A stretch of DNA of 64,000 nucleotides from Phoronis australis (taxonomy: Eukaryota; Animalia; Phoronida): assembly GCA_002633005.1 (NCBI GenBank), contig NMRA01000172.1, forward strand, positions 486,348 through 550,347. The letters run 5' to 3'. The translations under genes were made by a program, and so were the position numbers. This document shows, piece by piece, positions 1 to 64,000 of this stretch. Below the pieces are notes generated by a model. It had not been told where the DNA came from and did not search any database. It saw only the letters and a list, made by a program, of their open reading frames with translations. Each line of letters starts with the position of its first letter. Position 1 is the stretch's first letter.

Positions 1-203
1 TGAGAAACCCATGACTAGTAAAATGGTGTTTTTAGAAAATAAAGTGTAGAAAACTGAGAACAATCACTTAAAAACATGAAAAATGAAGTATAAGAAACAA
101 TGAATAACAGTTAACCAAGAACCTAAAATTCGCGCATCAAGAACGTTTACGTATGCTGTTGAAATAAAAGCACATTCAAATGTTATTCCAAAGAGTCGGT
201 CAC

Positions 204-3200
204 CTTTTTTCTCTCTTCTTCTCAGCTCTTCTTTTCGTCTCTTCTTCCTCCTCTAGCAGCGTTTTCATGTTTTCTTCGCTGACCGTTGCCTTAAGCGTCC
301 GATGAACTTCGTCGACGAGTGTTGTTAACTTCGCAAAGTTGCTTTCTAGAGCATTCTTGGGTATACATGTAGGTCGACCAAATGCCTTTGGCAAGTATTT
401 GTAAAAATCTAACACATCTGTGCATATAGACTGAATAAACCGCAAGTACTGACTCCATGGACTTTCCGTGCACGTTGCTCTGGTCTTTCTGTGAACATGG
501 TCGAAGGACTTAATGAGCACCTTGCAATTGGCAAACATCCACTGTTTCCCTACAGATGTCGTACTGGCAGAAATCGTCGCCGTGGTGGCGCACAAGTGAA
601 TTATATCCAGGTCGCCGACACGAGAATCCTCACTCGCGTACTTGCCCGATTTGGTGAGCATGTTCACTAGTATCTTACTGGCTTCTGACGTGATGTACAA
701 ATCTACGAATCTTTGGTCGTTGTGGAGAAGACAGAACGACAACAACAGGAGGCAACACTGTGCTAAAAGAACGTTGCTCGTCATAGAATTGTTGGGGAGG
801 GAGGGTGTCCTCAAGAGACACTCGAAAACACTAGACTCGAACAGCACGTCCCGGACGTCGGATATGAGAGCCATTGACACCACGTTTGCTATTATTGCAA
901 AGACGATTTCCGGATTTTTTACGCCTTTGCGTATGAGTTTAATTCGCCTCTGCAGAAATATAATAAAAGTTCGGCTTTGTGAGTCATTATTATACCATTA
1001 TAGATGCTAAATATTAAATGCTATTCTTCGTATCAATAACAAACACTAACTTGAGAGAGAAGCAACTATTATTTTGTCCTTGATCTCACGAATACATGTC
1101 AAAATGGCAGAGGTCTTTTGCAAAAGTACAACAGCAATAGTGATTTTGATAGTTCAGTGTATTTCGTTGAAACTGTAACCGCACAGAGATGCAAGTAGAT
1201 CATGGGCAAGCAGTGACTGTTGCAGGCATCGCAATTCGATACCTAGTGTTAAGCCAAGTCAAAGATTACGCAAGTCCACCGAGGGTGTTTCACGTTGTAC
1301 TCTTATGTTCGGCTACAATATGCTTTTTCAGGGACTTAATTTATCATATTTAGAACAGTGACGACACAGTGAATAGTTGTTAATGTTTGACGACCATAAA
1401 GTGATGCTATCTAAGATAGAAGTGGCCCAAACTTCACAACCTGGCTCTTTCCATTTCTTGTCAGTTTTTAGCATTTCTGTACCGGCCTTACTTTTTGAAG
1501 GCTCTTCCTTACCGTTCCTCGTCCCTCTCTTCCATTTTGGATCCGTCCTTCTCTTCAATAGACCATTCATAAGCTGGATGATAAAGCCTGTTGAGAGCGT
1601 TATCTAAACAGTTTTTATATTACCGTTTCAACGGGTTGGTTTACACGAAATGCTTAAACATGAAAACGTATCCCTGAGGACGGGGTATTGGTAGAAATAC
1701 CTTAAACAACGTTTCTTATGCCCCATGATAAGTCTAGCAGCAACAGGTGAACAGTGCATATACTTTATGACAGAGATTTCATTTGATACATGTACCTAGA
1801 CTTGGTCGTCTCTTACTTTGATGTGTTTCTGTATCTGTCCTCTCTGCATAATAACCGCGAGTAAATAATTGAAACACTCCTTAGTAGCATATATGAACGC
1901 CCAACAAATCGCTGTTAGTCCGTCCTGGAATAACAAATAATAAGCTATGAGCGCCGTAAAGTAGGTCTATCATCGAAAATTGACATCTTCAAATAAAACA
2001 ATACTGAACTTAAACACGATCTACATTTGAAGACGCACATCAAATTGCATTATTTTCATTTAAATTAGCTACGGTCACAAACTTAAATACCACTGCCGTT
2101 AGCTTTGTGGCAAATGAAGTACCCTTTTGTTTCTGAATTTTCATGGAGCTATCTATGATGGAAAGCAATTTTTCTCAACACCTTTTTAACTGTGAATTAG
2201 TGTGCTTAACTTGTAGTTTTGATGCGTACAAAAGAAGACTGGCGAAAAGTTTTGTTACGGCAAGATATGAATGCTGAAAAGCTTACACAGTCCTCCGAGA
2301 GAATATTAGCCTTTCCCTCCTCAACCAAGAACGTCGTAATTTCTTTGTGGTTACGTCCCGCTGAAAGCATCAACGCCGTGTACTTGTTCTTAAAAATAAA
2401 AAGTGCTATTACTAACACAAACGCTATCTTTATCTACGGAATTTTGCGTATTGCAGTTTACTAATCTAGTGATTTCTAACAGAGACGTTTCAAAAGAACT
2501 TATCAGGTCGCTTACTTCGAGAAAAAAATTGGAGGCACGTTTTACGGAAATTGACTTGTAAGTGAGGAGAATAAGACAGAAAAAGCAATCCAATTGTCAT
2601 CGAAGTCCTTACCTTTGTTTTCAAATTAACATCGGCACCCGCTTTCACGAGGACCTCCACATTGCCAGCGCAACCATTGAGCGCTGCGATCATCAATGCG
2701 GAAAATCCATCCTGTACGTAAAAAAGTCTTTTAAGAACAAAAACAAAAAGTAAGAATAAATGATTTTGGTGTTTGGTGTCTAAGGTTACAAATCTCAGGT
2801 TATCGCAGCGACACGTTTTCAACGTCAATTTCTGTTTGCCTCCATGATTATATCAATAATCAATTTTGGGTCCTTTTGGGCTTCTGTCGAGCATTTTCCA
2901 GAGTGAAAGTGTTCTTTCAAGGGTCATTCGAGGCTCATTGTGAGGGACACGAGTATTCATATTATATCGTTTACAGCGGATGGATCCAATGTCTTACCAG
3001 GCTGATATTTTGGTGTTTCTGGAAGGTGCATGTTTGAGCTACCACAATTTTGTGAATGTTTTACAGTTTCTGACACACTATTTCTGGAAGGCATTTTTGT
3101 GTCAAGATTACGTCATTCGATGATCACTGTGACAGAATTATTGATTTTAAATCAGTTTTGGTCGGTACCTCTAACACCTAGTGTTTTGTTTTCAACAGCA

Positions 3201-4559
3201 TTCCGTGGATGAGATTTTTGGGATTTCTGATGGGCCAAACCCAAAATGTATTTGTTTGTCATAAGCCATTTAGCTATCAGTGGTTTGCACTGAACCCTGT
3301 GCAATATTTTTATGTTGTAGCTAACTCAGTTTGACAGCCATTCTAAGACAACCAAAGTTACCCTTGAAGCATTCAGCTTTCACTGGCGTGATTTTGCGTG
3401 GAATAGTATAATCTTTGTTTCTGGGCAAGGAACTTGGTTTACGGAGCACACGCCTGGGTTCCATTCTCATGCAACATACTACTGAGACATTTCCGGAGAG
3501 ATCGAATTTTCTCCCGTGGGGCAACATTCTAGTTGCATGCAACAAAATGTTTATTTGAGCATGTGCAAAGAATTGGAAAACCACCAAGTAAATTATCATG
3601 ATGACACTAATACCTCATTCTGAAGGTCCTTCTTTGCCCCAGCGGATATCAGCGTTTTCACAACATCCGGGTCCGCTGAATGAGCTGCCTCCATCAAGGC
3701 TGTGGTGCATGCCTGTAAAGAATTGCGCAATATTGATATACAATAGAGCCATTTTGACTCACTTCTCAATGAGAAATACACGAGCACTCCAATTTCATCT
3801 TCGTCATTTTTTNTAAATCAGTTTTGGTCGGTACCTCTAACACCTAGTGTTTTGTTTTCAACAGCATTCCGTGGATGAGATTTTTGGGATTTCTGATGGG
3901 CCAAACCCAAAATGTATTTGTTTGTCATAAGCCATTTAGCTATCAGTGGTTTGCACTGAACCCTGTGCAATATTTTTATGTTGTAGCTAACTCAGTTTGA
4001 CAGCCATTCTAAGACAACCAAAGTTACCCTTGAAGCATTCAGCTATCACTGGCGTGATTTTGCGTGGAATAGTATAATCTTTGTTTCTGGGCAAGGAACT
4101 TGGTTTACGGAGCACACGCCTGGGTTCCATTCTCACGCAACATACTACTGAGACATTTCCGGAGAGATCGAATTTTCTCCCGTGGGGCAACATTCTAATT
4201 GCATGCAACAAAATGTTTATTTGAGCATGTGCAAAGATTTAGAAAACCACCAAGTAAATTATGACACTAATACCTCATTTTGAAGGTCCTTCTTTGCCCC
4301 AGCGGATATCAGCGTTTTCACAACATCCGGGTCCGCTGAATGAGCTGCCTCCATCAAGGCTGTGGTGCATGCCTGTAAATAATTGCGCAATATTGATATA
4401 CAATAGAGCCATTTTGACTCACTTCTCAATGAGAAATACACGAACACTCCAATTTCATCTTCGTCATTTTTTTCAAATTGGTCTTATCGACAAGTCTGTT
4501 TATTTAGTCAAAATCATCAAAACCATGGATTTGAACACACAAGCACACGCACACACACA

Positions 4560-4596
<37 letters not shown>

Positions 4597-5898
4597 ATTC
4601 CAAAAGTTGAAAGCCAACAGAAAATTCGCTTGATACGTTCAAGATAAAATCTCAAAAACACTACTGCAGTTTTCTGAATTATCATTTCGTTTCCTTTTAT
4701 GTGGACTTTCAGTAAAAATCGTAAAAATCTTATTGTTAGGTAGTCCTTCACACAAACGTGGAACTTTAATAAAGCTCAATTCCTCAACCTGGTTTGAAGA
4801 ACACTCCATAAAGCATGGTATGTTAAAGTGTCATATGAATCCGCTCATTCGTTTCTGAGATATGATGTTCCGAACTTGGACATTTTTCTAGGGTCTCACA
4901 TAAGGAATGTAGGCTAACGCCCGGTAGTATCTTCGGTGCTCCAAATCAATGAATTTGGCCTACTTCAAAGTTGTTTTTGTCGTCGACATAAGCATCGTGT
5001 CATTTTCACATTAATAGTTAGATACGGTGGCACCGGTGTGCATTCGAGCGTAAAATGAAACGTCCCGTGGAATTTGTAAACTGCTGTCCTGTTGTAGTAC
5101 GAGACTGGTTTTTGAGTAGGCCTGGTGGTTATTTCTGGACTATCAGTATGAGCTTTACTTAAGAATTTAACGTTTTACGAGTGTCCAATTTATTTAAACA
5201 CGGAAGTGAGTTGAGCAAAATCGCCAATCCAAATCCCGACCATGAGTTGCAGACGAAGTACTTGCCGGAAGTAAAGCGTGCCATGTCTGCCAAGTTTCGC
5301 TAGTGAATGATGACGTCACGGCTTAATCGTAAGATCACAGATTTCGTCCATTGAAAAGATACGGAGTTGGCGGTCCATGTACTATAGTCTATAATTCCAC
5401 GACGTCTAATCGATTTTTCGGCCTTCAATCATTTTCTAAGGAGCTGCAGACATCGTGTTCTGCGCAGTGTCCGATACACATGAGACTTCTGACCAATCAG
5501 ATACAAGCGTCCCCAGAGAGCACGCGCGGCTGACAGAAGTGAACAAACGTAATTCACAAAAGATGAGCATTACTCCCATGCTCATTCAAAAGTGGTGTGA
5601 TCCATTTTCTTTGTTAACGGTAACACCAAGAGAAACCTGGGGAAGGCCTACCGAACGCGATGCGCGTCACCATGGTCTCATCTTGCCTTCTGCATACCAT
5701 CAAGCATGGGGTCGACGGCGGTGGCGTTCTCGTGCGAAAGCCCTTTAAGTCACCAAGGTACCACAGAATGTACAAATAATAGTCACCAACGTTACTTACA
5801 TTGTACTTATGGTTAATGTTTGCCCCACTGTTGACCATTTTTCGGACGTATTTAGCGTCGTTGATACAGCAGCTAAAAATTAGTGACGTCATGCCATC
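204..5898 (-). CDS. Ankyrin-repeat protein, partial (3' part lies beyond the left edge); paralog of the ANK-pseudokinase-KEN gene at 11326-31050
   Basis: Phase-0 AG/GT-bounded exons, one ankyrin repeat each: 5800-5898 DGMTSLIFSCCINDAKYVRKMVNSGANINHKYN; 4274-4372 (duplicate at 3614-3712) ACTTALMEAAHSADPDVVKTLISAGAKKDLQNE; 2613-2711 DGFSALMIAALNGCAGNVEVLVKAGADVNLKTK; 2287-2388 NKYTALMLSAGRNHKEITTFLVEEGKANILSEDC; 1817-1924 DGLTAICWAFIYATKECF. Then a large exon 204-949 (RRIKLIRK...RDVLF...LLEEEEETKRRAEKKREK) ending at a GT donor. Start codon not identified. Confidence 0.85.
3148..4472. repeat. ~660-bp tandem duplication joined by a single N; probable haplotype/assembly false duplication containing one ankyrin exon
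   Basis: 3148-3812 and 3814-4472 are near-identical (a few SNPs, one short indel), and the junction is exactly the N at 3813. Confidence 0.85.
4535..4593. repeat. (CA)n microsatellite
   Basis: Imperfect then perfect CA dinucleotide run. Confidence 0.95.
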
Positions 5899-6396
5899 CT
5901 GCAACACAACAAGAACACATTCAATATATCTGCAAGCCTTCGAAAATTTAACAGCTTTGACGTATTAAACAATTTCCAATTCATTTAAGGGAAAACAGAT
6001 CGACTGGCCCTATGACGAACAATGCAATGAAAACCACCAAATAGGCCTATTACTTTTTAAGACCCTATTAGGGCACTTAACTTATTCTGAGAACGACCAG
6101 GTCGATCTTCACTGACATGTCGGTGAAATGAGCCGGCGGGAACGGGCAACTTTCTTAGTTTGCACTTGATGGCTCCAGATTTAAGGCTAAAAGTTCGAGT
6201 CTGATCTCGAAATTTCGAGTTTTTACTCGAAATCTCGAGTTTGTAGCTCGAATCCAGTAGGGGTCGTCAAATGCGAACGTGCACTGGAAACTTGTAAGAA
6301 AACCGTAATTTTCTCTGGTACAGACTAATAGCCACATGTCTTGAATTTGAGGAAGTAGACCGGTAAATTCTAACAGTAGTTTCAAATTTGATTTGA

Positions 6397-8677
6397 AGAT
6401 TAGACCCAAGGCCCTGAAATGTGTCAATTGTCCTTCGTTGCAACTTGTGCACTTACACCATAGTCATTCGGCCGAAACTTGATAAGCTCTTTTGCCAACT
6501 TTTGATTTCAAAAGTTGTGATAGAAGCAAACAACACACATCACAATCACCTAGAAATATTGTTGACGTTTTAAGTTGGCATTGTTCTCTTTAAGACTTGC
6601 CTTGTGATGATGAGGTAGTTAAATAGGTCATGGATCATTTAGTAAGCTCCACTCTCAATGGTTAATATCTGGCTAATATGGTTTACACTAATCAATGAAA
6701 AGCAAGGTCACATGTATAGAGCAACTTCCTGCATGCACGTTTCCAGCCCAGTTTCTTGGATTTGCTATCTAACTTTATATTGAACTTCTAGCCAAGAACT
6801 GATATTGCGTATAGTAGCTGACAGTATTTTGGAAAGGTGTAAAAAAAAGCCTGCAGTGAAATAAAACAAACACGTTTATTCAAGAACTCGATGCATTTGT
6901 AAAGGTTTTATATCGAAATTTGATGATTTATTGGTGTAAAACGATGAATTCAAGCGATAAGTTGACACACTAGTAAGCATGTTGTGAACGGCTGAACAGA
7001 CCGCGTTCGAACCGATTACGTCATTGGTTAATTTCAACACCTCGAGTCCGTCTGCCGTCAGGTGTAAGGTAAAACAACTGAACTTGCTGTAATCGAGTGG
7101 AACTACTCGATCTAAATTGATACATTATAGGTTGTTTTTGGGTGGCATTCTCCTTTGATATAATACATCATGTCTTGGAAAGACTTAAGATTTGAACCAA
7201 ATCTTATTAAAAACGAATCGTGTGCTTACAGTGTAGGTCCACATAAACTCATTGAACACTCTACAGCAATGCCTTTTAGGGAGGCCACTNCCTGTGCGTA
7301 CTCTGCCTCGTTATACTCGGGCTCAAACATGTACCCACCCACTGAATGTCCGTGAAAAAATTCCTCGTCACCACTGCTGTGAAAAAGGTCTCCGTCACTC
7401 ACACTACTGTCACTGTGATACGGGTCACCGACTCCAGCCATATACAGCTTACAGCACACTAAACAAACCCTAAATCCAACGTAGTTGAGTTCTCTACTAA
7501 CCTATCTTGCCGCAGAATACTCGCCGATAGAAAGTGGTGGCGACAATGGTTGAAAAACAGCACAAAACAAAAGTAGAATAGAACAGATTCGCACGGTAAA
7601 GTCAACGCAAAACCAAGTGGCGGGAAACGCTTGCCTCCTAAAACGTCACTTCCGGAGTAGCGGACGAGTAATTAATAAAATTACGATAAGCTGTAATTAA
7701 GTGGAAAATATGTCTAGGATAACCAACCAACCTTATTTTAGCTCAAAATGACATGGAAAAGGTTGCCTTCGCCTTTAAAGATTAGACCCAGGGCCCTGAA
7801 ATGTGTCAATTGTCCTTTGTTACAACTTGTGCACTTACACACCTTAGTCATTCGGCCGAAACTTGATAAGCTCTTTTGCCAACTTTTGATTTCAAAAGTT
7901 GTGATAGAAGCAAACAACACACATCACAATCACCTAGAAATATTATTGACGTTTTAAGTTGGCATTGTTCTCTTTAAGACTTGCCTTGTGATGATGAGGT
8001 AGTTAAATAGGTCATGGATCATTCAGTAGCTCCACTCTCAATGGTTAATATCTGGCTAATATGGTTTACACTAATCAATGAAAAGCAAGGTCACATGTAT
8101 AGAGCAACTTCCTGCATGCACGTTTCCAGCCCAGTTTCTTGGATTTGCTATCTAACTTTATATTGAACTTCTAGCCAAGAACTGATATTGCGTATAGTAG
8201 CTGACAGTAAGAGTATTTTGGAAAGGTGTAAAAAAAGCCTGCAGTGAAATATAACAAACACGTTTATTCAAGAACTCGATGCATTTGTAAAGGTTTTATA
8301 TCGAAATTTGATGATTTATTGGTGTAAAACGACGCATTCAAGCGATAAGTTGACACACTAGCAAGCGTGTTGTGAACGGCTGAACAGACCGCGTTCGAAC
8401 CGATTACGTCATTGGTTAATTTCAACACCTCGAGTCCGTCTGCCGTCAGGTGTAAGGTAAAACAACTGAACTTGCTGTAATCGAGTGGAACTACTCGATC
8501 TAAATTGATACATTATAGGTTGTTTTTGGGTGGCATTCTCCTTTGATATAATACATCATGTCTTGGAAAGACTTAAGATTTGAACCAAATCTTATTAAAA
8601 ACGAATCGTGTGCTTACAGTGTAGGTCCACATAAACTCATTGAACACTCTACAGCAATGCCTTTTAGGGAGGCCACT
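6397..8677. repeat. ~900-bp direct duplication (6397-7289 and 7779-8677) around a single-N join
   Basis: The two copies are near-identical. The first ends exactly at the N at 7290. Confidence 0.9.
7291..7774 (-). mobile_element. End of a putative Kolobok-type DNA transposon (TTAA target), with the start of an accessory ORF
   Basis: The minus strand reads TTAA|AGGCGAAGGCAACC (TTAA at 7775-7778). An acidic ORF start MAGVGDPYHSDSSVSDGD...GGYMFEPEY is cut at the N. The YMFEPE motif is, from memory, typical of the P2RX7-C-terminus-like accessory genes of these elements. Confidence 0.5.
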
Positions 8678-9052
8678 AAAATAATTTGGGCAAGGCTGCC
8701 TGCATTCTAACATGATTGACATTAAGCCTAACATTGGTAATCATGACCTTGAAAACGTCTGGTTACCATGGTAACGATACCCAATTCAGCTTAGTACACA
8801 AGATTCAATTCAATCTTGCCTGCTTTCTAACGTGAGTTTGCTGTCAAACCTGGAATTTCTGGTTTCAACTGGCAAAATAACTGGTCACCATGACAACGAT
8901 GCGTATTCCAGCTTGGCGACCCCTTAGTTTCAAGGGGGGGCCTGACTATCAGTACTTTGATCATGGTTTCCTGCTTCTAACGTGAGTTTGCCATCAAGCA
9001 TAAAATTACTGATTTTGGCCTGCTGACTAACTGGGCGTGATTAACTGATATA

Positions 9053-9466
9053 TCACCTGCATTGTTTTTTAAAGATGTAACCTACCGATCGAGCAGTTGA
9101 GTCCACATTAAGCAGCTCCAGTTCATCTAACTGGTCGTCGTCAAAAGTCACATACGGTACGATGTTTGTGGTTTTCCGAATTTTGCACAATTCTGAAACT
9201 AATTTCTTAAAATCGGCAAATTTGATTCCTTTTCCTTTGATAACCTTTTTCCTGACACATTTTAGAAAAACCGCATCAGTAGAATTGGCGCGTCCGTCTT
9301 TTGCCGTATTCGTGTTCAAACATCTTGTAGAACCTGATTGAAATGTATCTTTGAATTCCACATCTAGCTCAAACGAATCTTTGTCGTCATCTCCGCAGTC
9401 CCACCCGGTTACGGCAGAAACCCAACCGACGGTCGACATTATAAGCAATAGCTCTATAAAATTCAA
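9053..9466 (-). CDS. Orphan ORF, 137 aa, no recognised family (possibly transposon cargo)
   Basis: Uninterrupted ORF with protein-like composition (GWDCGDDDKDSFELDVEF...LKCVRKKVIKGKG) in a TE-rich interval. No homology recognised. Confidence 0.3.
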   Translation of the reverse strand: MNFIELLLIMSTVGWVSAVTGWDCGDDDKDSFELDVEFKDTFQSGSTRCLNTNTAKDGRANSTDAVFLKCVRKKVIKGKGIKFADFKKLVSELCKIRKTTNIVPYVTFDDDQLDELELLNVDSTARSVGYIFKKQCR

Positions 9467-9953
9467 ATATGACTAGCAAAAATTTAAACCGCTGATTATC
9501 AAACACTTTATGCTCTGAAAAACGTTGCGTTCGCAGTGAGATCTAAGTTATTATTTCTTGCATTTATTGCGTCACATATACAAATGTTTGACCGCACAAA
9601 CAAGACTAAACGATCATCATAGTTAAGAACGCGCACAGAGTGGCATTGTGCCGGAAAACGTGAAGTTTGAGATATTTATTTTGCACTATATCGTGACCAA
9701 AATTTTGTCGAGATTTACTCAGGTTGCGATGGCATTGGAGAAGAATCCATTGCTATGCAAACATGGAATCTCTTTGATCAGCTGCGGATCGTGTTCAACC
9801 AGAGAGAATATGCTTCATTTCTTGAGAAAAGGTGAACAACGTCAGGGTGAAATGAACAGTGTACGACTGCTGGACCAAGTTCTTCAAGACTCCTCTCTTT
9901 CAGTCATGTGTAAAGATGAACTGGTAAAACTTAGATATTTTTGCTGTCGTGAA

Positions 9954-10100
9954 TTACATATGACATAGTGCATACAAACACTCATTTTTGCACAACTCAG
10001 GTGCTGACGGCAAAAGTGATGCAACCGAGTGACTTTTAAAACATGAGCCACACCACCGATAAGTACGTTTTGAACAACCATAAGCAGCACCAGCAAATCC
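9954..10100 (-). mobile_element. Degenerate piggyBac-like C-terminal cysteine-rich domain remnant
   Basis: Minus frame reads AAYGCSKRTYRWCGSCFK...ELCKNECLYALCHM*, matching the C..C.K.T...C..C....LC...C....H pattern. The upstream frame is broken. Confidence 0.4.
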
Positions 10101-11325
10101 CCTGTTTAGTCCCATTTTATTGATGAAAACGCAGTACAGGAATACTTAGCCTTCATACAGCTAGCTGGTTGGCTAACAGTAAAGTTCCCTTCTGACATGA
10201 TCATAGATCGCCACCTGCTGCATCACATTGGTGAGCTACAAATAACATAGGTCGAGAAAATAAAACTTTAGTAACACAGGTGCCAGAGATGCACATTTCC
10301 GTTAAATCCAACTGGTTACTGCACTGTACACATACATATATAAGATGAAGGTAGTCGTCTTTGAACTTCAACAAAAACAATAATGCGCGTCAAAACACAG
10401 TCACGATTGTCAAACAAAGCTATTTCTTTCACTTGAATCCGCCTCGACTTTGAATTTACACACATTTTCCGAGTTTTATAAGTTTGACTAGTTTTCAGAC
10501 TACGCTGGTTTGGCTGCCTTCAGTTCTATATAATTCTGTACAGCATACGAAAATTACCGAGCGCTCTTTGGACGAAGTCTGTCGAGAAAAATGAGAACAC
10601 GCAAGACCATGCAAAATCGCGCGAGTGTTTCGCGAGTATACTCACTGGAGTAACCAAATAAAATGACGGCTACTGAAGTGATTAGTTGGTGAGACTGCAG
10701 TGTTGAATTATGGGATAGCATGCATGAATTATTAGATGTAACTCGCTGTTTCAGTTAAATGAAATTATCTCGCCGCAACTGTATTGTTTTCGTATTGTGT
10801 CTCGATGAAGATTTCATCAGAGATAATTACTTCAGTGAGTCGCAATAGCTTCATTTGACAACTAGGAGTGAGAATTACTTCTCTTTTCACGCGAGCGTGT
10901 TTGTTGAAGTTTGAAGATATTTACCTGTATTTCAAATGTAGCGTAGTACTGGTGGTAGTATAGAAGTGGATCGTTAGGATTTCGATCAAGTGTGGCTTGT
11001 TAATAGGACGACATTAAGAACTTGTTGTTTTCGCTGTCGAGAAAATCGAGAGAGATATTCATTTCCTTCGCTTTAGAGACCACCCTTGTTGCAACTTGAT
11101 GTCTCGTGTATACACTAACTGTGTATAAGTTGCTCACCATACAGGTCGCAGATATACGAAAGAAAAATCCTCTATCAGCACCGTTCACCAAGAACACCTT
11201 CGCATTCACCTAACGAACTTTGCAGATACATTTATATAGTGTATGTGTCATATGTTATCTTCGTTGTTACCCGTTGCGGACAGATTTGTAATGCTGCATT
11301 TGACAGCCTCCATGCTTACTTCCAG

Positions 11326-14300
11326 TTCGGGATGCCAGCGCTGTGCCTCGTGTCGTCTATCGGTCACGAAGAGAGTGTGAAAAAACTACTTCACGCGGGA
11401 GCTGACGTCAATTGCGTTGTACCCACGGTACTTTGAATTATACATTTTGAAAACTCCTAAATCGGCAAGCATGATTATTGCTTTCTGGAAGTTTGACGGA
11501 TGAGACCAAAGACCACTCACCTCGAACCACAGAATTTCTGTTGTAAGAGAATGAGAAAGTGATTGGTGCGCAAATTGTACATGTAAATAAAACACAGTGA
11601 AATTATAGTGAATCTGCAAAAGTTGTCGTTTATAATGTGCCGCTCAGGTACTGCATCTGGAATGTAGTAACTGACAGAACTAGTAATGGTTGAAATCGCC
11701 AAAATAAGTTTTGCACCATTCTATAAGCGTGTAGGACGATTCAAGAGTCTGTTTCACTATAATGTCGCAACTTTAAGACGTTTTTACACATTATCTAAAA
11801 ACCAAAATTTATGACTGGCCCTAGTTGCATGAAAATTATTCGCTGGATAGCAGCAATGACGTCATTACAACCCGTCTCTTGGGTATTGCTGAACACTGCT
11901 TCTGACGTCATGCAGCAATTCAACTTATCCATCATTACTTCTGAAGCTACATGCAACCTGAGCCCTGTATCGTTAATTGCCATTTAGACATTTGTTAACG
12001 AAACGTCCTAAAGCTTCTAAATTCTATTGAAACATGCATCAGGTCTTCAAGCTGCTGCCCTCAGAGGCCACTCGTATTATTACGATCTTAATGTCTTGCG
12101 TCATAACTTAAAATTAAGGGGGTGCGGATTTTTGAATTTTGATATTTTGTACTTTGTCTTTGGCCTACAAAATTTGTATTTCACGGAATTAGGTTTGCCG
12201 GCACCTCTGGTAACAAAATAAAGTTTACACGGGTCACTAAAAAATCAACTTTTATTTAAAGCAACGATTGAAAATTTTTGACAACGGGTTAAATTCCTTG
12301 TTTTGTGATACTGTTATTTTTAACGGGCTCACTTATATTCCTAGTTTACCGATATTTTGCGTCAGCGAAGGAATAAAAGTATTTTTTCTCGATTCTGACA
12401 CAAACGACTAAAAAAGGTTTCTAAAGATTACGACTATAAAGGTCGTAAGTTTTTTAGGTATACGACTCCCAGATCACCAAATGAAAACCCAAGTCACACT
12501 TAGCGAGTACATTTACATCTAAGGTGGGATTGATCAGTTGCGGCATTTTTACATTTTAGGACAAGAACTCTCCGTTGATTTTGGCGACACAGGGAAGGCA
12601 TATTGAACTTATCAAGCTACTGATTACAGCCGGAGCTAACCTAGCGCATTGCAACAACGTGCGTATGAAGTCATTTCCATGTAGCGGGAGACGTAGAGAA
12701 TTTCATTGGAGATTGACTAGAGCGTGACTCTCAACCATCTCTTTCATTTTGTTGTCATCGGCACTCTTAACAGAAGCGTTGACCGCAGATTCAGAATAGT
12801 TACTTGACATGCTGTAATATCAAGACAATTGCGAAATATCAAGAAGAGATTAATTCAAACACTGAAACTATCAAACTCAAGTTATAAACGTTGCGTCCGT
12901 ATCTCACGGACATCAACTCAGGGGCGAATCCAGAATTTTGAGTTAAGGGGGGGCAGGACAGAGTATTGGCCAGGATTTTGTCTGCCAGACTTTGGCACCC
13001 CCGAACTGCCAAATGGAATCTGGCAGAATTCTAGGTGGGCGATGGCCCCCTTGGCCCCCCTCTAAATCTGCCACTATGTATTGACCTCCAAATGAAGTTC
13101 TGGTGCGGTAGATCAGCGGTGGTTCTGTCCCATCTCAGACCACCATCTTATTGAGAGCTGGTTTCTCCACGCGTTCATGTAGTGTCCCCTTAACCTCTTC
13201 ACTAAAACAGTAGTCTCCCCAATCCGAGATAACGACATCCTTGGTTTCAAAATCGTGTCTTGCTCTGTTGAGATGACTACGTGCAGTCGTATGTGGTCCC
13301 ATAATTGTGACCATGAATTGCTGACACACAATCACGTTCAAGTACTGTTTCGTATCAGCAACATATCTGTCTGAACACTGAGACGCCGTGCGCTACACAC
13401 CATATACTCCATGAGACTTGATCCCCTTCGGAGCTCAATGCAAGCCCAAATTGTCGCAACAACCCAAATTGTCACAACTTCGAATTGCGACAATTTGGGT
13501 CAGCGCTGCCCATGATGAATTCACCAGTTGGGTTTTTCTTGTAATACAAACTGTTTAAATGTCCTCTACTCACACCGAAGAACCGAAATAATAACTGTCA
13601 CCGAGGAGTCCATCAAGAGACCCAAGTCAACTATCTTCAACAGAAAGCATGCCTAACAACATTAGAAATACCAAACCTGGAAAACCCCATCTAGAGCCTT
13701 TCGTCAAGATATGGAATACCTACCGTTATGAAATTTGTCTTACACTCTTCCTTCTATAGTACATGTGATTTCAGTGCCATATACGACAGCGGTATTTAGT
13801 CTAAAGCTGGTAATGTAACTAAGGAGCCATAAAGAGAGAGACCATTTCTGTGCTACGGTAGCACGGTGCATGATATTTCAACTTCCTCACATATGGGACA
13901 GGAACATCGCCGATTATATACAAAATAACTTGATTTTTTGTGAATTTATGTAGAACGCAACCCTGTCAAGAACGACTGTAGATAATGAGCACATTAACCT
14001 GCGGATGTGCTTCGTTTGTTGAAATTTATGTTACACCCGAGTATCCAAGCAGACGTGACGCGACTGAGATGAGTGTACATGTAAAAAATGAATCAATTAC
14101 TGTATTGCATTTATTTCTTCGGTTAAGTAACGTTTCATTGACTGGCGTACGTTAGCATTTTGTTACTTTCTTGATGTTGTTGAGAAAGTGTGATTTCTCG
14201 TTTACAGGAGGGCAACAATGCTTTCATGGTGGCTGTGTCGACTGGAGATGCACATCCCGTCAACCTCCTTTGGCAGTATAGGAGTAACTTTAATATTAAC

Positions 14301-17300
14301 CAAGAGAACGTGGTATGGTACAGTGTGCGCTATTAGACTTGTCAAGCGATATGCACAAACGAAACCCTTCGTTAACATTGTGCACCTGCTGGTGTATATT
14401 ATTCAGCAACACTCATGATATTTTATGTCCTAGTAAACATATAGACTTAATTCACGCCGACAGGAGGCGCGTTTCAAAACGAGGCTTGCTACGATAGCTC
14501 AGTTGACTTATTGGCATAGCTGTATGCTGCGCTGCTTGAACGGCTGTTTTACAATTCCTAAGGACGTTGAGATTCGGAAGCGTTGGGTAGTTGACATACG
14601 CCGCGACGAAGGAAAATATGTGCGTGTAAAATTTTTAAATGTTTTCGAAAAGTTAGATCATATTTTAATTGTCGTATCTCGGTTGCCGAGCATCACGACA
14701 ACGACCGGAGAATTTCCAGCCAGCCAGAAACTACGGATTGAAACATGATGCATTTTTCTTTCAAAGAAGGACAGGGCTCTCAATCCCTCGATTTTGGGGA
14801 CAACCATTTCCCTAATTCCCTCTCAAAAATATTGAAAACAATCATGTGAAATTCCTCCCACGAGGCCTAAAAATTCCCCTAGTGATTGAAAAGTTCTCTC
14901 CGGAGTTCAAATCACCTGTAACCATACAGGTGACAATTTGAAAGAGCACAAAATGCTACTTCAGACAGAGCCTATGAGAGCTTGCAACAGGACGGGGGTG
15001 CTATATGGTGATCGGGAGGTAGATTTCCTCCTCACAAGGCGAAAAAGTTCCCCTCTCAGAAGTCACAGACACTTTTTCATCTCATTTCGATGACCGAGGC
15101 CCATGAAGAAACATAATAACCATGCTTGCTCTGTCCAGTTATCTGAAATTGAGTCACTAAAACGAGGTTATGCTTTAGATGAACGATTTAGGTGCTTTAA
15201 TTTTAAAATTCAACTTCGCCCAGATTGATATTTGAAACCTAACACATGAAATAGACGTTCATGTAAGAATTATTAAAACCAAGAAAGCAGAATCGATGAT
15301 CAAATAATTTTTATTTTCAATTACGAGCCTGGTTTTTTGTTTTGATAAAAATATATTTAATAACATCAATTATTCTTTCAGGTCAATGACAAATCAACTG
15401 TTAGTCCCGGTAGTCCCCACCTCACCAGGCCCTAGGCTGTAGTTGATGTTAATATTCTTTATCAACAAATTAAACCAAATGTGTCTAATCGCACATGAAA
15501 GCAAAATGCGATGAGCCACCACTGTCGAATAGTCAAATCGTCAACAATACGAGCAGATGACTTGGTTCGCGTAGAAAGCATTTTTATCAACAAATTTACA
15601 AGAAAAAGCTTAACCCTGCATTCAGCATGATACCTAATCCGTAACATTGCGATCACCTCAATTTGGTCATGTTTACTTTTCATGCTTCGAACCTTGTTTT
15701 CCGAAAAAACTTATACCCTTTCGTCAGACAATTCTTTGGTACATTGACTTGTTCTCTATTTTTCTACGTCTCTGCGGTTAATTATCGACACATTTTAAAG
15801 ATTTAATACCAAGCTTGAACTCGAAAGACCGGCCATTTAACTCACGCAATGTCAACTTCTGCTTTGTTTATCGTAGTAAGCCTCGCTTTGGATTTTAATG
15901 TCCGCCGAGTGAATTAGGTCTATAGTGTGCCATCATTATCAAGACTACTTTAACGTTCACAAATGCAGGCCTGGCGTGCGTTCAGTAGCGCTTGGACCTA
16001 AGCTAGTACCCAAGCTAAAACCTAGCCAAAGTCACGTGCTTTCATTTGAAATACACGGCAATATCTCACGTAATCTCGCGAAGTCTTACTTTTTAGCGAG
16101 ATTCTAGCGTTACTGGCTATCCAGAGAATACTAGACTCATTTCCGCAATGGTACTTTTCCTCTCAAATGGCTGGTATTTTTATAGCTTTATGTTCCTCCT
16201 ATTCACATGTGCGGATTTCAGTCACTGGCAGGTCATTTTCAACCTGGAGAATAATTGGTCGTATGACTTTTGTTCGCACATACAAAGAACGTTCACCTCC
16301 GAGGGTAATTTGAGGCAAGAGAAATACCCGAATTGTTCCGAATGGCTACAGTATTTTTTCCATGTCTGGCTCATCCCGAACCTTCTATGGCGTTTTCGTT
16401 ACTTCAAATTATCGAGGAGACGCTGTGAATTGAGTTCCAGACTCCCCGTTTGGGAGACCGGGGTTTGAATCCTGGCTTTACTGGCTGACAGTCGAGCATT
16501 GCACAGGGGGGTTTCCTAATCCTCTGAGCCCACTCTTACTATTGAATGTATGCAAGGGAAAGCATGAGAACCTGGATATAATGGCAACGCGATTTTTGGG
16601 ATTGTGTTAATATTAAATTTATCAAGCCTCGGAAATGTTACATATTTGTGCATGTGCGAACCAAAACTAGAGAAAAGATTTGGTCAAAATAAAAATCACG
16701 CCAAACCACCTAGGTTTGAAAAGAAATGTGCGACGTCATTCTCATTCCGTTGTCCACCTGCTGATGTAGTCTAATCTTATTTCACGTTTTGTACTTTTAT
16801 AACAGAGATGTTTCGGAGCATTTTTTTCATTTTGACAATCGCATGAGTGCTGTCACTCTGATTGAAGCTCTCACATGTGGAGATAGGGAATATTACCGTG
16901 GGATAATCGGAGGCTACGAAAATACCCGATGTATTCGAGATGGGTCTGGCAAGATCAACAAGTCTCATGCACATTACAAGCTAGCTTGGCAGTCAGAAGT
17001 GTAGTTCGTCACGGAACTGACCGTTTGGCCCTCTGCGTTTCATCTTTACAGAAAGGCTATACGGCTATTCATCTGGCAGCTGAGCGACAATGGGAGAGTT
17101 GCGTGAACATGCTGATATGTGGTGGAGCTGATAAACAGTGGCAAACATACGTAGGTACCATCGCCGACCTCACTCTACAATTCATAATATCCACTCAGTT
17201 CGAGTAAATATCCAATTTAAGTTGACTAAATACTAGACTCGGAAAAGCATCTACTTGCAATAAATGATGTAATCCGAGTAGCCGTCCGTAGACCATGTTT

Positions 17301-20300
17301 TTGCGGGTAAATGAAGACCTGTGAAAAGGCCGCGTTTCGTGAGTATGCTCGGCTGCTTACTAGCCTATCCTAGCAAAATTTTAGCCACTGATGTGCTTTG
17401 TTGGTCAGGTTAAAACGTCGAATTACGGTGTTGAATTCATTAACCGAGGGATATAATTCACTGTTTCCCTTCCACGAGCGAAGAGTTTTTGTCGCACGTG
17501 CAAACTAACTATTGTGCCTATGGAACTCATCTCCACTGAGCTGCAGTGAAAATGGTTTCGACTAGAAATAGCTGGTGAAAGGGTTTGAGTTCAGAGAAAA
17601 ACTTTAAGAGCCAGCCATCCTAGATATTCCCCAGTTCAATGTGTAGAAAAAACAACCTTTTCAAGCCTAAACGTTATACCAAAGTGTAACTTCAAAGGGT
17701 GATCATCGAACATGAACATCCAATTTGCTATGCCTTTTACATTATTTGGCCCCGCTACATGAATCAGGGACAGACTTTGACAGAAAACTTGGTGGTACAG
17801 TAAAAGCATGCTAATAATTAAGTACAAATACTCTGTCGCATATCCAAATTTTTTTGTATGAAGATGTACCCGTATCGTTGTAGGACGGATCCACTGCATT
17901 AATTATAGCAACCAAAAAAGGTGACAAAAAGACAGTGGAGCGCCTCCTGGCGGCGTCTGCAAGTGTTGACATAGAGGATAACGTAAGTGTCTTTGTATAA
18001 CAGAACGTATTTCATCACACATGTACGTGGGTAAACGCACAAACGATGATTTCTTTTCCAATTATGATAAGATTATGTTGTGTTAATTATTGCAAAAATG
18101 TATTTCAGGAGAGTGCAACCGCTCTGTGTTATGCCATAAGAGATAAAAAGTGCGACCTTGTCGATTTGTTGATGAAAAAATTATTTTTCTCCAAAGACGA
18201 CAAGGAAAGTTACGTGAGAGTAAGTGTCGTTGCTTTATTTTTATTTTTCAGTCCGTTTTAGATTTAATAACATTACACTGTTTTTAGTCAATGTGGAGCG
18301 TGTTTGTTCAATAAATTAGTAAACAATAACCTTGCATATTTGACAGAGACGCATTGACCTCTTGAGGACGAAGACAGTGTCCAACGGCACAATCAGTAAA
18401 GAAGATTTCTTCGATTCCATACTTATCCCCGTTATTCAAGAGCTGTGCAAACATCAAGAATGTCGAGATATCCTGTTTCGGATACGTGCTATGTTCCAGC
18501 TGATACCGTTCCTAGACACGTATCTCACCAACGAAGAGGTTGCGCAAAAGACCTTCATCACCTTATGCATGTTGATGTACGTGTACTCGAGCACGCCCGA
18601 TTCCAGATTTGTAGACCAGTTTGTCAGTGCCAAAGGACACGAACTAGTCCTAAAAAGTCTTTATTTCTACGACGCCAGCAACAGTTACGATCCCAAGATA
18701 ATTTTCACTGCCTTTATGCCAATCATCAGCATCTATGCTACACTAGAAGGTCGAGAATGGCTGAAGAAGAATTATTACAAGCTGTCCCAATACTCCACGA
18801 TTTTCGAAGCCGGGTGTGACATCTCATCCTTTCTGGACTGTTGCCGCGGTAAATTCATGGGAACATGGCAGAGATTTAAGTGGCACTTCACCAAAACTTC
18901 GCAAGAACAGGCTGAGCTTGTCTGTGCAGAGTTATTAGAGAATGAAGAAAGGGAAAAGGCAAGGGAGCGCGCGAAAAAAGAAAAACGGCGGGAAAAGAGA
19001 AAGAATCGAAAAATTCAACAACGTGCAGAGCGTGAATATGCTGAAAAACTTGTAGACGGAGATGATTCATTGTTCGATGACGTCAACAATTCTCCCGATT
19101 CTCAAAATTGTAGTTACACGCCGAAAGGAAGCGTCATAGCAGACTTTCTCAGTGGCGTTCAGCAGAAAGTGAAAGGTCTGCTAGGGAAAATACCAGCGTC
19201 TCCACCGCGTGATCAGAGGGAGAATGTAGACGACATACAGAAGGTTCAAGAACAGCATGCAAAGAAGAAACGAAGGAAGAAGAACAAACCGAAGAGAAGC
19301 GAAGAGGATGAAGTTTTGTTGAACCACTGTGCAATAAATCCTGTATTCGACAGGATACAGTATTCGCCAAAGGTGATAAAGTCACGTACAACTAAAGTAC
19401 CAAACCTTCCCCGAGTAGAAGACATTATAGAGCCTTGTGAAAATGTTAGTGGTGATGCGCCTGAGGTACTAGGGGCTATGGCTACGCCGGAGAGGGTTGG
19501 TATCAATTGTAGCAAATTGAGCTTGCCTTGCCTTGTGGCCGGACCAGAACATAAGGTCACGAAAGATTTACTTGAATGTAATCTCACAAACAGCGGTCTT
19601 GTGCCGTTAGACACGTCGTCACCAGTGAAGTCGTACGAACAATATGGTTCAGTAAATATGAACGAAAACGCAAGAGGATACCGTAGCCAGGCTCCTCCCA
19701 GAGTTAACATATCGCTAGATGACGTAACGGAAGATAGTATGGCTGGACTGTCGCCCATAGGAACACCCAGGGAGGTAGACACAAACGGCAGTCTAACCAG
19801 CAGCTCTATAACTCCTGAGAAGTACGGCATGAGTCCTCGACCAAAACATGGCAAACATATCGTTCGTTTTAAGGAAATGAAATGCGATGGTCCACCATCT
19901 TCCTACGCGTTTTGTGCAGTAGGCGAGTCTCGTGTGGGCAGTATGTCACCCAGAGGTCGAACAGCTACTTGGGCAGAAATAACGAAGAAAGATGCTGTCA
20001 AAACTAGACCATGGAGTGCAACAAATATTAGGTATGGCTCACATGCTTCAAAACTTTCACAACCTGTATTCTTCCAACCAAACGACAATTTTCCTAGATC
20101 AAAGAAGTCAAAAAGACCGCCGCGATTAAGGCCTTCCCAAGACACGAAGTTAGACATTATTTCTCCTACGAAAGACAGTCGAATCGTTAAGTCAACAAAT
20201 GCCGTCGAAGGAAAACCAGCCATTCAAAAAGTGAACCTGCGTGACATGAAGATACCACTTTCTAGTTTCATACCAGATCTTTCGAGACTTAACAATGAGA

Positions 20301-23300
20301 CAGGTGCAGGTGCTGTTGAAGATCGAGCTACAGAAACTGACAACGAACGAAGAAAAGATCGAGAGAATAAGTCATACGAACAGCAACGTGAAAAGTCGGT
20401 AGAAGTGAGTTGCTATCGCATGAAACGAGATGCGCAGAATACTACAATCGAACATGTAGTCGACGTTGACGCAATGGCAGAGGACCCAGACTATGTCCGC
20501 ATGCAGATGGAGGCACTGGATAACTTCAGCAAAGATTATAAAAACCTTAACTTCGTTCAAGATGTTAGCGGCTGGCTGTCGGAAACGTCTGACGGTGACG
20601 TCAGCAGCGAGAATGGTGTAGAGAAGAAAGAAGGCAGCGTTTCTTCAGACGCAGACATGGAAGTTCAACGGATACTTCAGGAAGACGTCATCGTGCACGA
20701 AAATAACCCCATTATCTCACCAGTGACTAAGAGTTACCATAATAAATGCACTGCTCCTCCCGTTTGCTTCTATGATTTTGGCATAAAGACATCTCACGAA
20801 TTTTACGAGTCGGTTACCGGTGACAGAAAGCTTTTCCGCGACACAAATCTTCTCACTGACATTCGGGTGGAAAACATTCCTGTGGCACCAGACGTGGAAT
20901 TTGCTCGGTTGACACCAGATCCTGATGATGGGTTTTCCAATTTGGATAACACGGAGTACATATACTATCCCGGAATGGATCACAAAATGCTGCAGATTAG
21001 AGGACTCTTCCAGAATACGGCCAACAATCGCTTTCACAAACTGATACAAATGCAGTTTGAAGCTGCTAACGAGCGCAAAGTTATTGGCGAGATGTCATCG
21101 ATGGGCAGGTTCTACCAGTCGCGCTTCAGTCCTAAACAATTTGTTCCACCTCCTGCGGGAAGTCTTTGGTCCAACTGTGGTAATCGGCAGGTGGCAGTAG
21201 GTGTCCCAGCGAGCAACGCAGTGGATTGTCGCGACAATGACTCGTCCATAACGTGGGTTCCTAAAAGTCAGCGTTGGAGATCAATCTTCAAGGAGTTGAC
21301 GGCTCTGTCGATTGAAACACACACTAAAGTTGGTCCCATATTGTTTCACGCCCACAATCAACGCTTCGGTCTAACCAGCAGGTATCGCCAGTAAGAATGA
21401 TTACCTTATCTAGATTTGAAAGTACCACGAACCTGATATGAGTTGAGTTTCGTAGACGTAAGAATCTTGCGAAGAAAGCAAGTGTAATCACGTGCTTTGC
21501 TTGTGGTACGTGACAAAATCTCACGATGTTTTGCACGATATATTGCGTTTTCACGAGGTTCTTGTGACTACGGAACGCACGCTTAACCTATGTCAAACAC
21601 TGCTTTTTGATTTACACCACTTACCATTGTATAATTGCCCCTTACTCAAAGTAAAAATGAATTGTAGTTCGCCATTACTCAAGTCCAACTTAAAAAAGCA
21701 TAGTTTGCACCCCATTTTACCATAGAGGTCTCTGCTAACAGTCTAAGCGTGTGCATTACCGTAACAGTACCACGGAGCTTTCGTTGAGATCTCAGTCGTA
21801 GACAACCCTAAGTCATTCAGATCAACCAAATATGTATTGAGCGAATGGCGGAGATCGGAAACAAGCAAGGAACTGCGTCACTAATTACCCAATGAGTGAT
21901 CGTAAACTCCGAGTGCTTTTAACAGACCCAAAGAAGAATTACCTCAGAGAGCTCAGTAACAATAAAATAAATTAAAGTTGAACTTGTAGGTTTGTTCCTT
22001 TTCTGTGGTTGCTTGCCAAAGTAGTTAGAAGCACATCTTGTAGCGACGATGTGAATATGAAGAAGGCTGGAAATTATCGAATGTTTATAAAAACGGGTTA
22101 TGTGGCGAAATTGATCCACTGAAACTAATTGAAGCGTGTCCAGTTAATATTTCACGTGGTGCTGGGGATTAACACTGCGCACATAGCCCACGAGGTACGT
22201 CATTGATGCAAAAGGTCACCTGTTTTCATATTTTTGTTTCATTTCACATTTACAAATTGTCAGTGAATACAACTGCACTTTCTTTAGAGTAGATTATGTT
22301 AAAATAGCATTGTCGTTTAGTTCTTGTTATGCATTAGCACAGTTAGGAGCATGCAAATACATCTTTAAATATAATTTGCGCTCTTACCGAAAGAGGCCTC
22401 GGGAGATTATCGAGAATAGAGTTTAATACGGTGTCTTGACCTTGAGAGTCATTTATGAGCCGAGCACGAATTGAAACGAGCTATCAATTCTTGCCGAGCC
22501 CTACATGTACAATCGCTTCCAACCTAAGTATGGGACGAATGAGACCGTTGCATAACCGAAAAAGGTGTTGATCATCAATTATTTGGTAGCTTTTGACAGT
22601 AGCTAAGTGTGTTCGTGGAAGCTCAAATAATACGAATCTTCAGTTACTGTTGAATCCGTCCGTTTTCACATACACTTTGAATGCTTAACATCTCATTATT
22701 TCTCTACTTTTCATCTGAAGCAATCACCGTGTTCTCGTCGGATGAGTCATGTTAAAAGCTTGTTATCTGTTGCTCTGACTGATATTTTTCATGTCAGCCA
22801 AATTATGTCTTTCGAAATTCTTGTCTTTCCAGCAACCATTCCTCAGCTTCCTCTTATCTCGGTATATTGGAGGACGGTACAGAAATCTCAGTGCGGCGCA
22901 TGAGTCTGGATGACTACGCTCATTTAAAGAAAAACTTACCTACCATGCTCTATCCAGCAGTCAGACACGAGTCGTTGGCCAAGTTTCTGGTATATATATT
23001 TACTCTTGATGCTGTTCCAGAAGTTAAACACTGTAGTTTTTTGTGGACCTAGATTCAGACTATGGCTAAAAGTACATGAGAACACGAAATATCAACAATC
23101 GACTAATGTGTCCAGGAAAAGGCTCAAAAACCTTTTTACTTTGCGAATAACATTTTTAAAGTGAAGCACCTTTCCGAAACGATAAAATGTAGGCCAAAAC
23201 AGCATAGTTAGTTATGGTCTTGTGTTTTCTTTGTTAAAAAATTGCACAAAAGCACGCCAGCAAGAGTAAGCAAGGCTTGAAACACCACGGTTTGCCAAGC

Positions 23301-26300
23301 GAGTAAAAGCAAATCATTTTGGTAGTCTAGGGTGGCTTTTCTTTTCTGAAAAATGAAGCAACAAAAGAAAAACCGACATACGGACTCAATTTTCAAAAAC
23401 TAAATACGGGTCAGAGCCTACTGTGTTGTTGGCCTTATTACTACTATATCTGTTATTTTTGCTCGAGAACGTCTCATTGATCGAAATGCTCTATGTGTCA
23501 TTTCGATGTTTCAGAGTTTGAGACACCCACCCTTGCCTTAATTACATGAACAATTAATGTTTTAGTTTACAATTGGCAGAAGCAATGTTGGTCGAATAAT
23601 AGTGGCACGGCAGATAATTACAAAAATCACAAGAATCATTCACGTTGTCATGCAACCAACAAAATTGGTCTGTGATTCCACAAAAATGGTGCACCTGGTC
23701 CAGCCATGCAGCTCAAGCACACCCGGTGTACTGCAAAAGACACTAGGCCACCTTACTGCCTACTTTGCTCTAAATGCACATTCAAAATATAGGCCATTTC
23801 CGGTAGCAATCTGGCGTGTTCTTACACAGTTTGGTTGATACAAAAGTACATTAATTTTGTATGCATAATCCTCAATTCTAAGTGTCACACAATATTCTGC
23901 ACCTTGATAGCATGTTTTTCAAATTTTACAAAAGGCATTTAGATACTGAGGACAGTAGTGCACAATGAAGCTTGAGTGTTTCTGACTACATCTGGCACCA
24001 TTAATTGAGTAAAATGGACTGCTGTGTTCAAGCTCCGCCGGTATCATAAAAGCGGCTGAAGATATCAATGAATTACACGACTGTTATGTAACTGCTGTGC
24101 TAGCTTCAGGGAAGGTGCTGCTACTTTGGGACATGCAAAGAAATGGGAGATGTCTCTCAGTCAGAATCTATATTGTGATGTCGGTGTTTGGAAAGACCAT
24201 AAGAAGGAAGCTGCATGAGAATGGGTTAGGCAGAGCAAGCACTGCTATTTTATAACGGCCAAGCACACAGCAGGAGTTGCTCAGAGGTCTGTCCACCACT
24301 GCCAGCATGGGCGATTAGATCGAATTCCAACTTCTACGGCGACTACTATAACATCTTTCCTAGGAACAAGCATTCCTTTGTTCCGACACCCTGGTCAGTA
24401 GAATGAGGACATGAACAATGCCAGTTGACAGGCAACAACACGAAGACAGTTCAAAGCGTCCCGCCTCTTTTACGAATGTCAGACCTGTACACTTCTATGA
24501 AGAAAGTCCACTTGCGCTTCAACTCCTGAACTTTTCCTGGTTTAAAATATTTCCAACAAATGTGCACATATACACAAGTATTGAAAACGCCACACTTACA
24601 AGTAAGCCTGGACGTCTGTAATTTTTCAGCATGCAACAGAAGACGATCATTATGGATACCTGGCTATCGAACTGTGTGAATACAATCTCGAAGAGTACAT
24701 ACAACACATGAGGTCGCGTAACGAGTACGATTTCCGGATTGCGAAGCGACTGGTGTGGCAGTTCTTGAAAGCTTTACAGTACTTGCATGAAACTTGCCTC
24801 GTAGCTCAAAGAAATTTAAAGGTAAGCATGTCAAGAAGGCCAGGACAGCCACTCTGCACGATTTTATTTGAAACCACTATGGCGTTTACAAGCCTCATAA
24901 GCAAGTGTTTTCTTACGTGAGCTGTATGTTGTTTGCTTCAATATGCTTACTTATTAAGTTAATATTGGACTGCACTATCTAGCCTCAGAACATACTACTC
25001 GACACTCTGAACAAGGTGCGACTGACCGACTACAACATTAGCCGCATGACGGAGAGCGGGCAGACGATTCTTTACGACAAGGGTGTGGGTGAGTCTATCT
25101 TAGATATTACACGAAGAAATAGTTTGAATTATTGGAACTAAATCAAGACTCGGTTGTTAATTATTGTCAAAGCCTTGAAGGATTCTTGGCCTTGATACTC
25201 CTTAATAATTGTAGAGAATGTCGTGCACGAATCGGCTTCCAGTCCTCATAGCTTTTGAAACAAAATATAGGCGTCAGAAAATTTTTGTCAGAAATCGCGA
25301 ATGCTGAAAAGTGTGCTATCATTAACAAAAATTTTGCACTCAGATAAATTTGATTGACCACAAATAACTGTCAAACAATTTTTACAATATAATTTTGACC
25401 TTTTCCGGCAAGTACAAATACTATTCAAACTCATGACGCGTTCAGATGTCAAGTTTAAAAAAAGATCGATACGTCGTCTGACCATAAAGCCGATCAGATG
25501 CTCACAATTACAGTTCAGAAATGTCTCGTATGCGGCGAGTAATTAGCGTAACATCATGTACAAAATGGCAATTACTTGAGCGCCACCATGGTTGAACAGA
25601 AACTAGCCGCTAATCTGGTCAAAGGGATGTACGGCTCTCACGGTAAGGCAGTAAATCAGGTTGGACGATTAGAAGGCAGCTCAGCCATCTGACGCGTTCA
25701 CATGTGATTTTTTTCAGACGACAGATAAATCTCTGATACGGTTTGTTGCATGCTGCTGCCTGACCGGACGGCATGTGAAAGCCTTGTACGTGTACGTAGA
25801 TGACCAGTACAAACATAAATAAAAACCTTTGATTCGTTTGATCTCAAGTTGGTTGCAGTTGACCTGTTGAACGCGATCTCATTCACAAAACTCATCGATT
25901 TCATGACAGGCTGTAATTGCTGGCGACCAAAAGAGTGCGTGACAAGTGGCCAAGCTTGGACGGGGACGGCATCCGTAGTAAACTACACGACAAAGTCAGA
26001 TATCCAGGTAACGGACTTAACTCATGAAAGTAAATCAGACATACATGTAAAGAGCTTACATACATGTACAACTCGAGAACAACTCTACGTCGAGAAACAA
26101 CCAAAAATTAATACGATGTTATATCAGGCACTGATACATTCCCCATTAAATCCACGAGAAAGGGAAAATAAGTGGTTCCAACAAAACCAGGCAGTTGTGC
26201 TTTACTAACCTGGGATGATGTTTGACGGAGTGATGCCCGTGAACGCAAATAATTCAATTTGGAATGAAATAAGTACCCTCCATTACTGCGATAAGACGCC

Positions 26301-29300
26301 GCATGGCAGATATATAGTTAAAAAATCAACTCGGACTCGTGAAGACAGAAAGGGTACTTTACTCATAGATTGATCAAAGTAGGTTTTTGGATTTACACTA
26401 TACGGTTTGAATTCGTGAAATACCCATCCACGCCAGGTTGCCGGAATGCTTGTGCACTACATTTTGACGGGAGGAGTGCACCCATACGGTGACAACACGT
26501 TCGACATAGAGCTGAACATTGCGCGTGGTTGGCCACGATGGCGAAGAATAAATGAAGAGGCCAACGACCTCATACGGTGGATGTTGTCAAATGAAGAGAA
26601 AGAGCGACCCAACATCACACAGACTTTAAGGTACTCATGCATCTATGAAAAACTGTACATGTAAATAAACATACATCTAGTTTTTTTCGACCATAACTTG
26701 TTTTTGTGAAAAAGAGCAATTTAGAAATTAGAGGACCATCTTTTGATCGATAGTGTACAGCTGCCTTACTTGACGTCATCGAGATTAGCTTTGGTTAAAC
26801 TCATTAACTACTGCTTACAATTTGAGTTGTAATTCATTGAACAAAGCAATCAATTACAATCTGTTACTGGCCTTTGCAGACACCCTTTTTTCTGGCCAGA
26901 GCTCAAACGAATGGACTTCTTACATACAGTGGGAAAAGAAATCCTGAGCGAATTTCAGTACGGGTAGGTAACTTGTCCAATGCATCTGGAATATTAATTG
27001 AATTAATTAGACCTTCGGTAGTACGAAACTCAGACGAAAGTTATGGCATTTTGATTTTCTCGTACCTGATTTTATTCATAGAGTATGTCCGTTCAGGTGG
27101 CAAAATGGTTCACCAAACTTACAGACGTTCAAACCGCAGACGGCTCTGACTAAAGCACTCTTCAAATTATTGTCGGGCCAGTAAAAATAGACCTTTGCCG
27201 GAAGATCTAGATTTAATAGAAAAACACGCGTGTAACTAATTGTTGAAAGACGTTTGGCATACAAAGCATTCAAAAATCTGTCACGGCTCTTTGCAAAGAA
27301 GAGAATATTTATGATCGAAATATGTTGAGAATATATACACAAAACGTGCCGAGAGTAGCGTACATGAAATAATATCCCACGAGACATTATTCCCCGTATC
27401 GACCTCGACTTTCGGTCTCGGTTCGTACGCGGAATAAGGCCGAGTGGGATATTACTTCTTGAACGCCAATCGAGGTACGTTTTGTATTTATCCCATGCGC
27501 TTCGAATTCCTAAGTTTCTTACATTTTTTTCGGCAGATTTTTCAAATACTTCACCCAGCCTGTTCAAATGGCGGATCACATCCTAATATGTATGTACTTG
27601 CGCGTTAGGCTGCAAGTTTTCTCTGGTAAAAGAAACAGTTTTAAATGTAACGATTTATTTCTTGAAAAGAGGTAAGAAAGATGAAAACAACGGCAACTTT
27701 GCAGTGAATGTGTAACATCTCTTGGAGCTGGTTAAAAAACAAAATTTGATATTTTAGTTTCCTAGGAATCGGCGACTGAGTTGCAGACGATATAATATTC
27801 AGCAATTGAAAACTGAGACATAAGTGTCTCATAATTAACAGTTTTGTTCCAGATTTTACGTTTAGGGCCTGGTTGCATGTCGAGTGTTATTTACACTGTT
27901 GCAACTGTATTACTTTAAACTATGTTCGGAAAGTTTGAGGATCGAACCGGCTGAAGACGTCGAGTCGACATTGACCTACCTTTTGAACTTTCCATGTCAG
28001 AGGTCACTGTTGAAGTGGTGTGGGAGGTGAATACGGAAAACTTTATTACATGGCCGTATTTCCCTCGACAGATTCAACGCGTATGGGATAAATCTCTGTA
28101 TTTTGACGATTAGTCCGAACTTGTCTTTTAGCCCCGCTACTAACAGCGTCATCAGTGAGAGGCTGAACAATGTCTCCTTCCAGGCGGTGAGCAGAGACTG
28201 GGTGAGTTGAGTGAGAGGGTCTTGGGAACATGGGTGTCGGCTGAGTTTGTGTAGTGTTTAGTTTTGACCTAAGTGGGAATTGATGCGTGAGTCTATGTTG
28301 CCAGTTACTAGCTTATCAAGTTATATGCAAAGACGTGGAGGAACCCAACGACTATGTCCAACAGCTTTGGGTACAGTATTTTCATCACTCATAAGGGAGA
28401 GTTGAAATATTGAAAAAGGGGCGGGTTCGTCCTGCTTTTAGTGTTTACACTGACAGAGTTAAAAAAACATTTTCTAATAACTTTCATACTCTAGATGTCG
28501 CAAATCGACGAACTGTTGCTGGAAGAGATGCGCACGCACCGTAACTACAAAAACAACGTGGCCGATTTCCTGCGATTCATTGTCAACTGCCAGACACAAT
28601 ACAAAAACCTGTAAGTCGTTCGCCTCCATTACACGCAGTTATTTGCTAATTGATTCGTATGCTTTTTTGTACGTCATTTGTCATCTAATTCATTTTTGTA
28701 TATAAATCAACGTCAGGAGTACTTTGTACCCCTATATAGTTGTCAACATTGAGTTCTGGAAGTAAAAAATTGCCACGCTCATCTGATCTTGAATTATTGC
28801 CGAATAAGCCGGTTTAATTTATTGTACTATTTAGAATAAGGGTGGACCCCTTTCCTCAACAACAGAATAATGAACTAATGTAGTCAAACAATAATTAAAT
28901 ACAGGTAACAAAGCAACAATCAAACAGGTTAAGAATTTAGATAAAAAATGACGAAGGATTATGAAAATAGACTAAGGGACGTTAAGTTAAATAAAGAAAC
29001 GATGCTATTAATAGTGAAAGTATTTACGGTATTGAAAAATGGCATACTTAAGACAGAAATAGGTGTAAAAATGGGCAAATAAATTGCAGTCTCTTTTTAA
29101 TATTAAATTTGAAAGCATTAATTCAATCGGACCGTTTAATTTCTGGGCGAAGGGAATTCCATATTGCAGCACTGGCATTAAATATAAGATCTCTTGCCGG
29201 TCTCGGTTTTAATCATTTTAAATGAAACATTACCAGCAACGGATAAACGTGTAGAGTTTACAGCTTGACTGCTACTAAATTTGCGTCTGAGATATCTGTT

Positions 29301-31050
29301 TATGCCACAGGCAGAGAATTTTTTTTTTATTTTCATCAATCTAAGCTTGGAGCACAAGTCGTCGACCCAGGTGCCCCTAATTCTAGTACCCATGATAGCC
29401 CTGGTGGCTCTATTTTGGATTACCTGGAATTTTGCTTACAAGTGTGTCGCTGGTGTGTCCCCAAACCGGTAAACAATAATATGGGGCTGAATAATAGAAT
29501 GGTAGAGTATCTTAAGACTGCTGAGATAAAGAAATTTACCTCGTGGACGTTTTAAAGTACGCCGATTTTCTTTGACATTTTATTTGTGATGTAATCTATG
29601 TGCATAGGTTGGGATCTAAAATAAGGCCCTAGCACTGAAACTTGTCGACACTCTCAATATGGAACCGTTGATATAAAGACACAATTTCTGTCGTTTAAAT
29701 TACTAGTGGGTTCCCAACTGCATAGCCTTGGTGCCACAAAGGTTAAGAATAAGTCTATTTTGAACCAGCCAGTCATGGATAAGGGCAAGCTCATCGTTGA
29801 GAGAAGTTTTAAGTTCATTATTGATCCAGCTGTGGACATAATTACAGTGTCATCGCTGTTGTGGAGGACAGGGGAGATCGTAAACAAAAATAGTGAATAA
29901 TTGTGTTCCCAGAATGGAACCCTCGAGGAGGTACGCCTTGATAACTGTTGAGTAGTCGGAGAGAATATCACCGTATTTGGTAGCGTGTTTGCAGTCGTAT
30001 ACGTAGTTTTTAAACCAAAGGAGTTCGTTATCGTTAACTCCATTGGACTGTAGTTTCCTTAAAAGGATACCATGGTCCACAGTGTCAAAGGCTTTCTTAA
30101 GGTCAACAAAACAGCACCTGTAAGCCTCCCCTGGTCCATATTATGGAAGATAAAGTCAGTAGCGTAAATTTTTGTAGTCAGTGTAGAATGCAGGGAGTGG
30201 AAACCGGACTGGTGTCGATAGAAGGGAATTTTCCTCCACGAATTAGTAAACTTGCTTTTGGACACACCTTTCAAGAATTTTTGGACGTTGCTTGGAAGAC
30301 CGATATTGGCCATTATTTTTGCAACTGGACTTGTCAGTTGTCACCGTCTTCAAAAACAGGAGTAAAGATCGCCATCTTCCAATCACTGTGGCCGTGTCTA
30401 AACTCAAATTTATGAAGGGTCTCGGCTATTAGCTGAGAGACCAGTTTCAGTACAGTTTGGCATAAATGCTTATCGGTGTCACCGGTAACTCACGTCACAG
30501 ACAATTTGTTCATGTGCCATCTTTAAATCTGCAATTTAGGGTTGGCCAACCCACTTTAACTATGTTCAAAGCGCTTTCTTGGGTGGCTGATAGTTTCGTT
30601 GTTTTGTTGTTACCGGAACTAGAATCTTATTGTGTTAGGGAATATCATGAGAATGGACTAAATCGATTTTCATTTTTAGCCAGCTAAATAGCCAAACGTA
30701 GTTATAGAAGTGTATGCGGAACAGTGGAACCTCGTAGTTCAGAAAAAATAGAGTTTTAACTTTGAAATGTGTGTGTGGGTATCCTACATTGCCTGATGAC
30801 TAACACCTGCCAGAATATTCTCGACCTCGCCACCTAGTATCCCTTGCTCGACGTCTCATCTTCTGGCAGACGAAAGACAGGAGAAACTTTCCACCTTAGT
30901 ATATTTTTCAGATCCCCCACGAGTAAATCTATACTCGGCGAAGATCGGCTGTATTTCCTGCGGAGTTTTCCCGCGCTTTTCATGTCAGTCTACCGCGTCG
31001 TCAAGGGAAGTGAGTGGGCAATGAAAATGAGCTTCAGCAAGTTTTTCTAA
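11326..31050 (+). CDS. RNase L/IRE1-like protein: ankyrin repeats + helical/coiled-coil region + long linker + pseudokinase + KEN (pseudo-RNase) domain, about 1600 aa
   Basis: Sixteen AG/GT exons join in phase (4791 nt to the TAA at 31048-31050). Ankyrin exons: 11326-11427, 12560-12658, 14208-14312, 17052-17150, 17884-17982, 18109-18219. Large exon: 18347-21381. Kinase: 22833-22989 (YLGILEDGTEISVRRM), 24630-24821 (YLAIELCEYNLEEYI...LQYLH...QRNLK), 24983-25088 (PQNILL...LTDYNISR), 25910-26007 (WRPKE...KSDIQ), 26437-26630 (VAGMLVHYILTGGVHPYG...ERP). KEN: 26880-26963 (HPFFW), 28147-28201, 28495-28610 (YKNNVADFLRFIVN), 30912-31050 (YFLRSFPALFMSVY). First exon/start codon not identified. Confidence 0.88.
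12919..13075. mobile_element. Short MITE-like element with imperfect terminal inverted repeats
   Basis: Begins caggggcgaatccag and ends ctaaatctgccacta, with internal G-run/C-run symmetry. A related end (gtagatctgccactg) occurs near 37971-37985. Confidence 0.5.
13135..13290 (-). mobile_element. Penelope-like retroelement GIY-YIG C-terminal remnant
   Basis: Translation HLNRARHDFETKDVVISDWGDYCFSEEVKGTLHERVEKPALNK resembles the remembered PLE consensus H.F....V.IL..E..WFERGVKEAI...EKP.LN. Confidence 0.45.
14520..14630 (+). mobile_element. THAP-domain fragment (DNA transposon remnant) in an intron
   Basis: CFTIPKDVEIRKRWVVDIRRDEG matches the THAP core F..P.....R..W...I.R. No complete ORF. Confidence 0.55.
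15971..16100 (+). repeat. Interspersed repeat, with an inverted copy at 36698-36822
   Basis: ctggcgtgcgttcagtag...ggcaatatctcacgtaatctc...tttttagcgag is the approximate reverse complement of 36698-36822. Confidence 0.8.
29100..30560 (-). mobile_element. 5'-truncated, decayed LINE (CR1/L2-type) reverse transcriptase in the last intron of the KEN gene
   Basis: Frameshifted RT motifs on the minus strand: HQSGFHSLHSTLT, GRLTGAVL.DLKKAFDTVDHGILLRKLQSNGV, GSILGTQLFTIFVYDLP, and C-terminal GKRSY...WNSL. Confidence 0.85.
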
Positions 31051-31478
31051 GCACCACGCCAGCTATAGATGTTCGCAAAGTCACCAACAGATATAGCTAA
31101 GAAGGCACGGGCAGTGAACGTCTGAAATGATCCAGATAACACGTTACAGGAAGCCTAAACACAGGCGGTACGTTGCCCAGAGAGTGGAGTGTACTTCACA
31201 CCATCCTCACCAACAGAGGACAGCACATTCAAGCACATCTGTGATATTTTATTTCAGAGCTATTGCATTTTTGCTATTGTATACACACGTGTATTTACAA
31301 TTCGTTTAGCGATTATAGAAGAAACGTTAAAACACTCTCGTTTTCTCTGATCACTTACTATCATTTCAATAATACAGTATAGGATATCCTCCGGCTGATC
31401 TGTAGATAGGCGAACACTTTTCTTCTCTGGCAGCATGTTTCATCTGCACTATTGTGATCGCAGAAAAGGTAACTAGTT

Positions 31479-32641
31479 TTAATCAGTTTGCTTTTCACAG
31501 ATGTATCCCATGCCAATCGAACAGTCACGCTGTATCCATGCGCCAGTCGTCGCGTTGAGCGCTACGCAGACATACTGTTGGCCTTCACTTCTGTTCGCGC
31601 CCCGAAGTTCTGAAGCATCTGAAACATATTATCTCACCATTGAAAATCCGCAAGTCATTTTAAAGAAAATCGAGAGTTCATTTTATATAAGAATCGTGGT
31701 GTTTTCCAACCCACAAATCTAGTAACAGGTACAAGTTTAGTAATTGCAACAATCTCGCCAGTTTGATACCGTTGAAGTTAATTGCGTTTCTCGATAGAGT
31801 TTCAAGTTTAAACTGATCTCAAAATTGCATGATGTTATTTCATGAAAGGGGTAAAAATGAAACGTCTAATCTGCCAATTTGACTTTCTTGCTACCGAAAT
31901 AAAACACCGGTTATGATTTTGTTTCATCCAAGTTAACAAGATAATCTTCTTTACTACTAATTTGTAGAAGTTGCCGTTACCGTTTGCCCAGTTAGTGAAG
32001 ATAACGTCATCACCAGTGTTGTCCCATTTAAATTGACTACTGCTGCTTGTTTTGCTTGCTCCAATCCACAAGCTCGCCACCTTCAGGCTTTCTTCGGCAT
32101 TACTGACCATCGCCTTTAGAGTGGCCTTCAAATATCTTTGCTCTTTTCCATTGTTGATGTTAACCAAGTATCCCCCTGATTTCATACAATAAATTGATGC
32201 CAGTGACCTGTCCGAGACTGAATCAACAATCATGTAACACGACCCGGAAAAGAGGGTGTACCCCCAAGAACAGGTTGGTGCCGGTGTTGTGGGTATGACT
32301 GCTTGTAGCGAGTTGGCCGCTACCTGACACACGCGTCTGGTTTGATGACAGCACTTCTTGTTCCTTGCCATGCTCAAAGACACCCTTCTCTTTATCGTCT
32401 CCAAGCTGTCGCGAACGTAGCTGTGAAATGCATTGAGGTCGCGTTCCATATTCTGTAGTCGTGCGTCAATTTTGGACAGAGCCAGTGCATTCCTTTCGTT
32501 TAGATCTCTTGCTTCTGAGTCTGTCGGCCTAGCCACTGAGTCAGCTTCAGTAATAGGAATTACCTCTGATTTTACTCCGTCATAAAGGAACACAAACACG
32601 ATCCAGAAGGACGACATTCTACCCGCGTTGAACAGTTTCAT
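31479..32641 (-). CDS. Secreted C-type lectin domain protein (signal peptide, coiled coil, CTLD), copy A
   Basis: Exon 31981-32641 (hydrophobic leader FWIVFVFLY; CSWGYTLFSGSCY; C...GGYLVNI...EQ; LWIGA; F.NW) joins in phase 1 to exon 31479-31618 (CVALNATTGAWIQRDCSIGMGYICEKQTD*). Confidence 0.9.
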
Positions 32642-34834
32642 GGTGAGCAGGCGCTTAGTTTGACTGTGCGCTGGTTGTGTGTCAACTCAAAGTTATCTTC
32701 CCGAACTCAGCTCCTCAATAAATCATGTACCTGTTTATATGAGAGCAGACGTGAACTCTTTGTTTTGAAAATAAACATTTCTTTATCCCGTGACATTGAA
32801 TTCTGCTCTTTCAGACGTCCTCGATTGTTATGAAAATCAAGTGATTATGCAACTTTAGGCCGCCTGCTGTGAATCGGGTGCTTTGCAGGATTTGATCTTC
32901 TGAAGAAATTGCAATTATGAGTTCAGTTGGACTTATATTGGTTAAAATGTTATCGGTGAAAACTTTTCCACGTCTCTTGACTGAGGTTTGCCCTGCCCAA
33001 GGCCTACATATTCGAACGGTCGCACGGTAGCTAATATTTGAACGCATACCTAATTTTGAAGTTCGCCATGGTATTGGAGAAATAGATTACGTAGCGGGAC
33101 GATCAGGGCAATTCAGAGATTGCTGATCCCAATTTCACGTCCCTTGTTGCTATAGGAATGCGAAAATGTAAACACGATCACTTCAGTATCAGATTTTGTT
33201 GTCTGATCAAACACTAACCAAGAACATTGCAAAATTACGTTATTTCACGCTCAAATAACTCGAACATTTTTAACTGGATTTCAATAACAGTGAGCGCGCA
33301 CTGTAACGTAGGAATGGATGCCGTACACACTTATATGTATTGGCAAACATCCTGCTGAAGATAAACAGAAAGTGCTTTGGCAGCCCTCCTAGACAATACA
33401 AGCACGTTTATTCTTGGGGCAGGCGATGACCGGCCACTGATAACTGACTGGTTTTGGTTCAGCAGCGTATACAAGTTGTCAGCTGTGACCCCGCTGACCC
33501 AGCCATCACTCTCATTTACTGTAGATAGGGAATTTCAAAGGTTCCAGTTATTGATGATTTATATTAAATACTTAAGAAGTAGTGCTCTGGAGACAATGAT
33601 TTCGGGCTCACACAGCAAGTGCAAGTTACATGTACTTGTGTCTAGCTTCATGGTCTACGAATTCTTTTTTGAAACTAATTCAAGTTACAAGCGACAACTC
33701 TTGCTTCTTTTGTGGACAAACTAAAGACACTTCGAAGCACTGATTTTGGGGCCAGTGTGGAAGAGTGAACGTATTTTGGACAACGGTAAAATAAAATGAA
33801 ACTTTAAACAAAGGAAATTCTTCGTGAGTTGGCACTCCCTTTTACAACAATATTATCCCGAACTTTTCTGACCAATGATAAACTTAAAAACATCATTTTA
33901 CTTTTTGGCAAACAGTAATTTATGTATTGTCAGAAATTAGTTTCGAAAAGATTCATTGTGCTCTTAAGCGCCTTTATCAAGTCCATCGAGTAGTGCTCGT
34001 AAAAAATCTAAATTTTAATCTTTTAGAAAAGAGATGATGTAACATTGAAATTATTTTTCTAAGTAACCAGCATGATTAGGTGAATATTTGCGTGAGCGCG
34101 TGCATGCATGTGTTAATGTGTGTGTCCTTTTGTAAATGTTGACTTTTTCAATAAATGCATAAAAAATTATTGTCATGTACGGCACCTCTTCCATTTTATG
34201 GGATTTTCGTGGGTAATGAGATACACACACAAAAGATTACGCGATAACGGTCTCACAGAGTAGCATCGTCACAGAGCCGATGTAGAGGTACCGGTTAATC
34301 TGCATAGAACGTTTCAAGCAACCAGTAGCTTTGCTAGAAACATAGTTTATCCAAAATCAACCGAGCCTACATGCTGCATATGGCGCGTTACATGTATATA
34401 CCGAGGACTGCGACGAGTACCATTGTACTCAAGTTCCGTGTACCAACCGGGGACAGCTCAAACAAGCACAACCGTGAATGTAAATTTATTTCAAATTTAC
34501 ATTGTAGTTAACATGTAATTCTAAACACACGCTTTTTTAAAATTCGTATCATGTGCGCCCCCCTTTGGCGAAATAGGCAAAAAGGTCCTCCTCAGACGCT
34601 CGGTACGAGCATGCGTATGGTTATAACATTCGTATTTTCAATCATCTGAAACGTTAATTTCTTGACAAACTAGCTGGGACAATAACAAAGATAAGGCGTG
34701 TAGCAACGAGAGCAAGCGGTTCTTCTGTAACCCGCGCATGCACACGAGCACTACATTGTCAACACCAATGCTTTAATACTAGTTGATATGATTTCATCTG
34801 CGCTATCTCGATCGTACAGAAAGTTGCGACAGGT

Positions 34835-35919
34835 TTAATCAGTCTGCTTTTCACATATGTACCCCATGCCAGTGGAACAGTCACGTTGGATCCATTCGCC
34901 ATTCGTAGCGTTAAGCGCCACACAGATATTGTTCCTGTTCGCTCTAGGAAGTTCAGAGGCACCTGAAACAAATATACACACCATTTAATGCGGCAGTCGT
35001 CAACAAAACTGATATTTAACTTCGACTACAAAATAGCCTACATAACTGTCGCTCTAACACTGGTCTCGACTTGCAGGTCTTTTACTCAGAGATGACTGTG
35101 TGTTTTGGACTTAATTTCAACGAACAGATAGTTCGCCATTGTTCGATACCATGCTCGCTGAAAAAACTGACGTGCCGTGACAAGTCATTTTGTGGAGCCT
35201 AATATCGAACTGTTAGATCTTTGTAACCCAAAAATGGTCTTGTTTATAATAATTACTGTACCTTTTGCCCAGTTAGTGAAGGTTACGTTATCGCCAGTTC
35301 TGTCCCACTTAAATTCACCGTCTCTGCTCGTTTTGCTTGCTCCAATCCACAAGCTTGTTGCTTTCAGTGTTTCTTCGGAATTTCTGGCCATTGCTTTTAT
35401 GGTAGTTTTCAAAAATCTTTGCTCTCCTCGCTCGTTTACGTTTACCAGGTGACCCCCTTCCTTCATACACATAATGGATCCTAGCTGCCAGCTTGAGTAG
35501 GTATCAACGATTTTATAGCAGGAACCAGAGAAAAGGGTGTACCCCCAATAATTACAAGTTGGTGCCGGTGTTGTGGGTATGACTGCTTGTAGCGAGTTGG
35601 CCGCTTCCTGACACACGCGTCTGGTTTGGTGACAGCACTTCTTGTTCCTTGCCATGCTCAAAGACACCTTTCTCTTTATCGTCTCCAAGCTGTCGCGAAC
35701 GTAGCTGTGAAATGCACTGAGGTCGCGTTCCATATTCTGTAGTCGTGCGCCAATATCGGATTGTGGCAATGCATTCATTTCGTGTACTTCTTTTGCTTGT
35801 ATCTGTGTCGGTCTGGTCACTGAATCAGCTTCAGCAATAGGAATTACCTCTGAATTTATTACGCCATTAAGGCACACAAACGCGATCCAGAAACACATTC
35901 TTCTGCTAAACATTTCCAT
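34835..35919 (-). CDS. Secreted C-type lectin domain protein, copy B
   Basis: Exon 35262-35919 plus exon 34835-34962 (CVALNATNGEWIQRDCSTGMGYICEKQTD*). Same intron position and phase as copy A. Confidence 0.9.
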
Positions 35920-36697
35920 AGTGCACTGGAAAGCTAGCAAGCGCTTCGTTTGACTGTGCCTTGGCTATGTGTGAGCTTAAAAAGCTGCCAAACGGTTATC
36001 TCCCCGAGCTCGGTTAGCTCCGCAATACATGTTGGTCACTAACAACATTTTGTCAAGACATAAACGCTTAGCATTAAAGTAAACAATTCCTAGTTTTCTT
36101 ACGTTGTTTATCCTTGTCTTTCAAACCTCCTCGATTGTTATGAAACACATCTGATGACGCAAATGTAGACCACCTGCTGTGAATGGCGTGCCGCACAGAT
36201 TGGGATAGCAGAGGTATTTTTGGTGTGGAAAAGTAAGCAATTTTCTTTGATGCCACAATGATCCGTGGGTATCCCGGCACCTAGGAAATGGCCACGTCCT
36301 GACAGGTTCGCCCTGGTGGGTGTCAGTGGCCAGGGGAGCCAGGAGAATGGCACTCAAAATTCGAGTTAGATCAACTTTTCTGGTAACCACTTAAAAATCC
36401 CAGCGACACCTACTACATGTAGGTCTACTCAGTTCACTGTATGATCCACAGCCAGATAATTTCAATGGTGGGGAATTGAACATCAGCCAGCAGCCGGACG
36501 GACGGTTTTAACCGTTTGGCCAAAAGTTGAGCTAAATCAACCCAAGAGGTAGCCACCTGAAACTGGTTACAAATTATTCAACATAGACCAATGTATTATG
36601 AACGGACACCCAGACAAGTTCAGTGGTGGATTACCCTTCGCCAGGCACGCCCGAATCTCCGGTTCGGAAACCGGCCTCCGTTCAGTAACGCTAGGAC

Positions 36698-36822
36698 CTC
36701 GCTAAAAAGCAAGACTTCCGAGATTACGTGAGATATTGCCGTGCATTTCAAATGAGAACACGTGACTAGGTTTTAGCTTAGGGTCCTAGCTTAGGTCCTA
36801 GCGTCTACTGAACGCACGCCAG
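36698..36822 (-). repeat. Second copy of the interspersed repeat at 15971-16100
   Basis: Reverse-complement match to 15971-16100. Confidence 0.8.
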
Positions 36823-37229
36823 TTGCATAACAATCCAAAGTCACGTATTCCACGTGGCGCAGCAATTACATGTCAGACAATTTCAGTGGTGGGGTGTCGG
36901 CCTTCCAGATTATATATAATGGGGTCCGAAATTTAAGTGTTAGAAATTACAAAGTCACTACTATCCGCCCATTACGTACATTGTGCCAACTGGTCAAATC
37001 ACGTGGCGGGAAACCAAAAATATCACAAATTTTTCTTTAAACTTCAAAATTACTCAATTATTTCCTACAATAAGTGCTTGTTTCATTGGTTAGATTTTTA
37101 GTTTCAACATATACACGGTCTAAAATCTCAAAAAGTGCAAAAATCCTTTGTAGTAACGCTTTACACCAGTTGAAAAGACTTTCTCTATCACTATCACGAT
37201 AGCACGGAAAATTGTGTCAAGTTTAAATC

Positions 37230-37560
37230 CGCCGGCTGCTCATGTCAGATAAATAATCACGTTGGAGCTATTTGCCATTCGTCGTGTTAGGCGCCACGCA
37301 TAAACTTGTTGATCTTTTCGCCCTACTAGTTTCTGGGGCACCTCGCCATTTAAAGCTGCCCCAATAAACTCTCGTTACATCAACTGTTGCTGTTGACTTA
37401 ACAGCAATCTCGCTATGATATTGGTCTCACCTTCGGCTTGCTTCTTACTCTGATGATGTTTGGTTTTTGGACTTGCAAAAACTAACAGTTCGTCCCCATG
37501 TTTGAGACCATGATCGACGAACAAAATGACCTGCCGTAATAAGTCAACTGTTGGAACCTT
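37230..37560 (-). pseudogene. Remnant of a third C-type lectin paralog (last exon plus intron only)
   Basis: Minus strand reads GAPETSRAKRSTSLCVAPNTTNGK*LQRDY, with W changed to a stop and a Cys lost. The adjacent 37420-37560 resembles intron 35060-35215 of copy B. No exon 1 found. Confidence 0.75.
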
Positions 37561-38247
37561 CAGAAATTACACTTACTTTGACCAAATCTTTGCTTTGACT
37601 AAAGAACAATTTGAAATCAGCTTTTGCGACGGTAAGTCGTACAATTTTGTTTTTGTTTCAGAAGGAGGTTTTATAACAGTTTTAAAACAAACCAAATAAT
37701 AATTATGAAAAACTCCTATTGTGTCTAATCTACTAAACCTGAATCATTTCTGACTTTTGTACCAAAAGCCAGAGGGGGGTTCAGGGGTTTAACCCCCCGG
37801 ACAGAATCAAAAATAAAAATTAGAAAAAAAACGTCTCCAGGAAAACGAAATCAGCTACAAAAGCCAAAAAACTGGAGGGGAAACCCTCTCTCGACCTCCC
37901 CGCTCGGCGGTACGCGCCTCGGATTGGCGCGAACCCNCCCCCCCTTCCCCCCAACTCCATTACTGAAAACGTAGATCTGCCACTGAAAAGCCTACACATT
38001 ACTTTAAAGACTTGCTTACTGGCTGACAAAACTGACATGTGCACTATCATCAAAAGGTTGAACAAATCAATTATCTGCAAATTTATCTTTTTACGAGTTC
38101 TAAATTGAAACATTAGTTAGTTTATTCAAAGATGTCACTCAAAATATAAGCATTTCGTAATTTTCAGCTCTTTTTGTGCTTCCTTTGTTTTGCTATTAAT
38201 TTTTTGAAGTTTGTTGGGTTTCCGCGAAAACCCCGCCTATAAAGTAG

Positions 38248-38542
38248 NNNNNNNNNNNNNNNNNNNNNNNNNNNNNNNNNNNNNNNNNNNNNNNNNNNNN
38301 NNNNNNNNNNNNNNNNNNNNNNNNNNNNNNNNNNNNNNNNNNNNNNNNNNNNNNNNNNNNNNNNNNNNNNNNNNNNNNNNNNNNNNNNNNNNNNNNNNNN
38401 NNNNNNNNNNNNNNNNNNNNNNNNNNNNNNNNNNNNNNNNNNNNNNNNNNNNNNNNNNNNNNNNNNNNNNNNNNNNNNNNNNNNNNNNNNNNNNNNNNNN
38501 NNNNNNNNNNNNNNNNNNNNNNNNNNNNNNNNNNNNNNNNNN
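38248..38542. other. Assembly gap (N run)
   Basis: Run of N, with the same 17-mer ccccgcctataaagtag on both sides. Confidence 0.99.
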
Positions 38543-39572
38543 CCCCGCCTATAAAGTAGTGCCTCCTCTCCCTTGTGGCGTGCCGGGGTTGAACTGGTTG
38601 ACCGATGTTTACTTATTCTAACTGTGACTCTTGTGAAAACGTGCTTTGTGTTATAAGCTGTCTATTGATTCTCAGGCAGTATATATAGAGGCGGCCGGAA
38701 TAAGATTTTTTCGCGACTGGGATCAACGACACCAGAATGCACCTCTGGTCCTCCTGCTCGGCCATCAATTCATTGGTGCACAAACCGACACGCCATGACA
38801 AGAAAATTAAACTTGTAACTTCCTGAGCAATAACAAACTGACGAGTTCTTTCGAAGCCTAGGCATCGTTAAATTAAGTGACTGCGGGGAAAATTCGGACT
38901 ACTTAATTTTATAACGGTAAGTTGTATAAACGAATTGTGGTGGAACGCATGTACTACCATCATGCCTTTGATCGGCCAAAATTCAGTACTTAGTTCCTCC
39001 GCTCTGGTTCTTTTCTTTCTGGCGAAAGGCGGCTAGCGGCAATTTCGTATCGCAAATCAATAGCTAATTGTGATTGTGTGCTTTTATGCAATGCATGGCG
39101 ATGGAAAAAAATTGCCAATATATGGTTAGGATTCATGTTGTCAAAATCTTGATACCTTTCAGTTTTTGGCAATAGTCTAGCTGATATATCGTGATATAGT
39201 TTGATGCCCGTTATTCAGTGGAGAAAAATGGTTCTCGAAATTCGGACACGTTATATCAGAACATTACCCCTTTTCAATACCTTAACATACTTTTTACCAA
39301 AAAATGAGGTTCAGTGCCAACCAGTGCTACGTTGTCAAATAAAGTGTTCATTTACTCTGTGTACTTAGTCTTGTCTTTTGTATTAATTCCTTCACATATT
39401 TGTCGATAATAGAATCTGCGTTAATGCTTTTGTTCACTGAACTGTCACATACACTAATGGAAAATAAGGATTACTTACTTTCTCGCGAAGACTGTTTTAG
39501 TCCAGTCACAGTGAGGCAACTGAGCCAACGCGACACGGAACATGCACCAGATGTCGCTTTTTAGAAGTTTCG

Positions 39573-39582
39573 GTCACATGAC
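39573..39582. promoter_or_regulatory. CLEAR/M-box-like E-box (GTCACATGAC) just upstream of the VPS35 ATG
   Basis: Near-palindromic GGTCACATGACC ending about 17 nt before the ATG at 39600. It fits MiT/TFE or USF site consensus. Confidence 0.45.
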
Positions 39583-39599
39583 CCAGAAGTGTATCCAAA

Positions 39600-51904
<12,305 letters not shown>

Positions 51905-54606
51905 ACTTTTGGAACGTGAATGTATTTGATGTGAGTGCATCTCAGTGGTGTACGACACAAGGATTCCTGCATGCGATAAGACAAAGAACCTTGCTGTTTT
52001 GTGTGTAGGTGTTTTGAACGAAACTTATCCCTTTGTGGGATCGTTGTGTAAAGAGAGAAAAGACGACAGTTTTTGCCTTTCTACGTATAACAATCGTGAC
52101 TTATTCCTAATCTTAAAATTGTTCTTAAAAATTAACTGATAGCAAGATCAGATGAATGTAAAATTAGGTTTATGTAGTACGTTTATTGCAGAAATGTTCA
52201 TCATGTCAGAATTTATGTACTCGATTGTTGGTTGTAATAAAAATTGACATTCAGGATTTAGTTCTGCCAGAGGCAAAGGAGAAAATTTAATTCACATAAT
52301 TATATTCAGAAAGATTAGTTTTAAGTCACTAACATTTGACCTTAAAATTCCCCCAAACTGAAGAGAAATAAACATAAGCAATCCATGTGCTTCACCAAGT
52401 CATGGTGTAATCTTGTAAAGTTTAACCGACTAAATCACTGACAAAAATAATTTAAAAGATGGCTGGATTTATCTCCGCATTACAATGTATAGTTTTTTAT
52501 GGCATATAGTATGGAAGCCAACACTAGCATATACTATCTTCCTAATATTACTGTGCATGTAAGGTAGTTGTCTTCTCTTGGCTTGGTTGCTAGAGTGCAT
52601 AGTCAATGACCTGTCTCTATTTGATGGTGGTTGTTGTCACGGTGATTTTCTGTTCTAGCGCGACACGCTAATCTTTAAAAGTTCAGAATCTGTGAGTTTT
52701 TCATGTCAATTACTGTTTATTCACAACACTCCTGTCAGCATCATTTATTATTCTTTGAGCACTCTGCATACACTATGTTTTTTCTCTTCAAATCTTATTA
52801 CATATTTTACACACTATGCTGTAATAATCATTCGTCTACCAGCCATCCACAACTGTATCATCAAAACCCCTTGATGGATATTCGTGAAATTTGGCAGACA
52901 TGTTGCTATACAGATGGGACGGCACAAGTGAATTTTTTGGACTACCATTATACCCCCTAGTGGCATTTCTTTACATTGGTTCATATAATTATGTTAGTTC
53001 CTTCATGGTAATGTATTTAATATGGAGAAGCTGACATCTCCATTTCAGATGGATTTTATGTAATCTGTGCCTCCTAGTGGCCATTTTGGTGTCGTTTTGG
53101 CATCACTTCTCTATCTGCCAAACTGCTCAAAGGATCATTGTCATTGTGAAATCACTAAGATGAGCACAGCTGGTGATGATTTTGAGACAGGTCGAACTAC
53201 AGTAGCACCCTAGAGTATCAAACTTGTTTTTGCCTGGCTTATAAGTTCCTTGAAGGAGCTTCATGTCATTGGTTGCATGTGTTTCAGTCGAGTATGTCAG
53301 ACATTGGTTTGATATTGGCAAGTCTTGTGACTTGTCTCCCAAGTGCCAATTTTGGTTTCCGTTGCATTTCTTTTAGCAAATTCTTTCATGGATGTTCACG
53401 AAATTTAGCAAAATACATTTCTACCGAAGAGACAACAGCACTCGTCTTGGTTCAGACTGGACTTATGTTATGTGCCCCTACTGGACTTTTTTGTTTTGCG
53501 TTAGGATCTCTTGTTAAATTGCACTTGAAGCATTCTTTTGCAGTGCACTCATGGACACATTCCATTGCTCTCGTACATTTTTTTAATCAAATATCATGGG
53601 TTGTGTGCAGACAAGTACATGTACACCAGTTCTACATTTATGGGCATCAGTGTGTTTGATGGGGCTGTAACCAATTAGACAGTTACTTTTCAAAGAAGGA
53701 GATTACCATCATGTAGTGCTCATCAAGAGCCTCATATTGCATAATATTGGTCATTTTAAAACCGTTTGCATCAGCATTTCAATGTAACCTATGCTACCAA
53801 TACGACTCGGATTACTTTTTGTTATGAATCATTCATTTCACTGCAAGGTCTGCGAACCCAGACCAGTTCACAGGAATCTGCATAACTTGCTGCATCATAA
53901 TTCTACCTTCGTTTTTACCTGCTCTCACCTTTCCAAATTTTAGTTGACAACATTCTTGCAATCATGAGCATTAATATATAATTAATATCCCATAACTAAT
54001 TAGTAAGAGATTAATAAACTGGAAAATATCAACAGTGAAGAAATAATTGCAGACAGTCTGGGACTTGTACCAGACGTGCACAAGCCGTTCATGTGGGCCC
54101 ATTGCACTCATCACCTTGTGAAGGACAGCAATGTATTATTAATGCTTTCGTGAGTGCAATCGATGTAACGCAGTAAGGTCAATAAAAATATAATATATTT
54201 CATATCTTGAGCACAAGCTTGCCAAAGGACTATTAAAAATACAGTCCCATAACACTGGATACCAGTGCAATTTGTCTAAGCATATCACAAAAACATTTTA
54301 CTTGCAATGTGTGTTTATACAACCAACACAAAAGCTTATAAAAGAAACCAAACCACAATTAAAGCACAGACATCATCAATACTGAATGTATAACATATTT
54401 CTATCTTATCACAAAAGTTTAACAAATGTAAACATGAATCTTCACACTAGTTTCTAAATTGCAAATATTAAAAGCAATTGCTTTTAGAAACCATGCTGTT
54501 GCATCCGTATGTGACCTGGATAGTGTACGCCTGAGTATACAATAAAACGGAAGTTACAATTATAGTCCTCATCTTCACAGACTTCTGACTTCACAAGCTT
54601 CTAACT

Positions 54607-57600
54607 TTACCATTTGATCTTCCCCGGAATATATTTATCAATGAGCTCTTGATAGTAAGGCTTGATAGCAGCAACATCGGGCAGTTCATCTGTCTTGGAA
54701 TAGAGGTCAAATTTGCTGAAAGTTAAACCAAAAATAGCCAATGAGTATAATTAAAACCCATCACAATTCAAATTTAAATTATTTAGTATTCTTATTAATA
54801 ATTATTTATAAAATGGTATTAACATATTAATTAACACTCATACCTATGAATGAAACATGAACACGTTAAGAAGTTGTGGCTATCTGCGTTGCGTTGAATA
54901 AACTTAACCTTGATTTAGACCCGCTATAAAACTGGTCTCAACTTGTTCCTTCTGACATGAGAAGTGATTTTAGACCTTACAAAGAACTGACAGCTCGTTG
55001 CTCAGCAAATAAAATGACAATATGAGACAAAAGGAGACGAATTTGAGACCAATTTCAAAATGAAAAAACTCACCAGTAATGTTGCTTATTAAATGACAAC
55101 GAAAAGATAACTTTACTTGTCTTTGAGATTTCACCTTAAACACGCACATCAAATGAAACTTGGTCATCTTTTTACCCTTGTTTTACTATCGATGTATCTT
55201 TTGCAAAATTTTACTAAAAAAGGCAAAGTCACATGACCCAATTTAATAATGGGATATTGGTAAAAAGTTAAAATTCAAATTCTACAGGGTTTCTACTTAT
55301 TCTGAAACTATGTGTTCTAACTGTGTTATAATCTATAATTCTGTAAATACTTTCACTCAATACACAGGCTTGTTGATATAGTCCTTCATAATTTTAACAC
55401 AGCCAAAGCCCTGCCACACCACTGCTACAAATAAACATGTCCAAGGCAGTTCTGTGACACAAAACGAGAATGTCTTTTCATATTACAAGAAGAGTGATAG
55501 TAGACACATAGCTTATAACCATGTGACAACATGCTATGCAATTAAGCAGGATTGTTGAGACGGAATCAGAATGCTGTCACTTCCTGCGGACAGACTGGTG
55601 TCAATAAACATTTGATTTGTCTGAGACAGGTTTGACGATATTTACCAAGGTCAAATTTAGTGGACAAAACCACATGCCAAGGGTCCATACAAAACTCGAA
55701 ATGGCCGGTGACTTTTGCCTAAACTGTAGGTACTGGTATCAGCAGAAAACAATAACTGTATAATTACACAGTATGACCATTCTAGTATTGCAAACATATT
55801 CCACCCCTGGGCATTCTACCTCTTACTAACTGGAGACCAACAGGTAGACATTTAACAACTTTGTGTGCACCAGTGCATTGTAAACACAACAGCCACCACA
55901 GTAGAATCTGTGCTTCGCGGGCACCATACTCACTTGAACTCCAGCACCCAGTTGAGCATTTCATTGTCTTTGTTATTACACAAGTAGTTGTAATCACCAC
56001 CTGTGTGCCAGGGATAGAACGAGTGATAGCGGATCATGTAGTAGGCCTCCTCAGGTAGCGTGCAGCCAGCGTTCTTCAGCACCTGATACATATACTCTGT
56101 AAGGGTAATAGGTTGTGACTTAGTGACTGGAAAGCAGGCACAAGTTAACAAGTGCAGTGAGAAGAGTTGCTAGTAATGATCACAGTGCTTTCCAATATTT
56201 TTCCATAAATGGCTTAATATTCTGCATTTAAATGTTCCTAGGCAACTAATTGCATCCATGCGCTTTTATTCGGAATTTCACGATATTTGTAAAATATAAC
56301 ACACTAATATAGTAAAATATCACCAATTTTGGACATGATATTCAAAAATTGTATTTTTTCATTTTTCACCAATAGTTGGTATAACCTCCCCACACATATA
56401 TTTTAAGAACTACATGGTATGATGCAAGTTATTCAGTAGAGAAAACTGGTGCTCAAAAATCAGGCACGTTACATCCGACCACTTGCCATTTTTCGAAGTA
56501 TCGTTGCTGTTGGTAGCTATGGTGCAGAACTTGAACATCGCACAGCATCATTCTGGTGCTACATATCTCTTAGGAAGAAATGAGAAAATAAAATTCCAAT
56601 TGTCCACCATACTGTGTCCTAAATTGGTGAGATTTTGTCAGACGTAGTTTTTCAACAATGGGATATGTGCAAAAAGTATACAAGAGAAGATATTGAGTTC
56701 AGATTATACCTTTTCAAAGATTTAGATAGTAGGACCTATGGTTCTAATTTCAGAAAAATCTCCTCTGACCGTTTTATTTTCAAGGTGTGTTCCACTCCAA
56801 CCTGGTATGCTTTTATGTTTGATGAGCACAAGTTATACCAGGCCATACGATTTGACCAAATACGTGCATTTTATGTTGTCAAAACATAGGAACTTTAACA
56901 TTCCTGTAGGACTACACACCAGTGATCAAATGTTGCGACCATGAATTCAGTCAACCAAAAAGCATCATCATCTTTCCAGCCCCAACAAGCAATAGGTTCC
57001 ACAACCATACAAAAACGAGATTTGTGTCGATACATGTTAAAGCCAGTGCAGTTACCGTACTCGAAAATTAATGTAATCAGTGAAAAGAAAAGGTTAACAA
57101 GCGCAACGCTCACAGTGAAATGTAATGCATGCAATATGTGTCTTAGGGCCACTAGAAGGGGCCGCAGTAGTCGAATCAGCCTAAAAATCAAAATGCGCTG
57201 GAGCAATCTCATCATATACTGTGTCACTAGTTTCAATGAAATCCATCAATCGGTTCTTTAGATATCCCAAAACCCTCATTTCCCAAACAACACTTGAAAA
57301 GCCTTTGTTGAGAATAAAATAACAACTAGGAGGTGCTGCACTAGTCAACATTCATTCGGTAACCCTTCAATCGATTCTCTACATTATCTGGAAATGCTCT
57401 CAAACGAAACAGCCACTAGGAGGCACTGCAGTGGACAAATCTGCCCGGAAATCAAATGGTGCTGGGGCATTCACATGATATACCTACGTATCGAGTTCCA
57501 TAAGATTGAACTCTTCCAATCTCTAGATATCATCCGAAAATGCTCTTCTCCCCAAAACAACACTTGAAAAGACCCTCATTGAAGTTTCACTGAAATCAGT

Positions 57601-60600
57601 CGATCCGTTCTCTAGACATCATCCGAAAATGTTCATCCCTAAAATACAGTCAGGGGGCAGGGCCTATTGAAAAGTGATATGAACTGTTCTAATGATGCCC
57701 TATACCCGTGTGCCAAACTTCACCAAAATCTGACCAGGGGGTTATTGAGATATTGAGCAAAAACACGGATGCCCGAACACAGAGGCGACAGTATGCAACC
57801 ACATAATTATAAATATGTGTGGGCGCATAAAAATAAAGTAATGCCAAAGTGTTCAAGTCGAACTGATCAAAAATTACCATCATGTCCCCACGACATCATA
57901 ACACTATCCAAACCACAGTTTTCTTCATATATTCCAAGCTTGGAGCTTTAACAAGAAATTAGAATGATACAAACAAAGCAATTTTCACAACGTAAAACAG
58001 ACACCAACAATAGCTTTGAGTGCACATTATCTCCACAGAAAAAACTATTCAGTGTTTTGTTTACAATATATTTCATAAATGAACGCATCAAGCCAAGTGT
58101 AGAGGTCTTCAGCTTATCACAACCGCAAGAAAAAAAAGGAGAAACTGAGAGGACAAGAAAAAATGAAAATCTTGCGACGAAAATCTTTAATTAATAAGGC
58201 ATGATTCAAAACACAGTCACGTACTTGTAAGCTGGATTTTTGTAGTCTGGGTTTTCAGTGAAGCTCTTCTTTCCAAACACAATTTTGTCAGAGAAGGCAC
58301 AACCAACAGGAAAAGTGTCGCCCACCACAGCCCACTGAAAGTAACACCATTCAAAGGCTAGACGAATAATGCTGTAACTGAAGTTTTAATTTTTGAAAAA
58401 TGAACTTGTAAGACAAACTCAATGAGATAGACAGAGCATAAATTAAAATTAAATTCAATTCTACTCACCTGACTGCAAATGGGTAGAGGGTGCATTACAT
58501 TTTGTTTGCAGACTAGTGAACGGTTTTTATCTCAGTAGTAAAAACAAAAAATAATTTTTTGCAAAATAAAAAGTTAGAACCGCACATAAAATATTTTACA
58601 TGCCAACATACCAATCTCAAAGGGTTAGATGTTAAAATAACAAGTTTGTTTCTCTGACGCAATACCCCTTTATAGACGCTTTTATTGACTATGCCCAGAC
58701 TGGAGCAACACTACAGATAGTAGTACATCAAATCAAGCCCAGCTTGTCAATTGTCAAAAAGTGGGATTTGGACACAGCTTAGGTACATACCTGAGGCTCA
58801 CCAAATAAGGCCATAACCTTTCCCGCATCATGAATCAGCCCAGTGAGTTGAAACCATGGCTTGTCCGGGTGCTTCTCACGGATGCGTTCAGCTGTTTGGT
58901 ACGCATGCACCGAGTTGGGTAAATCTACCTGTTAATACAAAGACAGGGAAAACCAGTTGAAATTCATCTTGGAATTCTGAAAAGTCACAAAGAGAATGAG
59001 CATGTTTTCATCAATGCTAATTATATCACTTAGTGACTAATAAGTCAATACAGCTTGGAATTCTGGCACATGTATTTGAGCATTTAAGAGCATGTTCGCG
59101 AATGGACCAGGCAGAGGGTGATAAACGCTATGTCATAGATACTCTTTATATTTTGTCTGTGAGATGACACTAGCCCCACTGATTCCAGACCACCTTTATT
59201 TTTTTTCAAAACGCCCCCTTTTGGTTTCCATGGATACTATTTGTTTCCGATAAGTTTTCAGCCTGGCGGCAGTTCAGTTTTAGTAAAATTCCGACAGTTA
59301 CGTTACGCAGTGGAAGTAACGTTGAAATATTGAACCTGTGTTATTGATCAGGTGTGACCTTCGACTACTTTATTCATGAGAATTTAAAAGATTTCAATAA
59401 TTTTTTGTCTGTTTTTAGAGCCACATAAGATGAGTACTTTTAGTGATTTTTGAAACTGTCAAAATTGGCTAAATTCGTATCCCGATATCTCAGCTGGCAC
59501 AGGTTTCAGAACATTTTAGTGCCAACCAATGTGTTGAGCTATTTTAGGTCTACAAAATAAGACAAAAAAATTTCCTGGCGCGAACGGATTTCNCGAGTTC
59601 ATTGCATGGCATACCCCCAAAATAGAGGCTCCCTGATTTCTCCCCCTTAAACAAGGTAAAATGAGATTGGACTTTACTGTTTTGTTTATCATCCCAAAGG
59701 TAACTAAAATGCATAGTATGGTTCAATTCGGTGACATTGGGTTTATCACCCCTCTGGGCATTTTTGCCTGCTGTGAGCCGTACTTCACTCTTAAGTGTTA
59801 ATGGTTAAAAAAGAAATGTCTGTGCTTAAAAGTGAAAATAAAGTCAAAGAGAATAATCACAGCTGCTTTGAACAATTAAAATCTTATCAGATAAGTCAAG
59901 ACATTGACAAAATTAAGTATTCACACCACAAACATTAAAAAAATCAGGCTCTGAATAACAGACAATCCCATAAATCTGGTACAAGTCAGACACGCACAAG
60001 TCACATCTTGGCGTCACTCAAACAACTGTTCTGATTCATGCACTTCTTCATGAAGTTGAATTCCCCCAAACTCAGATAAAATCCTTCAATCCAATAGAAT
60101 TTGACTTATCTAAGTTTTCCTCAACCATACTTACATCGGGATCACTTTCATCCACCAATGCATCTAATGCATCAATGGCCTCCATAATTGACATTTGAGC
60201 GTGATCAAACTTGCCCCACATTGCTCTCTTCTCCTTGACAAACATCACTGATTGGTTCGTATGCATTTGGTAGTACGTGTTCTTAACATGATCTTTCACG
60301 ATCACCTGTCAACATATTGAGGGAAACGTACAGGGGAGATAACTAACAGAAGCGAGTTGAATCATAAATCTCCAACACATGACTAATTTTTACGAATAAG
60401 TGTTGTTACACACCAGAAACTCTGTGGGTCATTATATTACCCCGATGACCTTTTTAAGATCAACAGTCCAATCGAAACACATGTATGCCCAGTTTTTAGC
60501 ACTGCCCATTAAAATCGACAGCATATACAGGAAACTGCGGAACACACTTCATTGATAAACACTATTATAAAATTCTCGAGATACATTTGGCACAACTCCA

Positions 60601-63047
60601 TTTAGGACGTAGAAATTTATGACACCTGTGTCCGCATATGACAGGGGAGCACTTATGCAACTTAAGGCTAGCGTACATTGCAAGTTTATCAAGAGATATC
60701 ACCATCTATTACAAGCAAGCACGTGCGATCTCACAATGTTTCTCTTGCTTGCACACAGCCTGGTTACAGTGATTACACAAAGTAGGATAAGAGATTATAA
60801 TAACGTACTTCCCATATTACAAGTGAGGTTGATCATGATTACACAATGCATCCTCTGAGCTCTGGATTTGTTAAAGAAAATCAAGAAACATTTCTCTGTT
60901 GAAAAATATCACAAAGGAAAAAATTGTGAACAAGGTGCACTTAAGGTAAAAAATGTAAAGATGCTAGGCTTGTTACTATTGATCAAAAATGTTCTTTAAT
61001 TTCAGGCAGACTTTTAAACATTACAGGGTGAATTTTACAAGGTAACCATGCATGATCAAAACCACCCACGACATGGGCCATGGCATTTTGCACAAAAAAT
61101 AGGTTCAACTCAATTGGTTTTAGGTTTTAAGTTTTTAACAAACAAAACAATTTCGAAAAATGACTAGTAAAAGATCAGAAGCACACTAAAGGTGTTCATC
61201 ACTCTTTAAATCGGAAACAATTTGGGGAGTCTTGCCTCTCCCCCCCCACCCACCCAGGACACATTTCTGGTTTAGTCTAGAGCCAGCAGGACTGAACCAG
61301 TCAGTCTGATAATAAACTAACCCACTAACTGAACTCAGCACAAAACTTATGATACGGTAACTATGATAACCCAAAGACTTATCTGCTACGTAAGCATTAG
61401 ACAACATTTTGGCGGGGGTGTGATGGCCATACTGCAGTGTTCTCATGCCCACATGAGTGAAGTTTGATGCACTGCCAGGAATGAGAAGGGCCCATATCTT
61501 ACACTGAATGAAAGTTGAATTATTTCAATCGAGTAACTTACAGGAGCATTTTGCTTCCACTTTTAACACTCGATAATCCTGTTCTTGGTGTACATCTAGT
61601 TTCTTAACCCAAGTCATTCATTCAAAGATGACTGCAATCTCCACTTATTATTGAATGACATGATCCTAATGGAGTACATGGGAGACCTCAAGCAATATTG
61701 CTGATGCAAAACAGCTTTATAGTGCTATATGCCACCTTTCTCTGATTAAAACATCAAAAGTTATACGACCTTATCAAAAATTCTGTGTATTCAGCCAAGA
61801 TAAAATTTTACTCAGTAGAAGCCATTTCCTTAAAGTAGAAATCTTTCAAAATTTCATTTATGACTAAATGCCAATCTTCCAATAACTGTGACATGTTTTA
61901 TTAAACTTTATCAATAGCAGGACATGAATTCATAACATAACAATTAATGGCAAGATGACAAAATTTAGTTATCACGAATGTTCTGGCAAGACGAAATCTC
62001 TAAAACGCCGAATGTTAAAGTTATTTCATTCGTTTTGTTCATAAATTCAACTTCTGAGTTCTTTTGTAAAAATCATCACTGCAAATTTTTAATGAACCCT
62101 CTTGTAAAAGTGAATTCAGCAAACAGGATTTGGACTATATTAGTATTACCTCATCATAATTTCTCAGGAGCTTATTTTCCTCTTTAATGTCAGGTCGGTA
62201 TTCAGATGGATCGAAGATGATGACTTCATTCTGAAGAAAACAAAATGAAACCTGGATCAAGCCTGTGAGCTTTACATGCTGCAATACAATCAATACTAGT
62301 ATGCGGATTTAGACCTCCCTACGGACAACCCCAAAAACAGTCCACAAGCTGTTTTTAAGGCCTCACAGACATTTTTCCTCAAGTGTGCAGTCTCCCCCAT
62401 ACTTGACTTATGACGTACACCCTACCCTAACCCAATGTAAGAACACTATCTTCAAAATACTACAGTCTGCAATTTACTCAAGGACGGGTAGAGTCAGACA
62501 TTAGTCATTATAGTCATTTTTACCACACCGCCGGCGCAAAGCTGTACATTTTACAGCTGTAATTAAGCACCAAGGCTCTCCCAGTAAATCAATACTTTGC
62601 GTGGCATATTCCGCGGACCAGCCAGAAATACAATGAAAATAATCTAGCCTGGATTAACATACGTCAGTCGCCGCGGGATCGAGAACAGTACATCTCGTCA
62701 TCTCGATAGCCTATACTTGCACTGGCACCTGCCAAGGTGCCAGTAATGTGCTCCAGATAGAGGACGTTGTCGCTCAAGTAGTTGACTTTCTTGCGACCAA
62801 TTTTCATAAAAGTGACTTTCACAAGCAAGTTTCCTACAAGTCAGCGGATTCACTTTCTGCACCCTCTGAGTGGGTTACTATCCTCCTGAACTTTCGCACC
62901 TCCTAGTGTCCGTCAAAAAGAAAACAACCCTTGCGCACAGTACCAAGTCCTAAATTAATTGTAAGCAGAGGTCCTTTCTTGGGAGATTTTAAAGCAAATT
63001 GCGTTTCTGAAAAAGAAAATAGGACCAACTAAACTTACTGTTTCCAT
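54607..63047 (-). CDS. MIOX: Inositol oxygenase (myo-inositol oxygenase)
   Basis: Exons: 63039-63047 (MET), 62150-62230 (FDPSEYRPD...LRNYD), 60135-60305 (YYQMHTNQ...LVDESDPD), 58791-58928 ([17 protein letters not shown]...GLIHDAGKV), 58225-58334 ([12 protein letters not shown]), 57878-57945 (MSWGHD), 55934-56096 (EYMYQV...[10 protein letters not shown]), 54607-54715 (KFDLYSK...IKW*). Di-iron ligand motifs are intact. Confidence 0.97.
57190..57790. repeat. Non-autonomous interspersed repeat with internal subrepeats (possibly Helitron-associated); related inverted piece near 52860-53100
   Basis: Recurrent tttcaNtgaaatcNNtcNatc.gtt...agatatc, caacacttgaaaag and ccactaggaggcac motifs. The reverse complement gtgcctcctagtgg is near 53067. 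Family assignment is a guess. Confidence 0.45.
59112..59756. mobile_element. MITE/non-autonomous DNA transposon with ~25-bp terminal inverted repeats in a MIOX intron
   Basis: Left end cagagggtgataaacgctatgtca; right end tgacattgggtttatcacccctctg (reverse complement cagaggggtgataaacccaatgtca). Confidence 0.75.
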
Positions 63048-63609
63048 GATAAAAGCTCGAGCTACCGGTTGTCAACCACTGTTACTGACGTGATGACGTG
63101 CTGAAATTTAGTCGAGCATGACTTATTTGTCAACCCTGGTGTGTTTACAAGAATCTGGTTGGAACTGGTATTAAGGAGCATACATTAAACGTTGATAAAA
63201 AACGACACAGTTTGTACGTCAAGGAAATATAAGCAAGCCATTATAGGCCTAAAAGTTTTCACAATACATATTGTTGAACAATATATTTAATGCAAGTGTT
63301 CTGTGTCTGTTAAAAGGAAAATATAGGTAGTAATTTACTTGCATTGGTTTTCACTGAAATGCTCCCTAAAAACGCAACTCTGAAATAACCAATGGCTATC
63401 AGATTTTATGACACACCTCTTGGCAGTAGTAACTAGGTCGAGGTCGTGAATCAAGTCAGTCATCCACTCAGCGCAGAAAGTAGGCCTTTACACTATTTCG
63501 AAAGTGGCAGAGTACGGTAAAGTGCAGACATTTTAAAATTTCCTCTTTGGTTGCCTTGGATTGGTGGATGACATGCATGCGTGTATACGTTTGCATTCTT
63601 TTAAATTCA

Positions 63610-64000
63610 GTTCATTATAGGCAGTCCTACCGAGATAAACTGTACAAACAAACCAAGACAACCGTGACCCCTCAACACACAATCCTACGCTACATGCCAC
63701 AACAATCTTAAAGTATACAACAAGATTCTCAAAAAAAAACTATTGATTCCGCCAAGCAATCTTACTATTATGACACATTCGAAAAAGGGAAGTCTGACAT
63801 AAATAAAACATGGGATACAATAAAGACAGTTATGAACAACGGCGTTCGAACAAAAAATGACACCCCAGAATGTCTTTTACGTTCAGATAACACTAAAACC
63901 AGTAACCTACCCGAAATGGCAAGTTTATTCAACACCTACTTTACCCAAATCAGCCCATCCCTTTCTGAATCAATAACTATGATAAAAACAAGAATTTCAA
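63610..64000 (+). mobile_element. Decayed LINE ORF2 fragment (endonuclease-RT linker), running off the right edge
   Basis: Frameshifted translation YRDKLYK...LKVYNKILKK.IDSAKQSYY...INKTWDTIKTVMN...MASLFNTYFTQIS, typical of CR1/L2 ORF2. Confidence 0.75.

What the first reader, a model, noticed from the sequence alone, without database searches (positions are those of the whole stretch)
204..19020. Head-to-head pair of diverged paralogs: candidate sensor/executor system
Seen: the minus-strand gene mirrors the plus-strand gene. Both have one-repeat-per-exon phase-0 ankyrin exons, a longer last repeat exon (DGLTAICWA.. vs ESATALCYA..), then a large exon starting RRIKLIR vs RRIDLLR, containing RDVLF vs RDILF, with a charged helix LLEEEEETKRRAEKKREK vs LLENEEREKARERAKKEKRREK. 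Their outermost recognisable exons point away from each other, 5.4 kb apart. A candidate ATG|GTGAGC first exon on the minus strand at 11138-11140 would bring the two 5' ends very close or overlapping. Inference: an old inverted duplication sharing a bidirectional promoter. As KEN RNases act as dimers, a dead copy linked head-to-head with a possibly active one would resemble paired plant NLRs or caspase-8/cFLIP logic. The left gene's C-terminus is outside the window, so its kinase-KEN is only predicted.
Basis: partly seen in the sequence, partly recalled or inferred. Interest (0 to 1): 0.78.

Follow-up and report, generated by a model that had tools for sequence, protein, structure and literature searches.

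The report
Head-to-head dead RNase-L-like gene pair
Two related genes in an invertebrate animal are transcribed back to back from starts about 130-150 bases apart; one encodes an RNase L-like protein whose kinase and nuclease sites are missing, as they are in its mollusc relatives, so the pair is likely a co-regulated set of non-enzymatic scaffolds rather than a sensor wired to an active RNA-cutting partner.

Summary
The pair is real; the promoter was misplaced. RNA reads put the minus gene's first exon at 9086-9494 and the plus gene's at about 9620-9647 to 9923, so the 5' ends lie about 130-150 bases apart. The proposed exon at 11138 is unused. Spliced reads cross both Ns, which flank duplicated allelic sequence. 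The left gene is a true but very diverged paralog. The right gene is ankyrin-ARM-like-coiled coil-disordered-pseudokinase-KEN, orthologous to an uncharacterised mollusc family. There the kinase catalytic Asp is absent in 24 of 24 and the KEN Arg in 23 of 23, so deadness is inherited, not a decoy role. The left gene's C-terminus lies outside the window and was not seen; no left-type ortholog was found. A sensor/executor pair is unsupported (about 8%). Unexpected: an internal divergent start at about 19040-19180 makes most pseudokinase-KEN mRNA without the N-terminal module, plus an antisense RNA over the ARM exon.

The parts
9086..9494 (-). Left gene exon 1 (5' end about 9494, in-frame ATG 9439)
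   Evidence: Joint 5897-9085, 63/44 reads; 8 molecules end at 9494 in X6; frame
5800..5898 (-). Left gene ankyrin exon
   Evidence: Joints; Pfam Ank E 0.0057
4274..4372 (-). Second copy of the 3614-3712 exon; likely allelic duplicate made by the assembly at N3813
   Evidence: reads join 5800 directly to one copy
3614..3712 (-). Left gene ankyrin exon
   Evidence: Joints 3711-5799 and 2710-3613; Pfam Ank
2613..2711 (-). Left gene ankyrin exon
   Evidence: Joints; Pfam Ank
2287..2388 (-). Left gene ankyrin exon
   Evidence: Joints; Pfam Ank
1817..1924 (-). Left gene last, longer ankyrin exon (donor 1817 inferred; joint to 949 not listed)
   Evidence: Joint 1923-2286, 75/50 reads
204..949 (-). 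Left gene ARM-like plus coiled-coil exon; likely ends at a donor at 204 (in-frame TGA at 202-200 if unspliced)
   Evidence: RNA depth about 77/64; profile score; model pLDDT 78, ARM-like matches Z up to 10.7; donor score
9495..9620 (.). Inferred shared bidirectional promoter between the two 5' ends
   Evidence: Depth-based estimate of plus 5' end 9620-9647; one DNA contig 8887-10278
9620..9923 (+). Right gene exon 1 (start approximate; in-frame ATG 9729)
   Evidence: Joint 9922-11325, 22/21 reads; 71/30 reads at 9800
11326..18219 (+). Right gene six ankyrin exons: 11326-11427, 12560-12658, 14208-14309 or 14312, 17052-17150, 17884-17982, 18109-18219
   Evidence: joints (those after 14208 and 17884 not among the rows listed); Pfam Ank for 3 of 3 scanned
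18347..21390 (+). Right gene large exon: ARM-like domain, coiled coil, long disordered region (donors 21381 and 21390)
19037..19183 (.). Inferred internal divergent promoter just after the coiled coil; first in-frame ATG downstream 19478
   Evidence: Sense depth 20/25 at 19099, 112/70 at 19183; antisense 5' ends at 19052 and 19037; ATG
18334..19052 (-). Antisense RNA over the ARM-like exon (3' end not mapped)
   Evidence: Depth 35.6/24.3 in bin 18339-19005 against 22/16 sense
22833..26963 (+). Pseudokinase exons: 22833-22989, 24630-24821, 24983-25088, 25910-26007, 26437-26630, 26880-26963
   Evidence: Joints 66-129 reads; Pkinase hits in 3 of 6 exons; motifs
28132..31050 (+). KEN exons: 28132-28201, 28495-28610, 30912-31050 (stop)
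   Evidence: Joints and loose end matching 30912; PF06479 E 0.0006 in 2 of 2 scanned; open frame

Best explanation
The locus is a head-to-head pair of diverged paralogs, transcribed from 5' ends about 130-150 bases apart, that likely arose by an old inverted duplication and likely works as two co-regulated non-catalytic scaffolds. Shown: both genes are spliced and expressed; the right protein (about 1665 aa) has ankyrin, ARM-like, coiled-coil, disordered, pseudokinase and KEN parts and lacks the kinase catalytic Asp and the KEN Arg and His; most of its kinase-KEN mRNA lacks the upstream exons. Inferred: the kinase-KEN unit binds RNA or partner proteins without cutting; the ankyrin-ARM module is a protein-binding head; the left product offers a second, fast-changed head made from the same promoter, which tunes or diversifies what the right gene's pathway binds; any kinase-KEN it carries would be inherited dead.
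For: Stranded joints and 5' ends. Paralogy: profile test, matching exon borders, 23% identity over 328 aligned residues of the joined models. Family: 9 of 18 hits scanned carry a kinase domain, 8 of them KEN too; named hits are all molluscs, one locus per species seen. Motifs: HRD Asp absent 24 of 24, DFG Asp absent 23 of 23, KEN Arg absent 23 of 23 (mapping to IRE1 RNKKHH). The R and H of this motif are needed for KEN activity (PMC3710099, passages). The right gene looks constrained: 15 of 22 listed coding variants are silent. Two short motifs in the disordered region recur across the family. Both genes have reads in X5 and X6 and none in X7.
Against: The left C-terminus was not seen. No function is measured. 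Read ends from short-read RNA-seq are not mapped start sites. Co-expression rests on 3 samples of one study, and X7 was not shown to express other single-copy genes (only 55 reads at 99% or more). The left branch is long (2.65-2.73 against a median 0.57) and unplaced, so the duplication cannot be dated against the loss of catalysis. Mollusc homologs keep the KEN Asn and His (23 of 23), so a changed activity in them is possible. The homologs in the profile were first found with a profile that held the left exon.
Confidence: 0.5

Rival explanations
1. Split-protein or dominant-negative model: the left gene makes only ankyrin-ARM-coiled coil (plus at most a short tail) and acts in trans on the right gene's products, supplying a head to the abundant headless isoform or competing with the full-length form.
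For: The left big exon stops at the coiled coil, with an in-frame TGA right behind it; the right gene's internal start lies at the equivalent point. Left joints (32-75 reads) outnumber most upstream right joints (8-39), and kinase-KEN joints are 66-129. RNA depth fades near 200-300.
Against: A donor at 204 scores 5.6, inside the 0.6-9.1 range of 23 modelled donors; the DNA beyond is 45% T with no AATAAA or ATTAAA, as an intron would be. So the gene more likely continues.
Confidence: 0.2
2. No functional link: the arrangement is the leftover geometry of an inverted duplication; the left copy drifts or has a separate job, and shared expression is a by-product.
For: Very long left branch; no left-type ortholog; divergent pairs under 1 kb are common, over 10% of human genes (PMC12672016, passages).
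Against: The left gene keeps an open 536-codon frame, family motifs and a confident fold despite about 23% identity, which needs long selection; it is well expressed.
Confidence: 0.22
3. One reading: the left gene carries an active kinase-KEN and the right gene is its dead sensor or brake, as in paired plant NLRs or caspase-8/cFLIP.
For: Head-to-head layout and paralogy hold. The left gene probably continues out of the window, and its unplaced long branch leaves room for a split older than the loss of catalysis. The right KEN lost even the His that molluscs keep.
Against: All aligned family members lack the catalytic Asp and the KEN Arg; no active ankyrin-ARM-kinase-KEN member and no left-type protein was found; most right-gene kinase-KEN mRNA comes from another start, outside the shared promoter's control.
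Confidence: 0.08

Closest known systems
RNase L (vertebrate; PDB 4o1o, 4oau)
   Same: Soluble ankyrin - pseudokinase - KEN order; kinase-KEN part matches RNase L (E 1e-20 for a mollusc homolog).
   Different: Six ankyrin exons followed by an ARM-like domain, coiled coil and about 740 disordered residues; KEN Arg and His absent. PMC6307210 (passages) reports no RNase L in Lottia, oyster or Lingula, yet Lottia holds this family.
IRE1 (PDB 6xdb, 2rio)
   Same: Best structural-sequence match of the kinase-KEN unit (E 7.5e-25).
   Different: No luminal domain or membrane anchor seen in the model; ankyrin-ARM N-terminus; catalytic motifs lost.
Uncharacterised mollusc proteins (e.g. Patella KAK6174412.1, Argopecten XP_069113852.1, Biomphalaria LOC106072425, Lottia LOTGIDRAFT_235319)
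   Same: Same architecture and order; 29-37% identity in both folded halves; same dead kinase and KEN Arg loss.
   Different: They keep the KEN His and mostly lack the DFG Asp, the reverse of the right gene; whether they have a head-to-head partner could not be tested.
Divergent paralog pairs (collagen IV pairs, search listing only; paired plant NLRs, recalled)
   Same: Paralogs head to head on a short shared promoter.
   Different: No shown complex, and no shown active executor.

Membership tests
RNase L | Ankyrin repeats, kinase fold and KEN in one chain | tested here: met
   Right gene
RNase L | KEN catalytic RNxxxH motif | tested here: not met
   Right gene has V and Q at the R and H places; homologs Y and H
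RNase L | Ankyrins joined directly to the kinase | tested here: not met
   About 1000 residues of ARM-like, coiled-coil and disordered sequence lie between
RNase L | 2-5A binding by the ankyrin repeats | not tested
   No residue comparison or binding test was made
IRE1 | Active kinase motifs VAxK, HRD, DFG | tested here: not met
   ISVR, QRN, DYN in the right gene
IRE1 | Luminal sensor domain and membrane anchor | tested here: not met
   The N-terminus is ankyrin repeats by RNA-joined exons; no membrane predictor was run
Mollusc ANK-ARM-CC-pseudokinase-KEN family (right gene) | Whole architecture, colinear similarity and short motifs in the disordered region | tested here: met
Mollusc ANK-ARM-CC-pseudokinase-KEN family (left gene) | Ankyrin-ARM-coiled-coil module | tested here: met
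   18.1 bits against 8.0 best shuffle; conserved G, W, L, E columns
Mollusc ANK-ARM-CC-pseudokinase-KEN family (left gene) | C-terminal kinase-KEN | not testable with these tools
   Outside the window; no genome held
Sensor/executor paired genes | Head-to-head paralogs on a shared promoter | tested here: met
Sensor/executor paired genes | One partner catalytically active | tested here: inconclusive
   Right gene dead; left C-terminus unseen; family dead
Sensor/executor paired genes | Pair conserved in relatives | tested here: inconclusive
   No left-type protein found; gene neighbourhoods of animal homologs not available

The most novel reading that the evidence does not exclude
Lophotrochozoans carry an undescribed RNase L-like pseudoenzyme family, and in this animal it has become a modular system: one bidirectional promoter makes the full-length dead enzyme and a swapped ankyrin-ARM head from the paralog, while a second divergent promoter inside the gene makes the headless pseudokinase-KEN and an antisense RNA that turns down the native head, so that sensing heads are exchanged on a shared RNA-binding core.
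Probability: 0.12. Interest if true: 0.8.

Novelty: new variant of a known kind. Interest (0 to 1): 0.45.

Why it matters
The useful result is less the pair than the family. Molluscs are reported to have OAS but no RNase L (PMC6307210, passages; PMC9334734, passages, for Aplysia lacking both). They do hold a conserved ankyrin-...-kinase-KEN protein whose catalytic sites are lost or altered. This gives a testable handle on what KEN proteins do without cutting and on how the RNase L architecture arose. The locus also shows two divergent promoters that separate the head from the core. If the left gene proved to have an active nuclease, it would be an animal paired-gene RNase system.

Tried and rejected
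No whole genome, so the DNA left of position 1 could not be read; a DNA contig runs 2858 bases further left but its letters are not given. Word-index searches with either big exon found nothing; the full profile search did. No RNA holder was listed by the index; raw reads of the same species label were laid instead. Complex prediction of the two ARM-coiled-coil parts gave no answer (score 0.01, alignments unused): no evidence either way. Single-sequence fold of the right domain was poor (pLDDT 52). Foldseek gave no match at E 0.001; the wide search gave ARM-type rows at Z 8-10.7, under the level that is telling for helical repeats; Atlas hits were ARM families at 0.85-0.91, leads only. The tree could not place the left gene. 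The MLA10 hit to a KEN exon (E 0.86) is chance. The bacterial promoter scan is irrelevant here. Paper searches for the family found nothing pertinent: and six locus ids (0 papers); subscription papers and supplements were not searched. Rejected: first exon at 11138; six left ankyrin exons; misjoin at the Ns; 3' library bias as the cause of the depth step (about 3- to 5-fold within 84 bases, with antisense starts beside it).
Full report
Observation. The window is intron-rich animal DNA. A splice-site scan recovered the ankyrin exons on both strands, and 7 of 7 scanned hit Pfam Ank. The quoted motifs are present. The two big exons are only weakly alike by BLASTP (E 0.029). A profile of 14 homologous domains, built without either window protein and without the coiled coil, scored the left exon 18.1 bits; the best of 1000 shuffles scored 8.0. 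These homologs came from a search seeded with both exons, a mild circularity, though each resembles the right exon far more. Five ankyrin exons and the border of the big exon correspond one to one. Paralogy holds.

Transcripts. Raw RNA reads with the same species label (about 18-19% of each run read) are stranded: CT..AC joints occur only in first-mate-plus reads, GT..AG joints only in first-mate-minus reads. The left gene's 5800-5898 exon joins to 9086 (63 and 44 reads in X5, X6), and 8 molecules end at 9494 in X6. The right gene's 11326 exon joins back to 9923 (22 and 21 reads); depth puts its 5' end at about 9620-9647. The 5' ends are thus about 130-150 bases apart. The candidate exon at 11138 is unused and lies in the right gene's first intron. 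X7 has no reads on unique exons of either gene, but it was not shown to express other single-copy genes, so this is weak support for co-regulation.

Assembly. Both Ns flank direct duplicates 97.6-97.8% alike. Reads use one copy of the doubled ankyrin exon, and joints cross both Ns. These are likely allelic overlaps; they do not invert anything. The promoter lies in one DNA contig (8887-10278).

Right gene. Seventeen exons give an open frame of 1665 residues (one more if the donor at 14312 is used): ankyrins, an ARM-like helical domain, a coiled coil, a long disordered region, kinase fold and KEN. Searches found 20 and 24 homologs. All named ones are mollusc proteins without assigned function, one locus per species seen; five unnamed ones form their own clade. 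I aligned 24 (23 of the 24 hits, dropping one isoform, plus P0021). The HRD Asp is absent in 24 of 24, the DFG Asp in 23 of 23 with that region, the VAxK Lys in 19 of 24, and the KEN Arg in 23 of 23 with a KEN; the KEN Asn and His are kept in those 23. The right gene reads ISVR, QRN, DYN and has lost both the Arg and the His. The mapping to IRE1 RNKKHH is; that R and H are needed for cutting is from PMC3710099 (passages). Deadness is therefore a family trait. Of 22 listed coding variants 15 are silent (the tables were cut, so this is a subset). Two short motifs in the disordered region, W-[AS]-[DE]-aliphatic and F-P-x-L, recur in most homologs; that such motifs mark RNA-granule proteins is recalled, not tested.

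Internal start. Sense depth rises from 20/25 reads at 19099 to 112/70 at 19183, and antisense reads with 5' ends at 19052 and 19037 cover the ARM-like exon more deeply than sense reads (35.6/24.3 against 22/16). Upstream joints carry 8-39 reads, kinase-KEN joints 66-129. The likely cause is a second, divergent promoter just behind the coiled coil. Its first in-frame ATG (19478) would give 1019 residues with both short motifs, the pseudokinase and the KEN. Database models of Physella and Mytilus californianus also begin at or after the coiled coil, but may be partial annotations.

Left gene. Seven exons give 536 open codons. Its helical domain folds with pLDDT 78 using the family alignment and resembles ARM repeats at Z up to 10.7, rmsd 4.1, 169 aligned, which is not specific for helical repeats. 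Its branch is about three times the right gene's and unplaced. No left-type protein was found. The exon ends at the coiled coil. RNA covers an effective 366-440 of bases 1-667, and the reads that run off the stretch are about what its right end explains. A donor at 204 scores like real donors and T-rich DNA without a canonical poly(A) signal follows, so the gene likely continues outside the window; a TGA at 202-200 would end it if unspliced. The loose-end table was cut before this place, so neither is shown.

Mechanism. Best reading (0.5): two co-regulated non-catalytic paralogs; the right one a scaffold whose kinase-KEN likely binds RNA or proteins without cutting, the left one a second, fast-changed binding head.

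Comparison. It is built like RNase L but fails the KEN motif and the direct ankyrin-kinase join; it is not IRE1. PMC6307210 (passages) lists no RNase L in Lottia, oyster or Lingula; PMC9334734 (passages) notes the OAS-RNase L axis absent in Aplysia. Five searches found no paper on this family in the open library; supplements were not read. Divergent gene pairs are common in themselves (PMC12672016, passages). Verdict: a real head-to-head paralog pair of an apparently undescribed pseudoenzyme family, a new variant of a known kind; the sensor/executor claim is unsupported; interest 0.45.

Noticed in passing
window 18334-19183: Antisense RNA over the ARM-like exon and an abrupt rise of sense depth: a likely internal divergent promoter.
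   Followed up: partly
window 21381 / 21390: Two in-frame donors at the end of the big exon (67/66 and 19/18 reads), differing by three codons just before the kinase.
   Followed up: no
window 6392-7289 and 7774-8677: Second direct duplicate (97.6%) beside N7290, likely allelic; it lies among high-copy repeats (DNA depth in the tens of thousands).
   Followed up: partly
P0050, P0040: Physella and Mytilus californianus models start at or after the coiled coil, like the short isoform inferred here; may be partial models.
   Followed up: partly
window 31838-32686 and 35188-35964, minus: Two similar ORFs with signal-peptide-like starts and a C-type-lectin-like region (label recalled, no scan run).
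   Followed up: no
window about 43150-50650, plus: Exons that look like VPS35 (label recalled from the translations, no scan run).
   Followed up: no
window about 55900-60300, minus: Exons that look like inositol oxygenase (label recalled, no scan run).
   Followed up: no
window 14437-14745 plus; 29181-30140 minus: THAP-like fragment in a high-copy intronic repeat, and broken reverse-transcriptase-like fragments (labels recalled).
   Followed up: no
window 1512-1575, minus: Purine-rich stretch with AG and GTAAGG ends in the left gene's last intron; by hand it does not keep frame; the joint into 949 was not among the rows listed.
   Followed up: no
P0001, P0004, P0008, P0011, P0013: Unnamed single-exon homologs forming their own clade apart from the named molluscs: the family may reach beyond molluscs.
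   Followed up: no

Follow-up and report, generated by a model that had tools for sequence, protein, structure and literature searches.

Does an invertebrate gene that places ankyrin repeats ahead of a kinase fold and a KEN domain encode a nucleotide-activated nuclease of the RNase L kind, or a protein of another sort? The question is raised by a locus of Phoronis australis, for which an earlier note had proposed a cytosolic RNase L sister family that could take part in an invertebrate nucleotide-signal or antiviral pathway. Here, the gene, its transcripts, its domains, and its relatives are examined, starting from a window of 64,000 nucleotides (the whole stretch of DNA analyzed). The features located in it are listed in Table 1.

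Gene model, transcripts, and domains

The 16 exons that the earlier note had joined in phase between 11326 and 31050 join into one stop-free reading frame, with GT..AG at their intron boundaries, and a further upstream exon, from the ATG at 9729 to 9923, brings the full gene model to 17 exons and 1665 aa. A paralog is arranged head-to-head with it and runs past the left end of the window. The RNA consisted of raw reads from three runs labelled as the same species, with the gene covered by X1 and X2, and with run X3 and contig set X4 covering repeats only. At least 11 of the 16 joins (exon 2 to 3, 7 to 8, and all from 8 to 9 through 16 to 17) were directly seen in stranded RNA as GT..AG joints among the 15 of 24 joints listed. 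One more join, exon 1 to 2, was recovered through 22 (X1) and 25 (X2) reads whose loose ends at 11325 exactly match 9893-9922, a string unique in the window. Joins 3 to 4, 4 to 5, 5 to 6, and 6 to 7 are absent among the 15 joints listed of the 24; the bins with their exons have a sense-strand depth of approximately 19-54x (the bin mean put on the exon), and orthologs are co-linear with the gene across all four. Approximately one-third of the reads carry an extra T in the T6 run at 26886-26891 in exon 14.

Table 1. Positions of exons, domains, and motifs of the Phoronis australis gene in the window
Feature	Position	Strand	Evidence or remark
Exon 1, 65-aa N-terminal leader	9729..9923	+	Read loose ends; in frame
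Exon 2, ankyrin repeat 1	11326..11427	+	Pfam Ank 6e-5; exon 3 join, 12+39 reads
Exon 3, ankyrin repeat 2	12560..12658	+	Pfam Ank 1.5e-5
Exon 4, ankyrin repeat 3	14208..14309	+	Family profile 2e-13; Owenia ortholog closely similar
Exon 5, ankyrin repeat 4	17052..17150	+	Pfam Ank 7.6e-6
Exon 6, ankyrin repeat 5	17884..17982	+	Pfam Ank 3.9e-6
Exon 7, ankyrin repeat 6 (degenerate)	18109..18219	+	Family profile 1e-4; exon 8 join, 16+14 reads
Exon 8, 3035 nt	18347..21381	+	Exon 9 joins: 67+66 reads (major), 19+18 (minor)
Predicted armadillo-like helical solenoid, then long helix (aa 270-494)	18347..19021	+	AlphaFold2, VIA, profile
Putative internal bidirectional promoter	19037..19480	.	Antisense read ends; sense depth step
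T-W-A-E-I-T-K-K, RIH-like linker motif	19967..19990	+	Resembles RACK1-interacting helix
W-x-P-x-S-x-x-W pre-kinase motif	21254..21277	+	Common to RNase L
Exon 9, kinase N-lobe	22833..22989	+	Beta-3 Lys>Arg at 22894-22896; without Gly-rich loop
Exon 10, kinase	24630..24821	+	Pfam Pkinase; HRD>QRN at 24807-24815
Exon 11, kinase	24983..25088	+	Pfam Pkinase; DFG>DYN
Exon 12, kinase	25910..26007	+	RNA joints; family profile
Exon 13, kinase C-lobe	26437..26630	+	RNA joints; Pfam Pkinase
Exon 14, kinase end and KEN start	26880..26963	+	RNA joints
Exon 15, KEN	28132..28201	+	RNA joints
Exon 16, KEN active-site region	28495..28610	+	Pfam Ribonuc_2-5A
Exon 17, KEN end and stop	30912..31050	+	RNA joints; Pfam Ribonuc_2-5A

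RNA depth over the 3' exons is approximately 4-7 times that over the ankyrin exons. Antisense reads terminate at 19037-19052, and sense depth climbs from 20-25x (position 19099) to 101-109x (position 19708), although dips in depth can be filter effects; the first in-frame ATG in good context lies at 19478 (Met647). Exon 8 appears to hold the start of most transcripts, which would then be without ankyrins, and an internal promoter would make a form of approximately 1019 aa, lacking the ankyrin-armadillo head, the main product. By CpG content, no CpG island was found at the putative internal start. Head-less short isoforms are annotated in Physella (P0001, which starts at the helix motif described below) and Centruroides.

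The protein consists of six ankyrin repeats, a predicted armadillo-like domain, a linker of approximately 780 aa, a kinase fold, and a KEN domain. At least six N-terminal ankyrins, a kinase, and a KEN domain had been read from the sequence before, and Pfam Ank, Pkinase, and Ribonuc_2-5A together with a family profile now agree with that reading; every kinase, KEN, and pre-kinase motif quoted then was located. Pfam Ank matched exons 2, 3, 5, and 6 at E values of 4e-6 to 6e-5 and exon 4 weakly (0.06); exon 7 had no Pfam Ank match, its repeat being picked up by the family profile. The ankyrins end at approximately aa 257 and the pre-kinase motif begins at aa 1239, so that some 980 aa separate ankyrins from kinase. 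Exon 8 holds the armadillo-like domain, a coiled coil, the long linker, and the start of the kinase N-lobe, and has a minor donor at 21390. Since the maximum 19-residue hydropathy of the whole protein is 1.29, the protein has no transmembrane helix, and no exon gave a Pfam luminal match, in keeping with the cytosolic location first proposed.

The helical domain was modelled with a pLDDT of 86.8 (AlphaFold2, 31-row alignment), and its single-sequence fold was poor (pLDDT 51.7). Its best VIA match was Armc8 (Z 13.7, rmsd 3.1, 157 aligned), with which many ARM proteins tie, and Foldseek returned nothing for it at E<=0.001. Because VIA Z scores of about 13 are common for helical repeats, the domain is called no more than armadillo-like. 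Exon 8 alone as query found zero homologs. In a profile search the domain was confined to this gene's family among the proteins compared: 32 of the 46 family rows have both it and the ankyrins, and no row outside the family has it.

A family beside RNase L

From 173 proteins, 124 rows with near-full kinase and KEN domains were obtained, and 63 hand-picked representatives were used for a careful tree, after near-duplicates and five long rows without clear placement had been dropped; RNase L sequences are also absent from it. Some rows labelled as, for instance, 'mollusc' or 'insect' received their group name from the clade in which they fall. In this 63-row kinase-KEN tree, the gene falls within a 23-row clade (support 98/95) that splits into arthropods, an annelid with molluscs, and the Phoronis australis gene. 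IRE1-type rows are separate (100/99), and joining the gene to IRE1 was rejected (p-AU 0.0056); it is thus not the ordinary IRE1 ortholog of its genome. The layout found here (six ankyrins, armadillo-like domain, linker, HxN pseudokinase, and KEN) belongs to one clade. Judged by sequence comparison, the gene is a member of an unnamed invertebrate family that is common to molluscs, an annelid, and arthropods and is related to RNase L. The branching of the family follows these animal groups. The guess that such a family might be widespread yet unstudied has held up: a 2023 paper gives one sentence to ankyrin-bearing non-RNase L proteins, and our literature search found no description of the family.

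The kinship with RNase L is supported by the pre-kinase motif, a helix found also in RNase L and not in IRE1. For this motif, the best profile match in the PDB is porcine RNase L (4O1O, E 2e-12), in an alignment running through W-x-P-x-S-x-x-W; alignments to IRE1 begin approximately 20 positions after it, and S-x-x-W occurs in none of the 34 IRE1-type rows. RNase L of jawed vertebrates (PDB 4O1O, 4OAU) is likewise soluble and has the same order of ankyrins, pseudokinase, and KEN, with the motif in its ankyrin-kinase linker, but its ankyrin domain directly adjoins the kinase, and it lacks the armadillo-like domain and long linker of this gene (in 4O1O, the ankyrin match lies at 20-195 and the motif at 317 of a 717-aa chain). 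IRE1 (ERN1/Ire1p) shares the kinase fold and KEN and is the best whole-domain PDB match, the whole kinase-KEN profile scoring 194 bits on IRE1 vs 125 on RNase L, whereas its luminal domain and transmembrane helix have no counterpart here.

Fish, lungfish, amphioxus, hemichordates, Lingula, and cnidarians have uncharacterized soluble kinase-KEN proteins (XP_043924037.1, XP_029932516.1, and XP_013379366.1 are examples) that belong to the same wider clade (99/93) and have the pre-kinase motif. Those of fish and lungfish have ankyrins too; across the group the heads vary (ankyrin, ubiquitin-like, GT4 glycosyltransferase, or tandem kinase-KEN) and none is armadillo-like. Fish proteins with this motif, which the earlier note called 'IRE1-like', do exist, but they fall in a clade of their own, and their active sites are intact. 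Among the 39 soluble rows outside the family, active kinase residues are present in 34 and active KEN residues in 31.

Active sites and linker motifs

In the kinase fold, the beta-3 Lys is replaced by Arg, HRD by QRN, and DFG by DYN, and the Gly-rich loop is absent. Only one of the 46 family rows keeps the catalytic Asp, and none has the full set of Lys, Asp, and Asp. The domain is therefore likely a pseudokinase that has lost activity. The RNase L pseudokinase retains canonical nucleotide-binding residues, in contrast to the gene product, in which the ATP-site Lys and the catalytic-loop Asp are lost.

The KEN domain was matched by Pfam Ribonuc_2-5A in exons 16 and 17 (E 6e-4 each, single exons being below the curated cut-off), and exon 16 alone as query found no KEN structure. 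Read against IRE1, V-N-C-Q-T-Q occupies the R-N-x-x-x-H columns of exon 16: Tyr (28546) and Asn (28585) are kept, and Arg (28582) and His (28597) are replaced by Val and Gln. In IRE1, with its active kinase and Tyr-Arg-Asn-His RNase site, H910 serves as general base, and the phosphate is held by R905/N906 (PMC9472280); RNase L keeps H672 together with Arg-Asn, and its H672A mutant is inactive (PMC10400998). None of the 46 family rows has Arg-Asn-His, against 31 of the 39 soluble rows outside the family and all 34 IRE1-type rows. With KEN His and Arg as well as kinase Lys and Asp replaced, both kinase and RNase activity would have been lost, and the protein is likely a non-cutting scaffold. Thus, the sister-family proposal stands as far as kinship is concerned and is not supported as regards a nucleotide-activated nuclease. 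In molluscs, 25 of 26 rows keep KEN Tyr, Asn, and His, a sign that some chemistry or binding of RNA may persist in them; Arg is absent in all 26, with Tyr in its place in 24, and the annelid KEN lacks Asn and His as well. The Phoronis australis KEN has a His at the IRE1 F889 column, adjoining the active site, which might compensate for the lost catalytic residues.

The linker carries a motif similar to the RACK1-interacting helix (RIH), whose consensus is S-aromatic-A-x-hydrophobic followed by basic residues (bioRxiv 10.64898/2026.08.26.747346), with Thr, not Ser, at the first position in Phoronis australis. Among the 28 non-arthropod rows (this gene, the annelid, and molluscs), which are related and hence not independent, a relaxed RIH-like motif occurs in 25 vs 0.4 expected from shuffles and the strict S-aromatic-A-x-hydrophobic form in 8 vs 2.3 expected. 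A RIM-type FPx(L/F) occurs in 24 of these rows, all in the mollusc clade, vs 4.3 expected; in 12 rows the helix motif is followed, at a distance of 31-62 aa, by an acidic FPxL of stricter form. The Phoronis australis linker has no FPxL/F, with FPRS at the corresponding place, and BLAST against ortholog linkers yielded no alignable block. The prediction from these motifs is that a short linker helix docks the gene product on RACK1, a ribosomal protein. In the RIH-like helix and, in molluscs, the RIM-type FPxL/F, the short linker motifs resemble those of the RACK1-binding proteins ZAK-alpha, LARP4, SERBP1, RNF10, and USP10. The helix and FPx(L/F) motifs of the family match the two RACK1-binding motifs of ZAK, LARP4, SERBP1, and RNF10, but the family is unrelated to this group, its motif order is opposite to that of ZAK and LARP4, and binding is demonstrated there and predicted here. 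In arthropod rows, the helix motif (1/18) and FPx(L/F) (2/18) are approximately at chance level, and therefore ribosome docking cannot explain the whole family.

Competing explanations and significance

We see an even chance that this soluble ankyrin/armadillo/linker/kinase-fold/KEN protein is a catalytically dead scaffold with predicted RACK1 docking. Its dead kinase-KEN unit may form dimers, or keep RNA or partner proteins close to the ribosome, and recruitment of other proteins would fall to the ankyrin-armadillo head. A complex prediction for the head (ankyrin plus armadillo) of the Patella ortholog with its kinase-KEN gave no answer (score 0.00). The antiviral or nucleotide effector first envisaged, whose KEN nuclease would be activated once the ankyrins had bound 2-5A or a similar nucleotide, is very doubtful. 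Domain order and the W-x-P-x-S-x-x-W linker are those of RNase L, whose ankyrin-kinase linker participates in 2-5A binding (PMC4718504), OAS genes occur in oyster, limpet, Lingula, and acorn worm (PMC6307210), and family ankyrins retain non-consensus Trp residues. However, KEN His and Arg are replaced in this gene and no family row has Arg-Asn-His, the ATP site kept by RNase L is lost, a long stretch parts the ankyrins from the kinase, the ankyrin exons appear in a minority of transcripts, and a non-vertebrate-type OASb failed to activate RNase L in yeast (PMC10400998). 2-5A sensing by the gene product is unsupported.

It is unlikely that the family is a ribosome-docked nuclease with an altered site (Tyr-Asn-His without Arg) that functions in molluscs and has degenerated or been remodelled in Phoronis australis and arthropods. 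The mollusc residues described above, alongside both RACK1-type motifs, would suit such an enzyme, as would the exon 14 frameshift, which would remove KEN as if it were dispensable in Phoronis australis; nevertheless, the Arg missing from every mollusc-clade row is the one for the scissile phosphate, the annelid site is eroded further, and the conserved His may be structural. It is quite unlikely that the protein has no part at the ribosome and instead pairs, as a decoy or allosteric partner, with IRE1 or with active soluble kinase-KEN paralogs so as to tune them. In favor of this, the fold is retained in both domains with its chemistry lost, fish, lungfish, amphioxus, Lingula, and cnidarians have active soluble relatives, kinase-KEN proteins work in dimeric form (PMC4536996), and arthropod members without linker motifs would fit, but the conserved linker motifs are left unexplained. 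That the locus comprises two separate genes (ankyrin and kinase-KEN), or an ordinary IRE1 ortholog, is highly improbable. The deeper 3' exons and the four ankyrin joins absent among the 15 of 24 joints listed could point to two genes, yet exon 8 is a single open frame from armadillo-like domain to kinase motif, read-joined on both sides, and the complete layout recurs in 32 of 46 relatives; an IRE1 ortholog is contradicted by the missing transmembrane helix and by the tree.

A bolder and rather unlikely extension is that the family is an ancient cousin of RNase L tied to the ribosome through its RACK1 motifs, that its mollusc form, with Tyr-Asn-His retained, would sense stalls or cut mRNA upon activation by the ribosome, and that RNase L arose from the soluble W-x-P-x-S-x-x-W kinase-KEN lineage, perhaps with ankyrins already present, well before jawed vertebrates. 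A conserved, unnamed animal protein family is defined next to RNase L, and the W-x-P-x-S-x-x-W marker links RNase L with a broad group of soluble kinase-KEN proteins and not directly with IRE1. The family is likely a double pseudoenzyme maintained in molluscs, an annelid, and arthropods, and its RACK1-type motifs open a ribosome role to cheap and direct testing. The soluble relatives with intact active sites may be better candidates for the missing RNase L-like effector of invertebrates and ray-finned fish.

Gene structure and family

The Phoronis gene, a + strand gene at 9729-31050 whose product combines ankyrin repeats, an armadillo-like domain, a linker, a kinase and a KEN domain, gives an open frame with GT..AG introns when its exons are joined by coordinates. 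All 16 exons named in an earlier note are present and in frame, but one additional 5' exon (9729-9923), which brings the product to 1665 aa, had been missed. At least 11 of the 16 joins were visible as + strand joints in two stranded RNA runs bearing the same species label, and the join of exons 1 and 2 was represented by loose read ends identical to 9893-9922 (22 and 25 reads); the joints listed for these runs do not include the four in the ankyrin part (3>4 to 6>7), over which orthologs are co-linear. Coverage by a third RNA run and a contig set was confined to intronic repeats. Pfam, run exon by exon, located Ank, Pkinase and Ribonuc_2-5A at the expected places in single exons, and the previously claimed lack of a transmembrane helix was upheld (top 19-residue hydropathy, 1.29).

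An exon 13 query matched a snail protein. Searching with the kinase-KEN part of that protein gave 35 hits at E<=1e-10; from a second kinase-KEN search the best 150 representatives were taken. The full layout was found in named gastropods, bivalves, the annelid Owenia, scorpion, tick, cockroach, bugs, beetles and sawfly, nearly all of them annotated as 'uncharacterized'. The Phoronis gene is 31-36% identical to molluscs in kinase-KEN and mostly 32-37% in the head (six ankyrin repeats plus armadillo-like domain). Downstream of the repeats lie a helical domain, a charged helix and a polar linker of ~780 aa. The helical domain, restricted to the family among the compared proteins, gave a model (pLDDT 86.8) nearest to armadillo solenoids (best Z 13.7, with 157 residues aligned at rmsd 3.1 and numerous tied matches), which it resembles as a generic fold.

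In a tree of 63 rows chosen by hand, RNase L not being among them, the family formed a single clade (support 98/95) with three branches, arthropods, annelid plus molluscs, and the Phoronis gene, whose order was left open. A wider soluble kinase-KEN group (99/93) encloses the family and fish, lungfish, amphioxus, hemichordate, Lingula and cnidarian proteins, with IRE1-type rows apart (100/99). A constrained tree making the Phoronis gene an IRE1 member was rejected (p-AU 0.0056); together with the missing transmembrane stretch, this bears out the earlier view that it is not the ordinary IRE1 ortholog.

Kinship with RNase L, as proposed earlier, is supported by W-V-P-K-S-Q-R-W immediately N-terminal to the kinase, despite a higher whole kinase-KEN profile score on IRE1 (194 bits) than on RNase L (125). 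The top match of a six-row pre-kinase profile was porcine RNase L (E 2e-12) through the counterpart W-K-P-Q-S-S-R-W, while IRE1 alignments start about 20 positions further on; S-x-x-W/H/Y occurs in 30/46 family and 32/39 other soluble rows but in none of 34 IRE1-type rows. According to the accessible text of a review, 2-5A binding involves the ankyrin-kinase linker of RNase L (PMC4718504). We found no published description of the family in the literature searched, most subscription journals lying outside its coverage. It may be among the ten clades into which RNase homologs have been divided, in work that also describes the ankyrin repeats of several proteins outside RNase L as likely gained independently (PMC10400998). 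The available part of another study lists no RNase L for oyster, limpet, Lingula or acorn worm (PMC6307210).

Catalytic sites

Catalytic residues were assigned by alignment to human IRE1. In the Phoronis kinase, the beta-3 Lys is replaced by Arg, HRD by QRN and DFG by DYN, and the Gly-rich loop is absent. The KEN domain retains Tyr and Asn, with Val for Arg (IRE1 R905) and Gln for the general-base His (IRE1 H910), and has a His where IRE1 carries F889, a residue lining the active site. The excerpts available describe the roles of IRE1 KEN residues, including H910 (PMC9472280), and the inactive H672A mutant of RNase L (PMC10400998). Judged from aligned residues, the loss is family-wide: KEN Arg-Asn-His is intact in 0/46 family vs 31/39 other soluble rows, and the kinase Asp in 1/46 vs 36/39. 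No read difference at catalytic codons was among the 40 differences listed.

Soluble relatives with diverse heads (P0062, P0042, P0059, P0065, P0074, P0114, P0053, P0148) include ankyrin (fish, lungfish), ubiquitin-like (Lingula), GT4 'conflict' glycosyltransferase (hemichordates) and tandem kinase-KEN (soft coral) forms. Their KEN active sites are mostly intact, hemichordate rows excepted, and the non-hemichordate proteins are better candidates for RNase L-like effectors, notably in ray-finned fish, which are without RNase L.

Transcript forms and neighbourhood

Junction reads number 12-39 in the ankyrin half vs about 66-129 in the 3' half, and sense depth within exon 8 (18347-21381) rises from 20-25x at 19099 to 101-109x at 19708, then stays flat, with no splice into this region among the joints listed. 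Antisense (- strand) RNA crosses 17870-19052 (exons 6-8), ending abruptly at 19037-19052; it is roughly as deep as the sense long transcript. From these patterns we infer a bidirectional promoter within exon 8, whose product would begin at Met647 (19478) and retain linker motif, kinase and KEN while missing the head.

One extra T at 26886-26891, an allele or artefact in about a third of exon 13-14 join reads (50/146, 37/112), would introduce a premature stop at aa 1561, ahead of most of KEN. Splice donors 21381 and 21390, 9 nt apart where the Gly-rich loop is missing, alter three kinase N-lobe residues, the minor form making up about a fifth of reads.

Features neighbouring or lying within the Phoronis gene
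Feature	Position	Strand	Remark
Head-to-head paralog	203-5964	-	single-repeat ankyrin exons and armadillo-like exon
Paralog ankyrin ORFs	5617-5964, 4262-4483, 2493-2852, 2209-2433, 1799-1966	-	one repeat each
Paralog armadillo-like exon	203-997	-	armadillo-like family profile, E 6e-6; identity to Phoronis gene about 24%
Two similar C-type lectin genes, tandem	31838-32686, 35188-35964	-	directly 3' of Phoronis gene
VPS35 exons	about 44400-50650	+	possible synteny marker
Myo-inositol oxygenase exons	55930-60310	-	possible synteny marker
Broken reverse-transcriptase (LINE-like) fragment	29657-30340	-	RVT_1 E 2e-7; last intron of Phoronis gene

The paralog's armadillo-like exon stops past the charged helix, the remainder lying beyond the window's left end. 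Tandem blocks at 3140-4485 and 6392-8529 (96-100% identical, spacing about 660 and 1385 nt, a single N in each), one of which duplicates a paralog ankyrin exon, are possibly assembly artefacts.

Linker motifs and possible mechanism

Two RACK1-binding motifs, RIH (S-aromatic-A-x-hydrophobic, then basic residues in ZAK) and RIM (FPxL/F), have been described from ZAK, LARP4, SERBP1, RNF10 and USP10 (PMC12823453, PMC11565960, bioRxiv 10.64898/2026.08.26.747346); the Phoronis linker has the RIH-like T-W-A-E-I-T-K-K (19967-19990) and lacks a RIM. Among the 28 rows of Phoronis gene, annelid and molluscs, the rest of whose linker is unalignable, 25 have W-[AS]-[DE]-hydrophobic, where shuffled sequences would give 0.4, and 24 have FPx(L/F) (4.3 expected), vs 1/18 and 2/18 arthropod rows; in 12/28 the first motif is followed, 31-62 aa further on, by a stricter acidic FPxL. 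The motif hunt was prompted by the LARP4 site, the relaxed pattern was tuned with sequences already viewed, and the strict RIH pattern is found in 8/28 rows (2.3 expected); ribosome docking is therefore a prediction.

The reading that we favour, at about even chances, is a double-pseudoenzyme scaffold: with kinase and KEN both catalytically dead, the Phoronis protein would be placed on the 40S subunit by a predicted RACK1 contact, the long form adding the ankyrin-armadillo head for protein binding. An altered nuclease, active in molluscs, appears rather unlikely; KEN Tyr, Asn and His persist in 25/26 mollusc rows, but Arg is missing from every one. A decoy partner to IRE1 or active paralogs is unlikely too. 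The RNase L-like, 2-5A-type nuclease effector of the earlier note is quite improbable, as it fails on the active site, where KEN Arg and His are replaced. Two genes, or an IRE1, can be given very little credence, the IRE1 placement being rejected by the constrained tree. The family is an unnamed, conserved and likely dead cousin of RNase L, and its link to the ribosome, as predicted for the scaffold, is testable.
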